Positions 1 to 64,000 of a DNA stretch of 64,000 nucleotides are shown here, in pieces; the stretch's first letter is position 1, and the number at the start of each line of letters is the position of its first letter. The notes under the pieces were generated by a model. That model did not search any database and was not told where the DNA came from. It worked only from the letters and a program-made list of their open reading frames with translations. Position numbers and translations under genes: made by a program. The DNA is from Escherichia phage dhabil: the sequence record MN850621.1; one strand, given 5' to 3'.

Positions 1-224
1 TCACCTGTAGCCACCAGTCCATCACCAGATTTTTCGATGAATCCTTTCTTAATCAATACACCAATGTTAGAGTTAACTACCGCAGCACTAAATTGTTCAC
101 TCAGGGCTTCGCGGACTTCGCCTGAAGTGATGAAGTTATTCTTGATGATATGTACTAAGATAGAAGCCGTTTTTTCATTCAGGACGTCTTCAGAAGCTTT
201 GATGATATAAGTAATTTTAGACAT
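1..224 (-). CDS. motA: MotA middle-transcription activator, N-terminal ~74 codons; rest of gene lies left of the window
   Basis: ATG at 222-224 with GGAG upstream; translation MSKITYIIKASEDVLNEKTAS...NSNIGVLIKKGFIEKSGDGL matches the T4 MotA N-terminal domain as I recall it. Confidence 0.8.
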   Translation of the reverse strand, partial: MSKITYIIKASEDVLNEKTASILVHIIKNNFITSGEVREALSEQFSAAVVNSNIGVLIKKGFIEKSGDGLVATG

Positions 225-247
225 TTTAATCTCCGATAACCATTTAT

Positions 248-287
248 TTGATAGGTCTATAGTATCATGTTTAAAGCAGAAGTAAAC
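248..287 (-). promoter_or_regulatory. T4-early-type promoter cassette for motA
   Basis: Minus strand GTTTAC (282-287), 17-nt spacer, TACTAT (259-264); contains the 20-mer core TTGATAGGTCTATAGTATCA. Confidence 0.6.
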
Positions 288-328
288 TTTATTTTGAGCT
301 CTTTTCCAAGAGCTCTGGTAAAAATTAC

Positions 329-544
329 TTAGATTGATAGGTCTTTAATCTCGGCGATTAAAGCGGCTTTTCCTTCACGAAGTTTTTCCAGTTCACGACC
401 ATTAGAGCCGCGAACTACTAAGGAATTTATCTCCACTTCCAGCCAATTTAGTTTTTCAACTAGTTCTTTACGTTTAGCATTCATACCAGGTTTAACTTTA
501 CCGAAACGGATGGTAGCGTTTTGGGTATTTTTCATCTTATTCAT
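329..544 (-). CDS. hypothetical protein, 71 aa, basic
   Basis: ATG at 542-544, SD GGAG; sits between motA and gene 52. Confidence 0.5.
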   Translation of the reverse strand: MNKMKNTQNATIRFGKVKPGMNAKRKELVEKLNWLEVEINSLVVRGSNGRELEKLREGKAALIAEIKDLSI

Positions 545-572
545 TTTTGTATCTCCATTTCACTCTGTTGTT

Positions 573-612
573 TTGATAGGTCTATAGTATCATGTTTAAA
601 GCAGATGTAAAT
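573..612 (-). promoter_or_regulatory. T4-early-type promoter cassette
   Basis: Same 20-mer core as 248-267; minus-strand ATTTAC-N17-TACTAT; near-identical 40-bp copy of the element at 248-287. Confidence 0.55.
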
Positions 613-627
613 ACTTTTTTGCACTAA

Positions 628-652
628 ACCAAAAAAGGAACCCGAAGGTTCC
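628..652 (-). terminator. intrinsic terminator, GC stem with UUCG loop plus U-tract
   Basis: Stem GGAACC/GGTTCC at 637-652 with loop cgaa (UUCG on minus), followed on minus strand by TTTTTTGG. Confidence 0.65.
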
Positions 653-757
653 TTACTTTTTAAAGTGTGCTGCTATTAAACCTATAGCTAAGCCCGTCGC
701 CAGGCCTAGGATAACAGCAAAGATACAGAGTAACAAGAACTCGACTCCAAGGCTCAT
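653..757 (-). CDS. small hydrophobic peptide, 34 aa
   Basis: ATG overlaps the gene 52 stop (ATGA); translation MSLGVEFLLLCIFAVILGLATGLAIGLIAAHFKK; below ORF-track size cut-off. Confidence 0.3.
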   Translation of the reverse strand: MSLGVEFLLLCIFAVILGLATGLAIGLIAAHFKK

Positions 758-2133
758 AGAGCCTCCAAATCTTTAACATACTCAGTTACAACATCAGTGG
801 TTTTCCAGTATTGATGCTCTTCTTTCTTAGCCTTGGCTTCCAAAGCCAGTTTCTTAGCTTCATCGGACGTGATATGGAAAATGTTCATTGCTACGAGTTT
901 ATCAGCATATTCACCGTAGACTTTATTACCGGCCAATTCTTCGGTTAAAACCTTACGGGTCTTACCTTGGATAACCACTACACCGTCAATAACATCTTTA
1001 ATGAATGTAGCTTTAGCCAATGCCAGTTTGAAAGCTTCTTCGGTTTCGATGATTTTACCATCAATACGTTTTTGTACAAAGGTCTTACGGACCTCAACGA
1101 AATCACGAATCAGTTCAACTGCATCTTCGTAAACCTTAAGTTTACCTTTCTCATTAATGACGGTCAGGTTTTGCGAACGACGTTCGATTAACCCGAAGTC
1201 CTTCATGATTTTTTCGTGCTTCTTATTTTCTTCAGTAGGCAATTCATATTCTTTACGAATCTTAACCTTGAAGCCGAAACCATTCTCGTCACAGTCGTCA
1301 TCATACGTGATATACCCTTTGTCTTCTAAAGGGTCCAACACCTTAGCCACGTATGTTTCACGGTCATATTTGTACGGGATTTCTGTAATATGCATTTGGG
1401 TTCGAGAGGTGAACTTATACGTTCCACGAATCTCATAACTTCCAGGTTCAATCTCAACAACTTCACCACGGAATTCCGGATAAGCTACCTTAGGCTTGGT
1501 TACGCGTTTTTCTTGAAGAACCTGCAATACAGCTTTCTTAACAGAATCAAAACTATGAGGAAGAATATTAGTTGCATAACCAGTTGCAATACCGGAAATA
1601 CCATTAAGAAGAACAGTAGGAATAATAGGCAGATAAAAAGCTGGTGGCTTATGTTCGACATCCGCATGAACCGGAGCATATTCTGTATCCTTATAAACCT
1701 TTGCGAAATTAGTTCCAATTCGTGCAAAAATATAACGAGAGGCTGCAGCCTTTTGAACTAATCGAGAACCAAAGTTACCTTGGCCATCCAACAGTGGGAA
1801 GTTGTTGTTCCATGTGTTAGCCATCAAAGCCCCTGCTTCCTGAGCAGAACCTTCACCATGGTGATATCCAAGGTCGGCTACACCACCTGCAATAGAAGCT
1901 AGTTTGTGGAATTTTTCTTTATTACCACGAGCCATATCAAGACAACGAGCAACTACAAAACGTTGTACAGGTTTAAAGCCATCAATCATATTTGGAATGG
2001 CGCGGTTTTCGACAGTATACATTGCGTAAGCCAGCGCTTCGTTGTCGATAATGCTTTTTAAGTCACGACGAGTAAAAGCGTCATCGTAAACATCTAAGGA
2101 TTGTTTAAAAAGGGTATCAATTACATCAGCCAT
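754..2133 (-). CDS. 52: DNA topoisomerase II medium subunit (GyrA-like)
   Basis: 459-aa ORF, ATG at 2131-2133; type II topoisomerase A-subunit-like; position downstream of ac/stp as in T4. Confidence 0.9.
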   Translation of the reverse strand: MADVIDTLFKQSLDVYDDAFTRRDLKSIIDNEALAYAMYTVENRAIPNMIDGFKPVQRFVVARCLDMARGNKEKFHKLASIAGGVADLGYHHGEGSAQEAGALMANTWNNNFPLLDGQGNFGSRLVQKAAASRYIFARIGTNFAKVYKDTEYAPVHADVEHKPPAFYLPIIPTVLLNGISGIATGYATNILPHSFDSVKKAVLQVLQEKRVTKPKVAYPEFRGEVVEIEPGSYEIRGTYKFTSRTQMHITEIPYKYDRETYVAKVLDPLEDKGYITYDDDCDENGFGFKVKIRKEYELPTEENKKHEKIMKDFGLIERRSQNLTVINEKGKLKVYEDAVELIRDFVEVRKTFVQKRIDGKIIETEEAFKLALAKATFIKDVIDGVVVIQGKTRKVLTEELAGNKVYGEYADKLVAMNIFHITSDEAKKLALEAKAKKEEHQYWKTTDVVTEYVKDLEAL

Positions 2134-2137
2134 AATT

Positions 2138-2278
2138 TTACCATACTAGTGAATGAATAACCATAATAACATCGGAAATAAAAAGCACAACTTGGATAAG
2201 ACCGAATATTACTCCATAATACAGCGCTACTAATAAAGCAGCAAGGGCTACAGAGTAGCCCAAGATTTTCTTAATCAT
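2138..2278 (-). CDS. small membrane protein, 46 aa
   Basis: ATG at 2276-2278; hydrophobic MIKKILGYSVALAALLVALYYGVIFGLIQVV...; overlaps the preceding gene end by 8 nt. Confidence 0.4.
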   Translation of the reverse strand: MIKKILGYSVALAALLVALYYGVIFGLIQVVLFISDVIMVIHSLVW

Positions 2279-2432
2279 TTTTAATCATCTTAAGTAAACC
2301 GACAAAAGTAGAAAGAACCCAGCCAATAAACAGAAAACTTAAGAATACCGGACCAGGGGTCCATACACCTAAAAAGAAGCAAACTGAACAGACCATAGCC
2401 ATAATAAGTTCAATAAAAACTAGGATAATCAT
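2271..2432 (-). CDS. small membrane protein, 53 aa, at the position of T4 ac
   Basis: ATG at 2430-2432 preceded by AGGAAAAT; two predicted transmembrane segments; between stp and gene 52. Confidence 0.45.
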   Translation of the reverse strand: MIILVFIELIMAMVCSVCFFLGVWTPGPVFLSFLFIGWVLSTFVGLLKMIKND

Positions 2433-2442
2433 ATTTTCCTCA

Positions 2443-2520
2443 TTAGCGTCCGAAGACGCCTTTAGTTTTAAGATTGTTACGATAGAACTGCATCACATGT
2501 TCGTTATGGAAATTACTCAT
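2443..2520 (-). CDS. stp: Stp peptide, 25 aa
   Basis: Translation [25 protein letters not shown] matches T4 Stp as I recall it; ATG overlaps the upstream stop (TAATG). Confidence 0.8.
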
Positions 2521-2969
2521 TAGTAAGCCTGCAGAACGAATTTGAAGTTATCGGCCAACATACGGTTCATTTCTTCCAGTGTCTGGAGGTCTGAACTATG
2601 GTTGCGAGTGAAAGCCATAGCGATTTGACCTTTACCGAAGCCTGTAGTCAGTGGTTTCATTTTAGAAGCCGGCACATAAAGAACTTCATACACAACACCA
2701 TTCACTGCCATAGTGCGAGCTGATTGTGAACGTTTCTTACGAATGTTAGCTACGATACCATCAAGACCTTGAGCTGAACGTTGGTTGCCGACATAAAAGC
2801 GTGCAGCTACGACACGAGAATCTGCTTCACCTTTAACAAAGAAGTAGAAGCCTGGCTGGGCTGAGATTTCTTTAGAAGGCTTACCATTTTGGTATTCGCC
2901 ATTCTTAACATAAGCAACAGTAGTAGCACCAGCAGACAGAACGTTACCGCGAGTCATATAAGTATTCAT
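2520..2969 (-). CDS. ndd: Ndd-like nucleoid disruption protein
   Basis: 149 aa, ATG at 2967-2969; size and position immediately upstream of stp match T4 ndd. Confidence 0.55.
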
Positions 2970-3010
2970 ATCAATTTCCTCAGTAGATTAATGTTTTGTT
3001 ATCCAGTCAA

Positions 3011-3047
3011 CGAGAACCATTATAACATGATTCTCGAGGTTGTAAAC
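3011..3047 (-). promoter_or_regulatory. early promoter with flanking inverted repeat
   Basis: Minus GTTTAC (3042-3047), N17, TATAAT (3019-3024); arms cgagaa/ttctcg flank the -10. Confidence 0.55.
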
Positions 3048-3391
3048 TATTTTTGTAGCTGTTCTAAAATAAATCCGCTAGTATAAAAGGGAGCATTATA
3101 AACCTTGTTCAGTGGGTTCAAAGCCTGTCCGTAAGTATCACGTAGTTCTTTGATAACGTTTTCATAACTCACGTAGTAAGCACTATGATAACCAGGGTCC
3201 ATACTCATACGAAATTTAATGAACCGATAAAAGCCTGTTTCCGGGTCTTGAACGAAAACGAAATCAGCACTCGTCATAATCTTTGAATGTACGCCGGGAA
3301 TCATACTTTGATTGAATGCCACCGATGCATCCTGAAGGCTGAGTTGTTTAAAGAACATTACCTTAGCATTACCAAAAAAGATTTTAGACAT
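3047..3391 (-). CDS. hypothetical protein, 114 aa
   Basis: ATG at 3389-3391; no motif recognised. Confidence 0.45.
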   Translation of the reverse strand: MSKIFFGNAKVMFFKQLSLQDASVAFNQSMIPGVHSKIMTSADFVFVQDPETGFYRFIKFRMSMDPGYHSAYYVSYENVIKELRDTYGQALNPLNKVYNAPFYTSGFILEQLQK

Positions 3392-3405
3392 GATAATTTC
3401 CTCAA

Positions 3406-3651
3406 TTATTCAGGGTCAACTGCGCCATCCCACAGGTCAACTTCTTCTGATGATTCCATCAGTTCATCAACTGTGAAGCACTCAGTATTATTTTCAATAG
3501 CAAAACGCTTTTGATAAAAAGGATAATCCAAACAGTTTTCAGTACGAATAGGCCGCTCGCTATTATCCATTAAAGGAGAAATACGAATCAATTGTTGACC
3601 ATTACCTAAGACAAATTTTTCACCAACTGCGATATCTTTAAAAAGTTTCAT
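3406..3651 (-). CDS. hypothetical protein, 81 aa
   Basis: ORF-track start is TTG at 3693; moved to ATG 3649-3651 with SD GAGGAAAA. Confidence 0.4.
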   Translation of the reverse strand: MKLFKDIAVGEKFVLGNGQQLIRISPLMDNSERPIRTENCLDYPFYQKRFAIENNTECFTVDELMESSEEVDLWDGAVDPE

Positions 3652-3777
3652 AATATTTTCCTCAGAAGTTAAAGAATACACGTACATGGTCAATCATAAA
3701 AACTATTGGGAAAATGCTCAATACAACCAATAACACAAACATGTTCCAAATTGCTTTAAGTAAGTTTTTCATAATCA

Positions 3778-3827
3778 TCTCCATTAGTTGATAGGTCTAT
3801 AATATCATGTCTAATGGAGATGTAAAC
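3778..3827 (-). promoter_or_regulatory. promoter cassette with RBS-pairing stem
   Basis: Minus GTTTAC (3822-3827), N17, TATTAT (3799-3804); 10-bp arms 3778-3787 / 3811-3820, right arm contains the SD GGAG. Confidence 0.6.
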
Positions 3828-4225
3828 ATTGATTGTTATCATTATTACTGGAAATAATATCACTCATATTAAGCGCCAGAACCTACTCAAACCCTGCGCT
3901 CCCAATTTCAAGGTTAGAGCGGTTGTCAAAGATTTTGCACCGACCTTTAACCTGGCTGGATGCGTAGAACTCCGCAGTTTCTTGAACATCAAAAGCATAC
4001 AACCTTGTTTCTAAATCGCGATAACGTGGTTCGCCGTTAAGTTCAAACCAAATCATAATAGTTACTGGGATCATTTTCGGGTTCCTTGTTTGTTGGTGTA
4101 TGAGTACTATAACATGCTAAATCTGAGATGTAAACTGATTTATGCTAATTTCCACAACAATAAACTAAAGCATATACAAATAATTGGAATACAAGTCATC
4201 CAAATAAGGCACCACGTTTTGCTAC

Positions 4226-4491
4226 TCAAAACACCACCTCTTTTATCTCAATCAATCCCCTGTGCAATGCGGTGCGAAGGTCATAAAGGATATCTATACC
4301 GTCAACATTATCCAGTTTACCGTCGATAAGTTTTTGTAAATCTTTTTTTGACGCTATCAAAGGGCGGAGAAATTTACATTCAGAAAGAGATAACTCTGTA
4401 GTAACATCATCACCTTCACCTGATGCATCATACATAGCGGCGACAACCATACCCGTAACTTTGTGTTTAGCGTAATATAATTTGATATCCA
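4226..4491 (-). CDS. hypothetical protein, 88 aa
   Basis: ORF-track start 4552 runs through the promoter; moved to ATG 4489-4491 with SD GAGGAG. Confidence 0.45.
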
Positions 4492-4509
4492 TTTTGTTCT
4501 CCTCATTAG

Positions 4510-4550
4510 TTGATAGGAAGATAGTAACACCATCCATGGCGTATGTAAAC
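4510..4550 (-). promoter_or_regulatory. T4-early-type promoter cassette
   Basis: Minus GTTTAC (4545-4550), N18, TACTAT (4521-4526); TTGATAGG core variant. Confidence 0.5.
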
Positions 4551-4563
4551 ACTTATTTTAAAA

Positions 4564-5040
4564 TTATAAGGCGAGATACCAGCCGTTGTAATTACTCTTA
4601 CGGACTAGCTTTTTGATGGATTCTCTGTCACCAGAGAACTTAGGAGTGAACAGGACGTCGCCTGCCTCATTTACTGAAGTGTCGAATATAATTATACAGT
4701 CTGCAACTTTATGATTCAAGAGCGGTCCCAGGTTTATCCCTGTTCCATAAGGGAAGTCACCCGAGTATCCTGTAGTGCAGGAAATCCACTTAGAATCAGA
4801 TTGGTGGGTCTTGACCTCTACACGTAGTCCGCAGTACATAGGATGGGCTAAAACATCCCAGGCGTAGGTATAAGGGTCGTCATGGTCTTCCAGACCACTG
4901 TTGACATATCCTTTCAACCAATCAGCAACCATGTACTCTGCATACGTTGCAATAACACACCGAGTCAATACTTCTTTCTTATCTTGGGAGGGGTCTTGGC
5001 TTAAGGAATATAATACGGTATCCTTAATCTTGACCTTCAT
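4564..5040 (-). CDS. hypothetical protein; start uncertain
   Basis: In-frame ATGs at 5082 and 5040; 5040 chosen for SD GGTGA and no overlap; region corresponds positionally to T4 denB/ndd.x. Confidence 0.4.
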   Translation of the reverse strand: MKVKIKDTVLYSLSQDPSQDKKEVLTRCVIATYAEYMVADWLKGYVNSGLEDHDDPYTYAWDVLAHPMYCGLRVEVKTHQSDSKWISCTTGYSGDFPYGTGINLGPLLNHKVADCIIIFDTSVNEAGDVLFTPKFSGDRESIKKLVRKSNYNGWYLAL

Positions 5041-5053
5041 TTCACCCGTTAAA

Positions 5054-5353
5054 TCAGATGTCTTCAGGGTAAATGTCGGCATCGCTGCCAATCGGAGTAA
5101 CCCCGGGTTCGTCTTCACCATAAATGCCTCGAATATGAAGTTCACCATAATAAATTCGGTCGTTTGGTTCTAAAATATCGGAATCAATTAAAGGAAATTC
5201 ACCTTCGACCACCTCATCACATTCTAGAAAAGCGTAATGGACATCGCCAGGATGTTTAACGAGCTTAGCACAATAAACAGTACCTGCTCGATGGAACCCA
5301 CGCAAATTAGAAATCTTGATATCACGTTCACCGACATTTAGGTAATTAATCAT
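5054..5353 (-). CDS. hypothetical protein, 99 aa
   Basis: ORF-track start is GTG at 5362; ATG at 5351-5353 chosen. Confidence 0.4.
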   Translation of the reverse strand: MINYLNVGERDIKISNLRGFHRAGTVYCAKLVKHPGDVHYAFLECDEVVEGEFPLIDSDILEPNDRIYYGELHIRGIYGEDEPGVTPIGSDADIYPEDI

Positions 5354-5354
5354 T

Positions 5355-5552
5355 TTACTCACCGAAATAAGAAATACGAACCTCTAAACAATGCGCATAT
5401 GCACCCATCGCATCCAGTTGGGCAATCAGTAACCCTTGTTGACGGATATCAAGAGTTTCAAAAACACCACCTTTAATAAACTCTTCGAGAGCATTAATTT
5501 TCAGGACCAGTTGGTCGTATTCTTCAATTACACGTGCTTGGAAACCTAACAT
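5355..5552 (-). CDS. hypothetical protein, 65 aa
   Basis: ATG at 5550-5552 with SD GAGGAA; immediately downstream of rIIB. Confidence 0.45.
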   Translation of the reverse strand: MLGFQARVIEEYDQLVLKINALEEFIKGGVFETLDIRQQGLLIAQLDAMGAYAHCLEVRISYFGE

Positions 5553-5590
5553 AATTCCTCATTAGGAGGCCGAAGCCTCCATTTATTAAT

Positions 5591-6559
5591 TTAGTATTTG
5601 TATTCGTTTGCGAACTGTTCAGTGACGTCTTCCAGAACTTCATAATAACATACACGCATTTTAGCATCACCGTAATCGACTGGGATACTAACAACATCAC
5701 GTGGGTTAACTTTACATGAAACTACTTTACAGTTAGAGTTACCAAAATGACCGATATAGCTACGAGAGCAAACATGCAGACCCGTTGAACAAGTTACTTC
5801 GTCGTCATCATTTACACGCGAACGAGGCATTTTAACTGGCTTACCTGGCGAGTTATCAAACGTACCAGTACGGCAGTCGGTGTAATCGGAGTTAACAACT
5901 TTCCATGCGATAAAGTGGCCGTCTTCAGTGATTTTGATATCGTTCGCGACCAGGAAGTCGAACAGACGCTGTACGGCTTTTTCGCTTGGGTTTTCTAACA
6001 GATTCTCAAGGAACGGCAGGTAGAATTCAAAATCTTCGCCATTTTCCATTGAGGTGATAATACGGTCAATCAACCCTGAACGTAATTCAATACCTTGATA
6101 AACCAGACGTCCACCTTCAATACGAACGTTACCTTTAACGAAAGCCTTGACAGCTTCTTTAATGGAAATCAGTTTAATCGCATCATCAAAACGGGATTCT
6201 TTAAGAGCCTGTACGATGGCATCAAAATGTTTGTTCTTATTAGTAGTGTTCCATACTGTACGACCTTCAGTGATGGATACGAATTTAGAACTGGCGTTCC
6301 AGATAATTTCTGGACGAGAACCGCCGATAGTAATATCCACCGGAACAAATCGAGGTTCGTTAGGAACCGTTACTTTGATATTTCCGGTAATAACCACTTG
6401 AGAACGTTTAGCTTCTTCAGCATTTTTCAGGACTTTACGGATGCTATCAACCGAGACACTGTACCGGTCGGCCAACTCATTCTGGGTATAATTACCAGAA
6501 GTATATAACTTAACGATGTCGACTTGTTCGGATTTAGTCAAACACTTAATATTGTACAT
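5591..6559 (-). CDS. rIIB: rIIB protector from prophage-induced early lysis
   Basis: 322 aa; N-terminus MYNIKCLTKSEQVDIVKLYTSGNYTQ matches T4 rIIB as recalled; adjacent to rIIA. Confidence 0.9.
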   Translation of the reverse strand: MYNIKCLTKSEQVDIVKLYTSGNYTQNELADRYSVSVDSIRKVLKNAEEAKRSQVVITGNIKVTVPNEPRFVPVDITIGGSRPEIIWNASSKFVSITEGRTVWNTTNKNKHFDAIVQALKESRFDDAIKLISIKEAVKAFVKGNVRIEGGRLVYQGIELRSGLIDRIITSMENGEDFEFYLPFLENLLENPSEKAVQRLFDFLVANDIKITEDGHFIAWKVVNSDYTDCRTGTFDNSPGKPVKMPRSRVNDDDEVTCSTGLHVCSRSYIGHFGNSNCKVVSCKVNPRDVVSIPVDYGDAKMRVCYYEVLEDVTEQFANEYKY

Positions 6560-6573
6560 AATATTTCCTTAGA

Positions 6574-8784
6574 TTAAGCCGCTTCCACGGCTTTCATGAA
6601 TTTAACGATTTGAGCTACAGAAGCCTCGGTAATGGATGTTCCACGACGATACATGTAATCCGAAACTAAATGGTAATCGGATTCAAACTGTACAGTCATT
6701 TTATCATTGTTACTTGAAGCATTATTGGTTAGCGTATTGAACGTCGTGTTACAGATTTTCTTGATAACAGAAAGTTTGTCATCAGTGATATACCCATGGA
6801 AATTCATATAACGGAATATATCATAGAAATTGCTCAGACGAGTATATGCTTCAGACACCGGCTTATCACTGAAATATTTAGTCATAAAACCAAGCTCAGG
6901 GAACTTAGCAATAATTTCAAGATAATACCTTGCACGGGTATTACTACCAATATAATCATCAATATCTACAGCATCTAGTGCTTCGGCATAAGCTTCTAAC
7001 GTGGTTTCCATCAAGCATTCACATTGGCCTAACTTTTTAATCTTTTTGGCAATCTGAGGGCGAATGATATGGAATTCGGTAGCACCAATCAAATTAGCCA
7101 TACGGCACATGGTAGTGGTGTTGATGTCAAAGATACCATAAGCTTCATCCATTCCCATGATATCAGAACGACTACCAAACAATACGTACCCTGTAATTTC
7201 TTCTGCTTCTGCAGCAGTTAAGTATAAGGTCTCTTGTTGCCAACGCCCGTCTTTAATGAACCAACGATAAGCACTTGGTGTTTTAGGACGAGGTTCGGAT
7301 GAACGAACAGTAACCGGAATCCACGGCTTAACAATTTTATTCAGTTCAGAGACTTTATAAAAATGAATTGTGTCGCCTTTAAAAAGTTCTTTAACCTTTT
7401 CAAGTTGTTGCATTTGCAACATTGAATTCGGGTCAACAAAAATAAGGTCTGTTCTGTATTTAGGAATATTGTGCTCTTTAACAATTTTCTTGGCCGAAGC
7501 GCTGTTGTCCATTGCTAAGGCCCAAAGTCCTCGAACTAATGGCACACGACCCTTTTCATCATCATAAACAATATGGATTTCTTTATTATTAATACCTAAT
7601 AGGCCACTAAGTCCTGCTACCGAAGAAGTATTACCACTCGGCTTAATTCGTTTCAAACGTGGGTCCATACAAACTTCGTAAACAACACCCAAATTAATAA
7701 GGTCGTTTTGAAGTGTATAACGTTGGTACAATTTCTCGTATGTTAATTTTTCAGTTGTGAACTCTTTAGTAACGCCTCTTTTAGAAAGATAGTCGCGAGC
7801 ACTATAACCTAGGTTAGAAAGGTCACGATAAACATGACGTGGATTATCAGATTCAACCCATTCCTGTGTATCGTTTTTAAAGACCAATGCATCCAAGGCT
7901 TCGATACGAGTTGCGATATTTTCCATTGTGCGTTTATCAAGAGACAGCACTTCACGAGATGGAGCGATATCTAACGAACCCATAGGGAACTTAATATAAA
8001 CTACATCATGGCGAGTACGCATCCATGTGCCTTTAATATAAGCCGAATCCAATGGATAAACAATACCACCATAAACGGCATAAAGCCCTGAACGTTCAAA
8101 ATCACCGTAGCCGGTATCGGTTACAGCATAGTAGTCATCAAATTCAGGGAAATAATCAACTTCGGCCCCATCAACATCACCAAGCCCAATGAACGGGCGC
8201 ATGATATATCGAACTTCAGTTTCAAACTTACGGAAATCTTCTTCGTCGACAGGAACCGTGATTTCGATACCTGTTTTGTCGCCTGGTTGCATTGGTTCAA
8301 CGAATGTAGGTTTAATCTGCGGCCCGTCACCATCCATATAAGCTACATAACCGCGAACTTCACCATTATGCCAGGATGTAATATTAAACGTTTCGGTATA
8401 ACTGAACGGGGATTTAGAACCAAGGCCAAATCCACCAATGAAATCGTTAGAAGCAGTTTTAGATGATGCGAAATAAGAGTTATACAAACCGGTTTCGTTT
8501 TCATCACCACGAATCTGGAAATCGCTCATACCTGGACCGAAATCACGACACACAAAGCGTGGGTCGAGCTTACCAGGAACCTGTACTTTCCAACGTTCTT
8601 TATTACCATTCAGAATATGAGCATCGATCATGTTGGTAATTAGTTCACGAACTACAGCACGCACCTTATTACTATAAAGGTCTGATGAAAGAATTTTAAA
8701 GACCTTAGGTGAGGCCTGGATAGTAAATCCTGTGGACTTAGCACCATTACCAATGATTTGTTCTTTTTCGGTTTCAATAATCAT
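6574..8784 (-). CDS. rIIA: rIIA protector from prophage-induced early lysis (GHKL-type ATPase fold)
   Basis: 736 aa; N-terminus MIIETEKEQIIGNGAKS...VVRELITNMIDAH matches T4 rIIA as recalled. Confidence 0.9.
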   Translation of the reverse strand: MIIETEKEQIIGNGAKSTGFTIQASPKVFKILSSDLYSNKVRAVVRELITNMIDAHILNGNKERWKVQVPGKLDPRFVCRDFGPGMSDFQIRGDENETGLYNSYFASSKTASNDFIGGFGLGSKSPFSYTETFNITSWHNGEVRGYVAYMDGDGPQIKPTFVEPMQPGDKTGIEITVPVDEEDFRKFETEVRYIMRPFIGLGDVDGAEVDYFPEFDDYYAVTDTGYGDFERSGLYAVYGGIVYPLDSAYIKGTWMRTRHDVVYIKFPMGSLDIAPSREVLSLDKRTMENIATRIEALDALVFKNDTQEWVESDNPRHVYRDLSNLGYSARDYLSKRGVTKEFTTEKLTYEKLYQRYTLQNDLINLGVVYEVCMDPRLKRIKPSGNTSSVAGLSGLLGINNKEIHIVYDDEKGRVPLVRGLWALAMDNSASAKKIVKEHNIPKYRTDLIFVDPNSMLQMQQLEKVKELFKGDTIHFYKVSELNKIVKPWIPVTVRSSEPRPKTPSAYRWFIKDGRWQQETLYLTAAEAEEITGYVLFGSRSDIMGMDEAYGIFDINTTTMCRMANLIGATEFHIIRPQIAKKIKKLGQCECLMETTLEAYAEALDAVDIDDYIGSNTRARYYLEIIAKFPELGFMTKYFSDKPVSEAYTRLSNFYDIFRYMNFHGYITDDKLSVIKKICNTTFNTLTNNASSNNDKMTVQFESDYHLVSDYMYRRGTSITEASVAQIVKFMKAVEAA

Positions 8785-8791
8785 ATTTTTC

Positions 8792-8995
8792 TCAATTCAG
8801 GTTACGTTTAAAAATATCTGCTACTTCAAGGAGCTCTTCCTTAGTAGCGATGTCGTTGAGTATTTTATACCGTATTTCCTTAAAGCGTTCTTTAAAATCT
8901 TCAGCTGCATTGATATCAAAAAATCTCTGGATTAGCCGGAATTCTTTATGGACAGCTTTATCGAACAAATCAATGTTGACTTTAAAGTTTGTCAT
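8792..8995 (-). CDS. hypothetical protein, 67 aa
   Basis: ATG at 8993-8995; position of T4 rIIA.1. Confidence 0.45.
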   Translation of the reverse strand: MTNFKVNIDLFDKAVHKEFRLIQRFFDINAAEDFKERFKEIRYKILNDIATKEELLEVADIFKRNLN

Positions 8996-9305
8996 TTTTA
9001 ACTACCTCATGTTGAACATATTCTCTGGTAGAACCTAGTTCAGCCAGAATTCTTCTCATAGAACCCATTGTACTTTTGTGCTCTCTGTGGCGATACAATA
9101 TCTCTAGAACCTTTTCCTGGACAACGGGAGAGAGCGCCTGGTTATCTTTAATCTTTAAGGCAATAGATTTTACAGCCTTAAGGTATTCTAGTCCCTTACC
9201 GCTTGTAATCACTACTCCTTCATCTTTACAGTTACGAATAGCGGTTTCCATAAAGGATAAAGCCAAGTTGTCAGTGTTCACTATACTATTATCTTGCATA
9301 ATCAT
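8982..9305 (-). CDS. hypothetical protein, 107 aa
   Basis: ATG at 9303-9305; own promoter upstream. Confidence 0.45.
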   Translation of the reverse strand: MIMQDNSIVNTDNLALSFMETAIRNCKDEGVVITSGKGLEYLKAVKSIALKIKDNQALSPVVQEKVLEILYRHREHKSTMGSMRRILAELGSTREYVQHEVVKNDKL

Positions 9306-9324
9306 ATTCTCACCTCTTAGAGAA

Positions 9325-9353
9325 TCATATCACACTTTTAATCTGTTGTAAAC
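9325..9353 (-). promoter_or_regulatory. sigma70-like early promoter
   Basis: Minus GTTTAC (9348-9353), N17, TGaTATGAT extended -10 (9325-9330). Confidence 0.5.
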
Positions 9354-9375
9354 CCCGAAAAGGGCCCGTAGGCCC
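9352..9375 (-). terminator. intrinsic terminator
   Basis: Stem GGGCC/GGCCC 9362-9375 followed on minus strand by TTTTCGGGG. Confidence 0.5.
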
Positions 9376-9575
9376 TTAATTATTCAATTTTGTAGACTTG
9401 ACCTCGAACTTGATAAAATTCGCCTTCCCAGGTTTCTACCATAATGGTCACATACTCTGCGAACAAAGGTCTCTTCTCGGCCCAGAGGTATCCAAATTCA
9501 CCGGTGGCTAGCGTTATCCAGTACTTTCTCATAAAGTCTCCTAATTGTATGGCACTCATGTACCATACATATTTA

Positions 9576-11393
9576 TTACGACATCCAGGCCTTACGGAGT
9601 TGAGGGTCGTTCCCGAGGAGCATTTCGAACTGTTCTTTCCAATCTTCAGGCAATTGAACTACATCAAATTTAGGGTCTTGAATCATTCGACGGTATTCAG
9701 CTTTCTCAAGAGAACCTAAACCTTTAATATATCGAATAGAATGTTTCGGTAGAGAGTCCTTGGCTTTGGTATAACTAGGAACATCATAAAACCATTCTTG
9801 TTCTTTACCGACCTGGGCAATAATCACCGGAGTTTTACAGAATCTCACTCGACCTTGTTCGAACAATTCAGGCCATTGACTAAAGAAGGCTAGCAATGAT
9901 GGATAAATCGAACCAGTACCATCCACATCAGCATCGGTCATAATGGCGATATTACGATAGTTGGTTTTATCTGCAGGTTCGCCAATAACCAATCCAGTGA
10001 TTGCACAGATATCAAATAGTTCCTTATTCTTCATGATATCTGTTGCTGTCATTCCCCAGGTATTCATAACCTTACCACGTAATGGATAACCACCTTGAAG
10101 GTCTTTATTACGGACTTCAATGAAAGGACCCATAGCGGAATCACCTTCAGTCAAGAACAGGGTTGTATCGGCATCTTTACCGTATAAGTTAGCTTTAATA
10201 TGCTTATGGACCTTGGCTTTAGAAGCTTTCTTAGCAGCTTTAGTTTCAGCAGCCTTTTCAGCTGCTAATTTACGTGCTAAAGCAGCTTCGACGATAGGCA
10301 TAATAAGCCCTTCGTTTTTAAGAATATACTGTGAGATTTTCTTTGCATCAATTTGAATATGATTACGAATTTCACCGAATGGTGACGTCAAACGCTCTTT
10401 AGTCTGGGAATCAAAACGCATATTACTCATATCACGAATGAACATTACCATCGTAAGGCATTCTTTAACACGAGCCTTTGTTACTTCAATTCCACGATAT
10501 TTCTTTTTAATACCAGGCAGAAGGTGCTCACAAATATCATCGAATACACATTCAACGTGGTGACCACCATTCTTAGTGTGGATATTGTTTACATAAGTCA
10601 GTTGACGGAAACCATCTGGAGATGTAGTAAATGCCATTGAGACATTATCGGTTTCTTGAATTACTACATCTTTACCAAATTGATTAGCATACTTTTTAAA
10701 GTTACCATCTACTTTTTTACCATTAAAAGTAAATTGGATACTAGGATAAATTACAGCTAGGGTTTTAAGACGATCTAAAGTAATATCCAGATAAATTTGG
10801 GTCAAACTATTTTCTTCGAAATGGTTAAAGTCTGGAGTGAATATAACCGAAGTGCCTTTATCTTTGGATTTCTTAGTAGTCCAACCTTTGTTTTCCATTC
10901 CGTTAGAACAGTTAACAGTAATCTCATTCTCACCATCAGAGGTGATGCCTGTGAACAAAACGGAGAAGATATTAGTTAAACTACTACCGACACCATTCAT
11001 GCCACCTGTCTTACGCTCTGCGTCATCTCCAAAGTTACCACCAGCCTTTGGAATAGTCCATGCAGCTACAGGACCTGGAATTTGTTCACCGTTTTGGTCA
11101 GTAACCATTGCTTGTGGAATACCACGGCCATTATCAGAAACTGAAACCTGATTATTCTTAATTCGGACATCAATTTTGTTTGCGAATTTAAAATTAGTAC
11201 GAATAGCTTCATCGACAGAGTTATCAATGATTTCATCAATTAATTTAACTAGCCCTGGAACATAGTTCACCTGTGTAAAATTACCGAACAGGAATCGACC
11301 ATGGGCTTCATTAGCACTAGAGCCAATATACATCCCACTACGTTTTTTGATATGTTCAATGTCGGACAGTACTTTAATTTCATTCTTAATCAT
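9576..11393 (-). CDS. 39: DNA topoisomerase II large subunit (GyrB-like ATPase), continuous 39+60 ORF
   Basis: 605 aa, ATG at 11391-11393; GHKL ATPase plus TOPRIM region; length equals the sum of T4 gp39 and gp60, with no interruption. Confidence 0.9.
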   Translation of the reverse strand: MIKNEIKVLSDIEHIKKRSGMYIGSSANEAHGRFLFGNFTQVNYVPGLVKLIDEIIDNSVDEAIRTNFKFANKIDVRIKNNQVSVSDNGRGIPQAMVTDQNGEQIPGPVAAWTIPKAGGNFGDDAERKTGGMNGVGSSLTNIFSVLFTGITSDGENEITVNCSNGMENKGWTTKKSKDKGTSVIFTPDFNHFEENSLTQIYLDITLDRLKTLAVIYPSIQFTFNGKKVDGNFKKYANQFGKDVVIQETDNVSMAFTTSPDGFRQLTYVNNIHTKNGGHHVECVFDDICEHLLPGIKKKYRGIEVTKARVKECLTMVMFIRDMSNMRFDSQTKERLTSPFGEIRNHIQIDAKKISQYILKNEGLIMPIVEAALARKLAAEKAAETKAAKKASKAKVHKHIKANLYGKDADTTLFLTEGDSAMGPFIEVRNKDLQGGYPLRGKVMNTWGMTATDIMKNKELFDICAITGLVIGEPADKTNYRNIAIMTDADVDGTGSIYPSLLAFFSQWPELFEQGRVRFCKTPVIIAQVGKEQEWFYDVPSYTKAKDSLPKHSIRYIKGLGSLEKAEYRRMIQDPKFDVVQLPEDWKEQFEMLLGNDPQLRKAWMS

Positions 11394-11417
11394 GTTATTT
11401 CCTCATGTAGTAGGAGA

Positions 11418-11442
11418 ATATTATCCCATTTCACTTAAAGCA
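11418..11442 (-). promoter_or_regulatory. MotA-dependent middle promoter for gene 39
   Basis: Minus ttTATGCTTTA (MotA box TGCTTTA, plus 11436-11442), 12 bp, TAATAT (11418-11423), then SD GAGGAAA and ATG. Confidence 0.55.
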
Positions 11443-11459
11443 TAAAAGGGCCGAAGCCC
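11441..11459 (-). terminator. intrinsic terminator, UUCG loop
   Basis: Stem GGGC/GCCC 11448-11459 with loop cgaa, followed on minus strand by TTTTAT. Confidence 0.5.
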
Positions 11460-11720
11460 TTAATCAAATCGGATGGTCGACTTTTTAAAGAATAACCCAG
11501 AACAAACTGTTCCTTCAACCCTTTTACCTGTCGGACCTACAGCAATAAAGCCTGTACGTTGGAAATCATCTTCAGAACAGCCAAATAGGTTGTATCCTGT
11601 GATTTGGATTTGTTTGTAGCCATTTGCATCCAATACACGGGCGGCATTATCGGCATCAGTACAACCAACCAACGAAACTGCTAGTACCAGAGCTGCAATA
11701 GAACGATTAACGTATTTCAT
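11460..11720 (-). CDS. putative lipoprotein, 86 aa
   Basis: Signal peptide with lipobox LVGC near the N-terminus. Confidence 0.5.
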   Translation of the reverse strand: MKYVNRSIAALVLAVSLVGCTDADNAARVLDANGYKQIQITGYNLFGCSEDDFQRTGFIAVGPTGKRVEGTVCSGLFFKKSTIRFD

Positions 11721-11904
11721 AATTTCTCACTTAGTCAGCAGGTCGTAAAAACCGCCATTAACATGTTTAGGGGCCGAGACTAACCGAACAGCCAGCCGAT
11801 GGCAATCAGGACAAACATCGTTATCTCTTTCAGAGATTTTCTTGATTTTTTCGTATTCTTTTGCACAGTCTTCAGATTGGCATTTGTAATCATAAAGTGG
11901 CATG

Positions 11905-12342
11905 TTATTCCTTAAAGTGTGCTTTCAGCATCTGGTAAACGGTCCAGGCTTCAGAGTTATTAGAGATAGTGATTTTAGTCAAAGGGAAATCACTCGGTTC
12001 ATATGGGGCTGCATCTTCAGACTGGTCTTCGTCTTCAGAGAAACCATCTTCGGCCCATTCGTCTTCACTGTCAACTACAACCATTTCCGTAAAGAATTTA
12101 CGCTCGCTTGGATATAAAACCATATCAATGTTATCGCCATAAGCCAAGTCTGCATTAAATACATATCCAGCCGATACTCTAACAGGGCAAAAACCTTCAG
12201 AATTGACAATAATATCTGCTATAGAAGAATTATCAGGATTTCTAATATTATGGGAATTCAGCTTACGGAATTCAGCTTCTGCCGCGTCATCTTTAAAATA
12301 GTACCATTTACCTTTTTCAAATTCGAGTTCTTGATTAAGCAT
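11905..12342 (-). CDS. hypothetical acidic protein, 145 aa
   Basis: ORF-track start 12435 overlaps the upstream gene; moved to ATG 12340-12342 with SD GGAAGGAAA. Confidence 0.4.
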   Translation of the reverse strand: MLNQELEFEKGKWYYFKDDAAEAEFRKLNSHNIRNPDNSSIADIIVNSEGFCPVRVSAGYVFNADLAYGDNIDMVLYPSERKFFTEMVVVDSEDEWAEDGFSEDEDQSEDAAPYEPSDFPLTKITISNNSEAWTVYQMLKAHFKE

Positions 12343-12553
12343 TGTAAGTTTCCTTCCAGAAGTCGGTGCCTTCAGCAGTGATTTCACGGAACACTGCATA
12401 GATAGGGTTTTTATCGCCTTGATTTTCGTATACATAAACCGACGATAAATGAGAAAACGTATCAGAATGTTCCTTTTGAACCACGATTAAATCAGGGTTG
12501 AACAGAACGTCTTCAAATTCTTCACGAGTCGAGTTCACAGTAACTTTAGCCAT
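12335..12553 (-). CDS. hypothetical protein, 72 aa
   Basis: ATG at 12551-12553. Confidence 0.45.
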   Translation of the reverse strand: MAKVTVNSTREEFEDVLFNPDLIVVQKEHSDTFSHLSSVYVYENQGDKNPIYAVFREITAEGTDFWKETYNA

Positions 12554-12572
12554 TTTATTTTCCTCTCATTTG

Positions 12573-12613
12573 TTGATAAGGTAATAGTATCACTACCCTA
12601 CCGTATTGTATAC
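12573..12613 (-). promoter_or_regulatory. promoter cassette variant with degenerate -35
   Basis: Core TTGATAAGGTAATAGTATCA with TACTAT -10; -35 is GTATAC at N18. Confidence 0.35.
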
Positions 12614-12626
12614 TGTTTTTTTAAAC

Positions 12627-13190
12627 TTATGCACGATGAATATTAGCATACTCGACAATAAAGCTTTCAGGAACCACCTTAAAAGTTCCAAGGAACACGA
12701 TGTTATAAAGCTTAACGCCTTCTTCAACCCACTGGTCTGTGATGTAACCGGACATGCTGGTGGTTTCATAAGTACCGAAAAGTTCGTCATCGTATTCAAA
12801 CGGCTTAGGGGAAACGAAAAAGACACCTTGACCTAATTCCCATTTAAAATCAACACCCACATGAGACTGGTCGATAGTTTCAACGTCTTGAGCTACTACG
12901 CCACGGATATCATTGCTTTCACATACATACCCATCATGGGATTCAACTTCTTCAACCACTGGGGTATGAACAAGTTCAGGAACTATTGGACGCGCTTTCC
13001 AGCCCTTAGAAATCAAAGTGACATAGCGTTCTTTAACATAACCTACAGTTGAAGAAACGAAACCACTGGAACGAAATGCCTGGACTTTAACAAGACCACG
13101 AGAGAAATTGAATCCAATAATAATACATTTTTTACCAGCAACTTTAGATTTAGAATCTTCGGAAACCGATACGATATCACCAATTTTCAT
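12627..13190 (-). CDS. hypothetical protein, 187 aa; paralog of 13268-13816
   Basis: C-terminal motif GYITDQWVEEGVKLYNIVFLGTFKVVP shared with the next gene (WVTDQWIEDGVELLNVVHAGDFSVVP). Confidence 0.5.
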   Translation of the reverse strand: MKIGDIVSVSEDSKSKVAGKKCIIIGFNFSRGLVKVQAFRSSGFVSSTVGYVKERYVTLISKGWKARPIVPELVHTPVVEEVESHDGYVCESNDIRGVVAQDVETIDQSHVGVDFKWELGQGVFFVSPKPFEYDDELFGTYETTSMSGYITDQWVEEGVKLYNIVFLGTFKVVPESFIVEYANIHRA

Positions 13191-13230
13191 AATATTACCT
13201 TTTGTTTAGGAATTAGGTTTATTCTCCATA

Positions 13231-13265
13231 AGAGCCATTATAACATGGCTCTCGATAAAGTAAAC
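13231..13265 (-). promoter_or_regulatory. early promoter with flanking inverted repeat
   Basis: Minus GTTTAC (13260-13265), N17, TATAAT (13237-13242); arms agagccat/atggctct. Confidence 0.55.
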
Positions 13266-13267
13266 TA

Positions 13268-13816
13268 TTAATTCAATACATTAACCACTGCACTACGAGG
13301 TACTACGCTAAAATCACCAGCATGTACAACGTTCAGCAGCTCAACACCATCTTCAATCCACTGGTCTGTTACCCAACCACAGATAGGATTATCAAAAGGA
13401 CGACGGATAGCCACAGCAGCACACAACAGGTCGGTAGGGCCTTGTTCTTCAACTTCTTGGAACAGGATGAACTCATCTTCATAAACCAGGTTTTTCTCTA
13501 TTTTGTTATTATCTAACCGGCGACCGTGGATGACGTAAGATTTGTCAAACCACTCACTTTTGGCGAATTCTTCAACAATAAATTCGCCTTCGCCAAAAAC
13601 ATAAGTCAGAGTTTTATAACCGGAAATCAGGGCCTTAGTTTTAAATTCAGGTTCAACCAGTTTGTAGGTTTTGCCGATTTCGATAGTCTGAGTAGTCATA
13701 GTGGGTTCCTTAATTTCCAATGGTTTAATAGGGGCTACATAAGTGCTTAAAACATCAAAATCAATCAATTTGGCCGCCGGGTTCGGTGTGTATTTGGGAT
13801 TATAATTAAATTTCAT
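13268..13816 (-). CDS. hypothetical protein, 182 aa; paralog of 12627-13190
   Basis: ATG at 13814-13816; shared C-terminal domain with the downstream gene. Confidence 0.5.
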   Translation of the reverse strand: MKFNYNPKYTPNPAAKLIDFDVLSTYVAPIKPLEIKEPTMTTQTIEIGKTYKLVEPEFKTKALISGYKTLTYVFGEGEFIVEEFAKSEWFDKSYVIHGRRLDNNKIEKNLVYEDEFILFQEVEEQGPTDLLCAAVAIRRPFDNPICGWVTDQWIEDGVELLNVVHAGDFSVVPRSAVVNVLN

Positions 13817-13818
13817 AA

Positions 13819-14322
13819 TTATCTCATTTCAATAAAATCTACGAGTTCAGCATGGGATTTGCGGAACATTACTTGGCGGTCACCAATGACTACCTCATCT
13901 TCAGGTATTTCGTAAACAGCAAGATAGAATCCTTTAGAAGATAATTCTTCGCGCTCTTCACGAGTGAACCAGCGCATCATATCATACTCGCTGGCAAAAG
14001 CAAAATGGTAGAGGTTAACAAACCAACCCGGAATATAATCGTCACAGTCTTCATAATCAGGTCGTTTCCACTTAGTTCTAATGGCTTTATTAGAATTTTC
14101 TACCAACAACTTATCTTGACTTGGTAGTGGGATATTTTTATTAATGCTATGATGATGTCTAAAAATAGGTCTGTCCAAACCTACTTCCAATAACCAGCCT
14201 TCACTCCATGAGTCTGTTGTACTTCTATACGGGGTCATTTGAGTACAGAGGTCTCGTCGTATTGTGATAGCGTTTCCATCATCTAAGATACTGAACGATG
14301 ACTCAACTCGATAAATTTTCAT
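13819..14322 (-). CDS. hypothetical protein, 167 aa
   Basis: ATG at 14320-14322 with SD GAGGAG. Confidence 0.45.
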   Translation of the reverse strand: MKIYRVESSFSILDDGNAITIRRDLCTQMTPYRSTTDSWSEGWLLEVGLDRPIFRHHHSINKNIPLPSQDKLLVENSNKAIRTKWKRPDYEDCDDYIPGWFVNLYHFAFASEYDMMRWFTREEREELSSKGFYLAVYEIPEDEVVIGDRQVMFRKSHAELVDFIEMR

Positions 14323-14329
14323 TTTGTTC

Positions 14330-14378
14330 TCCTCATGTTGATAGGGTAGATAATATCATGTCATGAGGAGAAGTAAAC
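14330..14378 (-). promoter_or_regulatory. promoter cassette with RBS-pairing stem
   Basis: Minus GTTTAC (14373-14378), N17, TATTAT; arms tcctcatg / catgagga. Confidence 0.55.
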
Positions 14379-14382
14379 ACTT

Positions 14383-15057
14383 TTATCGATTTTTTACACT
14401 TAATGGGTCTGGATTCTCAGGAACATCTTCTAGGTTTAAAGCATATCGTTGGGCATATTTCAGCATCAAGATATCCTTAGCACAGTCATGGATAGAGTCA
14501 TGAGCAACAAAACCATTCAATGTTCCGTTAGGCAGAGGGCACATGCTCAATCCTCGCGTCAGTGAATACGCTTCAATAGCTGTACGGATATCACGTTGGT
14601 TCCAGAATTTAACCGGTTCCAACTTGGTGGTATCGATTTCGTTCTCAGGAACACCTTCAGAACGATAAGCATCGCGAATAAGGTCCACTAAGATTGGAAA
14701 GTCAAAGGACATTCCGCGACACCACATCTGGGATTTCCATTGGTCCACTTCGTTTTTACGACAGTATTCCAGGAAATTACCAAGGCCGATAGAAGTAGTC
14801 ACATCAATTTCGGACGGAGCCAGGTTTTTACGTGCTTCAGGTCCTTGTTCTTTCCACCACTGCAATGTGCTTTTAGAGAACAGACGTTTATCACGTTGAG
14901 AAGCCAAATCGAATTTAATACGAAGGCCGCGTTGAGTAAGCTCTTCAAAAGATTCTACTACCTCTGGATTAGGGTCATAAGCAATTACGGCGAGGTCAAT
15001 AACTGCTGCATTTTGGGTAGTGGCAAAGGTTTCAAAGTCAATAATTATATCTTTCAT
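14383..15057 (-). CDS. dexA: exonuclease A (DnaQ-like 3'-5' exonuclease)
   Basis: 224 aa; N-terminal IIIDFETF acidic exonuclease motif; size and position as T4 dexA. Confidence 0.75.
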   Translation of the reverse strand: MKDIIIDFETFATTQNAAVIDLAVIAYDPNPEVVESFEELTQRGLRIKFDLASQRDKRLFSKSTLQWWKEQGPEARKNLAPSEIDVTTSIGLGNFLEYCRKNEVDQWKSQMWCRGMSFDFPILVDLIRDAYRSEGVPENEIDTTKLEPVKFWNQRDIRTAIEAYSLTRGLSMCPLPNGTLNGFVAHDSIHDCAKDILMLKYAQRYALNLEDVPENPDPLSVKNR

Positions 15058-15344
15058 TTAACGTACCTCATAAGGTCTCGGATTTGGCCAACAGTATAGT
15101 CTTCAATATAAACCGAAGAGATATTGTCATCCATCAGTTTTTGCACTGCAATAAAATCGCTTTCAATCTCTTTAAGTGAATGCAAGACCTTATGAGCCTT
15201 GCCACGGATATTTGTATCGTCTGGGTCGACCTTAATAATATATTCCGTCTCGAATTTCAACTTATAAAATTGGTCTTTAGTTACTTTAATCATATTTTCC
15301 TCAAACATAATAGGCATCAGTACGAGCACGGGTAATACTAACAT
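15054..15344 (-). CDS. hypothetical protein, 96 aa
   Basis: ATG at 15342-15344; between dexA and dda. Confidence 0.45.
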   Translation of the reverse strand: MLVLPVLVLMPIMFEENMIKVTKDQFYKLKFETEYIIKVDPDDTNIRGKAHKVLHSLKEIESDFIAVQKLMDDNISSVYIEDYTVGQIRDLMRYVK

Positions 15345-16632
15345 AAGCCAGCTGTGAAGCTAAATTCGCATCAGCCATGTGCATACACGGAGTATAGATG
15401 AAACTGTTTTGGACAGTAAGGCCCTGTGATTTATGAACAGTGCTCACCGGAAGAGCTCTAACCTTAGTGAACATTCGCTTGGCTTTCCAGAAATCAGCCC
15501 ACTTAGGTTTCTTACCGGTTCCACGCATAGCCTTGTACTCAGTAGCCACCTTAGCCAAGAAATAATGGAACTTCTCAACTGAAGCCTCATCAATAACTTT
15601 CAAGTGTTCTACATAGTACTCGTCATCCTCATCAATAGATTCAACCTGGAGGTCCCAGTAATTAATCATCTGGCGAGTGCCTACATCCTTGGCAGACAAG
15701 AACAATGAGGTATGGTTCACATCTAAAATACGAACCATTTGCCCGTTATTAAAAATGGTTTCAGAGAATTTCTTACCGTCGTATTCAAGCTCCTTCATAA
15801 AAGGCTCTTGCATCACGAGGATTTCACCCTTGATATAAGGCGCATCGGTTTCATAAAGCTTTTTACGAATAATGCTATTCAGCTTTTCAACCGATTTATT
15901 CGTATAAGCAAACATCCGGTTCTCAAACAAGGCATCGGCATCTTTTACGATGGAAAAATAATTCATCATAAAATCTTTTAAGGCTGTTTGAGATTTGAAA
16001 CCATGGACACCATGGCCTTCGAATATACAATCTCGGAACCATCCACCATTACGGATTTCAGTAGCAACCTCAATGATAGGAGCATTACTACGCATTACTT
16101 CAGTAAGGTGTAGCTGTTTAATTTTAGGGTGGGTAAAGAATGGAGACAACTGAGGACTACCATCACTTCCAGGTTCTACTGGCTGTAACTGAGCTCGGTC
16201 GCCAATCCCTAGTACAGTGCACCATGGTGGAACCGATGCTTCGATAATCTTAAACAACTTACCGTCAATCATTGAGCCTTCGTCGACCACAAGAACATTA
16301 CATTTGCTCAAGTCAGGAGCTTCACGCTGTTCAAAAATATCCTGGTCTTCGTATGTAGTCGGGTTAATCTTTAAGATTCGGTGGATTGTCGATGCTTCTT
16401 GGCCTGCGAGTTTCGACAATACCTTCTTGGCCGCGTGTGTGGGTGCGGTCAAAATAACTCCGAGTTCGCCATTCTTGACTAAGTGGTCAAGAATAAATTT
16501 AGTAAGGGTCGTTTTACCTGTACCGGCAGGACCATTCAATGTAATCCATTCGCCCTTACGTCGTTTAATAGCTTCAATGATTTCTTTAAAGGCCGTCCTC
16601 TGGCCGATGTTCAAGTCTTCAAATGTAATCAT
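15301..16632 (-). CDS. dda: Dda SF1 DNA helicase
   Basis: 443 aa; Walker A GPAGTGKTT; N-terminus collinear with T4 Dda as recalled. Confidence 0.9.
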   Translation of the reverse strand: MITFEDLNIGQRTAFKEIIEAIKRRKGEWITLNGPAGTGKTTLTKFILDHLVKNGELGVILTAPTHAAKKVLSKLAGQEASTIHRILKINPTTYEDQDIFEQREAPDLSKCNVLVVDEGSMIDGKLFKIIEASVPPWCTVLGIGDRAQLQPVEPGSDGSPQLSPFFTHPKIKQLHLTEVMRSNAPIIEVATEIRNGGWFRDCIFEGHGVHGFKSQTALKDFMMNYFSIVKDADALFENRMFAYTNKSVEKLNSIIRKKLYETDAPYIKGEILVMQEPFMKELEYDGKKFSETIFNNGQMVRILDVNHTSLFLSAKDVGTRQMINYWDLQVESIDEDDEYYVEHLKVIDEASVEKFHYFLAKVATEYKAMRGTGKKPKWADFWKAKRMFTKVRALPVSTVHKSQGLTVQNSFIYTPCMHMADANLASQLAYVSITRARTDAYYV

Positions 16633-16925
16633 GCCAATTTTACTCGCTTAACATATAAAGTGTCTAAAACTAATTTCAATTCTCGTGCATGTTCTTCAGT
16701 CGGAAAAACAGTTTTTGTTTCCCACTTATCAAACCACCATTTTCTAGGTGTGCATACTGTTTCAATACGTCCCATGCGTAAATATCGGTTTGTAGTATAT
16801 GAATAGTTGGCAAGTTCATATTCTGCGCCCGCTTTTGTGGTGTATAAGGTCACCTTTCCGTCATATTCTAGCGGATGTTCGTACCCATCTTTGTCTTTGT
16901 GAACTAATACGTATGCATAGTACAT
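16629..16925 (-). CDS. hypothetical protein, 98 aa
   Basis: ORF-track start is GTG at 16928; ATG at 16923-16925 chosen. Confidence 0.4.
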   Translation of the reverse strand: MYYAYVLVHKDKDGYEHPLEYDGKVTLYTTKAGAEYELANYSYTTNRYLRMGRIETVCTPRKWWFDKWETKTVFPTEEHARELKLVLDTLYVKRVKLA

Positions 16926-16929
16926 CACG

Positions 16930-17679
16930 TTAACCTCTAATCAGTGAAAAAATTGAAGCATTCAATGGAAGACCTTTTTTCAACTTCAATTTGTCAATAA
17001 AAGAAAGGTGTTCTAAACGCTCCAGACCTTGAATAATTTTATCATACATATCGTAACGCGTTTCTGCTTCAGACAATTTAAACTTGACACGCCAATCAGG
17101 CCCACCAATTAAAGATTTAAGACCTTTTTCCATAGTACCGATTGAAGCGTTAGAACCGTGGATACGGGCCTTAACTGCGATAACAGAAGGAGTCTTATCA
17201 GTAGCTCCTGATTTAATAAGGTCTTTAAGACGTTTTTCACGTTTTTTAAGACCTCTTTGGGTATCTTTTATATTTTTAACGATTTTACGGATTTTATAAT
17301 AGTTATCAGGAGTAACTTTAAAACTATTAGGCATTTTAGAACTACCTGAAATACGAACTGCTAAACGAGTCTGAGCACGTTTCAGTTCATCAAGGGACAA
17401 ATCGGCACGTAAGCTGTTATACTTAACTTTAACTGGGATTACATTACCCTCAATATAGCCGATATCGTTGTTAAAACGTTCAAATGAAATCTTGTCATTA
17501 ACTGAATTTTCATCAAAGTACTCGCCCGAATAAGCGCACACTTTTTGTTCGAGAAGTCTACGAACATACTTACTAGACAGATTGAAGTCCTTACCGCGTT
17601 TACAAGCAGAAGCTTTGGTGTGTTTGCGGCGGTTGTAAACCTTTAACTCAAATTCATCGTTAGTTTTAATAGTAGGCAT
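16930..17679 (-). CDS. hypothetical basic protein, 249 aa, at the position of T4 srd
   Basis: ATG at 17677-17679; Lys/Arg-rich C-terminal half; assignment by position and size only. Confidence 0.4.
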   Translation of the reverse strand: MPTIKTNDEFELKVYNRRKHTKASACKRGKDFNLSSKYVRRLLEQKVCAYSGEYFDENSVNDKISFERFNNDIGYIEGNVIPVKVKYNSLRADLSLDELKRAQTRLAVRISGSSKMPNSFKVTPDNYYKIRKIVKNIKDTQRGLKKREKRLKDLIKSGATDKTPSVIAVKARIHGSNASIGTMEKGLKSLIGGPDWRVKFKLSEAETRYDMYDKIIQGLERLEHLSFIDKLKLKKGLPLNASIFSLIRG

Positions 17680-17708
17680 GATATTTTTCTCATCTTACGG
17701 ACGATTAG

Positions 17709-17748
17709 TTGATAGGTCTATAGTATCATGTTGCTTAATAAAGTAAAC
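17709..17748 (-). promoter_or_regulatory. T4-early-type promoter cassette
   Basis: Exact core TTGATAGGTCTATAGTATCA; minus GTTTAC (17743-17748), N17, TACTAT. Confidence 0.6.
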
Positions 17749-17817
17749 ACTTTTTTGCTTTAAATTTTCGACGGTATAATGAATCAAGGACTTTGCCTTT
17801 CAATTAAACCGGGTGGT

Positions 17818-18432
17818 TCAGTAAGAAAGAACGGAAAGATTCCATAATGTATAATCTTGCCATCCACAAACTCTCTCAATAGAGTCTACGCGTAGCGTAG
17901 TTCCCGCAGGGAACATCATCTCATCTTCATCGTTTACTAATTGCAAGTTTGAAGTACGAGTTATTTCTGGATATGGCCCGTTGAACTCTTCGGGAGGAGC
18001 GCCACAAATCATTTTAAAGATTGCTTCCTGGTAATCAAATGCAAAAGGTGCATCATTAATACAGAAAATATTTTTGGTTCCGTAAAAATTATATGAAGCA
18101 AAGTTACGGGCCACCTTAAAATCTTTAGAGAAGCTCATTACTCTGTCAAATTCAATTGTGGCACCAACACATCCTACCGATTCGAGGTATTTCAAAGTTT
18201 TCTTAGAAATTCCACGGTACAGTTTGTCAGGCACTACAGAAGTTAGATTCTTACGAATGATTTTGTTCAAAGTTTCTTGGATAGAATCAGGTTTATTTTC
18301 CATGCACTGCCAGAGGACACTCTGTTCTAAATCAGAGTACTGCCCGTCTATTTCACCCTGAATGTTTTCACGGAAATCATCACATTTAACATTGTCATAG
18401 AACTCTGATAATTTATGATTTGGATATAACAT
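17818..18432 (-). CDS. modA: ModA-like ADP-ribosyltransferase
   Basis: 204 aa; R-S-E pattern (LYRGIS, SFSKD, DEDEMMF); paralog of the adjacent gene; position as T4 modA. Confidence 0.55.
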   Translation of the reverse strand: MLYPNHKLSEFYDNVKCDDFRENIQGEIDGQYSDLEQSVLWQCMENKPDSIQETLNKIIRKNLTSVVPDKLYRGISKKTLKYLESVGCVGATIEFDRVMSFSKDFKVARNFASYNFYGTKNIFCINDAPFAFDYQEAIFKMICGAPPEEFNGPYPEITRTSNLQLVNDEDEMMFPAGTTLRVDSIERVCGWQDYTLWNLSVLSY

Positions 18433-18446
18433 ATTATTCTCCTCAG

Positions 18447-18487
18447 TTGATAGAAAGATAGTACCACAAGCATCCTTGCCTGTAAAC
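18447..18487 (-). promoter_or_regulatory. T4-early-type promoter cassette variant
   Basis: Minus GTTTAC (18482-18487), TACTAT (18457-18462), spacer about 19. Confidence 0.4.
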
Positions 18488-19056
18488 TAAAAATCTAACA
18501 TTTTTAAATGAATTATTTTGTACTCGATTTCGTATGGGTCTCTTTTGATAGTTTCGATTTCCACAATCTCGAACCGTGATAGACTAGAGACCATGAACTC
18601 ACATTCAGTTTCGACCATATCATAGAGGTCTATCCGGGTTTCATCTATTTCAAGTTCGTCCACATTCCCTGCAAGAACAAGGTCGATAGCATGATTGTAG
18701 TAGTCGAAAATGAACGGTGCATTCCTGAGACTTAAGATGGTTTTAGTTCCATATTCCCACGCCCCTGCGAACTGACGAGCCTGAGAGTATTGTGTACTAA
18801 AAGAAGTAACACGGCCGGGAGACCACTGGCATCCGACAGAAAGAACTTCAAGTTGCTCAAGTTCTCTTGGAGTAATCCCACGATAAAGCTCTACCGGAAC
18901 GACCGAAGTAACATGCTTACGAACTAGTTTGTCTAGGTCATAATGGAAGTTAGGGTCTTTTTTGGCATCCAGACATTTCTCTAACAACGCTTGTTCAGAT
19001 TTTGAAAATTTAGAATTGATTCGGTCTTGATAAAGACATTTTTGTTCGATGTTCAT
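18487..19056 (-). CDS. modB: ModB-like ADP-ribosyltransferase
   Basis: 189 aa; LYRGIT, SFSTQ, ECEFMV motifs parallel to the 17818-18432 paralog. Confidence 0.55.
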   Translation of the reverse strand: MNIEQKCLYQDRINSKFSKSEQALLEKCLDAKKDPNFHYDLDKLVRKHVTSVVPVELYRGITPRELEQLEVLSVGCQWSPGRVTSFSTQYSQARQFAGAWEYGTKTILSLRNAPFIFDYYNHAIDLVLAGNVDELEIDETRIDLYDMVETECEFMVSSLSRFEIVEIETIKRDPYEIEYKIIHLKMLDF

Positions 19057-19058
19057 AT

Positions 19059-19109
19059 GACCTCCAGTGATTTAGAGGTCATTATAACATGAAGGGAGGA
19101 GGTGTAAAC
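19059..19109 (-). promoter_or_regulatory. early promoter with RBS-proximal hairpin
   Basis: Minus GTTTAC (19104-19109), N17, TATAAT (19081-19086); inverted repeat gacctc/gaggtc next to the start codon. Confidence 0.6.
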
Positions 19110-19363
19110 TACTTAAACACACCAAGTGGGACGCCAAACACTGCAATGTCAGCAGCTTGGCCTGTTAAGGATTGGGTATATGAAGTATAAGAGCTTTTTG
19201 GTTGATAAGAGCTTTTTATTTCCGGCGCCTTGGTCATAATCTTAGGAGCTTTTGCCTGAATATTTTTTTGCTCGATTTCCTTACGAGCTTGTTTACGGTC
19301 TATATCTAATGCCGATGTAGGTATATTTGTTAGCCAATTCATTATTTTACCCAAGGTGCCCAT
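19109..19363 (-). CDS. hypothetical protein, 84 aa
   Basis: ATG at 19361-19363. Confidence 0.4.
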   Translation of the reverse strand: MGTLGKIMNWLTNIPTSALDIDRKQARKEIEQKNIQAKAPKIMTKAPEIKSSYQPKSSYTSYTQSLTGQAADIAVFGVPLGVFK

Positions 19364-19530
19364 GGTGGAGGGTCTTGATAGTAAGAAGCTAGGTCGGCCA
19401 GGGCATCTTTAGGCAACTTAAAGCCGTGCTTCTGTATAATCATATCAAGTTCATTGACAAGGTCAATAGGCGGCTCCTGAGTTGTTTCAGGCTCAGGGTC
19501 CGGAATGACGAACATATCAAATAAGTCCAT
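19342..19530 (-). CDS. hypothetical acidic protein, 62 aa
   Basis: ATG at 19528-19530. Confidence 0.4.
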   Translation of the reverse strand: MDLFDMFVIPDPEPETTQEPPIDLVNELDMIIQKHGFKLPKDALADLASYYQDPPPWAPWVK

Positions 19531-20021
19531 TAGTAACCACCGATAGGACCATAACCATACATACGAGCTCGTAACTTAGCATCACGAATAGCTTCTTCAG
19601 TCATAGTAAAACGTAAGCCAATATCAAAGTGTTTCCAAATCTGTCGTTCGACTTCAGTAAGGTCTTCGGTGGTGGAAATCAAATATGTACGACCTTTAAG
19701 ACGTTCGTTGGACATTCTATCAGTATCTTTATAGAAAATATCCATTGTTCCTTCGGCATATGGGTCCGCCGGATAACGATAACCCTTGATATGTAATGCT
19801 TCAGCCAGGCTAAAAGGACACCCCTCAGCAACATCAACATTTTTATTATGATATGCCTTCATTAGAATATTTTCTGGCAGCTTAATATCTTTTAATCGTG
19901 TTTCTAATTGGGTGATAGAATTCATGCCGTTGTCAACAAGGATAAGGGCAGCCGTGGCATCATAAGGCAGCGTTTGACCGGATGAATCACGCACATGGAA
20001 TTCTAGTTCATAAACTTTCAT
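19530..20021 (-). CDS. hypothetical protein, 163 aa
   Basis: ATG at 20019-20021; position of T4 mrh. Confidence 0.45.
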
Positions 20022-20171
20022 TATGTTTTCCTCTTTTTAGTTTACCTACTAAAGGGCCATCCGGAATTTTATTTTCCTGGATGTATTTCTCGTTTTCTTC
20101 CATCATTTTACTACCAATTTTAAGAAGCAAATCCATTGCCTCTTTAGTACGTGCTTCAGCTTCTTCAATAG

Positions 20172-20372
20172 TCATGATTTATCCCCATAGATATCACGCA
20201 TAATCCTAAGGGCCTCGCGTTCTAATTTCTTTTCGCGTTCTTCACGGATACCTTTAAGAATCCATTCCTCAGATTCATGTTTCATTTCTGCGTTAGCTTG
20301 GTCTAACCAACCGTCATCAAGATAATCACCAGGACGGTCTAGCCAATCTTTAAGCCATGATAAAGGTTTCAT
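20172..20372 (-). CDS. hypothetical protein, 66 aa
   Basis: ATG at 20370-20372. Confidence 0.4.
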
Positions 20373-20689
20373 TAATCACACGAGCTTGACGAAGAGTCAC
20401 AGCTTCCTGAGTCAGAATAAGACGAATCGCCGGTCCAAGAACTAACGGCAGCCGCAACCATAATAGGAGTGGTATCAATATGGTTTGTACGACGAGTTTC
20501 TAGGTGTTCTTTTAACTTTTTAGAATTCAGTGGTAACGCACCAACACCAACATTACCTGCTTTTTCAGGCTGACGGATAACTTCTTCCATCATACCATCA
20601 CCCATGTAAACGTATTCCTTTGGGCCCGAGATAGGAACCATCCCTTCACCAGGTTTGGTCTTGAAAAAATTCTTAAGCCAACGAATCAT
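20372..20689 (-). CDS. hypothetical protein, 105 aa
   Basis: ATG at 20687-20689; Ser/Asp/Cys-rich C-terminus. Confidence 0.4.
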   Translation of the reverse strand: MIRWLKNFFKTKPGEGMVPISGPKEYVYMGDGMMEEVIRQPEKAGNVGVGALPLNSKKLKEHLETRRTNHIDTTPIMVAAAVSSWTGDSSYSDSGSCDSSSSSCD

Positions 20690-20895
20690 AGGAAACCTCG
20701 TTTAAATTCAACTTTATCAATATCATCAGTCTCGTGACGGATTTCGGCATTAAATTCGACAGAACCGTCTTCATGCATCATAAATGAATGGACAATAACT
20801 TCGGTATACCAAGGAGTATAGAAGTACTTTTTCAATACGTGATTAGCGATAATTTCATCCAAAGTTTTATTTGGTTTAATCCAACGATTTAACAT
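20686..20895 (-). CDS. hypothetical protein, 69 aa
   Basis: ATG at 20893-20895, ATGA overlap with the downstream gene. Confidence 0.4.
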   Translation of the reverse strand: MLNRWIKPNKTLDEIIANHVLKKYFYTPWYTEVIVHSFMMHEDGSVEFNAEIRHETDDIDKVEFKRGFL

Positions 20896-20960
20896 AGTGT
20901 TCTCCTCTATAAGATAGGTCTATCTTAACTCGGTCCAATAAGAAAGTAAACCATTAAAAA

Positions 20961-20984
20961 CGAAAAAAGGAACCCGAAGGTTCC
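20961..20984 (-). terminator. intrinsic terminator, UUCG loop
   Basis: Stem GGAACC/GGTTCC 20969-20984, loop cgaa, minus-strand TTTTTTCG; same stem as the terminator at 637-652. Confidence 0.65.
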
Positions 20985-20990
20985 TTATAA

Positions 20991-21224
20991 TTAAACAATA
21001 TCAGTTGGCGTAAACATCGCCGCGTTCTTAGTTCGCCAATCAGCAGCATCAGTAACTACGGTTGAGTAGGCCGCAACTGCAGAAGGGAAAGTCTGATAAT
21101 GAGAATTAGCGATACGATGCTCATTAGAATAGATTTCAAACGGAACCGAAACCTCAGTACCTTTAACTTCTTTACCTTCACCAGCTGGATGCGTAAAGGT
21201 TTTTATATTAACGAAACCACCCAT
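20991..21224 (-). CDS. soc: small outer capsid protein Soc
   Basis: 77 aa; VNIKTF...SHYQTFPSAVAAYSTV matches T4 Soc as recalled. Confidence 0.8.
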   Translation of the reverse strand: MGGFVNIKTFTHPAGEGKEVKGTEVSVPFEIYSNEHRIANSHYQTFPSAVAAYSTVVTDAADWRTKNAAMFTPTDIV

Positions 21225-21392
21225 AATTAACTCCTTTGTTGTTTAATTACAGGCGTATTTATTACTTTGAATTCGCCAAAGCTTCAATGATTTCTCTGTC
21301 TATTTCTTTAGTTATTTCGTTACGTAATAAAATAGCGGCCGAAGCCCTTTTCTTATTCAACTTTTTGAGTTGACGTTTATTTAAACGAGGCA

Positions 21393-21914
21393 TTAATAAC
21401 CTCGGTCTTGACGAGCAAAGTTCTCGGCATTTTTCAGATAATACAGTTTAAAGATTTCTTCAGCGGTCAGTCCAAGACCCTGGAACATATTAAGAACAAA
21501 GTGCAGAATATCAATCATCTCGAATTTGATTTCGAGCTGGTCTTCAGGAGACAACTCGTCAATACGACGATTACGGAATTCAGCATGTTGGGCTTTCCAA
21601 GGCTTCCACACACTAGAGGCAGCTTTTTCGCCATTACTCATACCGCCAAGAGAAGTCAGCAGTTCACGGAATTCATCATCAATATAATCTTTCTGGTTGC
21701 GAAGCCAATCAACAACTTGACCTGCTGTAGCTAGTTCATCAGGATTGGTGTTGAATTCCGATTTTTCAGTGGCCAGACGAACCTGTAATGATTTCTGCAT
21801 ATCAAGCATAACTTGCAGAGGGTCTTTATCTTCGTGAATCAGAGCATTAAAATAAGCTTCTTCAGCTTTATCAGCACCAGCAATAAGTTGAGAACATTCA
21901 TTAAAATGAGCCAT
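21393..21914 (-). CDS. 56: dCTP pyrophosphatase (gene 56)
   Basis: 173 aa; size and position between soc and 61 as T4 gp56. Confidence 0.65.
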   Translation of the reverse strand: MAHFNECSQLIAGADKAEEAYFNALIHEDKDPLQVMLDMQKSLQVRLATEKSEFNTNPDELATAGQVVDWLRNQKDYIDDEFRELLTSLGGMSNGEKAASSVWKPWKAQHAEFRNRRIDELSPEDQLEIKFEMIDILHFVLNMFQGLGLTAEEIFKLYYLKNAENFARQDRGY

Positions 21915-22005
21915 TATATTTTTCCTTTTTCAATTCATTAATAAGTTAGATAATTATAAACTGTTAGACTAAAGCGAATAAATATTAATTTAACAGGAGG
22001 ATAAC

Positions 22006-22206
22006 ATGGGCAGTATTTTTTACCAAATCTGGAAATTGGCAGAAAAGAAAGACAAGAAAATGATGTTAGGTTTTCTTGCGCTAGACGTATTCCTTTGGAA
22101 TCTTCTAGTAGTCCCTGTAGCCGCTAGCCAAGGGGTAATTTTACCAGCGGTTACAATGGAACACGTGTTAAGCATAATTGGATTCTTTAGCGGAGTTCCT
22201 GTCTAA
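22006..22206 (+). CDS. hypothetical membrane protein, 66 aa; only plus-strand candidate with a strong RBS
   Basis: AGGAGG at 21995-22000, 5-nt spacer, ATG at 22006; hydrophobic C-terminal half; lies in the 56-61 intergenic gap. Confidence 0.4.
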   Translation: MGSIFYQIWKLAEKKDKKMMLGFLALDVFLWNLLVVPVAASQGVILPAVTMEHVLSIIGFFSGVPV

Positions 22207-23231
22207 ATTTTAGAATATTTTGAAAGCCTCATTTTTGCCATTAACCCTTGGGCTATATTAGCTTTCATATATGCCAATACATCATTTATATCAGCTTTAT
22301 CTTTCATAACCATATCATTTATATCTTTAGAAGGCCACGGAGCCTTGTCCCAGAATAGAACCCTTTCGCCAGCATCAACTAGGCGTTGCATACGCTTAAT
22401 TGTGTCAGGATGACGGGGTTCATTGTCCATTACCCACGCTCTTGTTTCTTTACATGGAACTACTGATAAGTCTAATGACCCACCAGTAATTGCTATGGCA
22501 TTAGGGACAAATAAAGAATCAATAGGACCTTCCATTACCCACACCAATTGACGTTCGTCAACTGTATCCATTCCATATATTTTTGTAGCTTGGTCATGAG
22601 CTTTTATTGTAATATATTTTTGTGGAGCATCTTTACGTAAGGCTCGGCCCTGAAAACTTTCTATTTGTTTATCCTTATTGAAAATAGGAATAACCAAACG
22701 AGGCTCAGGCATTTCTTTAGAATAGGTTCCTGGATTAACTGAGTTAACCAATGCAGGCCATTCTTTAGTAAACCATAACCGATTCCATTTATTTTCAGGA
22801 ATGCACCGCAACGTCACATATTTGATAATAGGATGGTCCTTCGGCATTCTATCTAATCGTTCGCAGAAATTAAGCTTTTCAATGACAGGCATCTTAGCTT
22901 TAATTTTTTCAGATATCTCCACCTTAGGTGCAGCTTGTCTCCCGAACGATTGCTCTTTATGTTTCTCAAGAATATATTCCCGATATAAATCAGGTTCGTA
23001 TTCGTATAGGTACTTCTTAATTCCTGCCGAATAATCACAGTTAAAACAGTGTAGCATTACAGAGCCGTCATTGGCCGGATAGGCCCAGAATCGAGCTTTG
23101 TTTTCATCTTTTTGGGAGTCACCACATACACGGCAACGACAGTTTAATTTAAAATCACTACCAGTTACTTGTCTGAATTTAGGTTGGTAATTCAAGGCAC
23201 GTACAGCAAATTCTCTATCGACATATGACAT
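22203..23231 (-). CDS. 61: DNA primase (gene 61)
   Basis: 342 aa; zinc ribbon CRCRVCGD...CFNCD and TOPRIM EGPIDS; same length as T4 gp61. Confidence 0.9.
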   Translation of the reverse strand: MSYVDREFAVRALNYQPKFRQVTGSDFKLNCRCRVCGDSQKDENKARFWAYPANDGSVMLHCFNCDYSAGIKKYLYEYEPDLYREYILEKHKEQSFGRQAAPKVEISEKIKAKMPVIEKLNFCERLDRMPKDHPIIKYVTLRCIPENKWNRLWFTKEWPALVNSVNPGTYSKEMPEPRLVIPIFNKDKQIESFQGRALRKDAPQKYITIKAHDQATKIYGMDTVDERQLVWVMEGPIDSLFVPNAIAITGGSLDLSVVPCKETRAWVMDNEPRHPDTIKRMQRLVDAGERVLFWDKAPWPSKDINDMVMKDKADINDVLAYMKANIAQGLMAKMRLSKYSKI

Positions 23232-23269
23232 TATTTTTCCTTGGGCTCTAAATTAATAGAGCCATTATA

Positions 23270-23431
23270 TCATTCGTTTTCGGATTTTTCTTTACGCTTT
23301 TTAGATGGGATTTGTTCAGGCCCTTTGTTGACGACTGCGCCTGAGGTAGTTCCGGAGGCAATATTAGATGGATTTCCATCAGCATCGCCTGCGACCATAT
23401 CTTCGTTCATAACTTCTTTAAAAGATTTCAT
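23270..23431 (-). CDS. small charged protein, 53 aa
   Basis: ATG at 23429-23431 with SD AGGAG; TATAAATA 14 nt upstream. Confidence 0.35.
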   Translation of the reverse strand: MKSFKEVMNEDMVAGDADGNPSNIASGTTSGAVVNKGPEQIPSKKRKEKSENE

Positions 23432-23444
23432 AGGCTCCTGGCCT

Positions 23445-23452
23445 TATTTATA
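23445..23452 (-). promoter_or_regulatory. T4 late-promoter-like TATAAATA box
   Basis: Exact minus-strand TATAAATA (plus tatttata) upstream of the 53-aa ORF. Confidence 0.45.
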
Positions 23453-23639
23453 TTACGAAAATAGCTTTATCACCATTTGCATCAGTGACTTCATACGTAT
23501 CTTCGTGGTAAAGTGGAATAATCCAAGTTAAGCCATCACCTGCAATAATATGGATAGCTTCTTGGTCTTTTGATACGATTTCATATTCTTCGAACAGTTC
23601 GAATACAGAAATCTTAGAGCCTGTACACATTGCAGTCAT
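23448..23639 (-). CDS. hypothetical protein, 63 aa
   Basis: ATG at 23637-23639; 61.x interval. Confidence 0.4.
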   Translation of the reverse strand: MTAMCTGSKISVFELFEEYEIVSKDQEAIHIIAGDGLTWIIPLYHEDTYEVTDANGDKAIFVI

Positions 23640-23640
23640 A

Positions 23641-24081
23641 TTAACCTCGGTTCATAAAGGCATTAAAAATCTGGTCGTCGATTGAATAAACCGGAGCTTC
23701 CAGAATTTTCAACAGACTGTTTTTGATATACTTGCTAGGGATATCCATATTAACGGCATCATTCAATTCGTTGTCCCGGAGGATATCTTTAAATTCAAAC
23801 CCTTCAAACTCAACCTTGTCAGGAATACCATCAGAGAAAAAATAAACCAATTGGTGCATTGTATTACATGAAAATAATTTAGACTTCACTGCAATAAGTT
23901 CTTCCCAGTGGTTTAATTCTCTATTAAGAAGTTTATGGGCAAATATAATCCTATCATCACTATCAACAAGAAAATAACCTAGGTACTGGTGGTCGTCGCT
24001 CCAAAACATCCTGTATGCTTGTGCATTTGGATTTTTACAACGAAGCTTTTTGATAACTAAATTTCTGTTAATCTTATTCAC
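23641..24081 (-). CDS. hypothetical protein, 146 aa
   Basis: Starts at GTG 24079-24081 with SD AGAGGTGA; no in-frame ATG near the start. Confidence 0.4.
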   Translation of the reverse strand: MNKINRNLVIKKLRCKNPNAQAYRMFWSDDHQYLGYFLVDSDDRIIFAHKLLNRELNHWEELIAVKSKLFSCNTMHQLVYFFSDGIPDKVEFEGFEFKDILRDNELNDAVNMDIPSKYIKNSLLKILEAPVYSIDDQIFNAFMNRG

Positions 24082-24367
24082 CTGTCACCTCTTTAACAAT
24101 ATTTTTGTTATCGAAATTAGCATCACAGTACAGAACATAGTTATACTGCATAACACCACTAGAAGCCAATTGGTCAGATACTTCTTTAACCATATCAGGA
24201 CGGTCGCGTTTAGTGATGTTCATGATATCAGCGTAAATCTGATGTTCAACTGACTCTTGGTCTGCAGTCATAGACCATTCACAAAGGTCTTTATCCAATC
24301 CGGCAGTTACCGGAGCCGTGCCACATGATGCTACTGTAAGGATTGCTGCGATTAATAACTTTTTCAT
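24074..24367 (-). CDS. sp: Spackle-like periplasmic protein
   Basis: 97 aa with signal peptide MKKLLIAAILTVASCGTAP; size and position between 61 and dmd as T4 sp. Confidence 0.6.
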   Translation of the reverse strand: MKKLLIAAILTVASCGTAPVTAGLDKDLCEWSMTADQESVEHQIYADIMNITKRDRPDMVKEVSDQLASSGVMQYNYVLYCDANFDNKNIVKEVTGE

Positions 24368-24384
24368 TTTTAACTCCTCATTAG

Positions 24385-24426
24385 TTGATAAGGCCTATAG
24401 TATCACTACCATAGACCGTTGTAAAC
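24385..24426 (-). promoter_or_regulatory. T4-early-type promoter cassette
   Basis: Minus GTTTAC (24421-24426), N18, TACTAT (24397-24402); TTGATAAGG core variant. Confidence 0.5.
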
Positions 24427-24427
24427 T

Positions 24428-24667
24428 TTATTTTAACGAATCTTCTAAATAAATTTTACGGAATTTACGTTTGGTCTGACGAATCTGACGCTTAGTAGGC
24501 TTCACAGGAAATTCGAAGAACTCTACATATTCCTGTTCATAATCATTATGACCTACTGAAAGAACTAGTTCCCAGCTGCTTACGGTGCGTTGGATAAACA
24601 TATTATGTTTACCAAAAGATTTATTCCAAAAAGAGCTAGGGGTTGGCTTCATTAATACAATATTCAT
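24428..24667 (-). CDS. hypothetical protein, 79 aa
   Basis: ATG at 24665-24667. Confidence 0.4.
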   Translation of the reverse strand: MNIVLMKPTPSSFWNKSFGKHNMFIQRTVSSWELVLSVGHNDYEQEYVEFFEFPVKPTKRQIRQTKRKFRKIYLEDSLK

Positions 24668-24808
24668 TTATTCCTCGTCTTCGTGTTTATGAGCAATTTC
24701 TTCGTATTCGCTATTGCAGTCTAAACAAGTTGCGTTGTCCCAAGCATCAAATACCGCCTGGTCTTCACATACCGAACAACCACATACTACACATTCAACC
24801 TCTTCCAT
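24668..24808 (-). CDS. zinc-ribbon protein, 46 aa
   Basis: MEEVECVVCGCSVCEDQ...CLDCNSEY; two Cys pairs; below ORF-track cut-off. Confidence 0.4.
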   Translation of the reverse strand: MEEVECVVCGCSVCEDQAVFDAWDNATCLDCNSEYEEIAHKHEDEE

Positions 24809-25012
24809 TTAGATTTCCTCAATGCGGGCATCATATTCAAAAACTTTATTGTCATTAACAAAGGCTTTCACCAGTGCATTATTCACTTCTGCATACTGCA
24901 CTGTAACCCATTCAATCATTTTTTGGTCACTAACATCCAGCGCAGTTTCTTTGGTAAACATATTACCGTTTTCAAACCAACCAATAAACACTACGTTCTC
25001 TAATTTATACAT
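24809..25012 (-). CDS. dmd: Dmd-like antitoxin (inhibitor of RnlA/LsoA)
   Basis: 67 aa; VVFIGWFENGNMFTKE...YAEVNNALVKAF resembles T4 Dmd as recalled; position beside gene 41. Confidence 0.55.
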   Translation of the reverse strand: MYKLENVVFIGWFENGNMFTKETALDVSDQKMIEWVTVQYAEVNNALVKAFVNDNKVFEYDARIEEI

Positions 25013-25330
25013 TTAGATTTCCTCACAGAAGGCCCATTCAGCGTGATAAACCGTAGCGCCTTTGGTATCATTTAAACAAACCACATCTACCGGAGCAATT
25101 ACACGATAAAGACGAGGTTCTCCTCCCACCGAACGAGCAGCTCGTCCAGCATAAATCTTAGCCAAACCAATGTCCTCAGTAAAGAACACACGATTTAGGT
25201 TTTTCTTACGACCAGTTTCAGACAGAACTCCTGTTTCCTCAGGAGGACAAAGCATATTACCAATATTAGCAACACTACAACTTCCATGATAATACACTTT
25301 ATATTCTGCTTTACAGTCGATGGTTTTCAT
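25013..25330 (-). CDS. hypothetical protein, 105 aa
   Basis: ORF-track start 25342 lies in the promoter; moved to ATG 25328-25330 with SD GGAGAA; contains YYHGS motif. Confidence 0.4.
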   Translation of the reverse strand: MKTIDCKAEYKVYYHGSCSVANIGNMLCPPEETGVLSETGRKKNLNRVFFTEDIGLAKIYAGRAARSVGGEPRLYRVIAPVDVVCLNDTKGATVYHAEWAFCEEI

Positions 25331-25334
25331 TTTG

Positions 25335-25383
25335 TTCTCCAAGTTGATAGGTCTATAGTATCATGCCTACAGGAGAAGTAAAC
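25335..25383 (-). promoter_or_regulatory. promoter cassette with RBS-pairing arms
   Basis: Exact 20-mer core; minus GTTTAC (25378-25383), N17, TACTAT; arms ttctcc/ggagaa. Confidence 0.6.
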
Positions 25384-25390
25384 CCTTAAA

Positions 25391-25412
25391 ACAAAAAAGG
25401 AGCCGAAGCTCC
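25391..25412 (-). terminator. intrinsic terminator, UUCG loop
   Basis: Stem GGAGC/GCTCC 25399-25412, loop cgaa, minus-strand TTTTTTG; directly after the gene 41 stop. Confidence 0.6.
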
Positions 25413-26852
25413 TTAAAATTTGATAGATGCTGCTAAATCGTCTAAATCGCTTCTATTAACACGCGACTGGCGATTGACCTCTGCTTGGCGGTTCATTTCA
25501 CCTGTAGCCTCACGAACGGTGTTCACTGGACCTGGGTTAGAATCGTCTTCAACTTCATACCAACGCTGGTTTCCTTTCTTAACACCAATCTTAAATTTGT
25601 TGTAGTAGCTCTTATCGCCATAACGAGATTTAAGCTGCTTAACCATCTGCATACCCATCTGAGCAAACTCTTCTGTCTCGACCACACCTAACATGAAGTC
25701 TGCCGTATGTGCAATACCAAAGGATTCAGCAATATCGGCCATATCGATTTCGGCCGCAACATTCGCACCACGAGTAGTCTGGGCTGCAGTCCACAGCAAT
25801 AATTTCTTCTCTACTGCAAGGCCACGTAGTTCTTCGGCAACCATCTTAATCAATCCGTAACTGTTTTCAGAGAAAACTTTCGTACGAGATGAAGCACAGA
25901 TAGCCAAGTAGTCGACGATAACGACCTGTGGGACAAAGTTTTGTTTGAGCTTGTATTCGTTTAATAATGCACGGAATGTATCGGCATTAGCACCACCAGT
26001 AGGGTACTGTTTAATCTTTAAACGACCTAAAGTAGCAGTTGAACGCCACTTATCCATCTTAGCTTTATATTCAGGCCATGAGACGTGACCATCATCAATA
26101 TCATCCAGTGATACATCCAGAAGGTTGGCATCGATACGCTTAGCACATACTTCCTCTGCCATCTCCATGGAGATATAAAGAACATCATAACCGGATTGAA
26201 GGTAATCAGCAGCCAATGAACATAGTCCAAGAGACTTACCTACGTTTGTTCCTGCCAACAATACGTTTTCAGTACCAAACTCAGCGCCACCCTTGGTAAT
26301 CTTATTCAGAATATTAAGACGGAATGGAACCTTACGGGCTTTATCAGAATAACTTTTAAAACGTTCTTCATAGTCATCCATCCAGTCATGGCCTAATTCA
26401 GAATCGAAACAAATCGATAATGCATCGCGCATGATATCCGGAATGGCACCAATACCTGGGAGTTTTCTATTTTGTTGCTCAACCGGAAGGTCGGCATTAG
26501 TTTGAATTTCAATAATTTTTGAAGTGGCATTATACATCGCTGCCTTCTGAACATATTTCTCTGTCTCTTTAACCAACCATTCTTGGTCTTCAGGGCCTGC
26601 ATTCAGAGAATTTAAAAGCTCTTTAGCTCCTTGGTGTTCAACTTCTGAAAGGGTGCTGTTATCTAATGCAATACTCAAAGCATTTTTAGAAGGCACCGCA
26701 TTATATTCATTGACATGTTTTTTTATTTCTTTGAAAAGGGTCTTTGCCGGACCCTGGTCAAAATAAGAATCATTCATATAAGGCCAGACCTTAGTGAAAT
26801 AATCACTATTGCCTAGCAGTTGAGCCAAAATAGTTTCTACCACTTCCACCAC
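25413..26852 (-). CDS. 41: replicative DNA helicase (gene 41, DnaB-like)
   Basis: 479 aa; starts with GTG; Walker A GTNVGKSLG; N-terminus MVEVVETILAQL parallels T4 gp41. Confidence 0.9.
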   Translation of the reverse strand: MVEVVETILAQLLGNSDYFTKVWPYMNDSYFDQGPAKTLFKEIKKHVNEYNAVPSKNALSIALDNSTLSEVEHQGAKELLNSLNAGPEDQEWLVKETEKYVQKAAMYNATSKIIEIQTNADLPVEQQNRKLPGIGAIPDIMRDALSICFDSELGHDWMDDYEERFKSYSDKARKVPFRLNILNKITKGGAEFGTENVLLAGTNVGKSLGLCSLAADYLQSGYDVLYISMEMAEEVCAKRIDANLLDVSLDDIDDGHVSWPEYKAKMDKWRSTATLGRLKIKQYPTGGANADTFRALLNEYKLKQNFVPQVVIVDYLAICASSRTKVFSENSYGLIKMVAEELRGLAVEKKLLLWTAAQTTRGANVAAEIDMADIAESFGIAHTADFMLGVVETEEFAQMGMQMVKQLKSRYGDKSYYNKFKIGVKKGNQRWYEVEDDSNPGPVNTVREATGEMNRQAEVNRQSRVNRSDLDDLAASIKF

Positions 26853-27166
26853 CTCTTAGATTTAATTTTATCCAGTTCTTCTTGTATTTGCATTGTAACA
26901 CATTTTTCTACATGAAGCGCTAGCTCTTCTTTTCGGTCTTCGGAAGGAGTTCCGAAATCAACCGACACTTTTCCATCTTTCTCAATAACAATATTCATCA
27001 CATAAATGATGTGAGCAGTGCCATCGGGTAATGTAAGCATAATTTCCTGCTTAACAGAACCCATTGACTTACGGATTATATCTAACGATTTCTCATAATA
27101 ACGAGGGTCACTAGGACCCTCTTCAGTATCTTTAACAAAATTATCTAAATCAGATAAATCAGTCAT
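26837..27166 (-). CDS. hypothetical protein, 109 aa, at the position of T4 gene 40
   Basis: ATG at 27164-27166; between uvsX and 41. Confidence 0.45.
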   Translation of the reverse strand: MTDLSDLDNFVKDTEEGPSDPRYYEKSLDIIRKSMGSVKQEIMLTLPDGTAHIIYVMNIVIEKDGKVSVDFGTPSEDRKEELALHVEKCVTMQIQEELDKIKSKRWWKW

Positions 27167-28331
27167 CTAAATCCATCTCTTCTAAATCGTTTTCGATATC
27201 AGCAGCACTTTGAGCGTCACCACTCAATTTAACTGCAACGTTCTTAGAGACACGAGAGTTAATAAGGTCGTTCACGGCATCATCGACTTCTTTAATAGAA
27301 TTAATTGCACCAAGCTTATACTTATTCTCGATTGCTTCACGGAACGGGGCATGTTTAAACAGCGGTCCCCAGAACTCGACACAATCGGTAGCTTTAGCAC
27401 GCCATGATTTTTCTTCTTGAACCATTTCACCTGTAGTTTCGTCAAGGAATGCACGATTATACCAACCAGCTTTAGGTTTCACGACAAAGCCAATATCAGT
27501 AGCCATTTCAAGCAGACCACTAAACGGGTCGATACCACCTTCAAAGTTCACAGTAATTGGGAACGTTGATTTCTCTTTAACAGTACGAGATTTTTCGGCC
27601 TTCAGGGTGAAGTCATAACCAGTGAGCTCAGTACCATCTTTAACCTGACGTTTAGAGATAAAGAATACGGTAGAAGCAGAGTACAGAATACCAGTACCAC
27701 CACCCATAATCTCTTTAGGATACATTCCACCAATTTCCATAGCCGTATGGTTAATTGCTACGCAAGGAATGTCCTTGATAGTCAAATAAGGTGTTACGAT
27801 ACGGAACAGAGATTTCAGAGACTTAGCACGAGTCATATCACCTACAACTTTCTCGTTCAAAGCATCTTCGGTTTCTTTCTTAGAAGCGGTGTTACCGATG
27901 GAGTCGATAAAGATAATAACCTTTTCACCACGAGTAATTTCTTCCAATTGGTTGGTCATGTCAACCTTCAGTTGTTCGACTGACTGGATTGGCGTATGAA
28001 CCACACGTTCCAGGTCAACACCCATTGAACGGAAATAAGATTCTGAAGCACCGAACTCAGAGTCATAGAACAAGCAAATTGCGTCTGGATATTTCTTCAT
28101 ATATGCCGCAACCATAGTTAATCCAAACAACGTTTTAAAGTGTTTAGACGGTGCAGCAAAGATTGTCAAACCTGATTGTAAGCCTGCATTCAACGCACCA
28201 CCCAATGCAATATTAAGCATAGGAATACGAGTAGGAACTTCGTCACGACCATTAAACAATTTAGATTTGGTCAGATCGGCAGTCATTTTAGAAGTAGAAG
28301 CTTTAATCAAACGGGATTTTAAATCGGACAT
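27159..28331 (-). CDS. uvsX: UvsX recombinase (RecA-like)
   Basis: 390 aa; RecA-fold Walker A region; same size and position as T4 UvsX. Confidence 0.9.
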   Translation of the reverse strand: MSDLKSRLIKASTSKMTADLTKSKLFNGRDEVPTRIPMLNIALGGALNAGLQSGLTIFAAPSKHFKTLFGLTMVAAYMKKYPDAICLFYDSEFGASESYFRSMGVDLERVVHTPIQSVEQLKVDMTNQLEEITRGEKVIIFIDSIGNTASKKETEDALNEKVVGDMTRAKSLKSLFRIVTPYLTIKDIPCVAINHTAMEIGGMYPKEIMGGGTGILYSASTVFFISKRQVKDGTELTGYDFTLKAEKSRTVKEKSTFPITVNFEGGIDPFSGLLEMATDIGFVVKPKAGWYNRAFLDETTGEMVQEEKSWRAKATDCVEFWGPLFKHAPFREAIENKYKLGAINSIKEVDDAVNDLINSRVSKNVAVKLSGDAQSAADIENDLEEMDLDD

Positions 28332-28409
28332 TATATTTTTCCATAGGCACCATTATATTTTTCTCACGTTTTTAAGATAGGGTAATTATATCACTTCACA
28401 GCTATAGCA

Positions 28410-28541
28410 TTACTTAATTCCTCGGTTGATAGCCTTATCGACTATCTTCCGAACTTCTCGTTTCTCGAGCCAGCATAATACTAGAAGGGCTCCGAAAGAG
28501 AATAATAACAAACCTATAAAAAGCAATAGAGGACCTAGCAT
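28410..28541 (-). CDS. small membrane protein, 43 aa
   Basis: ATG at 28539-28541 with SD GAGGACG; hydrophobic MLGPLLLFIGLLLFSFGALLVLCW; below ORF-track cut-off. Confidence 0.3.
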   Translation of the reverse strand: MLGPLLLFIGLLLFSFGALLVLCWLEKREVRKIVDKAINRGIK

Positions 28542-29428
28542 ACTACGTCCTCATAACGTGGCATTTCGTACTCAGAATGAATATGGGCACCGAAATAAAT
28601 GAATTCAGCCAGACCAGGATGGAATACTAAACCTGGGTTCTCATGATAAATGATATGTGGTCTTGATTTCAGAATCTGATAATATTCAACCTTACTCGGT
28701 TTGAATTTAACAATCTCTACATCAGGACGATAGTCTTCACGCTTAAATGAATCATTCGGGTCGGTGATATAAAGACGAGCACCTTCAGCGGCAGCTTGGT
28801 CTACAACTCTTTCGAATTGATAGCACTTATCCGAAATACGGAATGGATGGAAAATACCATCAATTTTAATAGGCGCTAGACCATCAGAGTAACGCTCAAT
28901 TACTGCAGGATTAATTACCTTTTGGTCTACAAAAATCTTATCAGAGGATGCACCTCGTGACACCAGGACGTCTTTCTGGCATTGATTCAGGACTGTAGTA
29001 TAAAGTGAACGTTCAACTGAAGCCACATCAATATCAATGAACTCATCGATATAATAACGAGGAACTTCAGGGTCCATTGTGATATTAAAGTTGAATTGTA
29101 CAGTATGAGCACCATCATAACCGGTGATATCGGTTACCAGTCCTGAGCAATCATAGTATTCGATTAGTGAATCGACTACAAACTCATTTTCGGACCAGAA
29201 ATGTTTACGGGTTTCATAAGCATTTTCTTTATACCAAAGTGGTACGAAATTCAGTTCTGGGAATAATTCAATGCATTCTTTGATATCGCTCGAATTTCTA
29301 GGATAAGCCAGATAATCACCTGGACGAGCACGATTTAAATGGAGTTGAAAATTACCGTCCTTAAGGACGGCATATTCACCTGTTTCGTAACTACGCATAC
29401 TGAAAATAGGAACGATAAACAAACTCAT
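28535..29428 (-). CDS. hypothetical protein, 297 aa, at the beta-glucosyltransferase locus; candidate modification transferase
   Basis: ATG overlaps the stop of the ThyA-family gene (ATGA); no motif recognised; sits where T4 has beta-gt. Confidence 0.5.
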   Translation of the reverse strand: MSLFIVPIFSMRSYETGEYAVLKDGNFQLHLNRARPGDYLAYPRNSSDIKECIELFPELNFVPLWYKENAYETRKHFWSENEFVVDSLIEYYDCSGLVTDITGYDGAHTVQFNFNITMDPEVPRYYIDEFIDIDVASVERSLYTTVLNQCQKDVLVSRGASSDKIFVDQKVINPAVIERYSDGLAPIKIDGIFHPFRISDKCYQFERVVDQAAAEGARLYITDPNDSFKREDYRPDVEIVKFKPSKVEYYQILKSRPHIIYHENPGLVFHPGLAEFIYFGAHIHSEYEMPRYEDVVC

Positions 29429-30123
29429 TTCAGGAAACCTCGGACGTAGTCAAAATCACGTTCAAACACGTGTGCACTTACCATGGTGTGGGAATACGTA
29501 CCTAAACCGACACCACACTGTTCGGCAATAAATGCCATCAGTTTACCCTGCAGATAGAAATCCAGCTGCATAACAACAGCGCAGTTTTGTGAACGCATAT
29601 GGGTATGTGCGTACAAACGACCATCACGAATATAATACGTTACTGAATCGGTGCACGGGTATTCTAAGGATTCGTCAGAATCAAGGAGGGCTTGGTCTTG
29701 TTCTTGGAGAATCTGGAACACAACTCTTCGCGAGTTAGCCTTTTCTTTAAGCTCTTTAAGTAGGGCTGGGAGCTGGGCCACAATTCGAGGTCCATAGAAA
29801 GTGTTGAAGTTTGCAGGCAATACGTCACTTTTCGGCTTATCAATGAACTTAGCAACATTAGGGTATTCCTTAAATGCTTCGGCAGCGTCAGTACCACCAG
29901 AAATCATAAATTTCCAAAAGGATTCGGCATATTCATAACTGATACGATTGATACGTGGGTCGGTGAATTTATAGGTGCTGGCATCCAGTACTTCTACTGA
30001 AGCAGAACCAATTTCATAACAGCGTCCGATACGAGAATCAACTGCAAACTGTGGAGCTTCCAGGATTTCTTCGTTCATTTGTTTAAATGCGTTTTCAAAA
30101 CTAACAGCGGTAATGTGTTTCAT
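29425..30123 (-). CDS. 42: ThyA-family pyrimidine hydroxymethylase, dCMP hydroxymethylase-like
   Basis: 232 aa; SRR phosphate loop, Cys nucleophile in YPCTD, Asp 31 residues after the Cys (QLDFY), the position that is Asn in thymidylate synthase and Asp in dCMP hydroxymethylase. Confidence 0.65.
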   Translation of the reverse strand: MKHITAVSFENAFKQMNEEILEAPQFAVDSRIGRCYEIGSASVEVLDASTYKFTDPRINRISYEYAESFWKFMISGGTDAAEAFKEYPNVAKFIDKPKSDVLPANFNTFYGPRIVAQLPALLKELKEKANSRRVVFQILQEQDQALLDSDESLEYPCTDSVTYYIRDGRLYAHTHMRSQNCAVVMQLDFYLQGKLMAFIAEQCGVGLGTYSHTMVSAHVFERDFDYVRGFLK

Positions 30124-30656
30124 TTATTCACCTTATTTTCAATATATTCGTTCAGACGTTTTAATTCTACCATATCAACATTAAGCAAATTATTATGACC
30201 GTCATGATTTAAGATTTTAAACACGTTTTCAAAACATGTTTCGTATTGCTGGATAGTTAGGTTGAACTCATCTTTGGTTAATTTAATAAGGTCATCTTCG
30301 AAGTCTTCGTCTAATGGGTTGCGAGTTAAAATAACCTCGATAACGTTAAATTCAGATTTAAACCCTTTCCAATCTTCCAGTTCTACATAAGGGTCCATTT
30401 CACCACGAAGGAATCCTGAGTAAACAATATTACTTGGATAACCACGGTCAAGGATATAAACGAAATTAGGGTCTAAAAACTTATACAGAGTTTCAACTAA
30501 AGCCTTATCGTTATCAGTTCCTAATGAAATACACTTGCCATTAATCTTTTTAGGAAAATCAATAAGGCGGTATTTCTTATTGGATAACAGATTTTTAATT
30601 AAAGTGGACTTCCCGGAATTATCCGGGCCGTCTATAACAATGATTTTTGGATTCAT
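30120..30656 (-). CDS. P-loop nucleotide kinase, thymidylate-kinase-like
   Basis: 178 aa; Walker A IDGPDNSGKST; DR[YH] motif LDRGYPSNIVYSG; ATGA overlaps on both sides. Confidence 0.55.
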   Translation of the reverse strand: MNPKIIVIDGPDNSGKSTLIKNLLSNKKYRLIDFPKKINGKCISLGTDNDKALVETLYKFLDPNFVYILDRGYPSNIVYSGFLRGEMDPYVELEDWKGFKSEFNVIEVILTRNPLDEDFEDDLIKLTKDEFNLTIQQYETCFENVFKILNHDGHNNLLNVDMVELKRLNEYIENKVNK

Positions 30657-31051
30657 GGATGATAGGCCTTATAACTATCAAGAGTTCCTTCACGAACCAA
30701 TTCTTTAAAGTGGTCAGGACGGATTGCTCGGTCATCGATGATAAAAGTATAACTCGGCTTGTGTGTAAGCAAATTGTGATATTTCAATCCAATTTTTTCA
30801 AGATTCTTAACCAATGCAGGAACTACTTCAACCAAGATTCGACCTGGGCCACATGAAGTCATGCCACGGGCAGTGAACAATGTAATCTCGTACCCTTCAT
30901 CATAAAGCTTATTAATCATGGACACCATTTCGGTGTCCGGTTTAAAGTTCTCATAATCACGGTCATGGTTCCAAATCGTGATTGTGTTATCGATATCAAA
31001 ACATAAATGTGGCTTATTTTCTACTCGATGCGACATTAAATTTTCTTCCAT
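30653..31051 (-). CDS. HAD-superfamily phosphatase
   Basis: 132 aa; motif I FDIDNTIT (DxDxT), motif II LFTARG, motif IV FIIDDR. Confidence 0.6.
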   Translation of the reverse strand: MEENLMSHRVENKPHLCFDIDNTITIWNHDRDYENFKPDTEMVSMINKLYDEGYEITLFTARGMTSCGPGRILVEVVPALVKNLEKIGLKYHNLLTHKPSYTFIIDDRAIRPDHFKELVREGTLDSYKAYHP

Positions 31052-32709
31052 TGTTTGTGGAGTTCAGTAGAACCTGTAGGTTTATATTTTACACCAGTTT
31101 CCTGGTCAAGCAAAACCCACTTATCAGGACAACGAGTAATAATTTGAGCCGTAATAGGGTCACGAACTTCATCGACAAATTCACCCGTAATAAGCTTACG
31201 CTTACGAGGATGCCGCTTCAGCAGCACACTCAGTTGATACAAACCATTATAATAAGCACCCAGAGCTTTCAGAGGGTTATTCTTAAAGTAACCTGCCAGA
31301 GCCATCCAAATAACGGCAATCCAGAGCTTGTGCTTAAATGTGCACATAGGGATATCGTCTAAAGGCATAACCTTTTCGATATCAACGAATACACGAGTTC
31401 CGTTACGAGTTAATCCACCCCATAGAGGGTCTGAGTTAAATTTATCATAGCCATCGATAGAATAAAGCACCTTAGCTTCATCATAAATCGCAGGGCCTTT
31501 AGAACTATTACCGAAATAACCGCGTGGGTCGATGATTTTAATATCACCTTCGTCCGACAGCATAATATTACTGTAGTGCGGGTCGCCATGAATAAGTTGG
31601 TATGGTTCTTTATGTTCAGACAGAATTTCTAGTGCATGGCGGAGAAGTTTTTCAGGGTCGCCTACTTTGAAATCGTTAACGTGGGTAATGCCTTGTGGAG
31701 CAAAGCCTTCAATCAATCCAGCAATAGAAGCATTACGAATAAGGACCTTGTCCAATACTTCTTTCTTAACATCAGAATACCATTGTTCATCGGACGGATT
31801 ATCGATAGTTCCACCAAATGAACGTAATGCACTAATGACCTTATAAACCATGAGGACTTTAGTTTCTTTGGACATAAAGCGGTAGGCATCTGCCATGGTA
31901 CGACCAAAGATACGTTCCATTTTAATGAATTCGCCTGGAGAAAAGTCCACAATACTAGGAACAAATTCAGAATCAATAGAATTATACCAATTGATTTCTT
32001 TAGATTGAATTTCTTTACCTAATTCGTTAGTTGGTACTTTAATGGCCAGATTCTCAGTGAATTCTAATTTATTAAATTCACGATTGATTTCAGATTCTTC
32101 ATGGGCCTTAGCCAGTTTCAATTTGTCACCGACATCAACTACAAAGTCTAGTTTACGTTCGGTCAAATAGACCATTGAATCCAGGTTATCAGCAAGGTCT
32201 TCACCATAATTAGAACGGTCGAAACCTGTCCAGTTAGCCACCTGATACAAACCAACTACGCCACCACCAGTACCAATTTCACGTAAATATGGTTCTTCGA
32301 ATGTAAAACGACAGTCGGTTCCATAGGTATAACAGTAGTCGTTACCCCATTCAACTTTATGACCGATAGGAATGATGTCACACCAGTTAAACAAGACATT
32401 ATGGCCAATGATATCTTCGGCAATGCAATCGATAGCATGGGCCGAACCATTAGCAACATCAACGTTACGAATAGTGAATTTAGGCTTATCGCCAGTAATC
32501 ATGTTAATGGATTTAATATAGCCTTTAACGAGGTCGTTAAATTTGCTGTGGATAACCAGAATAATTTCATCTGATTGGTTACTATACAAATCATACAAAT
32601 GTTTTAATACAGTATGTTGTTTGTAGTTAACCAATACCTTCGGGATTTCGTTAGTAATTGGATACAACCGTGAGCCAAGACCTGCGCCTAAAATAACAAC
32701 CTTTTTCAT
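31036..32709 (-). CDS. bifunctional sugar-1-phosphate nucleotidyltransferase / APH-ChoK-family kinase
   Basis: N-terminus VVILGAGLGSRLYPIT (RmlA/GlmU/LicC-type loop); C-terminus HGDPHYSNIM and IIDPRG (kinase catalytic loop); start moved from 32739 to ATG 32707-32709 with SD GAGGAA. Confidence 0.6.
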   Translation of the reverse strand: MKKVVILGAGLGSRLYPITNEIPKVLVNYKQHTVLKHLYDLYSNQSDEIILVIHSKFNDLVKGYIKSINMITGDKPKFTIRNVDVANGSAHAIDCIAEDIIGHNVLFNWCDIIPIGHKVEWGNDYCYTYGTDCRFTFEEPYLREIGTGGGVVGLYQVANWTGFDRSNYGEDLADNLDSMVYLTERKLDFVVDVGDKLKLAKAHEESEINREFNKLEFTENLAIKVPTNELGKEIQSKEINWYNSIDSEFVPSIVDFSPGEFIKMERIFGRTMADAYRFMSKETKVLMVYKVISALRSFGGTIDNPSDEQWYSDVKKEVLDKVLIRNASIAGLIEGFAPQGITHVNDFKVGDPEKLLRHALEILSEHKEPYQLIHGDPHYSNIMLSDEGDIKIIDPRGYFGNSSKGPAIYDEAKVLYSIDGYDKFNSDPLWGGLTRNGTRVFVDIEKVMPLDDIPMCTFKHKLWIAVIWMALAGYFKNNPLKALGAYYNGLYQLSVLLKRHPRKRKLITGEFVDEVRDPITAQIITRCPDKWVLLDQETGVKYKPTGSTELHKQWKKI

Positions 32710-32769
32710 TATCTGTTCCTCAAGTGAATGTAGATACATTATACACTATTTTTAATAAATTTCTATTGC

Positions 32770-33270
32770 TTAAATCTTATCTTTACCGTATTCCATGCAC
32801 TGTTCTACTGCAGCAGGCACTTTGGTCTTAAGCTTGTTGATTTGTTTCTTATAATCGCGCGCCTTATCGAAGCTCTCGGTTTCGAGCATTTCGTAATAAC
32901 GGGCCTCGTGGACGGAAATCTGTAGATTGATATGGTTTACACACATCGCGTACAGTTTCTGCTTTTTGTACAAATCATCTTGGCGCTTCATTTCTGCCTG
33001 GTGTTTGGCTAGTACCGCTTCACGCTTAGACTCTTGTTCACGTTGGAATTCGATTTCCCTTTGAGCATATTTTGCACAGTTATTACCACATTGATTATTA
33101 GCTCGGGTATACACAAGTCCAGAACCAGCACGGAATTTCATTTCGCCGTCGAATTGTTTCTGTTCAGCTGCAATACGAGCTTTACCAACTTCATCAGCCG
33201 AAACTGCATCGCCGTATTGGACCGCGCAACCTGATAGGAGCATACTCATTGCGATAATTAACTTTTTCAT
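32770..33270 (-). CDS. putative lipoprotein, 166 aa
   Basis: Signal peptide with lipobox LLSGC; coiled-coil-like remainder. Confidence 0.5.
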   Translation of the reverse strand: MKKLIIAMSMLLSGCAVQYGDAVSADEVGKARIAAEQKQFDGEMKFRAGSGLVYTRANNQCGNNCAKYAQREIEFQREQESKREAVLAKHQAEMKRQDDLYKKQKLYAMCVNHINLQISVHEARYYEMLETESFDKARDYKKQINKLKTKVPAAVEQCMEYGKDKI

Positions 33271-33288
33271 AATATCCTCAATTAAAAC

Positions 33289-33415
33289 AGTTATACTTAA
33301 TTTGTGCTATAAGAATAATCCATCCCATGATTAATGTTGGAATCATTGGAGGAATTGCCACTGCCCAATAAATGGTAAAGGCAACCATTATAAGAAATAA
33401 AATAATTATCTTCAT
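33289..33415 (-). CDS. small membrane peptide, about 41 aa
   Basis: ATG overlaps the imm stop (ATGA); MKIIILFLIMVAFTIYWAVAIPPMIPTLIMGWIILIAQIK. Confidence 0.3.
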
Positions 33416-33648
33416 TGTTTAACGATAATGATTTGTGCGTTTGATTTACGTTCAGCGACGATAGCCCAGATTAAAGCCACTACCCAACCAATCATCGTCC
33501 ATCCTAACAGGAGATTAAGGAAGAAGATTCCGACATTGCTACGAGTGCCTCGCAGAAGAGCCAGAATCCATGGTAAAAAGTAACCAATGAACATAATAAC
33601 CAGAGAACCGAATCCTAAAACACCAGCACTAACGATTAAAGCTTCCAT
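33412..33648 (-). CDS. imm: Imm-like superinfection immunity membrane protein
   Basis: 78 aa, two predicted transmembrane helices; directly downstream of gene 43 as T4 imm. Confidence 0.6.
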   Translation of the reverse strand: MEALIVSAGVLGFGSLVIMFIGYFLPWILALLRGTRSNVGIFFLNLLLGWTMIGWVVALIWAIVAERKSNAQIIIVKQ

Positions 33649-33666
33649 TATAATTTCCTCATGTAG

Positions 33667-33708
33667 TTGATAGGAAGGATACTACCACGTTCCATGTGGT
33701 ATGTAAAC
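33667..33708 (-). promoter_or_regulatory. T4-early-type promoter cassette variant
   Basis: Minus GTTTAC (33703-33708), N18, TAGTAT. Confidence 0.45.
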
Positions 33709-33710
33709 AC

Positions 33711-36422
33711 TTAAAAGTCAAACATGTCAAATAATGTTGCTTTTTTCTCGTAGTCGATTTTAGCAGACTCAGTAAAACCGGTCAGAGGTTTGATAAAGGT
33801 CTTTTGGAACAGTACATTGTAGTCCATCCAACGGAGGACTTGGTCACGAATCTGAATCGGAAGTTCAATACCTGACGGCCATGCCATACAAGCTTCACCG
33901 AACGGGTTGCCTTCTTTAAGTGGCAGTACATATACCTTTTCACCATCAACGATACGAGGCATAGTCAAATCACCGGCAGAAGCACGCATGTAAGCTAAGC
34001 AACCTTTGATGTGGTACGGACATTTAGAACCAGGGAAACCGCCTTCATTATATTTCTCGATGTTGTTAGCACTGGATACTGCAGCAATGCTTACATAGTC
34101 TAGTTCGTTAAATTCCTTATTAAACTGTTTGAAATATTCTTGCAAAGAGGCCTCGCCTTCTTGAAGCATACGTCGGATACATTCTTTCAGAGCTTTCTGA
34201 ACCGCTTTAGGTGTACTTGATTTCTGGGTTTCGAGACCCATGATTTTCAAGTGTGGTTCGGCATAGCGAGTACCTTCCATGTCCCAAACGTTCAGTGCAT
34301 AACGTTTCTTGCCTGTCCAGAATCCACCAAGACCTTTAGAACCAAGTGGAGGACCAGCGATAGCTTCTCGGTCCATGAACATCAAGTGCTGTTTATTGTT
34401 CATGTATTCACACATCTCACGGAAGCCTGCATCAATAGCTGGTTCCATACGTTCACGTGCAAATTTATCTAAGAAGTCGACCCAGTGGTTGGTATCACGG
34501 AATTTGTCTTCGCCTACTTTATTGATGATTGCATCGGCCTTAACATAAATGGAGTCGGTATCACCATAGAGCACGAACTTCTGGTTTTCAGTCTTGCACA
34601 CACCATTCAGATATTCGTTAACCTTACGTTCAATCCATTGGAGGGCCATTTGACCAAACAATGTTATTGCAGTTGCGTTCCTGAGGTCATAGTAACGGAA
34701 CCATACGTTACCAAGTGCACCATAAAGGGAGTTGATAAGCAATTTACGGTTAATCTGAGCAGTCATACCTGCGACTTCAGTACGTTCGGCTTTGAACAAC
34801 ATTTCTTTTAAAGAAGAGGCTGACAATTTTTTAATCTGGGCTTTGACTTCGTCAGAGAAGTCGAAACGATAATCAACATCCAATGGACTATCAACAGACA
34901 GATTAGGATTTTCTAATGCTTCTTTAATTAACTCACCATTACGTTGAGCTGCAAGCATATAACCTTTATGTTCTTTACGTTGTAAGAACACCTTCGTGAT
35001 TTCTGTAGGAATCACACCATCACGGTCTTTATAGTACATCATGCCGTTAGGAGAGCAACTGTAGGTGTCGCTAGGACGCGGAGCAGTTCCGGCAATATAT
35101 TCATGTATCGGCGCGTTTGCGAATGTCCCTGCGATGGTCTCTGGGCTTATATTCACTTGTCGAATGATACTCGGGTACAGAGATGTAAGGTCGAAACTCA
35201 TTACATATTTGTACGCGTTAGGAATAGGTTCCTTAACGAAAGCGCCTGGATAAGGTTGAACCGCATGCGATTTGGCCTGAGGAATAACTTTACCCTGTTC
35301 TTTAAGGCTATTAAAGATAATAGCGTCCCAAGTCTTAATTGGACTGAACACCGACTGAATCTGCATCTTGGCATAGTAACCCATGTCCAGACTAAGAAGA
35401 ATGAACTGGCGTTTCATATCAATCTGCACAACACGATATACGTCGATAATGTTATAGGAAATATATCGTTGGTGGTTCGTCTCACGTAACTTGGAGATAG
35501 GACCATCATATTTCAACTTACCTACTTTCAATTCATATTCAGAAACGTAATCCAGAGAATAAGAAGGCTGGTTAGTAAAGCTGAATTTTTTATAAAGGTC
35601 GATATAATCCAGAACAGAGATACCGAACAGTGTAATAATTTCGCGAGCGCCGTACATGTTCTCGATAACTTTAACACGAGTCTTACGATGCGGGCTTAAT
35701 CGCTTAGCAGTGTTCTCACCAAACAGATTTTTCAGACGGTTATAAACGTATGGCACGTCAAATGATTCAACGTTCCATCCAGTCAAAATCACAGGAGTTT
35801 TCTGTTGCCAGAAATTAAGATACTCAAGCATCATTTCTTCTTCAGAATTAAACGGAAGATAAACGATTTTGTCAATGATTTCCTGTGGAACTTCGTCACC
35901 ACCTTCGTCTTGGAGTTTCTCAGCGATTTTAATCGACCACTCTTCGACCGTACCATAAGGTGAAACTAAAAGGTCGAATACATAGAATTTATCATCAATC
36001 GAGTCGTAGTGAGTAATGGCATCGATAGGATGTTTAGCCTGGGCAGGTTCAGGGAATCCATCAGGAGATGTTACCTCGATGTCGAAGTTAGCAATACGAA
36101 TCTTAGAAGAATCATACTTGATTTCTTTACGATAGGTATCAGACAAATAGGCTAATTTATAGTCATCCATACCAAGGGCTTCGAGACCCATATCGTCCAT
36201 GCGCTTCATCCACTGAGAAGCATCGCGCATTGAATCGAATTCTTTCTTAACACAGCCCTTACCGTAGATGTCAATATATTTTACGGCTTGCTCTGGGTTA
36301 GCATGCATAAACATTGTAGGCTTGTAAGGAACTTCACGACTACGTTCGTTACCATTTTTATCGATGTAACGTTCGAGAATATTATCACCGATTTGTTCGA
36401 CTGTCAAATAGAATTCTTGCAT
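33711..36422 (-). CDS. 43: DNA polymerase (gene 43, family B)
   Basis: Near-collinear with T4/RB69 gp43 as recalled (YGDTDS and other family-B motifs); ORF-track TTG start at 36482 rejected; ATG at 36420-36422 (MQEFYLTVEQ) with SD AAAGGA. Confidence 0.95.
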   Translation of the reverse strand: MQEFYLTVEQIGDNILERYIDKNGNERSREVPYKPTMFMHANPEQAVKYIDIYGKGCVKKEFDSMRDASQWMKRMDDMGLEALGMDDYKLAYLSDTYRKEIKYDSSKIRIANFDIEVTSPDGFPEPAQAKHPIDAITHYDSIDDKFYVFDLLVSPYGTVEEWSIKIAEKLQDEGGDEVPQEIIDKIVYLPFNSEEEMMLEYLNFWQQKTPVILTGWNVESFDVPYVYNRLKNLFGENTAKRLSPHRKTRVKVIENMYGAREIITLFGISVLDYIDLYKKFSFTNQPSYSLDYVSEYELKVGKLKYDGPISKLRETNHQRYISYNIIDVYRVVQIDMKRQFILLSLDMGYYAKMQIQSVFSPIKTWDAIIFNSLKEQGKVIPQAKSHAVQPYPGAFVKEPIPNAYKYVMSFDLTSLYPSIIRQVNISPETIAGTFANAPIHEYIAGTAPRPSDTYSCSPNGMMYYKDRDGVIPTEITKVFLQRKEHKGYMLAAQRNGELIKEALENPNLSVDSPLDVDYRFDFSDEVKAQIKKLSASSLKEMLFKAERTEVAGMTAQINRKLLINSLYGALGNVWFRYYDLRNATAITLFGQMALQWIERKVNEYLNGVCKTENQKFVLYGDTDSIYVKADAIINKVGEDKFRDTNHWVDFLDKFARERMEPAIDAGFREMCEYMNNKQHLMFMDREAIAGPPLGSKGLGGFWTGKKRYALNVWDMEGTRYAEPHLKIMGLETQKSSTPKAVQKALKECIRRMLQEGEASLQEYFKQFNKEFNELDYVSIAAVSSANNIEKYNEGGFPGSKCPYHIKGCLAYMRASAGDLTMPRIVDGEKVYVLPLKEGNPFGEACMAWPSGIELPIQIRDQVLRWMDYNVLFQKTFIKPLTGFTESAKIDYEKKATLFDMFDF

Positions 36423-36480
36423 TTCATTTCCTTTATAGACGAGTGATTGTCTTTTGTTTGTTGATGAATCATTATACTCC

Positions 36481-36500
36481 AAAAAAGGGACCGAAGTCCC
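36481..36500 (-). terminator. intrinsic terminator, UUCG loop
   Basis: Stem GGGAC/GTCCC 36487-36500, loop cgaa, minus-strand TTTTTTGG, followed by TATAAT. Confidence 0.6.
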
Positions 36501-36505
36501 TTTGC

Positions 36506-36721
36506 TTAAATTTCTATTGTCAAACGTTTAATAGTCGGATTGCCATCTTCGCCTTTAGTTCTAATCATAGCCTGGAAGACTTGCTGACCTGGATGTAGTA
36601 ACTTATGGAGGTCCTTTTGAAATTCTATTTGGAGCTCTTCGGAAAGGTCAAAAACAGTTTGAGTTGGTGAAAGCCCGTACACCTCTTTAAGACGTTCACA
36701 CATTTCAATTTCAAGAATCAT
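36506..36721 (-). CDS. hypothetical protein, 71 aa
   Basis: ORF-track version overlaps regA; ATG at 36719-36721, 1 nt after the regA stop. Confidence 0.4.
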   Translation of the reverse strand: MILEIEMCERLKEVYGLSPTQTVFDLSEELQIEFQKDLHKLLHPGQQVFQAMIRTKGEDGNPTIKRLTIEI

Positions 36722-36722
36722 A

Positions 36723-37085
36723 TTAATTACCAATGGTATACTTAGACAATAGTTCCCAGTCATTTTTCTGTTTAAAGGAAATGACACGGAAATTATTAGT
36801 AATTTCGAACAATTCAGAATCGTCTACAATATCAATAAGTCCCCAATCCTTAAGAAGCTGGGCGATAGAATCGCGGCGTTGGTAGTCTTCACCATCGATA
36901 TCTACCTGGCGACCGTCCATACGCAACATCTCTTTAAAGTGGACAATATAATACCGTCCTTGCTTTTGCAAAATGTGGCAGGATTGATATAGTTTCTTTT
37001 CTTTATTATTAGCGATACCCATACGAGTCAGGGTCTCTTTCACTTTTAGGAAGTCTTCAGGTTGCTTCAGAGTAATTTCAATCAT
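36723..37085 (-). CDS. regA: RegA translational repressor
   Basis: 120 aa; MIEITLKQPEDFLKVKETLTRMGIANNK...NNFRVISFKQK matches T4 RegA as recalled. Confidence 0.85.
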   Translation of the reverse strand: MIEITLKQPEDFLKVKETLTRMGIANNKEKKLYQSCHILQKQGRYYIVHFKEMLRMDGRQVDIDGEDYQRRDSIAQLLKDWGLIDIVDDSELFEITNNFRVISFKQKNDWELLSKYTIGN

Positions 37086-37091
37086 TTTAAT

Positions 37092-37664
37092 TTACCATTC
37101 CAATGCTTTCTTTTTCAAGTCTTTTTGTTCTTTCACATTTTTAGTTACGGATTTCAGGAACTCGTCCGTAACCAACCCTTTCATCTTCTTAAGCATCGCC
37201 GGAAGATGGCCTTTAATTTTATAAGTCTCGAGATAACGATAAGCGTCATCATTATTAATTGAATGGTATTTCATTAATAAACGAGTAATAAAAACTACAC
37301 TAACTTCATCATCATGGGCCTTAGCCCATTTACCAAATCTCTTACCCTTAGGAACAGCATGTAAAAGATAGTTGAAGTGGCTTTGGTCGTCAAGTTTAAG
37401 ACAGTTAACCATCGCGGCTTGCATAATGCAATCTACGTGTTGGCTCAAACTATTATCTAGCCAAAATTGATTATAGTTTTCTGATTGAGCCAGGTTACGT
37501 TGTTTTTTACCGTATGTGATATCGTTCATAATGGCAAACAATTCGTTTTCAGCCTTTTCTTTAAATGAATCGGCTAAGGCTTGAATAGCAGCGTCGTTAC
37601 GTTGTTTCCAAGCAACTTCATGTTCATTCAGTTCAACGTCATCATCAAAAAGACTTATAGCCAT
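37092..37664 (-). CDS. 62: clamp loader small subunit (gene 62)
   Basis: 190 aa; between regA and 44 as in T4. Confidence 0.75.
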   Translation of the reverse strand: MAISLFDDDVELNEHEVAWKQRNDAAIQALADSFKEKAENELFAIMNDITYGKKQRNLAQSENYNQFWLDNSLSQHVDCIMQAAMVNCLKLDDQSHFNYLLHAVPKGKRFGKWAKAHDDEVSVVFITRLLMKYHSINNDDAYRYLETYKIKGHLPAMLKKMKGLVTDEFLKSVTKNVKEQKDLKKKALEW

Positions 37665-38614
37665 TGGAGCTCCAGAGCAAGTTGGATAAAAAGATAAGTC
37701 AGGTGAATTTCTGGGTTAGCAGCAATACCATGGTATTGGTTATTTTCACCGACGATTTCATACATTCTAACAATGCTTGGCCCAGGCAATTTACCATAGA
37801 GTTCGTTAGCCAATGTCATAATAAAGTTGGTATAATCATTGACATGACGTGGAGCTAATGCACGGAGTTCTTTAAAGTTTTTATCTTTCAGTGCAGCCAC
37901 TACTTCATCAATAGGCGAATTGGTATTCATTACAATACTCAAAATGCCTGTATCGATTTTACCACTTGAGGAATAACGGTCTAGTTGGTTAACTGTTTTA
38001 CGGAAGTCAGGGAAGTTTTGTTTAACTAAAGCAGCAATAACTTTAAGGTCTTCGACTTCGATATTTTCGTTTTTACAAATTGCTACTGCACGATGAATCA
38101 TTTCTTTCATCATGGTTGTTTGGTCAGCTGGAGTGGCTTCACCAAATTTAATTACGCGACAACGAGATTGAAGTGGACCGATAATACCGTCAATATTGTT
38201 TGCTGTAATAATTACAGAACAGTTTGAGGAATAGGCCTCTAAGAATGAACGAAGGTGGCGTTGAGCTTCAGCAACACCAGCACGGTCGAATTCGTCAATA
38301 ACAATTACCTTACGTTTACCTTCGATAGATTTAGAAGATGCAAAACGAGTAAGTTCGTTACGAACGAAATCAATACGACAGTCGGAACCGTTAACAAACA
38401 ACATGTCTGAATTTGTATCAGCACACAATGCTTTAGCCACGGTAGTTTTACCTGTGCCTGGTGAAGCAGAGACTAGGATAATGTTAGGGATTAGGCCCTT
38501 ATTAACAATGGCTTGGAGAGTTTCTTTATCATGAGCAGGCAGAATACATTCAGATAAAGTACCTGGACGATATTTCTGTTCCCACATGAATTCATTATTA
38601 TTTACTGTAAGCAT
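37655..38614 (-). CDS. 44: clamp loader large subunit (gene 44, AAA+)
   Basis: 319 aa; Walker A SPGTGKTT, Walker B VIVIDEFD. Confidence 0.9.
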   Translation of the reverse strand: MLTVNNNEFMWEQKYRPGTLSECILPAHDKETLQAIVNKGLIPNIILVSASPGTGKTTVAKALCADTNSDMLFVNGSDCRIDFVRNELTRFASSKSIEGKRKVIVIDEFDRAGVAEAQRHLRSFLEAYSSNCSVIITANNIDGIIGPLQSRCRVIKFGEATPADQTTMMKEMIHRAVAICKNENIEVEDLKVIAALVKQNFPDFRKTVNQLDRYSSSGKIDTGILSIVMNTNSPIDEVVAALKDKNFKELRALAPRHVNDYTNFIMTLANELYGKLPGPSIVRMYEIVGENNQYHGIAANPEIHLTYLFIQLALELQWL

Positions 38615-38675
38615 ATTAATTTCCTCAGGTTTGTTTTTACATTATACTCCAAGGGAGGAATTTCCTCCCTATGCT

Positions 38676-39374
38676 TTAGAACGAGTGGCTTGAGCCTGCT
38701 TCCATAGCTAATACATAAGAAGCTTGTGTACCTTCAAACTTAGCTGCAAATCGAGCATCCTGACCTTCACCACGAGCCCATAGCAATACATGATAATCGG
38801 CTGGCATCATTTTCATATTGGTTTTGTTAATGATGAACTTAAAGTCAGGACCGTCATGATCGGCTACTACCAAAGAATACAGTGGACGAGTTAATTCTTT
38901 ATCGTCGACTTGTTTATAACCGTTGATAACAATTTTACCATCGTCTACAGTGATTGCAAATGTATCAATACTCAGACCAGAGGACACACGCATCAACTGT
39001 TGATAATCTTCGGCTTTCAGGTCGAAAATAACTTCAGCCACAGGGAACGGGATAGCTTTACTTGGGAATGCGATTGTGCTTGGGTCAGCAATAGGCCACT
39101 TAATTGTTGAACGTTGGTCTTTAATAATTAATGTGGTTTGGTCTTCACTTACCGAAACTTCAGCACTTTCTGATACCAAAGACAGAATACTTAAGAAGCC
39201 ATTCAAATCATAGATTGCTGCTTCGATATCGAAGGTATCACTTACAGTAGCTTCACCATAACTTGCACCGGTAACAGATCGGGTCAGAATGGTGTTACCT
39301 GGTTTAAGCATAATGCCCGGGTTAATACCAGAGAAGTTTTTAAGAATGTTCAGGGTTTCTTTAGAGAATTTCAT
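38676..39374 (-). CDS. 45: sliding clamp (gene 45)
   Basis: 232 aa; N-terminus ...LKNFSGINPGIMLK and C-terminus ...FEGTQASYVLAMEAGSSHSF match T4 gp45 as recalled. Confidence 0.9.
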   Translation of the reverse strand: MKFSKETLNILKNFSGINPGIMLKPGNTILTRSVTGASYGEATVSDTFDIEAAIYDLNGFLSILSLVSESAEVSVSEDQTTLIIKDQRSTIKWPIADPSTIAFPSKAIPFPVAEVIFDLKAEDYQQLMRVSSGLSIDTFAITVDDGKIVINGYKQVDDKELTRPLYSLVVADHDGPDFKFIINKTNMKMMPADYHVLLWARGEGQDARFAAKFEGTQASYVLAMEAGSSHSF

Positions 39375-39396
39375 AATGTTTCCTTATCAAGTCAAA

Positions 39397-39816
39397 TTAA
39401 GCAATTACGATCATTTGTTTACGGATTGATTCAGGCAGAGATTCAATATACTCTGGAATCTGGGAAGCAACCATAGCACCGGCTTCAAGCAACTGCTCAT
39501 CAGGGTCGACGCAATAATCATCTTCTAAACGTTCAGAACCGTCGCGGTCGATAACAAGTTTAGCACCTGCGGCCAGTGAATCATTATAATGGCGACGCAT
39601 GATTTCTACCCACTTATCAGATACGTCGTTATCAATAATACCGTAGAGCATGAACTTAGTTTCTTGTGGAAGAGACTGCAGTCGACGGGCAGAGTTGGTA
39701 TCAATATTCAGCACCCATGATTTACGGATACGGTTCTGATTATGCGGGTTGGAATCAGTACGGATGGTTTTAACTTGGATATCTTTAACTGTAACGCCAT
39801 TAGAAGTAGCAAACAT
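39397..39816 (-). CDS. hypothetical protein, about 139 aa, at the position of T4 rpbA
   Basis: ORF-track start is TTG at 39858; in-frame ATGs at 39831 and 39816; start uncertain. Confidence 0.35.
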   Translation of the reverse strand: MFATSNGVTVKDIQVKTIRTDSNPHNQNRIRKSWVLNIDTNSARRLQSLPQETKFMLYGIIDNDVSDKWVEIMRRHYNDSLAAGAKLVIDRDGSERLEDDYCVDPDEQLLEAGAMVASQIPEYIESLPESIRKQMIVIA

Positions 39817-39872
39817 AATATTTTCTCTCATTTGGTTGGTAAATGTATTATAAATCAATATTTTAAAGCAAT

Positions 39873-40064
39873 TTAATCAAAGTACTCGTAGACAAACCAT
39901 GCTGGATTTCTATTTGACATGATTTTATCATATTCTGACTTAAAAGCATTTTGGAGATAATCTTCAGTAACAAGATGTTCGTCTCCAGAGAAGTTGTTAA
40001 CTAAAACATATCTCTTTATTTCCGGAACGGCCAACAAATGCTGGCCTGTTATAAAATCACTCAT
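39873..40064 (-). CDS. hypothetical protein, 63 aa
   Basis: ATG at 40062-40064, ATGA overlap with the gene 46 stop. Confidence 0.4.
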   Translation of the reverse strand: MSDFITGQHLLAVPEIKRYVLVNNFSGDEHLVTEDYLQNAFKSEYDKIMSNRNPAWFVYEYFD

Positions 40065-41743
40065 TCCATCACCGTGAATCGTCCAACTTTCTTCATTTGG
40101 AGATGTTGGCCATAAGCTTGTGGGTCATGGTCTCGGTGAGAGATAATGAACACGTTCGTATCCTCAAGGCTATTCAAGATGGTTGCAATGCTCTTAACGC
40201 CTTCAGCGTCAGTTGCACTGTCAAATACCTCATCAAGAATCAGTGTGGATATATTAACACCTGATACCCTAGAAGCAATATCACGCCATGTAAAAAGAAG
40301 TGCGATATCAATACGTGCTTTCTCACCCTGTGAAAATGAAGCATAACTAAAGTCTTCACGTCCACGTGATTTAATCGTCTCATTGAATTCTTCGTCTAGA
40401 GTAAAGACGTAGTCCGCTTCCATAATCTTCAAATAAGAATTAATCTGCTTATTAAAGATAGGAATGTATTTCTTAATAATGGAACCTTTAATACCGGTAT
40501 CCTTCAACATTTCTGTCAGAATTCCACGATGATATTTTTCCATTACCAAGGACGATTTGGTAGAGACGATTTTATCAAGCTCCGCTTGAAGCGTAGCAAT
40601 CTCTTCAGCATTACTTACGAACTCAGCTGCTGCCTGGTCAATTAATACCTTAACCTTTTTAGCTTTCTCTACAGCAGTAATGGCTTGCTGCTTATGAGTA
40701 GCTATCTGAGATTTAATAGCCAAAGCTTTATTGCGTTGTTCGGTTACTTGGTCTTTAATGAGCTTGAGTTCTTGGTATTGCTCATTAATCTTATCCAAAG
40801 ATTTTTGAAGCTCAAAGTTTTTATCCTTAATTTTAGTAAGGATATTACCATGCTCTTCTAACCCTTGCATACACGTAGGACAATGGCCACCGGTTTCGTA
40901 TAACTTAATTACCTTTGTAAAGGTTGCCATATCATTTTTGATTGCAAATCCTTTATTACTCAGGTCACTCATGGAGTTGCTAGGGTCATCATCTACGATA
41001 ACATTGAGTAATTCATCAGTCAGGGATTCTATGCTCGCCTTCGCAGTCCTGGCTTCTTTAACGAGCTCATCATACATTAATTGTAGACGGGCAGCGTTCT
41101 CGCCGGATAATTTACGTTGACGTTCTTCGTTGTCGTTATAAATTTTAATTTGTTGGGTAATAGAATCTTGCTTAACGTCTATTACTTGGATTTGGCTATT
41201 AGTCTCACGAATCAAAGATTTGTTCAACTTATCCATATCCGCTAATACAGAAACCTCTAAGAGGTCTTCGACGAGTTTTCTTCTTGCAGGAGTGGATAGG
41301 CCCATAAAAGGGGTATATCCAGCTGTGCCGAGTACGACAATTTGTTTAAAGCTTGCGTAGGACATTCCGATAAGCTGTTCAAATTCCGCTTGGAAGTCTT
41401 TACTGCTGGCAGATTCATCAAGACGTTCACCGTCACAAGAGATTTCAAAAACGTTGGGTTTTTGCCCGCGTTTGATATAGTATTCTTTGCCATCATATTC
41501 CATCCACAGTTCGACCAAAAGGTCTTTCTTGTTACTTGAGTTAATCAACTGCCCTTTCTTAACATCACGAAAAGGCTTACCAAACAGAGCAAATGTTACA
41601 GCTTCAAGGAATGTTGATTTCCCTGCACCATTTTTACCTGTGACTAAGGTCTTTTGGACCTTATCAAGTTGGATTGTAATAGGCTGCTGCCCTACCGACA
41701 TAATATTTTTATACGTTACTTTATTTAACTTAAACGTTTTCAT
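40061..41743 (-). CDS. 46: recombination endonuclease ATPase subunit (gene 46, Rad50/SbcC-like)
   Basis: 560 aa; Walker A GKNGAGKST; zinc hook GGHCPTC; coiled-coil middle. Confidence 0.9.
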   Translation of the reverse strand: MKTFKLNKVTYKNIMSVGQQPITIQLDKVQKTLVTGKNGAGKSTFLEAVTFALFGKPFRDVKKGQLINSSNKKDLLVELWMEYDGKEYYIKRGQKPNVFEISCDGERLDESASSKDFQAEFEQLIGMSYASFKQIVVLGTAGYTPFMGLSTPARRKLVEDLLEVSVLADMDKLNKSLIRETNSQIQVIDVKQDSITQQIKIYNDNEERQRKLSGENAARLQLMYDELVKEARTAKASIESLTDELLNVIVDDDPSNSMSDLSNKGFAIKNDMATFTKVIKLYETGGHCPTCMQGLEEHGNILTKIKDKNFELQKSLDKINEQYQELKLIKDQVTEQRNKALAIKSQIATHKQQAITAVEKAKKVKVLIDQAAAEFVSNAEEIATLQAELDKIVSTKSSLVMEKYHRGILTEMLKDTGIKGSIIKKYIPIFNKQINSYLKIMEADYVFTLDEEFNETIKSRGREDFSYASFSQGEKARIDIALLFTWRDIASRVSGVNISTLILDEVFDSATDAEGVKSIATILNSLEDTNVFIISHRDHDPQAYGQHLQMKKVGRFTVME

Positions 41744-41946
41744 GTATTGTTCTCACGAATTGTTTGTTCAGCATATTCTAGCATTTCTTCGGAAGAAGCA
41801 AACACGTCGTCAAGTTCCATGGCCCATGAAACACCTTCAGAATATTCAGAAGTGACATACATAGTTCCGGTATACCAAGAACCATCCACGTCCCATTCTA
41901 CATTACCGAACCAGCCATCGCCAATATGAAAATCATGTTTATACAT
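41740..41946 (-). CDS. hypothetical protein, about 68 aa
   Basis: ORF-track start overlaps the upstream gene; ATG at 41944-41946 used. Confidence 0.35.
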   Translation of the reverse strand: MYKHDFHIGDGWFGNVEWDVDGSWYTGTMYVTSEYSEGVSWAMELDDVFASSEEMLEYAEQTIRENNT

Positions 41947-42202
41947 TTTCATCATTATAAGCATCCTTGATGCATGATTCAGCCATATGAATTAATGCCT
42001 CTGGAGTATCATCTTCCATTACATTAAAACTAAATTCTACAGCCCAATCGGTAGCAACATAAACTTTAATAAGCTCGCCGGTATCACGAGTGCTCACGGC
42101 TTCAAACCAGAACTTAATTGTACTAGGTTGACCATCATCATCAATAACTATACAGTCGTGTTCCAGTTCAAGTCCCGATTTTTTGAATTCATCTAAAGTC
42201 AT
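41939..42202 (-). CDS. hypothetical protein, 87 aa
   Basis: ATG at 42200-42202, ATGA overlap with the gene 47 stop. Confidence 0.4.
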   Translation of the reverse strand: MTLDEFKKSGLELEHDCIVIDDDGQPSTIKFWFEAVSTRDTGELIKVYVATDWAVEFSFNVMEDDTPEALIHMAESCIKDAYNDENV

Positions 42203-43221
42203 CGTGTAACCTCATTATAAAGTTGTGCAGCCATAGTCTTAAGGGCTTTAACATCGGCTTCAGTGTGGCCATCAGGAAGGGCGTCGATATAATCATACAT
42301 CATATCCAAGAGAGATTTAACTTCATCTTCCTCTTCAGAATCATCGATATAAACACTATTATCTACCTTAGACACAATACGTAAAGAGTGAACAACCTTT
42401 TCAAGCTCTGATTCGAACTTAGTAAGGCCATCATCAATTTTATCGACTATAACACGAACTGCGATATTTGTAAAATCTTTGTAATCGATAGTCGCGTTAG
42501 GGTAATGAATCTTACGATGCCAACAGGTTTCATTAATGATGAAATCCATTTTATGAGTTTCGGTATCAAAAATCCAGAAACCACGGGGGTCGTTCTCATC
42601 ACCTGCAGTCAGGGTCCATGGAGTACCAATGTACTTAACGTTTGCTGCATCAGAAATAGTGTGGAAGTGACCAGACCAAACTTGCTTATACTTTTTAAGG
42701 AAATCAGGTTCTAAACCATGGGATTTCATTCCTTTATAGAAATAGAAACCATTTAATTCCCAATGACCAATACAGAAATCTGCTGTGGTATTTTTGATAT
42801 GGTCCATGATATCGGTCGTGTTTTCTTCACACATCCATGGAATCAAATCAATTTCGGTGCCATCAAAGTTAACCGTAGTAGGTTTTTCAATAACCTTGAT
42901 ATGGTCATATTTACCCAGAACTTCAGAAGCAGCATTAGGAGTTAAGGTATTTTTGTAGTGCATATCATGATTACCAACAACAGTATACATGGTAATGCCA
43001 TTAGCTTTAAGCAAATCAGAGATTTCGCGAGCGAATTCCATACACTTATGGGTAATTGCTTTACGAACGTCAAAGATATCACCATACTGAATCCATACAG
43101 TAATACCATTTGCTTTAGAATAATTGATGGCGTCTTTAATGCCCGACAATTGAATGTTTTGCACCCAAGGGTCGTCGTTCTTAACTCCAAGGTGCCAGTC
43201 ACCTGTGTTTAATATTTTCAT
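42199..43221 (-). CDS. 47: recombination endonuclease nuclease subunit (gene 47, Mre11/SbcD-like)
   Basis: 340 aa; calcineurin-like phosphoesterase motifs GDWHLG, GDIFD, GNHD. Confidence 0.9.
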   Translation of the reverse strand: MKILNTGDWHLGVKNDDPWVQNIQLSGIKDAINYSKANGITVWIQYGDIFDVRKAITHKCMEFAREISDLLKANGITMYTVVGNHDMHYKNTLTPNAASEVLGKYDHIKVIEKPTTVNFDGTEIDLIPWMCEENTTDIMDHIKNTTADFCIGHWELNGFYFYKGMKSHGLEPDFLKKYKQVWSGHFHTISDAANVKYIGTPWTLTAGDENDPRGFWIFDTETHKMDFIINETCWHRKIHYPNATIDYKDFTNIAVRVIVDKIDDGLTKFESELEKVVHSLRIVSKVDNSVYIDDSEEEDEVKSLLDMMYDYIDALPDGHTEADVKALKTMAAQLYNEVTR

Positions 43222-43244
43222 AATATCCTCGCTTAATTAAACCT

Positions 43245-43270
43245 ATTTTATCATCCATTCAGAAAGCAAA
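43245..43270 (-). promoter_or_regulatory. MotA-dependent middle promoter for gene 47
   Basis: Minus TTTGCTTTC (MotA-box-like), 13 bp, TAAAAT (plus 43245-43250), then SD GAGGA and ATG. Confidence 0.45.
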
Positions 43271-43287
43271 AAAGGAGCCTAAGCTCC
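43268..43287 (-). terminator. intrinsic terminator
   Basis: Stem GGAGC/GCTCC 43274-43287, loop ctaa, minus-strand TTTTTTGC. Confidence 0.55.
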
Positions 43288-43510
43288 TTTACCAATTAAT
43301 ACGCCATACAGAGGTTCATGAGAAGACCTGAACTTGATTTTCTTATAAGTAATAGTACCTTCATTTTCCGCTTTAATACGAGCAGCTTCAAATTTAAGTA
43401 TCATCTCATTTTTGTCAGATTTAATCTTATCAAAATCCATCGAATTCGTCATTCATAAAACCTCTTAAAAATCAGGATGTTCGTCTTTCATTAGCCACCT
43501 GTCCATGTTA

Positions 43511-43711
43511 TCATCGTTGCCACCATTTCTTAAGTTGGTGCGAATCCACCCAAACCTTGGCTACAGGCTCAATCCGAAAAATTTCATCGGAATATTGCCC
43601 AACCATTTTATATTCGGTTTCAGTCTGCTTAATACAAATATTACCGTATGAGCGAAGTCTGAAGGCGGCTCCAATAAGAAGCCGTTTAAAGGGTTTATTT
43701 ACTAGCGCCAT
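43511..43711 (-). CDS. hypothetical protein, about 66 aa
   Basis: ORF-track start 43795 overlaps the upstream gene; ATG at 43709-43711 used. Confidence 0.35.
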   Translation of the reverse strand: MALVNKPFKRLLIGAAFRLRSYGNICIKQTETEYKMVGQYSDEIFRIEPVAKVWVDSHQLKKWWQR

Positions 43712-44006
43712 TGATAATTTCCCAAATCTGTTTACGCGTAGTTTCCCACATAACTCTAACGATTTCGTCAGTAGTTGGTTGACGGTAAATACCACGTAAT
43801 TTAATTATAGCATATTTGTAAGCTTCGAAATTGTTTTCGAGAACAGCGCCCTGAGCATGTGTATTAAGACGCTTAATTTCACGGGCATTCTTTTTAAGAA
43901 TTTTGGCAGCTTGAGAAGCGGCTTCTTTAGCATTATTCTCTTCTAAACGCTTCTGGGCTTCTTCAATTTGCTCTTCGGTCAATTGAGAAATGTCGGTGCT
44001 TTGCAT
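43695..44006 (-). CDS. hypothetical protein, 103 aa
   Basis: ATG at 44004-44006; charged, helical-looking. Confidence 0.4.
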   Translation of the reverse strand: MQSTDISQLTEEQIEEAQKRLEENNAKEAASQAAKILKKNAREIKRLNTHAQGAVLENNFEAYKYAIIKLRGIYRQPTTDEIVRVMWETTRKQIWEIINGASK

Positions 44007-44007
44007 A

Positions 44008-44235
44008 TTAATCCTTGTAATTCAGTTTTATATAAAAATCTTCGTCGGTAACGTGATAGTTATAAGTTAATGTTCCTTTTTCAGCTTTAATTTCTACCGA
44101 ATCAGGGTGTTTTGGGTCTATTACAATAGGAAGCTTGGCAATATCCTTAAGATACATTTTAAGAACATAAGGAATTGCCGAATACTCTCCATCTACTTCT
44201 TCTAAAAGGCCTACCAGGTTAATCTTGAGTTCCAT
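44008..44235 (-). CDS. hypothetical protein, about 75 aa
   Basis: ORF-track start is TTG at 44256; ATG at 44233-44235 used. Confidence 0.35.
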
Positions 44236-44776
44236 ATAAAAAATCCAGCTCACCAACTTTAGATTCGGCGCTCTTATCAGACCCTGGCGCTTTAACTAAA
44301 GAGGTTTCATACTGAGTCATTTTGTCGTAAATATCCTGGATAAAAGTTTCATCTGCGATACCTACCATGTCGTCGTCATTAGCGTCATAAACGTTATGGA
44401 CGAAGTAGCTGTATTTCTTTGCCATTTCTTTGCGTTCTTTCTTGATACGCTGAACAAAGGCATTAAAACAAGCCATAGTGATATATGCATGTGGGTTGTC
44501 GTATTTTGTTTCGTCGAAGTTGTGAAGACCTTTAATAGAAGCTTCGATTCCATCAGCAATCATTTCTTGCTTCCAAGATTGGGTATACCCGGAGAAGTTG
44601 AAACGCTTAGAAAGGCCTTCAGCAATGAGCATAATAGCCAAGCCGATAACATCGTTCTGACGAACTATTTTATTAGGATCGGTATTTTCTCGGAGCTCTG
44701 TTTTCCACTGGGTAATGGCTTTCAGAAGCTCCTTATTATTTACATAGTTATTTTTAGTCAGTTTAATTTCGGTCAT
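44219..44776 (-). CDS. 55: late sigma factor (gene 55)
   Basis: 185 aa; same size as T4 gp55; position between the gene 47 side and gene 49 side. Confidence 0.8.
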
Positions 44777-44842
44777 TGTTACCTCAGATAACTCAAATCA
44801 TAGGTCTATTATATCATAGTATTTGAAGACCCGTTTAAAGCA

Positions 44843-45106
44843 TCAACGGAGTAAGCAATAAGCCTGAAATACTGTTTCAAGAATTTTTTTGAACTCTTCG
44901 AAGGAAGGGGCTCCTTCAAATCCTTGGCTTTGAATATAAAGGCAGAATTGTTGGTAAAGGACTAAATATTCGGATTGGTTGTATTTGGAAATATGAGACT
45001 TCCACACTTCAGAAGTCTCTCCGCAAATAAACTCAACATTCATATAGTTATCTATTAAGAAAAATCCTAAGCCTTCATAAGCCAATGTTATGGATACAGG
45101 CGTCAT
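44843..45106 (-). CDS. hypothetical protein, 87 aa
   Basis: ATG at 45104-45106. Confidence 0.4.
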   Translation of the reverse strand: MTPVSITLAYEGLGFFLIDNYMNVEFICGETSEVWKSHISKYNQSEYLVLYQQFCLYIQSQGFEGAPSFEEFKKILETVFQAYCLLR

Positions 45107-45369
45107 TGTAGGAATCGGGCTCCTTCTAGTGCATCATCAAGATTATCAAACTCGTCAACGTAATCAATACCGCCGACCTCATCTTTAGCGTATAGCCAGT
45201 ACCGTTTAAATTCATATTCGATAATAAAGTGGTCACCCTCAATCTGGAGAACCCCATCACTATTAAATTGAACTGCATAACCTGTAAAGCGGACATCATT
45301 CAAGAGTTCTTCTTTCATAGCAATCATTTCCAAGTTTTTATCGTAATTAGAGAGTTTTATTTTAATCAT
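45103..45369 (-). CDS. hypothetical protein, 88 aa
   Basis: ATG at 45367-45369. Confidence 0.4.
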   Translation of the reverse strand: MIKIKLSNYDKNLEMIAMKEELLNDVRFTGYAVQFNSDGVLQIEGDHFIIEYEFKRYWLYAKDEVGGIDYVDEFDNLDDALEGARFLQ

Positions 45370-45610
45370 TTAAATAATCCTCAAATTCATTTAATGTCAT
45401 GCCTTCGTCCCAAGCTATTTTAGGATCGGGCATTTTCATATAAGTGGTCTTAGAGCTTATAGGAAATATCCTGAAATCGCGATGACTTCCACTTAACATA
45501 TTAGCCGCTTTTATAATAGTTTCACTATTATTCATCATAGGGGTACGTTGGAAACCGGCTAAAGATTTAAGGACTATTATAACCGATACATCTTCAGGCA
45601 AATTACTCAT
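45362..45610 (-). CDS. hypothetical protein, 82 aa
   Basis: ATG at 45608-45610. Confidence 0.4.
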   Translation of the reverse strand: MSNLPEDVSVIIVLKSLAGFQRTPMMNNSETIIKAANMLSGSHRDFRIFPISSKTTYMKMPDPKIAWDEGMTLNEFEDYLND

Positions 45611-45936
45611 TTAGCAGCCTTAACAATTTTCAGGTCAACGAATTTTTTCTTACGTTGATTCTTCATACGACGGATGGTTTTGTCCGTGATTTCACCCGGG
45701 CACCAAGCTTTAGATTCGACACCAAAGGCGGCCACATCAAACTCGTCGAGAATATATTGAACCAGGATTTCACGAATACCGTTCTTACCAATTTTTTGGT
45801 CTTTAGAGTGCATGATTGGTAACAGTTCAGCAACCCATTGGTCAAGAACCTGAGGAGTTACAAAGCCGGTTTTCATCAGTTCGTTAACTTTATCGAAAGC
45901 GAAAGAGTTCAGTACGTTTTTAATAGCTTGTGACAT
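45607..45936 (-). CDS. hypothetical protein, 109 aa
   Basis: ATG at 45934-45936; initiation region identical to that of the gene at 52456-53301. Confidence 0.45.
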   Translation of the reverse strand: MSQAIKNVLNSFAFDKVNELMKTGFVTPQVLDQWVAELLPIMHSKDQKIGKNGIREILVQYILDEFDVAAFGVESKAWCPGEITDKTIRRMKNQRKKKFVDLKIVKAAK

Positions 45937-45966
45937 AATAATTTCCTCAGTTTAAAATTTATAATC

Positions 45967-46005
45967 CGTGGGACCATTATACTCTGGTCCCAAGAGTTTG
46001 TAAAC
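45967..46005 (-). promoter_or_regulatory. early promoter with flanking inverted repeat
   Basis: Minus GTTTAC (46000-46005), N18, TATAAT (45976-45981); arms gggacc/ggtccc. Confidence 0.5.
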
Positions 46006-46205
46006 TATTTTTGTGCTAATGCACCTTTCCAACCTTCATACATCATCGCGGCCGATATTAATATTGCTCCTGAGCATTTTGAATATTTGTTATTCCAAAA
46101 CCAGTTTAGAAAAACTTCGTCATCAATACCTTGAGCTATCATATTTTCAAAGAACTGACGACGAGCTTCAGCAATTCGTTGTGATAATTTAGATTCAGGA
46201 TTCAT
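46005..46205 (-). CDS. hypothetical protein, 66 aa
   Basis: ATG at 46203-46205. Confidence 0.4.
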   Translation of the reverse strand: MNPESKLSQRIAEARRQFFENMIAQGIDDEVFLNWFWNNKYSKCSGAILISAAMMYEGWKGALAQK

Positions 46206-46337
46206 TTAAATTTTCCAGTTACCGTTTTCATCAATAAATTCAATCCAGTCATTTACTGACCACTTAGTCGTATCGCCTTTTGGAGCAACATTTAAAGTGT
46301 ATAATCCTTGTTTAAAAAGCATACGTTTGATATTCAT
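46206..46337 (-). CDS. hypothetical protein, about 43 aa
   Basis: ORF-track start overlaps the upstream gene by 86 nt; ATG at 46335-46337 with SD GAGGAAA used. Confidence 0.35.
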   Translation of the reverse strand: MNIKRMLFKQGLYTLNVAPKGDTTKWSVNDWIEFIDENGNWKI

Positions 46338-46344
46338 ACTTTCC

Positions 46345-46638
46345 TCAGCTGTAACGATAGCATTCGTTTGATTTACGTTTTGCAACTCGATGAGAAGTAT
46401 TGTAATCAGGTTCATCGTAGTTGTAAACATCTTTTTTCAGTTTTCTTACTTCTTTACGAAGTTGGCGGTTCATTTCATTCTTAACTTCAGAATCAACGCC
46501 ACGCATACGTTTCCACTTGTCAGATCGGAAGATATTTTCTTCAACTCGTTCCTGACTTACGCCATCTGGTGCTTTACGGCGTCCGGAATAATAAAAATCT
46601 TTTACAGACAATTCTTTACGACGGATAGTTTTACCCAT
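46345..46638 (-). CDS. hypothetical basic protein, 97 aa
   Basis: ATG at 46636-46638. Confidence 0.4.
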   Translation of the reverse strand: MGKTIRRKELSVKDFYYSGRRKAPDGVSQERVEENIFRSDKWKRMRGVDSEVKNEMNRQLRKEVRKLKKDVYNYDEPDYNTSHRVAKRKSNECYRYS

Positions 46639-46640
46639 AG

Positions 46641-46895
46641 TTACCTCAACAGTTTGTATCCAATAAGATTTTTAATATACTGGATATCTTTGATATCCAA
46701 ATCCAACTTAAGGTCTTTCAGACGGTCGGCCAGGGTCAAAAAGGTTACATGCTTCCAATTCTTCACTGGGCAGCAATAAGTCTTAGGACCATTTGCAATT
46801 TCAATATTCTTATCAGTGATGGTGAGAAAAATCAAACGTTCATCATCAAGATTAAGGGTGATGACATTTTTCATTGAATGCAATTTCAGGCTCAT
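46641..46895 (-). CDS. hypothetical protein, 84 aa
   Basis: ATG at 46893-46895. Confidence 0.4.
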   Translation of the reverse strand: MSLKLHSMKNVITLNLDDERLIFLTITDKNIEIANGPKTYCCPVKNWKHVTFLTLADRLKDLKLDLDIKDIQYIKNLIGYKLLR

Positions 46896-47085
46896 AATTT
46901 AATTTCCTTAGCTATCGAACAAAATACACCACGGTCACAAATCATTTTAATATTAAGGTCAATTATGGTATACCACACGTCCAGGCTAGATATTTCAGTT
47001 ACTAGAACAGCTTTGCCGTTGATTGAATAATACTGGTTGACTTTAATTTCTTTATCTTGGATAGTCATAATGTTCTCCTCATGTG

Positions 47086-47126
47086 TTGATAGGATAGACT
47101 ATAACACGTGAGGAGAGGAAGTAAAC
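47086..47126 (-). promoter_or_regulatory. promoter cassette with RBS-pairing arms
   Basis: Minus GTTTAC (47121-47126), TATAGT at N16; arms cctcatgtg / cacgtgagg. Confidence 0.5.
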
Positions 47127-47127
47127 A

Positions 47128-47445
47128 CTAATCTTCAATTAAATCTCGGTCATAGCCAAGCTCAATCAAAAGGGATTTGAAGGCAGGAATATTTTCTATT
47201 TTCTTATTATCAACAAAGATTACAGGATAGCGTATAGCTAAGCTCTTGAAGCCTGCACGTTTGGCCAATGATACTATAAGAGGCTTGTCATATACTGCGC
47301 CTGACGGCGTCTGATTAATCACAGGATAGAAAGTATGTGGGATAGAAAGGGAATTTAGGAGCGATAGAACTGCAATGCACCCTGGACAGCGCATGACTGT
47401 CTCAGGTATACCGTAAATCTCAATTTTAGTTAACTTTTGGTCCAC
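47128..47445 (-). CDS. thioredoxin-fold redox protein with CPGC active site (glutaredoxin/NrdH-like)
   Basis: Beta-strand KIEIYGIPE followed by CPGC; likely GTG start at 47443-47445 with SD AAGGAG; the 159-aa ORF-track form overlaps the upstream gene. Confidence 0.5.
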   Translation of the reverse strand: MDQKLTKIEIYGIPETVMRCPGCIAVLSLLNSLSIPHTFYPVINQTPSGAVYDKPLIVSLAKRAGFKSLAIRYPVIFVDNKKIENIPAFKSLLIELGYDRDLIED

Positions 47446-47722
47446 AGGAAATAACTCCTTGGTAGTCCCAAGTTTTGATAACTTCGTCTTCATTAGTTCC
47501 ATATGGGATGTAAATCTGGATAAGGAACCCGGTATCATCAAAAGAGAAGTAGACCGTAGGTTTAATACCGTGAATCTCTGACAGAGCATAGATGTCCTTG
47601 AGGTCATCTTCCTTATCTTTAAAGAATTCTGGGTTCAGGTCACAGTCATGGAAGTACCATTCTTGGCCAAACTTGTCCCAAGCACCCCAATCAGTAGCTA
47701 CATATTCTTCAAAACGTTTCAT
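47426..47722 (-). CDS. hypothetical protein, 98 aa
   Basis: ATG at 47720-47722. Confidence 0.4.
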   Translation of the reverse strand: MKRFEEYVATDWGAWDKFGQEWYFHDCDLNPEFFKDKEDDLKDIYALSEIHGIKPTVYFSFDDTGFLIQIYIPYGTNEDEVIKTWDYQGVISCGPKVN

Positions 47723-47934
47723 TCTTTAACCTTCATCATTTTAGAAATAACACTATGGACAGACTGGATTCGTTTTTCGAACTCAGACTCTTCAAGACCC
47801 TTTTCAGTACTCAGCGCACCAATCATCACAAACAGCAATCCGAATGGGATGACCAGGATTAAAAGACACACAATAAACAGGACAAATGTAATATTGGCCA
47901 GGATATCAGAAACAGCGTTACGAAATTTATTCAT
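47719..47934 (-). CDS. small membrane protein, about 71 aa
   Basis: ORF-track start is GTG at 47946; ATG at 47932-47934 used; one transmembrane helix. Confidence 0.35.
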   Translation of the reverse strand: MNKFRNAVSDILANITFVLFIVCLLILVIPFGLLFVMIGALSTEKGLEESEFEKRIQSVHSVISKMMKVKE

Positions 47935-48055
47935 TAAAGAACCCACATATTAGTTACAACAAATAACCATTGAGCAGGATACTCAACACCCATAATACGC
48001 CCTGCATCGTTCAGAGATTCAACTAGAGCATAGAATGTGTAGCCATAAAAATTAA

Positions 48056-48529
48056 TCATTTAAGCGATTTCCTCAGTTGTTTTTTAAATGAATCAACCAT
48101 TTGTTTTTTGGTATCAGATTCATTATAAGTCATTCCGTGTGAAAGCATTTCAGCAATCATTTCTTCCTTACCTAATCTACTGAACTCTTTGGTTTTATCA
48201 GGAACGAAATTAGGATGGATATTGTTTTCGGTATAATCAGCTTTTAGATAGACCAGCAAATTCTCTAACCATTCGAGGTAGTCAACGTTTTGACCTTTAA
48301 GACCAGAACGGTTGAACTTATGCTTCATTTGTCCTTCTGCAGCATTGCACAGGTTACATAGTAAACCACGAACCTTACCGGCTTTTGGCCCGTTCAATTC
48401 ATGGTCGTGGTCAAGGTGGTTACTTTGAACATCAGGGTTTAATTCACGTTTACAAATCAAACACTTACCATGTTGTGCATCATAAAGTTTTTGTTTTTCT
48501 TCTTTGTATAGTTTGCCAGTCAACAACAT
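48056..48529 (-). CDS. 49: endonuclease VII, Holliday junction resolvase (gene 49)
   Basis: 157 aa; HLDHDHELNGPKAGKVRGLLCNLCNAAEGQ matches T4 endonuclease VII as recalled. Confidence 0.9.
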   Translation of the reverse strand: MLLTGKLYKEEKQKLYDAQHGKCLICKRELNPDVQSNHLDHDHELNGPKAGKVRGLLCNLCNAAEGQMKHKFNRSGLKGQNVDYLEWLENLLVYLKADYTENNIHPNFVPDKTKEFSRLGKEEMIAEMLSHGMTYNESDTKKQMVDSFKKQLRKSLK

Positions 48530-49030
48530 AATAAACCCTTACCATTATTAGATAAGGGTATTTATTAAACGTTATAAAATGAGCGATGCAACCTTTTAAA
48601 TTGACGAATCATCTTTTTGGTAGGACGGGTATATAATCCTACACAAGTGGCCATAAACTGGTCAGTAGGACTTCCTTTGATAAGAAGTTTCCAGACCTTG
48701 TCACCATTTAACTTTTCGGTATAGACTAATTTAGTTTTCATCAGAAGACCTCGTCAGAAAAGCGGAGTTGCGCTTCAAGCCAATGGATATAATCGGCTGC
48801 AGCTTTAATCAAATCAGACTCTAGGTCAGGTAAAGAACCCGAATCCGATAACTCGTAAAGCGAATGTTCAATCAGACGGCCTTTATGACGGCCAATTTCA
48901 ATTTTGGTACTCATATCCAAACTCCATATCGATTAAATCATTGTTTGAAGGTTCATTATACTCTATTTCGGAATCGTTGTAAACCGGTTCCTCTGGCTCG
49001 GTAGTTTCCCACCGAGCGACATACCACGGC

Positions 49031-49339
49031 TTAACGGTCACACCACCAACTACTTACTTCAAAATCAGGCTCGCCGTTTTCCCAATACCAAGGGCCAACC
49101 GGATGCCAATCACCATGCTCATCTTCTTCAAATTCTTCGGATTCGAGCCCGACGTATTGCCATTGAACTTCATAAGCAGTGCCACCAATTACAACAGTAT
49201 TCTCACCATACGGATTAGCCACAGCAAAGTCAATACCTTCTGCTTTAGCCAACCAAACCATGTATTCATAGAGTTTATATTCTAGGTCGTCTTCGGTGCC
49301 ATCACCTAGAAAAATGGTTTGTTCGTTTAACCCAATCAT
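49031..49339 (-). CDS. hypothetical acidic protein, 102 aa
   Basis: ATG at 49337-49339; Trp/Glu-rich. Confidence 0.4.
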   Translation of the reverse strand: MIGLNEQTIFLGDGTEDDLEYKLYEYMVWLAKAEGIDFAVANPYGENTVVIGGTAYEVQWQYVGLESEEFEEDEHGDWHPVGPWYWENGEPDFEVSSWWCDR

Positions 49340-49508
49340 AATTCCACCATAAATTCAAATAACTGGTCGCGTACACAAGTATCAGTCCAACCCCATTCGT
49401 TGGCTTCTTCTTTTAACCAATCCGGGAGATTTGCTAATACGGTTTCTTTACTAGGGGCAGGAGTATCAAACTCTCCTGCACAGGTTTTATAGGCCATATC
49501 AAATTTGG

Positions 49509-49772
49509 TCATTTGAAATACGCCCGCAGTTGGTCAAAGCCACCAATAGAAGTTCCATCAGGAGCAAATACCTGAGGCATAGTCAAACCTACTTGAGATT
49601 CACGACCAAGAGCAGTCAAGAGTTCAGCAATCTTCTCATCATCAAATACACCTTTTTCCGGCATCACGTTAATGAATTCGTAAGGTTGTTTCTTAACATC
49701 AAGTAGACGTTTGGCATTATCACAGAAAACACAACGGTGAATATTTGAATCGTAACCATAAACTTTAAACAT
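49509..49772 (-). CDS. nrdC: phage thioredoxin/glutaredoxin NrdC
   Basis: 87 aa; MFKVYGYDSNIHRCVFCDNAKRLL...GGFDQLRAYFK, CVFC active site, matches T4 NrdC as recalled. Confidence 0.85.
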   Translation of the reverse strand: MFKVYGYDSNIHRCVFCDNAKRLLDVKKQPYEFINVMPEKGVFDDEKIAELLTALGRESQVGLTMPQVFAPDGTSIGGFDQLRAYFK

Positions 49773-49773
49773 T

Positions 49774-50010
49774 TTAAATTCCTAATACTTGTTTGAATGC
49801 TTCAGAACGGTCAAGTTCTGTTCCATATTTTTCGAGGTGTTCGTATTTTAAATCATAAACATCAGATAGTATATTATTATACGAACGAGTTAAAGCAGAT
49901 TTCAATACTGAATAACTGTCCGGGAATTTACCATGCTCTTTATAATAAGCCAAAGTAAGTTCGCGAACCGCCTTATCGGCGGCCTCTACATATTCTTTAC
50001 GCTTTGCCAT
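49774..50010 (-). CDS. hypothetical protein, about 78 aa
   Basis: ORF-track start is TTG at 50025; ATG at 50008-50010 used. Confidence 0.35.
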
Positions 50011-50218
50011 TTTCGTCTCGCTCAAATTTGTGCTTACAATGACGGCATTTATACTGAAGCGGATTATGACGCCATTGAATCAACTGGACCTGTTCAGTTC
50101 CACATTCAGGACAATTTGGAACATTCTTAGAAGCTCGTTCGCGACGTTCGACAATTTTAATAATTTGATTCCAATCAGGAATAGTTTGGTCGATATCATC
50201 GGCTAATTGATATTTCAT
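49997..50218 (-). CDS. zinc-ribbon protein, 73 aa
   Basis: CPECG...CRHCKHKF, four-Cys ribbon. Confidence 0.45.
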
Positions 50219-51225
50219 TTCAACAGCTCCAGAGCTTGTTCAAGACGGTCTAAACGATTGGTAGACTCTTCCCAAAGTTTCTTGGCAGCGGTATATTGGC
50301 CAGTCAGTTTTTTGTTAATAGCAAGGGCATCTTTATACGCTTTTTCTAAGGCAACGATTTCCGGTAACTTGGATTTAGTAATTGGTGTAGGAGCCATGAT
50401 AGGGCTATTCAAGTCATTAATCAAGTCTTCTAATGTAGCAGGCTCTTTATCGGTGTTCACAATTTCCTCACATTTTTCTTGGTAAATTTCAGCATCGGTT
50501 TTTGGAACAGGACATTTGATTTCGCGGACTTTTACTAAGACCTCGTATCCTTTCCAGCCATAGAAATGTTTTACTTCTTGAGTCTCATATTTCTCTACTG
50601 TATCCATAAAAGCTAAGGCTTGTTCGATAATATTCAAGGTGTCGTAAGCAATATCTTGATACTTTACAACTTCCGCGTCATCTTTAGGTTTCCTATTAGG
50701 TGACCAAATAACAGAAATAATAGCTTTTCCTTTATAACTATTTGTTTTAATCATGCAATTAGCCATAGGGTGAATAGTACGGGAATCACCAGAAACTATG
50801 GTTTTAGAGGCCGCTTTGAGAATTAATGCAGAGTTAGCCTTAAATTCGCTAGTCCAACGCTGTGGAAATAGACCACTAGGATCCATACCTTTCATTTTGA
50901 TATAGCTTTTTAAAACATCACCAAACCATTGGTAGCTAACAACGTGGCTGGAACCTGGGTGTTTCTCTTTGCCAAACTCTGAAAGGATATCCTTATTAAC
51001 CAGCCGCGAAAGCAGTCGAGAACCTTTAAATGTATCTATGATATCAGGGATAAACAAACGCCCTGCAATCTTTTCTATTTCAGATTTAAAATACAGCGAC
51101 AAATCTTCGTCAATTTGGTCTACCCATTTATTGATATTAGAAACTATCACCTCATATGGGGTTAATGGAGGGGTATTGTCAGTGATATACGTAGTAAAGG
51201 CATTGATGTATTCAGTACGGGTCAT
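50215..51225 (-). CDS. hypothetical protein, about 336 aa
   Basis: ORF-track start 51285 lies in the promoter; moved to ATG 51223-51225 with SD AGGAG; C-terminal coiled-coil-like tail. Confidence 0.45.
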   Translation of the reverse strand: MTRTEYINAFTTYITDNTPPLTPYEVIVSNINKWVDQIDEDLSLYFKSEIEKIAGRLFIPDIIDTFKGSRLLSRLVNKDILSEFGKEKHPGSSHVVSYQWFGDVLKSYIKMKGMDPSGLFPQRWTSEFKANSALILKAASKTIVSGDSRTIHPMANCMIKTNSYKGKAIISVIWSPNRKPKDDAEVVKYQDIAYDTLNIIEQALAFMDTVEKYETQEVKHFYGWKGYEVLVKVREIKCPVPKTDAEIYQEKCEEIVNTDKEPATLEDLINDLNSPIMAPTPITKSKLPEIVALEKAYKDALAINKKLTGQYTAAKKLWEESTNRLDRLEQALELLK

Positions 51226-51242
51226 GATATTCTCCTCAGTAG

Positions 51243-51283
51243 TTGATAAAAGGATTATACTCCATCCGTCCTTGGATGTAAAC
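51243..51283 (-). promoter_or_regulatory. T4-early-type promoter cassette variant
   Basis: Minus GTTTAC (51278-51283), N18, TATAAT (51254-51259). Confidence 0.5.
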
Positions 51284-51284
51284 A

Positions 51285-52178
51285 TTATTTTAGAGCTAAT
51301 AGTGCCGCGCGAAGCTTGTCACGCTGGTTTTCCATATTCTTGATGCGATTAAGAACGTCTTGAATACTCTTTTTCTCATCTTCAATCTGGCCATTTAAAC
51401 GATGGATTGATTCCTGGATGCTATCTGCATAATAGGTCTCAATAGGTTTCATCGTAGGGTTAGTAACAACCAAAGAATTATCGGGTTTAATTTTCCAATG
51501 ATACGGTTCGGAATTGAATGGACTGGGCACCGCGGTGGTTTTGAATTTGTCATAGGCTGCATACTGGCCTACGCTGTCACATGATACTGCAGAGATACGA
51601 CGTTCCATTTGTGGGTCCTTTTGTTGGGATTGATAAGGGGCATAAGATAAAAGATATTCGCGAGTTAGTTTAACTCTTATATACACTGCATCGGCTTGCC
51701 CTGAACAATCGGCATATTCATCGGTTGTAACTTTATACGATTCTACTGCCTTAATACGGGTCATTGCTTCCCTAAATAAGGTTTCGAATGCTTCACGAAG
51801 GGCCTTATTACCTTTTGAGGTAGGACGGAAACGAACTTGGATACCGTCAGCCAGAATATTAATGACCAGGTTACGAGCCGTAAAATTAATATTCTTGATA
51901 TTAACAGGAACCGTAGAAATACGTCCTGCGGTAGCCAAGAGGTCTTTGATATTAGCTCGTAATGTTGCACCAAACAGGTGGGCTGGGCGACGGCAATAAT
52001 CGTTCAAAGAAGAAATATAAGTTCCTTTACGACCTACGCCATAAGTATAATTACCATTACAAATATGACCAAAGTCAGCTAGCCGATCGATAGCGATACG
52101 ACGAGTCGTGTCATGGTCGTATATAGAGTATTCTTTACGTGTTTTAATATTCATATTAAAGTCCAAATAATTTTTCAT
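51285..52178 (-). CDS. hypothetical protein, 297 aa
   Basis: ATG at 52176-52178; alternative coupled start at 52152-52154; no motif recognised. Confidence 0.45.
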   Translation of the reverse strand: MKNYLDFNMNIKTRKEYSIYDHDTTRRIAIDRLADFGHICNGNYTYGVGRKGTYISSLNDYCRRPAHLFGATLRANIKDLLATAGRISTVPVNIKNINFTARNLVINILADGIQVRFRPTSKGNKALREAFETLFREAMTRIKAVESYKVTTDEYADCSGQADAVYIRVKLTREYLLSYAPYQSQQKDPQMERRISAVSCDSVGQYAAYDKFKTTAVPSPFNSEPYHWKIKPDNSLVVTNPTMKPIETYYADSIQESIHRLNGQIEDEKKSIQDVLNRIKNMENQRDKLRAALLALK

Positions 52179-52371
52179 AGAATTTAGCGATAGGCCAAAA
52201 CACCATCATAATGACCAAAACAACCCAAAGTAGGGGCCATACTAGTGTAATGAATACTGCATCATAGCTTGATTCAATTTCGATTGGATTCCAATCACCT
52301 GATTTATGAATGATAAAGGTCGTCATAAATCCTAGCACAAAGTAAAGGAGAATAAAACCTAAGATTTCCAT
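52156..52371 (-). CDS. small membrane protein, 71 aa
   Basis: ATG at 52369-52371; two hydrophobic segments. Confidence 0.45.
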   Translation of the reverse strand: MEILGFILLYFVLGFMTTFIIHKSGDWNPIEIESSYDAVFITLVWPLLWVVLVIMMVFWPIAKFYEKLFGL

Positions 52372-52455
52372 ATTAACCTATAATGTTTGAGAAAATTAGC
52401 CACAGAACACCCGTGGCTACGATTACATATCCAAGAACAGCGAGCCATTCCATAA

Positions 52456-53301
52456 TTAATCCTTAAGAAGATTTAGGATATCGATATATTTCCGGCGTTC
52501 AGCCTTAGCTTTGGCATTCAGACCAGAGAGTCGGAAAATCTCATCATCTTGTTGTTGGATTGTAACATTCAAGCAAGTAAGCAAATTGCTAAAATACTCA
52601 ATCTGGGCTTGATGTTTCTCATTGCTGCGCACTGGTACAGGTTCCATTTTAGGAGCTTGTTCTGAATGCTCTTCAGCCAGGTCTTTAATTTTATAAAGTT
52701 TAATACGTTGGCCTACTCCAGTTTCAGCATCACCAAAACTAAGAACACCGTGTTGTTCTAATTCAGACAGGGCCAAGCGCAGATGGAACTTCCAGTTGTC
52801 ATATTGACAACCACTAAAAGTTGAAATGGTATACTCATTTTCATTTCCAGGGTGGTTAACAATATTAAAGATAATCCAATCACCTGAACCGTTAGTCTTA
52901 AATGTCATTTGTTTATCAAGACCTTTTGCAAGTCGAGCGCCAAGAGCCAGTAGACGTCGTTGGTTGGCATGAAGGTCTTGAACAACTTCACCAAATGACA
53001 TCGCCGGGATTAAACGACCATAAAGGTCGTAGCCTTTGTTATAATTTTTAAGAATAATTTTGGCATTAGCACGAGACAACATACCTGTTTTACGAAGAGT
53101 TTTCATGACCCGGTCTTCTAACGTAAACGAACCTTTAGTCTTGTCAAAGATTTTAATAAAGTCATCTTTAACAGTACAAACATTGAACTTGTCCCACATC
53201 ATATATAGGACCTTTTCAACCACTTCTTTAGAACTAGGAATACGACCAAATTTAACAACTTTTTTAACTTCAGAACGAATTTGATTAATTGCTTGTGACA
53301 T
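52456..53301 (-). CDS. hypothetical protein, 281 aa
   Basis: ATG at 53299-53301; first codons MSQAI and the 25-bp initiation region are identical to 45926-45950. Confidence 0.45.
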   Translation of the reverse strand: MSQAINQIRSEVKKVVKFGRIPSSKEVVEKVLYMMWDKFNVCTVKDDFIKIFDKTKGSFTLEDRVMKTLRKTGMLSRANAKIILKNYNKGYDLYGRLIPAMSFGEVVQDLHANQRRLLALGARLAKGLDKQMTFKTNGSGDWIIFNIVNHPGNENEYTISTFSGCQYDNWKFHLRLALSELEQHGVLSFGDAETGVGQRIKLYKIKDLAEEHSEQAPKMEPVPVRSNEKHQAQIEYFSNLLTCLNVTIQQQDDEIFRLSGLNAKAKAERRKYIDILNLLKD

Positions 53302-53364
53302 AATAATTTCCTCAGTAAGTAATTAAGAACCTAGAACCATTATACCATCCTTGGTATAAAGCGT

Positions 53365-53889
53365 TTATGCGAGAACCGTCTTTAAACGCTCTTCAAATTT
53401 CTGAAGCAGAGCTTGGCGTTCAGCTCGTTGTGATTTGTACTGCTCGATACGACCTGAAGTGAGGGCGTACTGTTCGTTTACTGATTCCCGCATAAATTCA
53501 GGAATCTCTTTACAAGCTTTGATTTCGTCAAACTTATCAATAACCGCTTGTTGTTCGGCAATTAAGTTATCAAAATAAGCGATATCTGATTTAACGTTTG
53601 CCAGGTCAGATTCAGTAGGCATTAAACGTTTATTACGCTCAGCTTGATAAGCTTGGTTGGTTTCACGACTCCAGTGAAGAGTACGTTTTTTGTTGGTGTT
53701 TTTGTAGAGCTCTACAATACCAACTGAATCGATGACAGCAATCCAGTTCCAACGGCTTTTGTAAATCTCTCCTCCAGATACGGTAATCTCATTACCACAA
53801 GCAACGTCATTAAAGAACTTGCTTTGTTTTTCGGATTTGAAATTACCATTGTTAAAATTAATCAGTGAAAAAATATCTTTAGCGTTCAT
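53365..53889 (-). CDS. hypothetical protein, 174 aa
   Basis: ATG at 53887-53889; coiled-coil-like C-terminus. Confidence 0.45.
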   Translation of the reverse strand: MNAKDIFSLINFNNGNFKSEKQSKFFNDVACGNEITVSGGEIYKSRWNWIAVIDSVGIVELYKNTNKKRTLHWSRETNQAYQAERNKRLMPTESDLANVKSDIAYFDNLIAEQQAVIDKFDEIKACKEIPEFMRESVNEQYALTSGRIEQYKSQRAERQALLQKFEERLKTVLA

Positions 53890-53895
53890 GATAAC

Positions 53896-53944
53896 CTCCA
53901 GTAGTTGATAGGTCTATAGTATCATTTCTACTGGAGATGTAAAC
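53896..53944 (-). promoter_or_regulatory. promoter cassette with RBS-pairing stem
   Basis: Exact 20-mer core; minus GTTTAC (53939-53944), N17, TACTAT; 9-bp arms ctccagtag / ctactggag. Confidence 0.6.
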
Positions 53945-53946
53945 AA

Positions 53947-54288
53947 CTAATAAAAACTTTTTTCACCGGCTTGTCCACTAAACCATGCGGATTGGGTGTT
54001 CTCTTTCCGTTGATGTTTAATACGAATAAGGTATTCATTCCTGATGGCACAGAGTTCATCTCTGAAGTCGCCTGCCAACTTAACCTGCTTACGGTCTAGA
54101 TTTATTAAGGCTTGGGTCTTCGCTGCCAAGAGCAGTCTCTTGTAGTCTCCTTCTTCACAATCGGTTTTGTAAACCTTCTCAGCGAATTGGTGTTTAAATT
54201 CATTATCATAGTCTTCAATAGACTGTTTCATGGCATTAGAGTATTTCAACTCTGCTTTTATAAGGTCATAACTAAATTGTTCGAACAT
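53947..54288 (-). CDS. hypothetical protein, 113 aa
   Basis: ATG at 54286-54288. Confidence 0.4.
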   Translation of the reverse strand: MFEQFSYDLIKAELKYSNAMKQSIEDYDNEFKHQFAEKVYKTDCEEGDYKRLLLAAKTQALINLDRKQVKLAGDFRDELCAIRNEYLIRIKHQRKENTQSAWFSGQAGEKSFY

Positions 54289-54298
54289 AATTTCACCT

Positions 54299-55279
54299 TT
54301 ATTTCAGAAGTGTAACTTCAGCGATTTCGCTCCAGTCATTTTTATCGGTGGCAATGAAGTCCGCCAGGTAAAGAGCCGTGCGTAATGATACGTTACGAAG
54401 ACGAGATACATTGGCCTTCATCCATGCTAGAGCTTGATAAGTCTCAGCATCAGTCAGACCTCGGTTTTGCATCATATCAGTGGACAGGATAACGTCTTCA
54501 ACACGAACCATAATCTCTTCATTCGAGTGAACTCCGAGGTCTAAGTAAACCGAACGAGATACTAAAGCCTGGAGGTGTGGAGCAAGTTTAGTTCCACGCT
54601 CTAATTCACGGTCAATGTCAACGTTGGTGATGAACACGATGGTGCCTTCGTATTCGAATTCTTTATCGATATTTTTATCATCGAGATAAGAACTTGAAGT
54701 GCTCCAGCACACCTTACGTTTCTCACCGGTATCCAATGCGGCTTTAAGAAGGTTCAGGATATCCATGTCAGAGAATACATCAACATCATCAATAAGAAGA
54801 ACACTATTAGGGCCGCGGTTATTCCAAAGCTGCTCGTAAAGACCGATTCCACTAATCTTTCCGTTGATTGATTTATATTCGATAGTTTCATTTTCGTGGG
54901 CATTTTGTAATGCTTTATCTAAAGAGTAGGTTTTACCAATACCTGCGGCACCAGAGATGATAAGGGAACGAATTTTACCATCGATGATTCCGTTAGTCAT
55001 CATGTTCATTACTTTAAAACGTTTGTTGATGCGATGTTTCATTTCTTCAGAGGATTCGGTAACCATTACAGGAGCTTCAGCACCTTCCATTTCAACGTCA
55101 CATTTGAACACCCACACACCACGTTCAACACCATCAATCTGTACGAATACCTTGCCATCACCGAGGTGAGCTTCAGATTCATGAATTTTATTAGGGAACC
55201 AGGTTTTACCTGAACTCATGAACGTACCAGAGATTTCATTACCGCGATAGATACCTTTGTTGATTTTGATAGTTAACAT
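54299..55279 (-). CDS. P-loop NTPase (AAA-like), about 326 aa
   Basis: Walker A ISGAAGIGKTYS, Walker B VLLIDDVD; start moved from 55366 (inside the promoter) to ATG 55277-55279 with SD GGAGAA. Confidence 0.55.
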   Translation of the reverse strand: MLTIKINKGIYRGNEISGTFMSSGKTWFPNKIHESEAHLGDGKVFVQIDGVERGVWVFKCDVEMEGAEAPVMVTESSEEMKHRINKRFKVMNMMTNGIIDGKIRSLIISGAAGIGKTYSLDKALQNAHENETIEYKSINGKISGIGLYEQLWNNRGPNSVLLIDDVDVFSDMDILNLLKAALDTGEKRKVCWSTSSSYLDDKNIDKEFEYEGTIVFITNVDIDRELERGTKLAPHLQALVSRSVYLDLGVHSNEEIMVRVEDVILSTDMMQNRGLTDAETYQALAWMKANVSRLRNVSLRTALYLADFIATDKNDWSEIAEVTLLK

Positions 55280-55306
55280 TATATTCTCCGTTTCACTCAG
55301 TAGATT

Positions 55307-55345
55307 TGATAGGTCCATAATAACATGCTCTACGAGAGGGTAAAC
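55307..55345 (-). promoter_or_regulatory. T4-early-type promoter cassette
   Basis: Core TTGATAGGTCCATAATAACA; minus GTTTAC (55340-55345), N17, TATTAT. Confidence 0.55.
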
Positions 55346-55362
55346 TCTTTTTTGCACTAAAC

Positions 55363-55386
55363 CCAAAAAAGGACCCCGAAGGGTCC
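55363..55386 (-). terminator. intrinsic terminator, UUCG loop
   Basis: Stem GGACCC/GGGTCC 55371-55386, loop cgaa, minus-strand TTTTTTGGG; with the adjacent promoter it repeats the 573-652 cassette. Confidence 0.65.
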
Positions 55387-55581
55387 TAAATTGCGCTCCA
55401 ATAATTATGGAAGCGGATATTATTGATAGCCCAGTTAATACACCGTCTTATCTGCTTAGACGTAGGCTTGCATACGTACTTGAAATTGATTCGTCTACCG
55501 GTTTCTCTACAAACTACTTCAAGATACCAACGACAGGTTTTATGAGGTCTTCCATATGACAGGAAAACCTTGATTTCTTCT

Positions 55582-56592
55582 TTAGCGGTAATAAGAGTTG
55601 TGGTTGTCAAGATACACCTCTTCGACGAACTTGTCCCAGAACTTCATGTCCACCTTCTCAGGTATACCGTTCTTATGAGCTTGTACAGCCAGGACTTCAA
55701 CTTCATCAACAATGTTTTCTAGCAGCCCTTGGACCACTTTAAAAGGCATATCACCTGCTTTTATTGCTTTAATAATAGAAGCATTTTTAAGTGGATAAAC
55801 CAAATCGCCTGTTTGATAGATTTCCTTCAACTGATATCCAGCACGATAAGCGTGGCTCAGAGCTTTCCAGTCAATACCTTCATTGGCTTCGGCCTTACGA
55901 GCACGTTCACCATATTCGGCATCAAGTTTATTCAGAGATTGCTTGAGCTCGATTAATGACAAAGTAGTTTGGTATTTACGACCGAGGACGGTATAGAACG
56001 TTTGAGGACCTGTTTTCTCGTGGTTATGAAATACCCATTCACAGAACTCATTTTCAGGGAGCCGGTGCTTAATATCTTCTACCTTAGTACGTCGTTGCTT
56101 AGTAGAACCATCTTCTTGATAATCAACCCACTGTTCAGGAATCTGGTTAACAATTGCCAGTACACCACGTAAAGCAGCCAGTCGAGAACCCTTAACACCA
56201 TATTTAGAAGCTTGCTTACGGACGTACCCTAAATAGGCTTTCATGTTGGTTGTATAGAAACGCGAACGGTTATCTTGGATAAATTTCCATACATCAGGTA
56301 AATCAGATTTAACCACCATTTCAGGCGGAGTGTGGAGCATATCCAGAGCAACGGTTTCGCCTTCAGCAGCCAGTTTAAAGAAATATTTCAGACTGTAAAG
56401 CTCATGGTCAACATCATCTTTAGTGTTTTTGGAAGCAGTGTTATTCGTGTTCAGGTTGGTATGGTTCATTGCCGTACCTAACAGAATATCACGCGGATGT
56501 GGAACAAAGATTTCTTTAAAATCGACATCAGATTCCGGAGTACTTGTTCCATAAAGGTGGCTACCGAAGTAGCCTTTCATAACTGTTCTCAT
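55582..56592 (-). CDS. Pol-beta superfamily nucleotidyltransferase
   Basis: 336 aa; N-terminal GSHLYGTSTPESDVDF fits the [GS]-x(9-13)-D-x-[DE] nucleotidyltransferase motif; ATGA overlap with the upstream membrane-protein gene. Confidence 0.6.
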   Translation of the reverse strand: MRTVMKGYFGSHLYGTSTPESDVDFKEIFVPHPRDILLGTAMNHTNLNTNNTASKNTKDDVDHELYSLKYFFKLAAEGETVALDMLHTPPEMVVKSDLPDVWKFIQDNRSRFYTTNMKAYLGYVRKQASKYGVKGSRLAALRGVLAIVNQIPEQWVDYQEDGSTKQRRTKVEDIKHRLPENEFCEWVFHNHEKTGPQTFYTVLGRKYQTTLSLIELKQSLNKLDAEYGERARKAEANEGIDWKALSHAYRAGYQLKEIYQTGDLVYPLKNASIIKAIKAGDMPFKVVQGLLENIVDEVEVLAVQAHKNGIPEKVDMKFWDKFVEEVYLDNHNSYYR

Positions 56593-57041
56593 TTCTTAGC
56601 CTCAAAATGGATTACCGGACACATCTTAGATTTACGAGCTTTAATATATTGAATGAAAACATTTTCTTTAATTTCCTTTCCTTCACGTTTAGCTTTAATG
56701 CGTTCCCATTCTTTTTCTTCTTTACGTAAATCGTACCGGGCCCATAAATTCATTAGACCATACACCAAACCAAAAGCTACCGCTAGAATAAGGGCTATTA
56801 TAATCAGTCCTAAAATAAAACCTAAACTTAAACCAACAGGAGTACTCAATACAAAGAACTGCTCCAATATACCGGCACCTGCAACAGTTAAGCCGAAAAT
56901 AGTACTACCTGCAAGCACAGAACACATAAAGCACACCCAAACCATTTTCCAGAAGTATGCGCATAATGATCGCGGACGCGAATAACTGGCATAAAAGCGG
57001 TCATGTAATTTAACATGCCAAGAGTTTTCATTGATAATCAT
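56589..57041 (-). CDS. integral membrane protein, 150 aa
   Basis: Three hydrophobic segments then a Lys/Glu-rich tail; translationally coupled to the nucleotidyltransferase. Confidence 0.5.
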   Translation of the reverse strand: MIINENSWHVKLHDRFYASYSRPRSLCAYFWKMVWVCFMCSVLAGSTIFGLTVAGAGILEQFFVLSTPVGLSLGFILGLIIIALILAVAFGLVYGLMNLWARYDLRKEEKEWERIKAKREGKEIKENVFIQYIKARKSKMCPVIHFEAKK

Positions 57042-57050
57042 AATATTTCC

Positions 57051-57611
57051 TTAAGAGTTCATAGTTGGGATAACAGAGTTCAGATAAGATACTAAAACTT
57101 TTAGCTCGTCCTTCGTAAATACAACTTCATTTTCACCGTCGTGTCTTTGGACCAAGGATAGCAAATCACGGCCCTGGTGTTGATACACGGTTAGTTCGGT
57201 ATCATAATCCATTTCTTCTTCATCACCTTCAAATGTTTCACTAGAACGAATTACGGCATCTTGACCAGGGACTTTCCATTCAACTTCCGGCTTGCATTCT
57301 TCCTGGAACAGTTTAAAAATACATTTAAAGAAATTACTAGAATCGCTAATGCTCAGACATTCTCCGTCTGTTTCCAAATTAAACCCTTTGTCATGGTTAT
57401 AAATCTGGGCCCATAAACCATCATTAATATCAAATACACCTCTAAATCTGCCATTAAGATATTCGTGTTTGTCCAAAACCTTTAAATCATAAAGCGGCTT
57501 GATATCTTGGATAGTCAGTACGATTTTATCGTCTTCTTGTGAAAGCACAATTGCATTATCAACTACTTCAGCAGTCAGGTCACCAAACAGCCCAGATGTT
57601 TCAATAATCAT
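57051..57611 (-). CDS. hypothetical acidic protein, 186 aa
   Basis: ATG at 57609-57611. Confidence 0.45.
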   Translation of the reverse strand: MIIETSGLFGDLTAEVVDNAIVLSQEDDKIVLTIQDIKPLYDLKVLDKHEYLNGRFRGVFDINDGLWAQIYNHDKGFNLETDGECLSISDSSNFFKCIFKLFQEECKPEVEWKVPGQDAVIRSSETFEGDEEEMDYDTELTVYQHQGRDLLSLVQRHDGENEVVFTKDELKVLVSYLNSVIPTMNS

Positions 57612-57621
57612 TTTCCGTTCC

Positions 57622-57804
57622 TCATTTCACATTTTGTTTAATAAAATTTAGCAATTCTTTAAGGGCTTTATCTTCTTCTTTAGAAAGCCTAGTACAATCA
57701 TCAACCGAGTAATGGTGACAAAATGCTGTTTCGAATCTGGCAACTGTACCAGCATAGGCCTCGATAAGCTCTTCAAGCTTTAAGTGCTTTTCTTTGGTTT
57801 TCAT
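57622..57804 (-). CDS. hypothetical protein, 60 aa
   Basis: ATG at 57802-57804. Confidence 0.4.
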   Translation of the reverse strand: MKTKEKHLKLEELIEAYAGTVARFETAFCHHYSVDDCTRLSKEEDKALKELLNFIKQNVK

Positions 57805-57807
57805 AAA

Positions 57808-58017
57808 TCACCGGTTATGTTTTAAAATACTATAAAGCTCTTCGACTTGGCTTGCATCCAGATAAATGACCTCGTCATCTTGTTCCAGGACAATTCCGCC
57901 TTTAATAAGATTCCACTCTACCACTTCAACAGTCATATCATCACCTGAACCTGCTAATGTTTCAGGTTTCAAAACAATAACACCATCTTCAGAATTACCA
58001 CTCGGGTCGTATAACAT
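57808..58017 (-). CDS. hypothetical acidic protein, about 69 aa
   Basis: ORF-track start is TTG at 58092; ATG at 58015-58017 with SD GAGGAA used. Confidence 0.35.
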   Translation of the reverse strand: MLYDPSGNSEDGVIVLKPETLAGSGDDMTVEVVEWNLIKGGIVLEQDDEVIYLDASQVEELYSILKHNR

Positions 58018-58108
58018 TACAGTTTCCTCGCTAACCGTGAAAAGAATAAACCTATTAAAACTGGACCAATAAGCATTGTAAGCCAAGCCCAAGGTTCAAG
58101 ATAGTAAA

Positions 58109-58366
58109 TCATCTCATGCTCCTATGCCAACAGTTACGTGGCTCACGTTTAAAAATTTCATCATGCATTGACTGACAACCTACACAGTATATCACACCCT
58201 TAATAGCTTGACGTCGTGCTTCAGGAATCTCTTCATCACAATCAAAACAATATTTAGCCGATTCACGTTCAACTGCTACTTGCTTACGGGCGTGTACTAT
58301 AGCGGCCTGTACGACCGCTTCCATTTCGAGCTGTTCGGCCCCGTCCTTAGCAAATCCAACGGCCAC
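58109..58366 (-). CDS. TraR/DksA-family C4 zinc-finger protein
   Basis: CFDCDEEIPEARRQAIKGVIYCVGCQ (CxxC-N17-CxxC); start is GTG at 58366 or ATG at 58324. Confidence 0.5.
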   Translation of the reverse strand: MAVGFAKDGAEQLEMEAVVQAAIVHARKQVAVERESAKYCFDCDEEIPEARRQAIKGVIYCVGCQSMHDEIFKREPRNCWHRSMR

Positions 58367-58548
58367 TATGCTTTCAACCCATTAAGATACTCAACCAAGG
58401 CTGCTTTAGAGTTAGCCAAATCTCGTTTACACTGCTCTATTCCGGAATACGAATAACCTTCACAATATTCAACAGCCAGGTCATTGGATGCGTTTTCAAT
58501 GTGCTGGGCGAGTTTGATAATTTTCTCAATCTGTTCGGTAGTTAACAT
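58366..58548 (-). CDS. hypothetical protein, 60 aa
   Basis: ATG at 58546-58548. Confidence 0.4.
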   Translation of the reverse strand: MLTTEQIEKIIKLAQHIENASNDLAVEYCEGYSYSGIEQCKRDLANSKAALVEYLNGLKA

Positions 58549-58561
58549 AATATTTTCCTCA

Positions 58562-58792
58562 TTAAATTTTTTCGAATAATGCCAAAGCTTTTTCGATAGC
58601 TACAGATTTAGTACCAATAACCATTTTAGGCTGTGATTGGAACTTAGTAGCTTCATAAACTTCTAAACCAGTTACTTTACCGTTTTGTTCGATAATAGCA
58701 AAGGTAGCGTTTTCAAAATCTTCAGCTTTAACTTTAAGTGCTTTAGAAGCTTTAGCGATATCGATAACTTTCAGGTTGGTGATGGTTTTCAT
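58562..58792 (-). CDS. hypothetical protein, 76 aa
   Basis: ATG at 58790-58792; first gene after the promoter at 58801-58849. Confidence 0.45.
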   Translation of the reverse strand: MKTITNLKVIDIAKASKALKVKAEDFENATFAIIEQNGKVTGLEVYEATKFQSQPKMVIGTKSVAIEKALALFEKI

Positions 58793-58800
58793 TTTATTCT

Positions 58801-58849
58801 CCTCATTAGTTGATAGGTCTATAGTATCACGTTCCTAGAGGATGTAAAC
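58801..58849 (-). promoter_or_regulatory. T4-early-type promoter cassette
   Basis: Exact 20-mer core; minus GTTTAC (58844-58849), N17, TACTAT. Confidence 0.6.
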
Positions 58850-58858
58850 ACTAAAACG

Positions 58859-58884
58859 AAAAAAGGTCCCACCGAAGTGAGACC
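58859..58884 (-). terminator. intrinsic terminator, UUCG loop
   Basis: Stem GGTCCCAC/GTGAGACC (one mismatch) 58865-58884, loop cgaa, minus-strand TTTTTTCG. Confidence 0.55.
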
Positions 58885-58889
58885 TTTGA

Positions 58890-59276
58890 TTATTCTAACG
58901 TTAACAAATACTTAGTCTGGTAAAAGACACCAGTGATGTCGTCCAAAGTCGATTGGATGGCCTTAGGAAGATTTTTGTAGATTTTATCAGACGCTTTAAT
59001 AAGTTCATCAAGAAAATCTATGGGGTCTTTAGGCAGTTCTGAAGCAGACGGTAGTGATGCTTTATATTCTTTGCCACTAAATCCTAAATACTGTTCACTG
59101 AACTGGTCTAGTGGTCCTTGAACTTCTGTATAATAGAAGTCATATGCTTTGTGTCTTGCATAGCTTTTGGTTTCCAAATGGGCTGACTTAAAATAGGCTA
59201 AAGAAACCAACAGCCAGCCAATATAAGAATCTACTTCAGTCCCTCGACTAAGTACGAAATCATTGAATTTCATCAT
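58890..59276 (-). CDS. hypothetical protein, 128 aa, at the position of T4 rI.-1
   Basis: ATG at 59274-59276. Confidence 0.45.
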   Translation of the reverse strand: MMKFNDFVLSRGTEVDSYIGWLLVSLAYFKSAHLETKSYARHKAYDFYYTEVQGPLDQFSEQYLGFSGKEYKASLPSASELPKDPIDFLDELIKASDKIYKNLPKAIQSTLDDITGVFYQTKYLLTLE

Positions 59277-59553
59277 CTACCTTCATTAGTTTAGCGTATC
59301 GTTCTCCGATAGCCCGACCTTCAATCGAGCAAGACTCTATTGTATTGCAATTTGAAATTTTCCAAGAAGCAGTTACATAAGCCCAGTAGTCTTCGGAAGC
59401 CTTTACACTAGGTTTACTCATTTGCGCATAAACTGGCATCGCACTACTAGCAAAGGCATCCATCAATTTAGGGTCGGATTTGTTTGCTAGTGAAGATGTC
59501 GGGCTTAAACATCCAATCATAAGGATACAAGCCACTGTACGGAAAATACCCAT
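59260..59553 (-). CDS. rI: RI-like lysis inhibition regulator (signal-anchored periplasmic protein)
   Basis: 97 aa; N-terminal hydrophobic anchor; C-terminal EGRAIGERYAKLM resembles T4 RI as recalled; position near tk. Confidence 0.5.
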   Translation of the reverse strand: MGIFRTVACILMIGCLSPTSSLANKSDPKLMDAFASSAMPVYAQMSKPSVKASEDYWAYVTASWKISNCNTIESCSIEGRAIGERYAKLMKVDDEIQ

Positions 59554-59646
59554 ACAAAAGTCCTTTGTTATTTTATACGAATTTGCCTTTCGGCCTTAAC
59601 CGATAGCGATTACCAAAAGCTAAAGCTCTACGGTTAGTATTACTAT

Positions 59647-59925
59647 TTATAGCTTTTTAAGCTTACGACAATAAGAATAGAACACGTCGTTAAAATTATA
59701 TTCAACCCAATTCCTCTGTATAGGCGAGGTAATGGAAAGCATATAATGCGCTTTAATTAAATCCATTCCATTTTTATTAGGACATTCTTTATTATTAGCA
59801 TTATACGTCGCTGCTACAACTTCTATCTCTCTTTTGTAAGCCACATCATCCATGATGGGCGAAAGAACAATATAAGAGATGGCCACAGCGAACGCTAGAA
59901 TTAAAATCTTTGAATTTAGGTCCAT
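59647..59925 (-). CDS. signal-anchored periplasmic protein, 92 aa
   Basis: N-terminal transmembrane segment with VLSP motif; adjacent to tk. Confidence 0.45.
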   Translation of the reverse strand: MDLNSKILILAFAVAISYIVLSPIMDDVAYKREIEVVAATYNANNKECPNKNGMDLIKAHYMLSITSPIQRNWVEYNFNDVFYSYCRKLKKL

Positions 59926-59932
59926 AGTACCC

Positions 59933-60505
59933 TCAACTCGTTATTTCTATCCAGTGCTTCCTGCACAATGACACGTAAGAATCGTTGCCACCTATAGAAA
60001 CTTGGGCTCCGTCCTTAATTGCGATACCATCTTGGACCCTAGCAGTCATAGTAGCTTTACGGCCGCAATGGCACACACCTTTGTACTCAACGAGTTTATC
60101 TGCTGTAGCGAGTAATTCAGCAGAACCAGGAAACAGTTTACCCTGAAAATCAGTTCTTAGCCCATAGCACATAACTGGAACATTATAATTGTCTACTATC
60201 TTTGCCAGTTGTTTTATCTGTGCAGGTTCTAAGAACTGTGCTTCATCCACAAACACACAGTGGATATCTTTTTGAGATTCAGCCCAACGATAGAACTCGT
60301 ATAGGTCCATATCCGGAGTCACTGCATTAGCCTCTTGACTAATCCCTATACGAGACGAAATGGTATGGCTTGATTCTCTATTGTCTATCGCAGGCTTTAA
60401 AAGGAGCACGCCCATACCACGTTCTTTGTAGTTATGAGCCGCTGTTAGCAATGAAGCGGTCTTACCTGAGTTCATTGCCGCATAGTGAAAATAAAGTTGA
60501 GCCAT
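59933..60505 (-). CDS. tk: thymidine kinase
   Basis: 190 aa; P-loop AAMNSGKT; C-terminal zinc ribbon CHCGRKATMTAR...SLCRKH typical of type II thymidine kinase. Confidence 0.9.
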   Translation of the reverse strand: MAQLYFHYAAMNSGKTASLLTAAHNYKERGMGVLLLKPAIDNRESSHTISSRIGISQEANAVTPDMDLYEFYRWAESQKDIHCVFVDEAQFLEPAQIKQLAKIVDNYNVPVMCYGLRTDFQGKLFPGSAELLATADKLVEYKGVCHCGRKATMTARVQDGIAIKDGAQVSIGGNDSYVSLCRKHWIEITS

Positions 60506-60514
60506 ATTACCTTC

Positions 60515-60700
60515 TTAAAGACTATTCACATAAGCAATTAATTCGTTTTCTTTCGCATCAAATCTATTAGCAAATTCTTCCTGATGTTCGGCATCTATTG
60601 GGCCGTATTCATCGTAAAAAGCGTTTGCTTCTGTATGCTCATCCAAAAGCTCATGGATAAGCTCAAACAATCTACTTTTCTGACTAATACTTAAACTCAT
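60515..60700 (-). CDS. hypothetical acidic protein, 61 aa
   Basis: ATG at 60698-60700. Confidence 0.4.
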   Translation of the reverse strand: MSLSISQKSRLFELIHELLDEHTEANAFYDEYGPIDAEHQEEFANRFDAKENELIAYVNSL

Positions 60701-60903
60701 TTAGGTTCACCATATCGCACAAATTTAGGATGTTCGCAATAACCAGAATGAAAACCTTCACCCTTATGATTAGAGCAGCCTTTATTAGAGCAATACCACC
60801 AGTAATCATATTCGCAATTCATTTCATCGTTGCATAAAGCTGCGATTACAGGCCATTCACATTTTTCACATTTGGCCGTTTTAAGAATTCGCACTTGACT
60901 CAT
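60697..60903 (-). CDS. Cys/His-rich putative metal-binding protein, 68 aa
   Basis: CEKCEW...CNDEMNCEYDYWWYCSNKGCSNHKGEGFHSGYCEH. Confidence 0.45.
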   Translation of the reverse strand: MSQVRILKTAKCEKCEWPVIAALCNDEMNCEYDYWWYCSNKGCSNHKGEGFHSGYCEHPKFVRYGEPK

Positions 60904-61354
60904 AATCCACCACTATTAAATCAATATCAGGAGTAAACATGTCGATTAATTTAGAAACCTTGTCCCAATCACCACCAGCAATACCACAACCTATGCGCGG
61001 AATATAAATTCTTGGTTTAAACAAAAGGTCATTTGCTTGTAGATTTAATTCTATCATACAGTTTACTAAAGCACCGTAATCAAGATTAGGGCCTGGTTCG
61101 TATTGGGTGTACAAATTATAACACATACCAAACCCAGTAGGCTTATGTTTAAAAACAATAGACATGTCACCTAATTTATCACGAGAACCATATTCAGTAG
61201 TGGTCTTATCAATTTCTAATATTTTAGGATAGGCCCTTGCTAATTGACCAGCCACCCCTGAACCCATAGTATGAAAACAGTTGCACCCGTGTGCAATAAT
61301 ATTACCTTGAAGAAACAGGGCGACGATATCGCCCTTAATATAATCAATAATCAT
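60881..61354 (-). CDS. macrodomain protein, TARG1/DarG-like ADP-ribosyl hydrolase fold
   Basis: 157 aa; GDIVALFLQGNIIAHGCNCFHTMGSGVAGQLARAY and PRIGCGIAGGDW parallel the TARG1 motifs (LAHCISEDCRMGAGIA and PRIGCGLDRLQW) as I recall them. Confidence 0.6.
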   Translation of the reverse strand: MIIDYIKGDIVALFLQGNIIAHGCNCFHTMGSGVAGQLARAYPKILEIDKTTTEYGSRDKLGDMSIVFKHKPTGFGMCYNLYTQYEPGPNLDYGALVNCMIELNLQANDLLFKPRIYIPRIGCGIAGGDWDKVSKLIDMFTPDIDLIVVDYESSANS

Positions 61355-61707
61355 TTAGAGTTTAGCCCTCGGTTGTAAGAGTCAACGAGTCTGTCTACCA
61401 TAGACGCGCACATTTCTTTGTACTTTTTATCAGACGGAACACATTCAGTAACGTTTAGACGTTGCTCGTATCTTTTAGAAAGAGTTTTCTCTTTCATTCG
61501 GCGATGCTCGACGTCGTTCTGTCCATCTTTAAAAGCAGCTGTTATTTTTGAACTGAATTCAATAACGCATTCAGTATTACTCGGATGACAATAATCTTTT
61601 GCTGTACGGGTGGCATACTCGACAATTGAATTATTTGTATCATCAACCTGTGATGCTAATACTCCCGGAGCAATCAACATAAGCGCTATAGTCATCTGTT
61701 TAATCAT
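61351..61707 (-). CDS. secreted protein, 118 aa
   Basis: Signal peptide MIKQMTIALMLIAPGVLAS; four Cys in the mature part. Confidence 0.45.
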   Translation of the reverse strand: MIKQMTIALMLIAPGVLASQVDDTNNSIVEYATRTAKDYCHPSNTECVIEFSSKITAAFKDGQNDVEHRRMKEKTLSKRYEQRLNVTECVPSDKKYKEMCASMVDRLVDSYNRGLNSK

Positions 61708-62247
61708 TTAATATACCGCCTCAAACATCTTTTTAGATTTTAGGTAATTGGCCTTTTCTAGAACTTCGGAAGCATATTTACTGCCTGCTTTGACATTCCA
61801 GCCCGCATTATAAGAAGCAATCGCTTTTCTCAGGTCACCTTTGTGAACATCAATCCAATAAGACAGCTCAATGTAGGCCCAAGAGGCACTGTTCTGTCGT
61901 TTTTGGACCATGCGAATTATTTCTTTGTCTGACATCTTCCAACCTACCTGTTGAACACGACTTCTTAACGTAGGCAAGTAATTTTGGAACATGCCATAAG
62001 CATGGTGCTTATCTTTATTTAAACCTTGATTAATTCCAGCAGATGATTCCTGCCATAATAATCCGGCCATTATATATCCTAATCCTTTTTGATTAGGGTT
62101 TTCTTTGAACTTTCCCGACTTTTGGTATTGTTCACCGAAAGCATACGCATAATGTAAATTATCGAGTTGTTCATTACTGAAAGTAGGCTCTACGCTATAG
62201 GCAGACATACTAACTGTCAATAGTAAAGTGGCTAATACTTTTTTCAT
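61708..62247 (-). CDS. periplasmic lytic-transglycosylase-like (SLT domain) protein
   Basis: 179 aa; signal peptide; SLT signature QESSAG...YGMFQ (ES catalytic pair and GxxQ). Confidence 0.55.
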   Translation of the reverse strand: MKKVLATLLLTVSMSAYSVEPTFSNEQLDNLHYAYAFGEQYQKSGKFKENPNQKGLGYIMAGLLWQESSAGINQGLNKDKHHAYGMFQNYLPTLRSRVQQVGWKMSDKEIIRMVQKRQNSASWAYIELSYWIDVHKGDLRKAIASYNAGWNVKAGSKYASEVLEKANYLKSKKMFEAVY

Positions 62248-62259
62248 GAGACCTCATTA

Positions 62260-62718
62260 TTAAAGATAGATTACTTTCGTGCTGGTTTTACCTTCTAAAC
62301 GTTTAGAATTAACAAATGCCATACGACATTTTAATGAATATCCTTTATCAGGATGTTTACGATCTACGGTCATACCCAACCATAAGGTTTTATCGGTAAT
62401 CTCGAGACGCAGTGGACGATACACTTTACCTGGGACAATTTCAGATTCTATGTCAGGAAGAGGCTCCTGGATTAAAAATTCATGGATTTCTTTAACATGA
62501 TTGTGGAGCTTCTTGAACAAAGAGAAAACATATTTTTCGTCAATTTCACGTTGGATAGCACGGTCCAACAAGTGATTAGAGTACTTAATAAAGAAAGCTG
62601 GGACACCGCTCTTAATGGCGGCTTTTTTGATGGACGCGTTAAGTTCACGAAATTCGGTTTCGAACTGACGACGTAATTTGTTGCGGCGGATGAATACTTC
62701 TGAATTAATTTCTGACAT
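62260..62718 (-). CDS. regB: RegB site-specific endoribonuclease
   Basis: 152 aa; EVFIRRNKLRRQFETEFRELN...HLLDRAIQREIDEKYVF...YRPLRLEITDKTLWLG matches T4 RegB as recalled. Confidence 0.7.
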   Translation of the reverse strand: MSEINSEVFIRRNKLRRQFETEFRELNASIKKAAIKSGVPAFFIKYSNHLLDRAIQREIDEKYVFSLFKKLHNHVKEIHEFLIQEPLPDIESEIVPGKVYRPLRLEITDKTLWLGMTVDRKHPDKGYSLKCRMAFVNSKRLEGKTSTKVIYL

Positions 62719-62726
62719 TTTGTAAT

Positions 62727-62775
62727 CTCCTGTAGTTGATAGGTCTATAGTACCACGTCTACAGGAGATGTAAAC
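62727..62775 (-). promoter_or_regulatory. promoter cassette with RBS-pairing stem, upstream of regB
   Basis: Minus GTTTAC (62770-62775), N17, TACTAT (62747-62752); 9-bp arms ctcctgtag / ctacaggag, right arm contains the SD. Confidence 0.6.
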
Positions 62776-62780
62776 TGCTT

Positions 62781-63059
62781 TTAGTATTTTTCCTCAGGTT
62801 GGAAAACGGAACGACAGGCCCACATGGATGCTTCTTTCAAGCGTTCGATTGCCGTACGAATCTGGGCGAGGCGTTCATGAGTAAGGTCGAATTCTTCATC
62901 ACTCATTTTATCAACACCGGAGCATGTAAAGGCTTCAACATATTCTTCTTCTAATGCTTTAAAGATTAAGCCCAATCGAACTTCAGCATCTTTAATGGCA
63001 TTCACTTTACCGATTTTATCGTCGGTATGTGGCTTGTAACCTTTGATGTCTTCAATCAT
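62781..63059 (-). CDS. hypothetical protein, 92 aa
   Basis: ATG at 63057-63059. Confidence 0.4.
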   Translation of the reverse strand: MIEDIKGYKPHTDDKIGKVNAIKDAEVRLGLIFKALEEEYVEAFTCSGVDKMSDEEFDLTHERLAQIRTAIERLKEASMWACRSVFQPEEKY

Positions 63060-63274
63060 TTCACTTCCTCGCCAGTTGCGATATCATATTCCACCAAACG
63101 AAGGCCTTCAGTCCAACCTTGCACGGAGATATAAGTAGTTGGGTAAACCACTTCTTTACCATTCCACTGACCACCGTCCCAGACTTCCAGAAAGTCTTGT
63201 TCACCCGGCCCATTAAACCATTCAACAAATCTCTTCAGAGCTTCATCAGAGCCTTCAATTGTCAATTTAGACAT
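63056..63274 (-). CDS. hypothetical protein, 72 aa
   Basis: ATG at 63272-63274. Confidence 0.4.
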   Translation of the reverse strand: MSKLTIEGSDEALKRFVEWFNGPGEQDFLEVWDGGQWNGKEVVYPTTYISVQGWTEGLRLVEYDIATGEEVK

Positions 63275-63563
63275 ATTTTTTCCAGTCAGAAATCATATGA
63301 ATCTCTTGGTCATACGTCAAGAGACTGCGAGTAATAATACCCTTACACGGCCCAGAGATGAACTCGAGAGTGAAGTAAGGAACCTGTTTCATTAATCGGA
63401 TGCTTGGGGCGTGGCATCTAAAACGAGAGCCCTTAAAGGGCCCTGACATGAATACATATTCTAATGGATAGAAATAAGCATATTCGAAATTTGTAGTAAG
63501 GTCCTCTCTTCGAACCTTACGTGAGAAATAACAGAACTCAAAAAGCTCTTCATCAGTCATCAT
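63267..63563 (-). CDS. hypothetical protein, 98 aa
   Basis: ATG at 63561-63563. Confidence 0.4.
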   Translation of the reverse strand: MMTDEELFEFCYFSRKVRREDLTTNFEYAYFYPLEYVFMSGPFKGSRFRCHAPSIRLMKQVPYFTLEFISGPCKGIITRSLLTYDQEIHMISDWKKYV

Positions 63564-63979
63564 TGCATTCCTATCACAAAGAACAGTGGCAGAGGTTTAG
63601 AACCCTGGCACATAAATTTATTCATCATTACCTGGTAAGCTTCATAGAACTTATCCATCGCTGGTAGGCGAATAGGCTCTTCAATAATAATCAATAATCG
63701 GGTAACAGACAGTCCACGATACTTATGGAAGTTATCTTCGTCTAAAAATGAACGCACGGTATCATACACAACAAACCCAGGACCTTCTACTTGAAGGTGT
63801 GGTTGGGCCTTAGAAACCCTTTTTATTATATTACAGATTTCTCGTGAGCGATGCGAAGAACTTGACATAACAATCACATCATTACCCTTGGAAACCCAAT
63901 CCGCCGCGAACTGGGCGATGGCACTTGTTTTACCTGTTTGACGCCCGCCGTCAAGTCGAAGAGTACCAAACTCTTGCAT
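63560..63979 (-). CDS. P-loop-containing protein, 139 aa
   Basis: ATG at 63977-63979; Walker-A-like GGRQTGKTS. Confidence 0.45.
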   Translation of the reverse strand: MQEFGTLRLDGGRQTGKTSAIAQFAADWVSKGNDVIVMSSSSHRSREICNIIKRVSKAQPHLQVEGPGFVVYDTVRSFLDEDNFHKYRGLSVTRLLIIIEEPIRLPAMDKFYEAYQVMMNKFMCQGSKPLPLFFVIGMQ

Positions 63980-64000
63980 TCTTGAAGTAGGTTCATACCA

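Follow-up and report, generated by a model that had tools for sequence, protein, structure and literature searches.

The eight small genes between primase and helicase in Escherichia phage dhabil are most likely the form that the T4-type 41-61 accessory island takes in Dhakavirus: closely spaced genes for small proteins that each act on their own to disarm host systems, with the layout and gene roles set out below. We analysed a stretch of 64,000 nt (the window; sequence record MN850621.1), which is 99.4% identical to Escherichia phage dhaeg and by this identity belongs to Dhakavirus. Judged from sequence, what is known so far is that three genes for proven inhibitors (Dmd, TifA and Spackle) stand here in a known type of island; a counter-defence role of ORFs A, B, C, F and H is suggested through guilt by association, and a literature search on these ORFs found no paper.

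Work on phage counter-defence takes T4-like phages as its main model, and the inhibitors Dmd, TifA and AdfA have already come from this island. Srikant et al. (2022) termed the 41-61 interval a possible 'anti-TA island' (PMC9391042), and the interval studied here matches it, as an earlier note on this DNA had held in calling it a hotspot for host-takeover and counter-defence genes. Should none of the leads described below show activity, the region would still serve as a carefully annotated instance of an island type already known.

Gene content and layout of the island

The genes of primase gp61 and helicase gp41 flank eight ORFs arranged head to tail on the minus strand (Table 1). The block spans 23270-25342, and about 77 of the 2061 nt of the island are non-coding. 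All eight ORFs are annotated as CDS in dhaeg, and comparisons with relatives gave dN values far below dS for each of them, the mark of purifying selection. Consequently, the eight small ORFs that had been reported from the ORF map are real genes and no chance ORFs.

Table 1. Features of the 41-61 interval (positions in the window).
Feature	Position	Strand	Description
Gene 61	22203-23231		primase gp61
ORF A	23270-23431	-	53 aa, gp61.1 homologue
Late-promoter box	23445-23452	-	T4-type, TATAAATA, exact match, 13 nt before ORF A ATG
ORF B	23448-23639	-	63 aa, phrog_3249, RB69 orf033c-like
ORF C	23641-24081	-	146 aa, GTG start, adfA (61.2) slot
AdfA-type C-terminal tail	23644-23685	-	SIDDQIFNAFMNRG, last 14 codons of ORF C
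ORF D	24074-24367	-	97 aa, Spackle (gp61.3)
Early-promoter-like site 2	24397-24426	-	GTTTACA-TG-n-TACTAT, between tifA and spackle
ORF E	24428-24667	-	79 aa, TifA (gp61.4)
ORF F	24668-24808	-	46 aa, acidic, Cys-rich, putative zinc ribbon
ORF G	24809-25012	-	67 aa, Dmd
ORF H	25013-25330	-	105 aa from ATG, phrog_2110, RB69 orf040c-like, predicted ADP-ribosyltransferase fold
YYHGS motif	25280-25294		in ORF H
Early-promoter-like site 1	25355-25383	-	GTTTAC-17 nt-TG-n-TACTAT, upstream of ORF H
Terminator-like GC hairpin and T-run	25397-25414	-	AAGGAGCTTCGGCTCCTT TTTTGTTTTA; sequence pattern
Gene 41	25413-26852		helicase gp41

The order gene 41, island, gene 61 is that of T4 and JS98. The T4 island (dmd, tifA/61.4, sp/61.3, adfA/61.2 and 61.1) has the same position, strand and order, and dmd, tifA, sp and 61.1 have orthologues here. 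It holds five genes instead of eight, the additional ones here being ORF H, which precedes dmd, ORF F, which separates dmd from tifA, and ORF B, which lies ahead of 61.1. Furthermore, full-length adfA (61.2), which was not found in the present island, is replaced by a 146-aa protein with the AdfA tail, and 61.1 has its own late-promoter box. The island is indeed variable, as had been supposed: gene number rises from five in T4 and eight here to nine in JS98 and about 18 in Acinetobacter phage Konradin. Confident matches to housekeeping folds, the outcome that the earlier note had set against its own proposal, were sought for the 105-aa and 146-aa proteins and were found for neither.

The terminator-like hairpin with its T-run lies immediately 3' of the gene 41 stop codon. 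It is followed by early-promoter-like site 1, whose layout is that of the T4 41-dmd intergenic promoter region (GTTTACA...TGgTATAGT), an early promoter of the T4 dmd operon (PMC9391042); we infer from this likeness that site 1 may be the start of an operon H-dmd-F-tifA. A generic sigma-70 scan left site 1 upstream of ORF H under threshold and picked up site 2 (TTTACA-17-TACTAT with TG), and the -10 context TGATACTATAG is near-identical at the two sites. In the proposed scheme, gene 41 transcription would stop at the terminator, early promoter 1 would serve ORF H, dmd, ORF F and tifA, early promoter 2 would serve spackle, ORF C and ORF B, and a late promoter would serve gp61.1.

Homologues of known inhibitors

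ORF G matches Pfam Dmd over its full length (2.3e-20, 73.1 bits, cut-off 27), is 57% identical to T4 Dmd and matches the structures PDB 5i8j (8e-22) and 5hy3. The Dmd identity proposed earlier therefore holds on Pfam and PDB evidence, but the accompanying label 'antitoxin inhibitor' does not, since Dmd inhibits toxins (PMC9391042). By homology to the characterised protein, ORF G would bind and block the RNase toxins RnlA and LsoA. Its start codon ATG lies directly against the stop codon of ORF H, and dmd and tifA are separated by the 46-aa ORF F alone, with a putative T4-like promoter motif upstream.

ORF E is TifA by its match to Pfam DUF7279 (8.6e-20, 70.8 bits, cut-off 24.5) and its 47% identity to T4 gp61.4, in which a PTKRQIRQxKRxFRKI stretch is conserved. 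The basic stretch of ORF E, KRQIRQTKRKFRK, aligns with the T4 stretch KRQIRQCKRYFRK and is probably equivalent to the RNA-binding residues K55, R56 and R59 of RB69 TifA, for which a mutant is named in PMC10853763. TifA is an RNA-binding inhibitor of the ToxN endoribonuclease (PMC9391042, PMC10853763), and its homologue here would trap the ToxN RNase on RNA. The earlier note had left this 79-aa ORF unnamed.

The Spackle-like periplasmic protein seen at first reading is ORF D, with a full-length match to Pfam T4_Spackle (1.6e-42, 144.5 bits, cut-off 27), 69% identity to T4 Spackle and a match to PDB 6x6o (1.7e-40). By homology, this periplasmic protein would block the gp5 tail lysozyme of superinfecting phage, which amounts to superinfection exclusion.

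A miniature protein with a predicted ADP-ribosyltransferase fold

The ATG of ORF H has a GGAG 6 nt upstream, and an alternative TTG start (109 aa) overlaps that Shine-Dalgarno sequence. The YYHGS motif (Y13-Y14-H15-G16-S17) is present as described, and the faint resemblance to H-Y-E ADP-ribosyltransferases (ARTs) that it had evoked is strengthened by profile links to Pfam Arr-ms and by structure prediction with a fold search, which gave a confident split beta-sheet ART fold with Tpt1 as the top structural match. ORF H itself scored below both Arr family cut-offs (Pfam, 15.0 bits against 25; NCBIfam, 12.9 against 130), and its hhalign alignment to Arr covers residues 7-54 only. Multidomain relatives pass Pfam Arr-ms with 27-31 bits, but over model positions 1-66 of 99 only. 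ORF H relatives occur inside giant polyvalent proteins with ART-PolyVal, ddrB-ParB, LPD23 and NUDIX domains, and some GenBank records already label homologues as ADP-ribosyltransferase.

Conservation among 102 ORF H-type domains reveals which parts of the fold are fixed. All 102 have H15 and G16, followed by S or T at position 17, and this HG[ST] motif ends beta-1. The residue aligned to Arr Tyr49 in beta-3 is F49, with Phe in 100 domains and Tyr in two; being still aromatic, it is likely compatible with nicotinamide stacking. ORF H has D82, and D or E occupies this position in 56 domains and position 82 and/or 84 in roughly 80%, while 20 domains have no acid across positions 81-85. The sole invariant acid of the family is E38, in the beta2-beta3 loop. 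The invariant residues (HG[ST], the loop S37-E38-x-G-R41-K-K43-N44, Y60 and R63) correspond to NAD-binding elements.

Three known systems resemble ORF H in part. Arr (PF12120, NF033144; PDB 9iaf) has 140-150 aa, whereas the 105 aa of ORF H are without the C-terminal rifampin-binding part; Arr also has Tyr49 and a DPN[VL] motif with catalytic Asp84, whereas ORF H has Phe, and a DPN motif was sought in it and not found, the protein ending at residue 105. Tpt1/KptA (PDB 9ld3) is comparable in its NAD+-binding C-terminal lobe, but ORF H is without the N-terminal RNA-binding lobe. For that reason it also lacks the catalytic Arg/His tetrad that Tpt1 has. Tpt1-type enzymes move ADP-ribose onto phosphate without a catalytic Glu. 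Finally, the anti-CRISPR AcrF11 (PDB 6kyf) has 19% identity to ORF H, with no sequence relationship detected, and is narrowly distributed, whereas ORF H is conserved across Straboviridae.

We propose that ORF H may be a self-sufficient NAD+-dependent mono-ADP-ribosyltransferase of about 95 residues in the Arr/Tpt1 (H-Y-[DE]) branch, the stand-alone form of a module found inside injected polyvalent proteins in other phages. Made right after infection, it would covalently modify a highly conserved target, which could be part of the host core machinery, the end of a nucleic acid or a small molecule. A narrower version of this proposal is doubtful and is offered as a speculation: ORF H would be among the smallest self-sufficient ARTs, with H15, F49 and the S37-N44 loop replacing a fixed Glu/Asp, and would ADP-ribosylate a non-protein or unrecognised conserved target (a Tpt1-like nucleic-acid end or an Arr-like small molecule), neutralising toxin-antitoxin or abortive-infection immunity within the dmd-tifA operon. 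A mini-ART carried by about 600 sequenced phages and by giant polyvalent proteins is of general interest, and its substrate, once found, would mark out a new branch of viral ADP-ribosylation.

It is quite possible, if short of probable, that ORF H is instead a host-takeover enzyme like T4 Alt, ModA and ModB that reprogrammes the cell by ADP-ribosylating conserved machinery of the host (RNA polymerase, translation factors, RNA), its adjacency to dmd being incidental. ORF H shows dN of 0.004-0.008 against dS of 0.19-0.27 (dN/dS about 0.02-0.04), all 14 nucleotide differences from phage AnYang are synonymous, and about 600 of 609 phage records, from phages of Escherichia, Klebsiella, Acinetobacter, Aeromonas and Vibrio, contain a protein at least 60% identical. 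Conservation like that of a core gene is unlike the pattern of a fast arms-race inhibitor and suits a role in host takeover no less than one in counter-defence. In addition, the gene lies outside the 41-61 island, in a different neighbourhood, in Proteus phage Pm5461, and host macromolecules have been proposed as targets of polyvalent-protein ARTs (PMC9503650). However, ORF H abuts dmd in Dhakavirus and in the RB69-like contig L011, and it sits inside the 41-61 island of Konradin as well. T4 has only a 58-nt spacer at the 41-dmd junction, and the gene missing there is thus dispensable for the T4 life style.

It is unlikely that ORF H binds NAD+ or ADP-ribose without catalysis, or simply acts as an NAD+ glycohydrolase, and in this way sequesters or destroys a nucleotide that serves immune signalling or metabolism. 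As the canonical catalytic position has no acid common to all members and Tyr is replaced by Phe, the protein could be an NAD+ binder or NADase and not a transferase; all Arr-specific features fail in it, and its invariant residues group in the NAD-binding elements rather than in the substrate-recognition region. Note however that the domain recurs as an effector module beside other enzymes in polyvalent proteins, that the acids at positions 82 and 84 in most members recall the EPxG..E/D segment of Arr, and that its best structural match belongs to a family in which a catalytic Glu is not needed.

An AdfA-type tail on a different body

ORF C occupies the slot of AdfA (T4 gp61.2, PF23813; anti-DarT), from the Spackle to the 61.1 side, and its last 14 residues are identical to the T4 AdfA C-terminus (14/14, BLASTP), while the remainder is unalignable. 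The AdfA body has 208 aa and ORF C has 146. Pfam AdfA scored 16.2 bits against a cut-off of 27, the match falling on the last 14-15 residues, and the ORF C body without its tail gave a weak match to AdfA that is not significant (E 0.0034, probability 9.5%). Structure prediction suggests a folded N-terminal domain (residues 1-100) and a low-confidence C-terminal extension, in which the C-terminus is predicted to be disordered or helical, the tail itself being a predicted helix carried by a linker of low confidence. The same tail occurs on three body types, namely AdfA of 208-216 aa, ORF C of 146 aa and a protein of 118-119 aa. The earlier note on this 146-aa protein had not remarked on the tail.

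Since the AdfA peptide is retained on a different body, ORF C probably uses the docking tail of AdfA. The tail may be a portable docking peptide that delivers different inhibitor bodies to one partner, and ORF C, an AdfA tail on a smaller and different body, would probably have another specificity; its target would most plausibly be a DarT-like toxin. A tail common to unrelated adfA-slot proteins could explain how they find their partner. The determinant in RB69 AdfA is residue 164 (PMC11257639), which lies outside the tail shared with ORF C.

It is very improbable that the tail, instead of being a functional peptide, was left as a scar by recombination or acts as a signal in the nucleotide sequence, such as one for translational coupling to the next gene. 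It does lie at a gene junction where phages exchange modules, and its stop codon overlaps or abuts the next start (TAATATG) in both T4 and the present phage. Between these two phages, however, seven of the 14 codons differ synonymously and none non-synonymously, which argues for a conserved peptide module and against a scar. The gene downstream is not the same (61.1 in T4, ORF B here), and relatives of ORF C that share only 37% identity overall keep their last 29 residues almost unchanged. Among loci gathered by a peptide-derived pattern, 11 nucleotide versions encode essentially one peptide, with I/V and R/K changes only. The predicted helix on its linker also speaks for a peptide. The tail resembles the clamp-binding C-terminus of gp43 (I-F-N-A-F vs L-F-D-M-F).

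ORFs B and F and the putative late peptide gp61.1

ORF F matches phrog_13952 (3.4e-29) and had no match in Pfam, NCBIfam or PADLOC. It shows a CxxCxCxxC...CxxC pattern, and in seven Dhakavirus loci, all of one genus, the pairs C6-x2-C9 and C28-x2-C31 are conserved together with C11. The zinc ribbon suggested in the earlier note is thus supported as regards the conserved Cys pairs, from which metal binding would follow by inference. Its dN is 0.02-0.05 against dS of 0.35-0.8. ORF B belongs to phrog_3249, which has nine clusters only, all from T4-like phage, and shows dN of 0.007-0.027 against dS of 0.05-0.44.

The late promoter that had been proposed for the 53-aa gene is a likely one, given the exact TATAAATA box, its spacing and its genus-wide conservation. 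A locus comparison showed the box upstream of 61.1 to be absent from T4-type phages. ORFs A, B, C and F are very small, belong to no database family of known function and lie in an island that varies between phages, and the box overlaps the ORF B stop codon (TAA), but it is highly improbable that these ORFs are evolutionary filler and the box a chance match arising from that stop codon, since all of them are under purifying selection, TATAAATA is depleted in this early region (two copies in 64 kb against 6.9 expected by chance) and is kept in every Dhakavirus locus examined though nearby bases vary, and gp61.1 is conserved from T4 to Acinetobacter phages.

ORF A is 79% identical to T4 gp61.1, and both resemble the capsid protein gp23 (BLASTP E 2e-8 for ORF A against T4 gp23 and 9e-8 against dhaeg gp23; 6e-9 for T4 gp61.1 against gp23). 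The centre of ORF A is like gp23 residues 57-101, the maturation-cleavage region, and its C-terminal part carries many charged residues. RB69-like and Acinetobacter phages have the gp61.1 segment as the C-terminal third of a protein of 155-158 aa.

The N-terminus of gp61.1 recalls a capsid-targeting sequence (CTS), a decapeptide of the type MKTYQEFIAE in which residues 4 and 7 serve targeting and residues 8 and 10 processing (PMC9026906). This MKTYQEFIAE is the CTS of T4 IPI, IPII and IPIII, and T4-type gp61.1 begins MKT[FY]KEFIKE, its version MKTYKEFIKE agreeing at eight of ten positions. ORF A, with MKSFKEVMNE, is a weaker match than the T4-type versions, keeping M1, K2, the aromatic residue 4, E6 and E10 and differing at V7 and M8. 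A sequence similar to the gp23 maturation site (E65/IGGDHGY...TSGAVTQIGP) follows Glu 10 of gp61.1. The T4 internal proteins are larger, gp61.1 being much smaller and known here from its sequence.

These likenesses suggest that gp61.1 is a late-expressed peptide modelled on the cleavage-site and N-arm region of gp23. It probably goes into the prohead, or else the prohead protease processes it, and it may be a copy from the capsid protein that serves as a decoy or is injected. A late peptide copied from a capsid maturation site bears on capsid-sensing defence, e.g., Lit/Gol and CmdTAC. The similarity of this 53-aa protein to the capsid protein had gone unnoticed at first reading.

The island and its genes

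The interval between genes 41 and 61 of phage dhabil belongs to a known type of island, the T4 41-61 accessory or anti-TA island, with testable new members, and the observation of the earlier note, which had called it a hotspot with known and candidate anti-defence genes, is correct. Three of its genes are known inhibitors. The new content consists of leads: a widespread, uncharacterised minimal ADP-ribosyltransferase (ART) encoded by ORF H, a conserved C-terminal peptide common to different proteins of the adfA slot, and a capsid-protein-like late peptide, gp61.1. As counter-defence factors, the ORF H mini-ART, the adfA-slot tail and gp61.1 are candidates only.

Every gene in and around the island lies on the minus strand, in the order uvsX, gp40, gp41, island, gp61, gp56. 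Positions 23270-25342 are tiled by eight ORFs, designated A to H, which leave only about 77 bases non-coding. The 2.2-kb interval is 99.4% identical to that of Escherichia phages dhaeg and CLB_P2 and 96-97% identical to that of JS10 and JS98, all of genus Dhakavirus (Tevenvirinae, Straboviridae). All eight ORFs are included in the dhaeg annotation and all show dN << dS against relatives; they are therefore genuine genes, as the earlier note had supposed when it counted eight small ORFs, and dN/dS rejects the alternative that they are spurious. ORF H, for example, differs from its counterpart in phage AnYang at 14 nucleotides and at no amino acid. The ORF H start is the ATG at 25330, with GGAG 6 nt upstream; an alternative TTG start (109 aa) overlaps that ribosome-binding site. 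ORF C truly starts at a GTG, since the first 24 residues counted from it are kept in distant relatives and are part of a confidently modelled domain. Searches of the island with PADLOC, NCBIfam and Rfam gave nothing useful, matches to snoR60 (E 0.13) and SIR2 (E 0.033) being noise.

Coordinates of genes and signals in the window
Feature	Position	Strand	Remark
gp41 helicase	25413-26852	-	
Gene 41 stop codon	25413-25415		
Hairpin with T-run	25397-25414	-	
Early-promoter-like site	25355-25383	-	GTTTAC-17 nt-TGaTACTAT, upstream of ORF H
ORF H (mini-ART)	25013-25330	-	105 aa
ORF G (Dmd)	24809-25012	-	67 aa
ORF F	24668-24808	-	46 aa
ORF E (TifA)	24428-24667	-	79 aa
Early-promoter-like site	24397-24426	-	GTTTACA...TGaTACTAT, between tifA and spackle
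ORF D (Spackle)	24074-24367	-	97 aa
ORF C (adfA slot)	23641-24081	-	146 aa
ORF B	23448-23639	-	63 aa
ORF A (gp61.1)	23270-23431	-	53 aa
gp61 primase	22203-23231	-	
Hydrophobic ORF	22006-22206	+	66 aa, between gp56 and gp61
Putative gp43 DNA polymerase	33711-36422	-	ends ...KKATLFDMFDF
Putative gp55 late sigma factor	44219-44776	-	
Candidate gene	49336-49512	-	58 aa

Known inhibitors and comparison with T4

ORF D encodes Spackle (Pfam 1.6e-42; 69% identity to T4; solved structures 6x6o and 7cn6) and ORF G encodes Dmd (Pfam 2.3e-20; 57% identity to T4; structures 5i8j and 5hy3), which confirms the two likenesses that had been noticed from the sequence. ORF E, left unnamed in that reading, is gp61.4, now TifA: its Pfam DUF7279 score is 70.8 bits, the cut-off being 24.5, and it is 47% identical to the T4 protein and conserves with it the basic stretch PTKRQIRQxKRxFRKI. 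In T4, TifA inhibits ToxN, dmd and tifA form an early operon, and 61.2 is AdfA; for the region the name 'anti-TA island' was proposed, its remaining genes being candidate antitoxins (Srikant et al., PMC9391042). TifA binds both ToxN and RNA (Guegler et al., PMC10853763). Because of these results, the description of the interval as a known hotspot was well founded.

Gene number between 41 and 61 ranges from five in T4 to eight in this phage and nine in JS98. In Acinetobacter phage Konradin, the helicase and a presumptive primase of 343 aa enclose about 18 small genes. The island here differs from the T4 anti-TA island in that adfA itself, whose presence was examined, is replaced. The ninth gene of JS98 is an extra 73-aa orf29, which accounts for an indel of about 200 bp that splits BLAST hits in two. 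It lies between the ORF C and ORF B homologues in JS98 (1915-2136 of locus L003), AnYang and many other Dhakaviruses, is labelled 'nucleotidyltransferase' in AnYang, and is absent from that position in the window.

The island appears to be transcriptionally insulated from the upstream replication genes, because a strong GC hairpin with a T-run directly follows the stop codon of gene 41. Hairpin matches within ORFs, at 25245, 25130 and 23703, were treated as chance and not as internal terminators. Two early-promoter-like sites, recognised like the other transcription signals of the island from sequence evidence only, resemble the GTTTACA...TGgTATAGT of the T4 41-dmd intergenic sequence, which carries the dmd-tifA early promoter (PMC9391042).

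A probable minimal ADP-ribosyltransferase

Within the ART superfamily, ORF H belongs to the H-Y-[DE] branch, as a minimal protein that is related to Arr without being one, so that the faint ART hunch prompted by its YYHGS motif proved right. Matches to Pfam Arr-ms (E 0.029) and NCBIfam rifampin_ARR (E 0.07) were sub-threshold, a profile search of the PDB gave no match at E up to 10, and comparison of folds was the sole route to a structural match. The AlphaFold2 model, built with 55 homologues, is confident (pLDDT 87.5, pTM 0.80) and consists of six strands and one long helix.

When 1.84 billion representatives were searched by profile, 246 relatives emerged. Among the best 149, 89 stand alone (at most 150 aa) and 46 are longer than 250 aa, with the ART domain C-terminal in 21 of these, internal in 20 and N-terminal in 5. 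Several multidomain relatives reach the gathering score of Pfam Arr-ms (27-31 bits, model positions 1-66 of 99). Such relatives also carry ART-PolyVal, GNAT, Toprim, DUF7178, ddrB-ParB and LPD23 domains, with NUDIX immediately after the ART, a mix that is the signature of polyvalent proteins of phages and conjugative elements (PMC5512222, PMC9503650). In the Aravind survey, actinophages and Sinorhizobium phage PBC5 are the only phages for which Arr-family ARTs are mentioned. In two giant polyvalent proteins (P0188, 1955 aa; P0233, 1981 aa) NUDIX follows within about 30 residues of the mini-ART domain, which in such proteins also co-occurs with ART-PolyVal and ddrB-ParB; the pairing suggests a linked NAD+/ADP-ribose-processing module.

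The putative catalytic residues were assigned by sequence alignment alone. None of the 102 domains departs from H15 and G16, and each has S or T at position 17. E38, F49, T51, A57, Y60, A61, G69 and G70 are near-invariant (at least 98 of 102), and P29, P30, T33, R41, K43, N44, L45, R63 (R/K), P79, G91 and A100 are strongly conserved. In hhalign comparisons with Arr, H15 corresponds to H19 of Arr-ms and F49 to its Y49; the Arr-3 sequence used for comparison was 100% identical to annotated arr-3 genes. Unlike Arr, ORF H has neither the catalytic Asp84/DPN motif nor the C-terminal rifampin-binding part. An acid occurs at position 82 in 56 of 102 domains and at 82 and/or 84 in roughly 80%; 20 have none across positions 81-85, and this phage has D82. 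A true Arr conferring rifampin resistance is consequently rejected, since ORF H falls below the cut-offs and has no DPN motif, no Tyr49 and no C-terminal domain.

The gene is present in 609 of 50,697 phage records, about 600 of them at least 60% identical, from phages of Escherichia, Klebsiella, Acinetobacter, Aeromonas, Vibrio and other hosts, and is usually annotated 'hypothetical' and occasionally 'ADP-ribosyltransferase'. It adjoins dmd in Dhakavirus and in an RB69-like contig, falls within the 41-61 island in Konradin, lies elsewhere in Proteus phage Pm5461, and is missing at the 41-dmd junction of T4. Among the papers searched there was no characterised homologue and no functional study. 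We infer that ORF H would be a mono-ART that is active, expressed early and directed at a conserved target. The slow evolution of ORF H speaks for host machinery that is conserved, for nucleic acid or for a small molecule as this target, and against a fast-evolving defence protein. Its role may lie in counter-defence or in host takeover.

A shared tail in the adfA slot

Lying between spackle and the genes downstream, ORF C fills the adfA slot. BLASTP aligns it with T4 AdfA (208 aa) over the last 14 residues only, SIDDQIFNAFMNRG, at 100% identity. In a pattern scan of IMG/VR, three kinds of protein body carried this tail, namely AdfA (208-216 aa), the ORF C family and a protein of 118-119 aa. 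It occurs in eleven nucleotide versions encoding essentially one peptide, a count that is not independent evidence since the loci were chosen by a peptide-derived pattern. Two tail-bearing genes occur on one 116.6-kb IMG/VR contig (L019, 3429-5340). One encodes a full-length AdfA (210 aa, ...NAFMNKG), the other a protein of 119 aa that ends in this tail as well, which shows that proteins with the tail can occur side by side in the manner of paralogues. ORF C relatives that share only 37% identity overall hardly differ in their last 29 residues.

That ORF C is a diverged AdfA was considered and not accepted. Profile comparison (hhalign) gave E 1.3e-11 with the tail and E 0.0034 (probability 9.5%) without it, so that the tail carries the significance; the tail-less body fits both halves of AdfA poorly and to about the same degree, and homology of the bodies is unproven. 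A recombination scar is rejected by the 42 nt encoding the tail, which show seven synonymous and no non-synonymous differences between T4 and the window.

In the AlphaFold2 model, residues 1-100 of ORF C form a confident beta-rich domain and residues 101-146 low-confidence helices on a linker, which is what a docking peptide would look like. Checked against housekeeping folds, as the earlier note had proposed, ORF C matched only its own relatives. Between the I-F-N-A-F of the tail and the gp43 clamp-binding C-terminus of this phage (...ATLFDMFDF) there is a resemblance in sequence that may serve as a lead but is not a test. The putative gp43 and gp55, which served for comparison with the ORF C tail, were assigned by T4 gene order and by C-terminal peptides of the clamp-binding type. 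Among the few window ORFs found by a C-terminal motif scan is a candidate gene of 58 aa ending in ...VRDQLFEFMVEL, a C-terminus that recalls DQIFNAFM of the AdfA-type tail as well as LFDMF of the clamp-binding end in gp43.

A capsid-protein-like, putatively late peptide

ORF A is 79% identical to T4 gp61.1 over its first 42 residues. An exact T4 late-promoter box, TATAAATA, stands 13 nt before it, in agreement with the late promoter claimed for the 53-aa protein; the motif occurs twice in the 64 kb against 6.9 expected, and all Dhakavirus loci examined keep the box while bases close by differ. The box is lacking from T4-type phages, where the 61.1 ATG overlaps the adfA stop codon. Residues 57-101 of the major capsid protein gp23 show significant local similarity to ORF A (E 2e-8) and to T4 gp61.1 (E 6e-9); against dhaeg gp23, ORF A gives E 9e-8. 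The site of maturation cleavage by gp21 (...LTEAE|IGGDHGY...) falls within this segment, as does the beginning of mature gp23*.

The T4-type gp61.1 start, MKT[FY]KEFIKE, is like the capsid-targeting sequence (CTS) of IPII and IPIII (MKTYQEFIAE) and the MKTFKEF of IPI, whereas the start in the window, MKSFKEVMNE, fits less well. In the CTS, targeting depends on residues 4 and 7 and processing on residues 8 and 10 (PMC9026906). RB69-like and Acinetobacter phages have the gp61.1 segment within a longer protein of 155-158 aa (phrog_2086; loci L011, 2700-3167, and L020, 6431-6907), of which it makes up the C-terminal third, preceded by an L-x-E-type motif (...LFE|DMVAGD). The short gp61.1 of T4 and Dhakavirus appears to be a truncated form that has gained a CTS-like N-terminus. 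Its gp23-like and CTS-like features, together with the late-promoter box, suggest a late, prohead-associated or protease-processed peptide. Among the papers searched there was no characterised homologue of gp61.1. It is conceivable that it acts as a decoy against capsid-sensing defences; gp23 is the probable direct CmdTAC activator and the Lit trigger (PMC11618068, PMC3014915), and neither of these papers mentions gp61.1.

Remaining small ORFs

The homologue search for ORF B gave only nine clusters, all from T4-like phages, and no functional clue. ORF F is acidic and keeps C6, C9, C11, C28 and C31 within the genus, a pattern consistent with the putative small zinc ribbon seen earlier in this 46-aa protein. 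On the opposite strand of this otherwise minus-strand region, the hydrophobic 66-aa ORF between gp56 and gp61 is a CDS in dhaeg (dhaeg_231) and is without annotation in JS98; its label in dhaeg, 'dCTP pyrophosphatase', is probably a mis-transfer.

Follow-up and report, generated by a model that had tools for sequence, protein, structure and literature searches.

The five minus-strand genes at 28535-32709 of the window (the whole 64,000-nucleotide stretch analysed, sequence record MN850621.1) very probably constitute the Dhakavirus version of the RB69-type pathway for DNA hypermodification with arabinosyl-5-hydroxycytosine (ara-5hoC). The phage ara-5-hydroxycytosine pathway was characterised in 2025-2026, and Dhakaviruses are listed among the genera with a syntenic cluster (Lee et al., NAR 2026); this kind of system is known, having already been described in related phages.

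By homology to that pathway, we infer all of the chemical steps as follows. The phage dCTPase would supply dCMP, which the ThyA-family enzyme would hydroxylate at C5 with O2 and flavin; the resulting 5-hydroxy-dCMP would be phosphorylated, probably by the phage gp1-type dNMP kinase with a possible contribution from the thymidylate-kinase-like enzyme of the cluster, and then incorporated, replacing C in the DNA. A fusion enzyme would use its C-terminal kinase domain to phosphorylate C1 of D-arabinose-5-phosphate originating from host KdsD/GutQ, the HAD phosphatase would take off the 5-phosphate to leave arabinofuranose-1-phosphate, and the fusion's nucleotidyltransferase domain, at the N-terminus, would convert this to UDP-arabinofuranose. 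The 297-aa GT-B enzyme would then move one arabinose to the 5-hydroxyl through an ether link, the predicted product being only mono-arabinosylated.

Gene layout and boundaries of the module

The window DNA is a 100% match to Escherichia phage dhaeg (Dhakavirus). DNA of the locus was matched by 117 phage records and protein homologues occurred in about 350, and therefore the ORFs of the cluster are real genes. All ORFs named in an earlier sequence-only reading were found in place, on the minus strand. The features are:

21393-21914, minus strand: dCTPase, T4 gp56 homologue, 173 aa (GenBank dhaeg_232, "dCTP pyrophosphatase"), outside the five-gene cluster
28535-29428, minus strand: 297-aa protein, GT-B fold glycosyltransferase; orthologue of RB69 gp46:47 and DLP3 gp79
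29425-30123, minus strand: ThyA-like protein, 232 aa, predicted 5-hydroxy-dCMP synthase; orthologue of RB69 gp48
30120-30656, minus strand: P-loop kinase, 178 aa, thymidylate-kinase-like; orthologue of RB69 gp45
30653-31036, minus strand: HAD-family phosphatase, putatively acting on a sugar bisphosphate, 127 aa (132 aa from a start at 31051), AfhF-like; orthologue of RB69 gp51
31036-32709, minus strand: fusion protein, 557 aa, putative sugar-phosphate 1-kinase / sugar-1-phosphate nucleotidyltransferase, AfhE-like; orthologue of RB69 gp52:53
32738-32765, minus strand: promoter-like site TAGAAA-16-TATAAT, immediately 5' of the fusion gene
32770-33270, minus strand: lipoprotein with lipobox LLSGC
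33278-33415: 45-aa membrane ORF between imm and the lipoprotein gene

The five genes are tightly packed and chained translationally. The proposed chaining of the last four by ATGA overlaps was read directly in the DNA at all three junctions (HAD to kinase, kinase to ThyA-like, ThyA-like to 297-aa), the kinase gene thus being overlapped on both sides, and the fusion-HAD junction is a TAATG with a 1-nt overlap. The promoter-like site may mark the start of a five-gene transcription unit; it is the region's best consensus match (10/12 positions), in a sequence whose promoter-like sites overall (20 vs 17.5 in shuffled sequence) are not above chance. Each motif listed earlier is present in the translations, namely GAGLGSRLYPIT, HGDPHYSNIM, IIDPRG, DIDNT (the HAD nucleophile motif), TARG, IIDDR, GPDNSGKST (the P-loop of the kinase) and DRGYPS, as are, in the ThyA-like protein, the Cys of YPCTD and the Asp of QLD. 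The comparison drawn with T4, where the order is uvsX-segA-b-gt-42-imm-imm.1-43, was also right.

In Gaprivervirus VR20 the order is imm-lipoprotein-uvsX and the five cluster genes are missing, which sets them apart as one discrete module. The lipoprotein, previously counted as part of the cluster, is ruled out as a member of the system, as it stays beside imm in this sister genus. The adjacent 45-aa membrane ORF had been overlooked.

A tblastn comparison of RB69 with the whole dhaeg genome matched all five cluster proteins, and annotators of JS98 labelled the corresponding genes RB69 orf047c-, 048c-, 045c-, 051c- and 052c-like. All five genes are RB69 orthologues, so whether this is the RB69 pathway, held to be undecidable from sequence in the earlier reading, can be decided. 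Neither an alpha- nor a beta-glucosyltransferase was found anywhere in the dhaeg genome, and the proposal of a DNA hypermodification system is supported as a class of system. The same genome-wide search found no arabinose-5-phosphate isomerase (p055), which is present in RB69, DLP3, LC53 and Bas46, no second arabinosyltransferase (p003), and neither the U32-like gene (p050) nor p049. The absence of a second transferase and of the isomerase points to mono-arabinosylation, with a precursor drawn from host arabinose-5-phosphate. Phage Thanatos, likewise equipped with just one transferase, is mono-arabinosylated, which supports this prediction.

The ThyA-family enzyme and the predicted modified base

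The ThyA-like protein contains Pfam Thymidylat_synt (E 3.6e-13) and is 79.7% identical to RB69 gp48 (p048) but 24.5% to T4 gp42; PDB entries 9iqu, 9iqc and 9ir2 match it at E 2e-125, compared with E 1.5e-4 for T4 gp42 (1b49). In alignment A1 (E. coli ThyA numbering) it has the Cys nucleophile, Glu 143, Asn 169 and Asp 177, a signature of D169N, N177D and L143E with the catalytic Cys, and position 169 lies in RSQN, vs RSND in T4 gp42. D169N is the diagnostic residue of flavin/O2-dependent 5-hydroxy-dCMP synthases (PMC13326640), all 5hodCMP synthases tested having Asn there and gp42 retaining Asp. RB69 gp48 makes 5-hydroxy-dCMP with O2 and a flavin by experiment (PMC13326640, PMC13390438); it binds flavin and takes up 18O from O2, and its 5hodCMP synthesis was demonstrated by Lee et al. 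(NAR 2026). On this signature and orthology the ThyA-family enzyme is a predicted 5-hydroxy-dCMP synthase, not a dCMP hydroxymethylase, from which we predict that the modified base is 5-hydroxycytosine and bears its sugar through an ether link.

The sequence-only reading had instead proposed a gp42-type dCMP hydroxymethylase with the sugar carried on 5-hydroxymethylcytosine. In favour of this, the protein shares with gp42 the ThyA fold, a Cys nucleophile and an Asp at the pyrimidine-specificity position, its gene sits where T4 has gene 42, between imm and uvsX, and arabinosyl-hmC was assigned to RB69 in older literature (PMC6024577). Set against the residue at position 169, the identities and the flavin chemistry of RB69 gp48, these points leave the proposal highly improbable; the RB69 assignment itself was later corrected and explicitly withdrawn (PMC13326640, PMC13390438), and for the RB69 orthologue the model is already refuted. 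We found no virion nucleoside analysis in the literature for any Dhakavirus. The dCTPase is inferred, by analogy with the T4/RB69 paradigm (PMC13326640), to be an accessory supplier of the dCMP substrate.

Proposed synthesis of the sugar donor

The HAD protein matches PDB 9iqw (E 3.6e-54), 1xpj (E 8.7e-12) and phrog_1238, is 62% identical to RB69 p051, and matches the capsule-phosphatase subfamily TIGR01689 below cut-off; its orthologues match GmhB-type structures (PMC13326640 Table 1). Phage annotators have given it the wrong label "phosphoheptose isomerase". In the characterised homologues, the AfhE/AfhF step order of He et al. (Nat Chem Biol 2026), as summarised by Lee et al., has the kinase acting first, on C1 of arabinose-5-phosphate, after which the HAD enzyme takes off the 5-phosphate. 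The HAD enzyme had been read as a possible supplier of a free sugar, a role that does not fit this order, in which it acts after C1 phosphorylation and yields none; the broader idea that the phage builds its own nucleotide-sugar donor, coupled to a ThyA-family enzyme, holds up.

The 557-aa length given earlier for the fusion protein is right: its ATG at 32709 is preceded by a GAGGAA Shine-Dalgarno and coincides with the GenBank start, whereas the mechanical ORF (567 aa) begins at an ATG farther upstream. Pfam places NTP_transferase at residues 13-110 (E 3.4e-8) and APH at 356-427 (E 9.5e-6), and phrog_4098 matches the full length (E 3.6e-268). Comparison with phages reported to contain ara-5hoC covered RB69, Bas46, LC53 and DLP3; RB69 p053+p052 (41-44% identity) and the Bas46, LC53 and DLP3 fusions (45-48%) are collinear with it, and the catalytic loops GAGLGSRL, HGDPHYSN and IDPRGYFG are kept in all seven aligned phage fusions.

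A new observation is a distinct fusion-enzyme clade common to phages without the isomerase, in which the window's protein groups at 71-82% identity with those of isomerase-less Marfa (81.5%) and SJ_PmiM (72.6%). Fusions 60-100% identical to it occur in about 80 records from three genera and those below 60% in 287, while isomerase matches number 276, with Klebsiella essentially missing among them. Within Bragavirus, the fusions of phiP4-3 (with isomerase) and SJ_PmiM (without) are only 50% identical, although flanking and other cluster genes are 86-94% identical. Isomerase-less and isomerase-carrying phages differ at 28 fixed positions in the fusion; at the nucleotidyltransferase loop these include G12A/S13T/E21H, and at the catalytic loop of the kinase H378N/Y379F. 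Because of the 41-48% identity and these differences beside both active-site loops, the substrate assigned to the fusion is an extrapolation.

This co-variation could mean that the chemistry on 5-hydroxycytosine is the same and the donor is not, the window's clade (clade A: Dhakavirus, Marfavirus and some Bragavirus, all without isomerase) taking another pentose phosphate that is abundant in the host, e.g., ribose-5-phosphate, or another NTP. The DNA pentose would then not be arabinofuranose, and mass alone could not separate it from isobaric arabinose. We consider this unlikely, since the enzymes that handle the sugar downstream carry no group-specific substitutions (fixed differences: HAD 0, transferase 0, and likewise 0 in the ThyA-like enzyme), the phiP4-3 and SJ_PmiM transferases are 86% identical despite their different fusion clades, and DLP3 makes ara-5hoC without the U32-like gene, which we also count as evidence for an unchanged sugar. 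Arabinose-5-phosphate is made for Kdo synthesis by E. coli, Klebsiella and Proteus, so better scavenging of this host pool would suffice to explain the pattern with no new sugar. The host activity is that of KdsD/GutQ (PMC6024577).

The glycosyltransferase and the kinase

The 297-aa protein has a GT-B glycosyltransferase fold, nearest to retaining GT4 transferases, T4 alpha-GT and the HY126 glycosyltransferase and not a nucleotidyltransferase fold, and is 65-70% identical to RB69 arabinosyltransferase 1; it is the proposed base-proximal alpha-arabinosyltransferase. The cluster kinase matches phrog_761 "thymidylate kinase" (E 6.8e-40), is 38% identical to RB69 p045 and 84% to the Marfa protein, and is matched only weakly by solved kinase structures; it is a thymidylate-kinase-like P-loop nucleotide kinase orthologous to RB69 gp45.

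The 297-aa protein might alternatively not act on DNA at all, making the nucleotide-sugar or glycosylating the mononucleotide, with the kinase then phosphorylating the bulky arabinosyl-5ho-dCMP, so that the modification would enter DNA before rather than after replication. Phage Thanatos encodes TH1_063, which we take to be probably a homologue of the 297-aa protein. This 300-aa GT-fold protein showed UDP-xylose pyrophosphorylase activity in vitro (PMC12838424). Lee et al. were unable to reproduce the first arabinosylation with 5hoC-DNA as acceptor, single transferases giving no transfer, and suggested that it might happen on the mononucleotide. Such an order would rationalise a dedicated kinase that is kept in every cluster compared and ATGA-coupled here between the HAD and hydroxylase genes. 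The fold argues against such a role, as do the nucleotidyltransferase domain already present in the fusion, the phosphorylation of 5hodCMP by the RB69 gp1-type kinase, and the entry of 5hodC into DNA in E. coli without glycosylation. Glycosylation in the T4 paradigm is likewise post-replicative, and overall we regard a role away from DNA as improbable and favour transfer to 5-hydroxycytosine in DNA.

Comparison with known systems

The cluster shares five orthologous components with that of RB69/HY126/Bas46-47 (Mosigvirus; Afh genes; RB69 gp45-gp55 and gp3), in the same genomic slot from gene 43 to uvsX, with identities to RB69 of 80% (5hodCMP synthase), 65-70% (arabinosyltransferase 1), 62% (HAD), 41-44% (fusion) and 38% (kinase). 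It differs in lacking p055, p050, p049 and p003, in a fusion of a different clade, in the kinase lying between the HAD and hydroxylase genes rather than next to uvsX, and in a predicted mono-arabinosyl product rather than mono- and di-arabinosyl ones. The tri-arabinosyl-5hoC cluster of Acinetobacter phage DLP3 (Lazarusvirus; gp76-gp83) has the same core of fusion, HAD, hydroxylase, transferase 1 and thymidylate-kinase-like kinase (41-71% identity), also without the U32-like gene, plus an isomerase and two transferases (gp76, gp77) that extend the sugar by a second and a third arabinose. Klebsiella phage Marfa (Marfavirus) and Proteus phage SJ_PmiM (Bragavirus), for whose clusters we found no experimental characterisation in the literature, lack the isomerase and share the window's fusion clade but keep the U32-like gene; the Marfa order, fusion-HAD-kinase-(U32)-hydroxylase-transferase, is that of the window.

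T4 (gp42, alpha-gt, beta-gt) follows the same logic at the same chromosomal position, with dCMP modified pre-replicatively by a ThyA-family enzyme and a sugar added afterwards from a UDP donor by a GT-B enzyme, and the window phage also has the dCTPase and a gp1-type kinase. Unlike in T4, the C5 group is predicted to be a hydroxyl from O2/flavin rather than a hydroxymethyl from folate, the sugar to be ether-linked directly to the ring, and the donor to be phage-made, as it must be because Enterobacteria lack NDP-arabinose; alpha-gt and beta-gt have no homologues in the window phage. The bacterial ADP-heptose pathway, in which one HldE domain phosphorylates C1, the HAD enzyme GmhB removes the distal phosphate and the other HldE domain forms the NDP-sugar, shows the same logic in proteins that are not homologous as a system: the kinase fold is of APH/choline-kinase type in the window fusion and of ribokinase type in HldE, the sugar a predicted pentose rather than a heptose, and the acceptor DNA rather than LPS.

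Gene order and limits of the cluster

The 4.9-kb region that holds the cluster was 100% identical to that of Escherichia phage dhaeg (MN850609; Dhakavirus), and 92-99% identical to that of JS98, JS10, CLB_P2, IME08 and about 45 further Dhakaviruses. The window corresponds to the reverse complement of positions 107203-170817 of the dhaeg record plus its first 385 bases, and all genome-wide absence tests were run on the entire 170,817-bp dhaeg genome. ORF calling bore out every ORF position and strand of the sequence-only reading, and each motif quoted there was found in the translations. The gene order on the minus strand was uvsX, 297-aa protein, ThyA-like enzyme, P-loop kinase, HAD, fusion, lipoprotein, 45-aa ORF, imm and gene 43.

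Features of the locus (window coordinates)
28332-28534: untranslated spacer of 203 bp between the putative transferase gene and uvsX, with two TATAAT-like elements ('gtgatataatt' and 'aaatataatgg')
28535-32709, minus strand: the five cluster genes
30653-31036, minus strand: HAD, an AfhF-like phosphatase
31036-32709, minus strand: fusion, a 557-aa AfhE-like kinase-nucleotidyltransferase
32770-33270, minus strand: lipoprotein with lipobox LLSGC (phrog_1754; 5001-5504 in comparison-phage locus L015)
33278-33415, minus strand: hydrophobic 45-aa ORF (MKIIILFLIMVAFTIYW...), homologous to RB69 p054 (56% identity) and to phrog_3610

The length of 557 aa proposed for the fusion stood, as its ATG at 32709 is preceded by GAGGAA and is the GenBank start; the upstream ATG that would yield 567 aa is without a ribosome-binding site. 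The fusion and HAD genes share TAATG at their stop/start junction. The three ATGA overlaps said to link HAD, kinase, ThyA-like enzyme and 297-aa protein were all confirmed, the last of them shared by the ThyA-like and 297-aa genes. The comparison with T4 also held, the equivalent T4 slot containing just segA, b-gt and 42. The 203-bp spacer closes the five-gene block on its downstream side and is probably the uvsX promoter region; promoter and terminator scans of the region gave counts no better than chance. At the other side of the locus, the mechanical ORF for DNA polymerase (33711-36482, minus strand; 923 aa from TTG) is too long, and both GenBank and homology to RB69 gp43 place the start at an ATG giving 903 aa (MQEFYLTVEQ...).

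The lipoprotein had been counted as a member of the cluster, but Gaprivervirus VR20 has a homologue (54% identity) that lies between imm and uvsX in a genome where the modification genes are entirely missing. This arrangement (43-imm-lipoprotein-uvsX) rules the lipoprotein out of the pathway and indicates that it travels with imm; a function tied to the envelope or to superinfection seems likelier. In Serratia LC53 and Edwardsiella PEi26, more distant homologues are found where the cluster borders gene 43. The 45-aa ORF, missing from the earlier gene list, starts in an ATGA overlap with the imm stop codon; its product is probably a small membrane protein whose translation is coupled to that of imm. 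The cluster proper, five genes at 28535-32709, behaves as a single discrete insertion/deletion unit.

The ThyA-family enzyme and the modified base

The ThyA-like protein matched Pfam PF00303 with an E-value (3.6e-13) that passes the family cut-off, and the Cys of its YPCTD motif aligned to catalytic C146 of E. coli ThyA. RB69 gp48 and the window enzyme had the same aligned residues, HMRSQNCAVVMQLD, compared with NMRSNDVVFGFRND in T4 gp42 and YQRSCDVFLGLPFN in E. coli ThyA. At position 169 (E. coli ThyA numbering) the window and RB69 enzymes have RSQN and T4 gp42 has RSND; the corresponding residues of phage td and E. coli ThyA are RS(V/C)D. D169N, N177D, Glu at 143 and the catalytic Cys were all present, with QLD supplying the dCMP-specifying Asp at 177 and LEYPC the acidic residue at 143. 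The two features that would mark a gp42-type hydroxymethylase, Asp kept at 169 and close similarity to gp42, were not seen in this enzyme, which has Asn at 169 and is 24.5% identical to gp42 over 159 residues. Searches of PDB sequences gave matches to 9iqu and 9iqc across residues 1-231 (E 2e-125), and likewise to 9ir2 (E 2e-125), whereas the T4 gp42 structure 1b49 matched at just E 1.5e-4.

These residues can be read against recent biochemical work. MS and NMR of RB69 and DLP3 DNA placed arabinose on 5-hydroxycytosine, through an ether bond, and not on hydroxymethylcytosine (Lee et al., NAR 2026, PMC13326640). RB69 gp48 binds flavin and converts dCMP to 5-hydroxy-dCMP with oxygen from O2. Asn at position 169 is a diagnostic residue, as 5hodC was made by each of nine further enzymes with D169N (PMC13326640). 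The same structure was found independently for Mosigvirus NP, and the earlier hydroxymethylcytosine assignment was called erroneous (PMC13390438). Because it carries the D169N signature and matches 9iqu, 9iqc and 9ir2 far above gp42, the ThyA-like protein is predicted to be a 5-hydroxy-dCMP synthase rather than a dCMP hydroxymethylase. The sequence-only reading had assumed a dCMP hydroxymethylase and a hydroxymethylcytosine base; Asn 169 and an identity of 24.5% to gp42 against 79.7% to RB69 gp48 speak against both.

Orthology to the RB69 pathway

Whether the cluster is the RB69 pathway had been considered undecidable from sequence. It proved decidable: all five genes are orthologues of RB69 genes, and the pathway is that of RB69. 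Existing labels by the JS98 annotators already call these ORFs RB69 orf047c-, 048c-, 045c-, 051c- and 052c-like. RB69 gp46/47 and gp52/53 are each one gene divided by sequencing errors.

Identity of cluster proteins to RB69 proteins (tblastn, RB69 proteins versus the dhaeg genome)
ThyA-like enzyme: RB69 gp48, 79.7%
297-aa protein: RB69 gp46 / gp47, 65% / 70%
HAD: RB69 gp51, 62%
Fusion: RB69 gp52 / gp53, 41% / 44%
Thymidylate-kinase-like protein: RB69 gp45, 38%

The arabinosyl-5-hydroxycytosine (ara-5hoC) system is already published for sister genera and has been flagged bioinformatically for Dhakaviruses, which are among the genera listed with a syntenic cluster (PMC13326640). From homology, the Dhakavirus cluster is predicted to be a minimal five-gene form of that system. 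Our literature search found no experimental data on Dhakavirus DNA.

Public annotations of this locus disagree with one another and mislead. HAD appears as 'capsule biosynthesis protein' or 'phosphoheptose isomerase', 'RNA polymerase binding protein' is given to the transferase or to a gene beside it, and the hydroxylase goes under 'thymidylate synthase' or 'dCMP hydroxymethylase'. The proper name for the product of Dhakavirus gene '42' would be 5-hydroxy-dCMP synthase, in place of either of the latter two, and the cluster labels 'hypothetical', 'capsule biosynthesis' and 'phosphoheptose isomerase' also need replacing.

The candidate arabinosyltransferase

Pfam, NCBIfam and PDB sequence searches returned no match for the 297-aa protein, and its relationship became visible only in a predicted structure. 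An AlphaFold2 model (117 homologues collected, 78 aligned) reached a pLDDT of 95.4 and a pTM of 0.90, and its Foldseek matches were all GT-B UDP-sugar enzymes, resembling UDP-sugar GT4. Its top structural match was 6kih, which is also the top match, at a nearly equal Z, of RB69 gp46:47 (Lee et al., PMC13326640). The protein is 65-70% identical to RB69 p046+p047 and 49.5% identical to DLP3 gp79, and its gene adjoins the hydroxylase gene. The modeled GT-B fold supports, at that level, the earlier guess that this protein is a transferase; by homology and synteny the protein is an orthologue of the proposed arabinosyltransferase 1, a candidate for transfer from UDP-Araf to 5-hydroxycytosine. Lee et al. 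(PMC13326640) could not reconstitute the first arabinosylation on 5hoC-DNA with this transferase family, and the acceptor may be a mononucleotide. A 300-aa GT-fold protein of phage Thanatos, probably a homologue of the 297-aa protein, has a reported UDP-xylose pyrophosphorylase activity (PMC12838424).

Sugar activation

In the fusion, Pfam placed a nucleotidyltransferase domain at the N-terminus and an APH-fold kinase domain at the C-terminus. The match to phrog_4098 covers residues 1-557 of 559, homologues covering 100% of the protein were found by tblastn in more than 360 phages, and the catalytic loops were invariant among aligned homologues. The HAD start codon sits at the fusion stop, so that the two genes adjoin as in the AfhE/AfhF arrangement, and HAD matched PDB 9iqw (E 3.6e-54); we take the 9iq* series, 9iqw included, to come from phage HY126 by inference from 9iqz. 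The fusion is 41-48% identical to the enzymes of phages reported with ara-5hoC and has 28 clade-specific substitutions. It is most likely of the AfhE type, with arabinose-5-phosphate and UTP as predicted substrates. A capsule- or LPS-sugar role, suggested by the 'capsule biosynthesis protein' label, was rejected in view of the 9iqw match and of the ATGA overlaps that tie HAD into the hydroxylase operon.

In the account of He et al. given by Lee et al. (PMC13326640), HY126 AfhE first phosphorylates C1 of arabinofuranose-5-phosphate, the HAD enzyme AfhF then removes the 5-phosphate, and the nucleotidyltransferase domain of AfhE forms UDP-arabinofuranose last. A route in which the phosphatase acts first to provide free sugar, as once envisaged for this cluster, differs from the order in that account. 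The sequence-only reading did correctly infer a system with a self-made activated donor and glycosylation of the phage DNA.

Genes absent from the genome and the predicted product

Genome-wide searches (tblastn, phmmer/hmmsearch) of the 170,817-bp genome found no arabinose-5-phosphate isomerase (RB69 p055), no U32-like protein (p050), no p049 and no second arabinosyltransferase (p003). T4 a-gt and b-gt were likewise not found by genome-wide tblastn at E<=0.01, and the best phmmer matches (E 0.06 and 0.42) were noise. DLP3 is also without the U32-like gene and its DNA contains ara-5hoC (PMC13326640), so this gene is non-essential. Thanatos, with a single transferase, is mono-arabinosylated (PMC13326640). 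From these two precedents and the missing genes, we predict by analogy that the Dhakavirus product is mono-arabinosyl-5hoC: host KdsD/GutQ would supply arabinose-5-phosphate for donor synthesis by the phage, and the single transferase would add one arabinose per 5-hydroxycytosine. The five-gene version suggests that the isomerase, the U32-like gene and extra transferases are dispensable parts, and it predicts dependence on host Kdo-precursor metabolism.

Where present, the U32 'peptidase'-like gene encodes the best-conserved protein of these clusters (82-94% between genera), and in Serratia LC53 it adjoins a chorismate-mutase-domain gene.

Position of the U32-like gene in three comparison-phage loci (not in the window)
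L011: 12899-14409
L010: 10129-11289
L009: 10787-11947

TrhP and RlhA, two members of the U32 family, hydroxylate U or C in RNA at C5, a reaction that depends on prephenate and not on O2; given this chemistry, the U32-like gene, which Dhakaviruses lack, could provide an anaerobic route to 5-hydroxycytosine.

Fusion clades and the phage isomerase

Fusion homologues 60-100% identical to that of the window occurred in about 80 records (Dhakavirus, Klebsiella Marfa-like and some Proteus phages) and those below 60% in 287; isomerase homologues occurred in 276 records, a list from which Klebsiella phages are essentially missing. We compared comparison-phage loci L009, L013 and L014 with window 31036-32709. 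In pairwise matrices, the isomerase-less phages dhaeg, Marfa and SJ_PmiM had fusions 71-82% identical among themselves and just 44-50% identical to those of the isomerase-carrying Bas46, LC53, DLP3 and phiP4-3; polymerase and UvsX identities did not follow this grouping. The Bragaviruses phiP4-3 (isomerase) and SJ_PmiM (no isomerase) were 93-94% identical in UvsX, the U32-like protein and one flanking gene product, 86% in transferase, 82% in hydroxylase and 74% in HAD and kinase, and just 50% in the fusion. Fixed differences between the isomerase groups numbered 28 in the fusion, some next to both catalytic loops, two in the kinase and none in HAD, transferase or hydroxylase; divergence between the fusion clades was spread across the whole protein rather than confined to a domain, and so points to neither the kinase nor the transferase half as the site of a substrate change.

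Isomerase absence co-varies with a distinct fusion clade across three genera, namely Dhakavirus, Marfavirus and some members of Bragavirus (together about 80 genomes), apparently a new comparative observation. We interpret it as replacement of the sugar-activating enzyme in step with loss of the phage isomerase. Having an isomerase is a trait of the characterized clusters and not of the AfhE-type enzyme family itself. A horizontally exchanged clade might instead use another host precursor or NTP and yield an isobaric, non-arabinosyl glycoside of 5-hydroxycytosine; if so, coliphage 5hoC would have a third type of sugar, for example ribofuranosyl or another pentosyl. We consider this unlikely: the downstream enzymes are unchanged between the groups, and the sugar is for this reason most likely still arabinose. 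On a weaker reading, the isomerase-less phages may obligately need host KdsD/GutQ for their anti-restriction modification.

Implications and relation to known pathways

Phage DNA modified by the pathway is protected against CRISPR nucleases and restriction enzymes and is exposed to type IV enzymes, which makes the pathway relevant to host range and to the choice of therapeutic coliphages; Dhakaviruses such as JS98, JS10 and CLB_P2 are therapy candidates. The logic of sugar activation by AfhE and AfhF parallels that of the bacterial ADP-heptose pathway, which consists of HldE and GmhB; the parallel is one of functional analogy, not homology.

Follow-up and report, generated by a model that had tools for sequence, protein, structure and literature searches.

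The Dhakavirus DNA analysed here, a stretch of 64,000 nucleotides (the window), holds no T-even glucosyltransferase gene, and we propose that the phage probably uses another cytosine hypermodification, mono-arabinosyl-5-hydroxycytosine, made by a module of five genes. The use of such a different pathway would explain why the T-even glucosyltransferases are missing. In the proposed scheme, gp56 would provide dCMP, which the hydroxylase would convert to 5-hydroxy-dCMP; this nucleotide would be phosphorylated and would then replace C during DNA polymerisation. Arabinose 5-phosphate, presumably supplied by the host enzymes KdsD/GutQ since the phage is without its own isomerase, would be converted to UDP-arabinofuranose, from which the 297-aa transferase would place one arabinose on the 5-hydroxyl.

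The source phage is a JS98-like relative of T4 belonging to Dhakavirus, with nucleotide identities over 7 kb of 98.2% to Escherichia phage CLB_P2 and 96.5% to JS98. The Dhakaviruses JS98, JS10, IME08 and CLB_P2 have the same gene order as the window, at nucleotide identities of 92-98%. The complete genome of CLB_P2, the nearest relative and 98% identical to the window, served as the whole-genome proxy in the homolog searches. JS98 and CLB_P2 carry gene 47.1, which the window phage does not; there is no further relevant difference. In the JS98 record, orf38-orf42 are already named 'RB69 orf047c/048c/045c/051c/052c-like', which matches the genes of the window. Petrov et al. (2010) had noted that the gt genes are missing in JS98, and had described the puzzle of genes 42 and 56 occurring in JS98 and RB69 without glucosyltransferases; Dhakaviruses have since been named among the carriers of the syntenic cluster (PMC13326640, NAR 2026). 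The lack of T-even gt genes and the RB69-type gene set of Dhakavirus are therefore already known and correspond to a described alternative DNA modification. In the searchable literature, which left out some key papers and a supplement, we came across no chemical analysis of Dhakavirus DNA.

Positions of the T-even glucosyltransferase genes

In T4, a-gt is located between 47/47.1 and mobB/a-gt.2, and b-gt between 42 and segA/uvsX. The first-pass annotation had stated that neither gene is present at these positions, which is borne out: with T4 and T6 queries, tblastn returned only chance matches in the window and in CLB_P2. In the window, the best hits of T4/T6 a-gt (E 0.027-0.033) fall within the HAD phosphatase gene and span 36-37 residues, and that of T4 b-gt is a short match with E 1.8. 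The T6 beta-alpha-gt (ggt product) reached E 0.021 in the window, by chance inside gene 43, and 0.057 in CLB_P2. Neither T4 a-gt nor T4 b-gt was found in the complete CLB_P2 genome, and T6 a-gt has no homolog there or in the window. The accompanying claim that the phage encodes no T4-type glucosylation stands as well.

No gene of about 400 aa lies between 47/47.1 and a-gt.2, where the gap from gene 47 to a-gt.2 is 57 bp. Aligned with JS98 and CLB_P2, the window shows a cleanly bounded deletion, about 140 bp long, that takes out gene 47.1; a T4 47.1 query has no match in the window and a 78% match in CLB_P2. The 47-55 interval, first read as holding three ORFs, actually contains four small genes orthologous to T4 a-gt.2, a-gt.3, a-gt.4 and a-gt.5 (43-54% identity), so that it corresponds to a T4 interval from which 47.1, a-gt and mobB are missing. 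The start of a-gt.3 was set by analogy with the JS98 annotation, since the mechanical ORF reaches 43795 from a GTG. The hairpin GGAGC-TTAG-GCTCC followed by T6, with one exact match in the window and kept in JS98 and CLB_P2, may act as a terminator.

Table 1. Features of the window that bear on cytosine modification.
Feature	Position	Strand	Evidence or remark
rIIA.1-gene 39 interval, RB69 gp3 slot	8996..9575	-	Two small ORFs only (8982-9305, 9380-9559) in the ORF list; PHROGs without assigned function
Gene 56, dCTPase/dUTPase; would supply dCMP and deplete dCTP	21393..21914	-	Annotated dCTPase/gp56 at the matching CLB_P2/JS98 position
uvsX, landmark of the beta-gt position	27159..28331	-	67% identity to T4 UvsX; Pfam T4_UVSX_C and RecA
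297-aa GT-B-fold glycosyltransferase, RB69 gp46:47 ortholog (proposed arabinosyltransferase 1), at the T4 beta-gt place	28535..29428	-	Between hydroxylase gene and uvsX
Thymidylate-synthase-family dCMP 5-hydroxylase (predicted 5hodCMP synthase), 232 aa	29425..30123	-	80% identity to RB69 gp48
Putative P-loop (thymidylate-kinase-like) nucleotide kinase, 178 aa, RB69p045 homolog	30120..30656	-	38% identity, E 3e-31; phrog_761 thymidylate kinase; Walker A GPDNSGKST
HAD phosphatase, 132 aa, RB69p051/AfhF homolog	30653..31051	-	62% identity to RB69p051, E 4e-55; HAD motif I DIDNT; phrog_1238
Bifunctional nucleotidyltransferase (N-terminal) and APH-type kinase (C-terminal), 557 aa, RB69 gp52:53/AfhE homolog	31036..32709	-	44%/41% identity to RB69p053/p052
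Gene 47 (subunit of an SbcD/Mre11-like recombination nuclease), marks the left side of the alpha-gt place	42199..43221	-	71% identity to T4 gp47, full length; annotated gene 47 in JS98
57-bp spacer; holds 47.1 in JS98/CLB_P2 and 47.1, a-gt and mobB in T4	43222..43278	.	Alignment with JS98 and CLB_P2
Terminator-like hairpin, overlaps the a-gt.2 stop codon	43268..43290	-	Read from sequence
a-gt.2 ortholog, 57 aa, DUF5486	43279..43452	-	54% identity to T4 a-gt.2, E 3e-20; Pfam PF17588
a-gt.3 ortholog, 66 aa	43511..43711	-	45% identity to T4 a-gt.3, E 1e-14
a-gt.4 ortholog, 103 aa, DUF2654	43695..44006	-	43% identity to T4 a-gt.4, E 6e-22; Pfam PF10849
a-gt.5 ortholog, 75 aa, DUF5491; start overlaps the gene 55 3' end	44008..44235	-	51% identity to T4 a-gt.5, E 5e-18; Pfam PF17595
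Gene 55 (late sigma factor), marks the right side of the alpha-gt place	44219..44776	-	78% identity to T4 gp55

The 297-aa glycosyltransferase and the predicted number of sugars

The 297-aa protein had been described as unlike b-gt, which is right in sequence (blastp against b-gt, E 2.6) and wrong in kind: it is itself a glycosyltransferase of the GT-B fold. A GT-B protein is thus present at the very 42-uvsX locus that had been dismissed, while no a-gt or b-gt homolog exists elsewhere in the window or CLB_P2. It is 70% identical to RB69 ORF047c along its N-terminal half and 65% identical to ORF046c along its C-terminal half; a BFVD search gave 50% identity to a protein of Acinetobacter phage KARL-1, and tblastn found Acinetobacter phage homologs at 47-50%. 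Pairwise comparisons with T4 b-gt, T4 a-gt, T6 beta-alpha-gt and RB69 gp3 all gave E > 1. Sequence and profile searches of the family against Pfam and PDB returned no glycosyltransferase; fold comparison alone did, and its top matches were all Leloir GT-B transferases, with no pyrophosphorylases.

The gp46:47-type enzyme, whose family includes DLP3 gp79, is hypothesized to be the first arabinosyltransferase, and the 297-aa protein would then use the 5-hydroxyl as acceptor and UDP-arabinofuranose as donor. Arabinose transfer from UDP-Araf to 5-hydroxy-C is not yet demonstrated for any member of this type, and single transferases were inactive on 5-hydroxy-C DNA; the authors left undecided whether the nucleotide or the DNA receives the first sugar (PMC13326640). 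Because of this published failure, a pre-replicative route can also be considered, in which the first sugar would be added to the mononucleotide, the dedicated thymidylate-kinase-like kinase would phosphorylate the glycosylated dCMP, and the polymerase would incorporate the glycosylated nucleotide, unlike in T4; we regard this order of events as unlikely. A triad of kinase, GT-B and 5-hydroxylase genes is common to Dhakavirus and RB69, being contiguous in the window (overlapping genes) and in RB69, and occurs as well in Acinetobacter phage DLP3 and the galactosylating Rhizobium phage RL38J1 (PMC13326640, Table 1).

Transferase number and arabinose number go together in Thanatos (one), RB69/Bas46/Bas47 (two) and DLP3 (three). 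Since a second transferase was undetectable, the DNA should carry mono-arabinosyl-5-hydroxycytosine. RB69 gp3 (arabinosyltransferase 2, of a family that includes HY126 GT 9iqz) has no match with E <= 1 in the window or CLB_P2, and no remnant of it was found in the rIIA.1-39 gap. Homologs of gp3 in the phage collection amount to 212 records, from Mosigvirus-like or Acinetobacter phages only. For the DNA to carry two or more arabinoses, like that of RB69, either a further transferase, from a family that escaped recognition, would have to be encoded elsewhere, or the 297-aa enzyme would have to act iteratively. The search for further transferases was sequence-based, and orphan GT-B families such as the 297-aa one, undetectable by Pfam and by profiles against PDB, evade such screens; many CLB_P2 proteins are also unannotated. 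Against this, the gp3 homolog is absent, with no Dhakavirus-level match in the collection; its syntenic slot holds nothing but two small ORFs; and the large unknown ORFs at 50-57 kb have their orthologs in T4 (nrdC.4-nrdC.11). We consider several sugars an improbable outcome. The unannotated large ORFs at 50215-56592, considered as a hidden transferase, were rejected as orthologs of T4 nrdC.4/.5/.6/.8/.10/.11 with no GT family match.

Proposed sugar activation and the predicted base

The five early genes between the DNA polymerase gene and uvsX are translationally coupled, with start/stop overlaps at 29425-29428, 30120-30123, 30653-30656 and 31036-31051. They are transcribed in the order AfhE-like gene, AfhF-like HAD phosphatase, P-loop kinase, dCMP 5-hydroxylase and 297-aa GT-B protein. 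A scan of the module for sigma-70 promoters and terminators gave 20 sites against 17.5 expected in shuffled sequence, which is no excess; one site, at 32765-32738, lies directly upstream of the AfhE-like gene. The AfhE homolog has Pfam NTP_transferase and APH domains above the gathering score and nucleotidyltransferase matches in PDB; its start follows the annotation of JS98 and the alignment with RB69, as the mechanical ORF runs to 32739.

The AfhE/AfhF activities, which lead to UDP-arabinofuranose, are established in HY126, where AfhF is an arabinose-1,5-bisphosphate 5-phosphatase (PMC13326640). By analogy, the homologs in the window would supply UDP-arabinofuranose, with the AfhE homolog as arabinose-5-phosphate 1-kinase and UDP-arabinofuranose pyrophosphorylase, although the sugar itself is a prediction, as the AfhE homolog is only 41-44% identical to that of RB69. 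Bare hydroxymethylcytosine (hmC) would not agree with these adjacent genes, which match the HY126 pathway; the DNA is most likely sugar-modified.

The arabinose-5-phosphate isomerase (RB69p055) has no match in the window or CLB_P2, from which RB69 gp49 and gp50 are also absent. Escherichia phage records number 137 for the isomerase, 137 for gp3 and 176 for the 297-aa family, totals that we read as Dhakaviruses being without the isomerase. A 166-aa ORF (32770-33270) at the RB69 isomerase position was rejected as a replacement isomerase or sugar enzyme, since it matches no enzyme family and begins with a lipoprotein signal peptide whose lipobox reads LSGC; its similarity to T4 imm.1 (E 6.4) is not significant. 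E. coli itself makes arabinose 5-phosphate via KdsD and GutQ, so an isomerase would be dispensable for the phage. To our knowledge, no smaller module than this Dhakavirus one (five genes, one transferase, no isomerase) is known.

The missing isomerase and the low AfhE identity would also suit another pentose, such as xylose or a deoxypentose, or a 297-aa protein that is a sugar-nucleotide pyrophosphorylase rather than a DNA transferase. For the latter, UDP-xylose pyrophosphorylase activity was measured in the Thanatos study with a 300-aa protein of glycosyltransferase fold, encoded beside a thymidylate-synthase homolog. Both versions are quite unlikely: the host enzymes remove the need for an isomerase, the AfhE/AfhF pair is complete with a nucleotidyltransferase domain of its own, the 297-aa protein has only Leloir transferases among its top fold matches, and Thanatos is counted as mono-arabinosylated (PMC13326640).

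The first-pass annotation took the gene at 29425..30123, read as '42', for a dCMP-hydroxymethylase-like gene that probably makes hmC. It is instead an RB69 gp48 ortholog, of the 5hodCMP synthase type that also includes DLP3 gp80, related to T4 gp42 by 24.5% identity over 159 residues (E 3.5e-8). In PDB, its matches to 9iqu/9iqc/9ir2 have E 2e-125, against 1.5e-4 for T4 gp42 (1b49), and Pfam PF00303 (E 3.6e-13) places it in the thymidylate-synthase fold. The active site equals that of RB69 gp48 at 13/13 listed positions, including D169N, L143E, N177D, W80A and G173V; the alignment keeps the catalytic Cys146 and has the dCMP-specifying N177D and L143E. The residue aligned with D169 of E. coli ThyA, a diagnostic site according to PMC13326640, is Asn in the window enzyme and Asp in T4 gp42; the close homology and the Asp of gp42-type enzymes are both lacking. 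RB69 gp48 and the enzyme of HY126 bind flavin and produce 5hodCMP in an O2-dependent reaction, and D169N correctly predicted 5hodCMP activity in nine further homologs (PMC13326640). Judged by its sequence, the enzyme is an RB69/HY126-type dCMP 5-hydroxylase ortholog and not a gp42 ortholog, with predicted flavin/O2 activity; the identity to gp48, D169N and the distance from gp42 together predict 5-hydroxycytosine, not hmC, as the base. That a gp42-type hydroxymethylase makes hmC, unglycosylated or modified some other way, was raised for JS98 by Petrov et al. (2010) and would fit the protein family, the alignment with gp42 and the CLB_P2 annotation 'deoxycytidylate 5-hydroxymethyltransferase', but is very improbable given 80% identity to a verified 5-hydroxylase, an Asn where gp42 keeps D169, and a GT-B transferase and sugar-nucleotide pathway translationally coupled to the gene.

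Relation to known systems

The closest described system is that of RB69/Mosigvirus (RB69 gp45-gp55 and gp3; HY126 Afh proteins; Bas46/Bas47), which occupies the same gene 43-uvsX site, likewise without T-even gt genes. Orthologs in the window are 80% identical to those of RB69 for the synthase, 65-70% for the GT-B protein, 62% for the HAD phosphatase, 41-44% for the kinase/nucleotidyltransferase and 38% for the P-loop kinase. Four RB69 proteins have no counterpart in the window, namely gp3 (the second arabinosyltransferase), gp49, gp50 and the isomerase gp55; the P-loop kinase gene lies upstream of the synthase gene in the window and downstream of the transferase gene in RB69; and RB69 DNA carries a mono/di mixture of arabinoses, against one predicted here.

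In T4, with gp42, alpha-gt and beta-gt, C5 is hydroxymethylated via folate, whereas in the window it would be hydroxylated via flavin and O2, as D169N and the gp48 identity suggest. The T4 donor is host UDP-glucose; the predicted donor here is UDP-arabinofuranose from phage enzymes. The T4 a-gt position is empty, and the 297-aa protein shows no sequence similarity to a-gt/b-gt.

Shewanella phage Thanatos, distant in phage and host and with mono-pentosylated cytosine, has as in the window a single protein of about 300 aa with a GT fold beside a thymidylate-synthase homolog, and an AfhE-like bifunctional protein of 561 aa; it is cited as mono-arabinosylated with one ara-GT (PMC13326640). Its TH1_063 (300 aa), published as a UDP-xylose pyrophosphorylase in contrast to the transferase role assumed here, is probably a homolog of the 297-aa protein, to judge from the size and the position next to the thymidylate-synthase homolog given in the papers' descriptions.

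For RB69-like phages, the JS98/RB69 puzzle of 2010 later found its answer in arabinosylated 5-hydroxycytosine, and no new kind of biology is opened by the present finding. Dhakavirus records carry the annotations 'dCMP hydroxymethylase' and 'hypothetical protein', which are likely to be wrong or empty. To judge from relatives, the phage DNA should withstand digestion by many type II enzymes and is likely sensitive to GmrSD/BrxU-type nucleases, as shown for the arabinosylated Mosigvirus NP; nanopore basecalling, reported as hard for RB69, is likely hard here too. With a single transferase and no isomerase, the phage would represent a naturally occurring minimal form of the pathway. It could help to assign the first arabinosylation step and to test the dependence on host arabinose 5-phosphate, and its module would be the cleanest system for testing pre-replicative glycosylation.

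Gene order and the alpha-gt interval

Three members of the genus Dhakavirus align with the 7-kb stretch around the genes of interest: Escherichia phage CLB_P2 and dhaeg, both at 98.2% identity, and JS98 at 96.5%. The minus strand carries all genes discussed, and a T4-like order is kept in the window: uvsX is followed by a non-T4 block and then by 43, regA, 62, 44, 45, rpbA, 46, 47, small genes and 55. In the T4 reference, alpha-gt sits between 47/47.1 and mobB/alpha-gt.2, and beta-gt between 42 and segA/uvsX. The first-pass annotation had found neither gene at these positions, and this was borne out by tblastn, in which neither the window nor the complete 171.8-kb CLB_P2 genome yielded more than short chance matches to T4 alpha-gt, T4 beta-gt, T6 alpha-gt and T6 beta-alpha-gt. 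The interval between genes 47 and 55 holds four orthologs of T4 genes instead of the three ORFs counted at that time, with 43–54% identity (E 1e-14 to 6e-22) and the Pfam families DUF5486, DUF2654 and DUF5491; it corresponds to the T4 interval minus 47.1, alpha-gt and mobB. Missing glucosyltransferases were already reported for JS98 and RB69 by Petrov et al. 2010, who did not decide between bare hmC and a different modification in these phages (PMC2993671).

Features of the window discussed in the text
Feature	Position	Strand	Remarks
phrog_5382 ORF	8982-9305	-	unknown function
phrog_4369 ORF	9380-9559	-	unknown function
297-aa protein	28535-29428	-	at the beta-gt position
232-aa ORF	29425-30123	-	read as '42'
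178-aa P-loop kinase	30120-30656	-	38% to RB69p045; Walker A GPDNSGKST
132-aa HAD phosphatase		-	62% identity to RB69p051; motif DIDNT
557-aa protein		-	N-terminal nucleotidyltransferase, C-terminal APH-type kinase; 41-44% to RB69 gp52:53
166-aa predicted lipoprotein	32770-33270	-	signal peptide MKKLIIAMSMLLSGC; invariant cysteines
Gene 47	42199-43221	-	71% identity to T4
Gap at site of gene 47.1	43222-43278		57 bp left from gene 47 to alpha-gt.2
Hairpin with T-run	43268-43290	-	conserved, GC-rich
alpha-gt.2 ortholog	43279-43452	-	homology to T4 alpha-gt.2
alpha-gt.3 ortholog	43511-43711	-	homology to T4 alpha-gt.3
alpha-gt.4 ortholog	43695-44006	-	homology to T4 alpha-gt.4
alpha-gt.5 ortholog	44008-44235	-	homology to T4 alpha-gt.5
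Gene 55	44219-44776	-	78% identity to T4

Gene 47.1, which encodes a small predicted membrane protein present in T4, JS98 and CLB_P2, was lost from the window by a clean deletion of ~140 bp. The hairpin lies over the alpha-gt.2 stop codon, a short distance upstream of gene 47, and looks like a putative intrinsic terminator inside an early or middle transcription unit. Elsewhere, gene 49 (endonuclease VII) directly follows gene 55.8 (47719-48529); nrdG and nrdD (anaerobic ribonucleotide reductase), which with homing endonucleases lie between 55.8 and 49 in T4, are missing from that position.

The thymidylate-synthase-family enzyme

The 232-aa ORF, assigned by Pfam (PF00303) to the thymidylate-synthase family, presents 80% identity to RB69 gp48 versus only 24.5% to T4 gp42. 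In the PDB search its best matches were 9iqu, 9iqc and 9ir2 (E 2e-125), with T4 dCMP hydroxymethylase at E 1.5e-4. As shown in a 2026 paper, RB69 gp48 and DLP3 gp80 contain flavin and convert dCMP to 5-hydroxy-dCMP with O2; the change of Asp169 to Asn (E. coli ThyA numbering) is a marker of this 5-hydroxylase activity, and nine further D169N homologs produced 5-hydroxy-C (PMC13326640). The alignment places Asn at 169 in the window protein, which is identical to RB69 gp48 at all 13 of the active-site positions that PMC13326640 lists, including W80A, L143E, C146, N177D and G173V, whereas Asp169 is kept by T4 gp42 and by the phage's true thymidylate synthase. Given this identity, the PDB matches, Asn169 and the active-site agreement, the base made by the phage would most likely be 5-hydroxy-C, and not the hmC that had been expected from a dCMP-hydroxymethylase-like gene.

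In the CLB_P2 record (OL770107.1), the 5-hydroxylase is named 'deoxycytidylate 5-hydroxymethyltransferase', and about a dozen unrelated genes, the nrdC.4-nrdC.11 orthologs among them, are named 'thioredoxin' (e.g. 29680-36763). These labels are annotation artefacts, able to mislead automated readers.

The predicted transferase at the beta-gt position

No Pfam family covers the 297-aa protein, no solved structure matches its sequence, even with a 50-sequence profile, and no pairwise similarity to T4 alpha-gt, T4 beta-gt, T6 beta-alpha-gt or RB69 gp3 was found. Its identity is 70% to RB69 ORF047c and 65% to RB69 ORF046c, two halves into which a sequencing error had split a single gene (PMC13326640). 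Members of the family are present in 352 phage records, T4-like in every case; among them are LC53 and 92A1, two Serratia phages with established arabinosylated 5-hydroxy-C in their DNA (PMC13326640). The AlphaFold2 model, built with 50 homologs, reached a mean pLDDT of 95 and a pTM of 0.90, and Foldseek against viral models retrieved both RB69 ORFs and viral group-1 glycosyltransferases. According to this model, the T4 beta-gt position is held by a predicted glycosyltransferase of the same fold superfamily and of its own sequence family. The search for GT-B homologs thereby found its candidate at the beta-gt position itself, in a protein previously described as unlike beta-gt.

The role of this family as first transferase is a proposal. 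Single transferases showed no activity on 5-hydroxy-C DNA in the NAR study, whose authors could not distinguish addition of the first sugar to the nucleotide from addition to the DNA (PMC13326640). A Thanatos study attributed pyrophosphorylase activity to a 300-aa glycosyltransferase-fold protein adjoining a thymidylate-synthase homolog. The genes for the thymidylate-kinase-like P-loop kinase, the transferase and the hydroxylase stand side by side, in differing order, in RB69 (45, 46:47, 48; kinase at 2048-2596 of the RB69 sequence used), DLP3 (78, 79, 80), Rhizobium phage RL38J1 (214, 215, 216) and the window. Since this adjacency is conserved and single transferases were negative in vitro on DNA, glycosylation at the nucleotide level is conceivable; we consider it unlikely, but worth testing. 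A gp1-type dNMP kinase, which phosphorylates 5hodCMP, is present in these four phages as well.

A probable reduced arabinose module

Three further genes lie upstream of the 232-aa ORF, with stop/start overlaps at 29425-29428, 30120-30123, 30653-30656 and 31036-51. As far as summarised in PMC13326640, AfhE and AfhF of HY126, whose window counterparts are the 557-aa protein and the HAD phosphatase, convert arabinose 5-phosphate into UDP-arabinofuranose by way of the 1,5-bisphosphate and then the 1-phosphate. Together with the lipoprotein gene, the module genes are the only ORFs between 43 and uvsX without counterparts in the T4 stretch available for comparison.

Neither the window nor CLB_P2 yielded a homolog of RB69 gp55 (arabinose-5-phosphate isomerase), gp49, gp50 or gp3 (second arabinosyltransferase). 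Between rIIA.1 and gene 39, the gp3 site in RB69 and Mosigviruses, lie the two small phrog ORFs. In the phage collection, gp3 homologs occur in 212 records, from Mosigvirus-like and Acinetobacter phages only, and the isomerase in 276, against 352 for the 297-aa family. The number of transferases matches that of sugars in Thanatos (1/1), RB69, Bas46 and Bas47 (2/up to 2) and DLP3 (3/3) (PMC13326640). This correspondence, with gp3 missing, suggests one arabinose per modified cytosine in the window phage, as counted by sequence-based searches, which GT-B enzymes such as the 297-aa family can escape. Its arabinose 5-phosphate would be supplied by the host, since E. coli produces this compound with KdsD and GutQ. 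The literature searched contained no chemical analysis of Dhakavirus DNA.

The predicted lipoprotein gene separates the arabinose module from imm/gene 43, at the site of the lipoprotein-like imm.1 in T4 and of the isomerase in RB69. Dhakavirus and Gaprivervirus conserve it (53%), and more distant relatives (28-35%) are present elsewhere among phages. One such match, in Serratia phage LC53, falls no more than ~60 bp from the match to the isomerase, and another, in Erwinia phage Gravdalen, overlaps an annotated arabinose 5-phosphate isomerase.

Like the T4 scheme, the window system runs from a dCTPase through a thymidylate-synthase-family enzyme that modifies C5 to a GT-B transferase; the chemistry, the cofactor, the sugar and its supply differ between the two. 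The lack of the glucosyltransferases is real, its earlier interpretation was wrong in part, and the biology had been described before, since the JS98 record describes the module ORFs as 'RB69 orf045c-052c-like', Thomas et al. 2018 pointed out the IME08 homolog of ORF53_52c, and Dhakaviruses are named among the carriers of the syntenic cluster (PMC13326640). By every sequence and fold criterion testable, the window system is a reduced form of the RB69-type arabinosyl-5-hydroxy-C system, without counterparts of gp55, gp49, gp50 and gp3.
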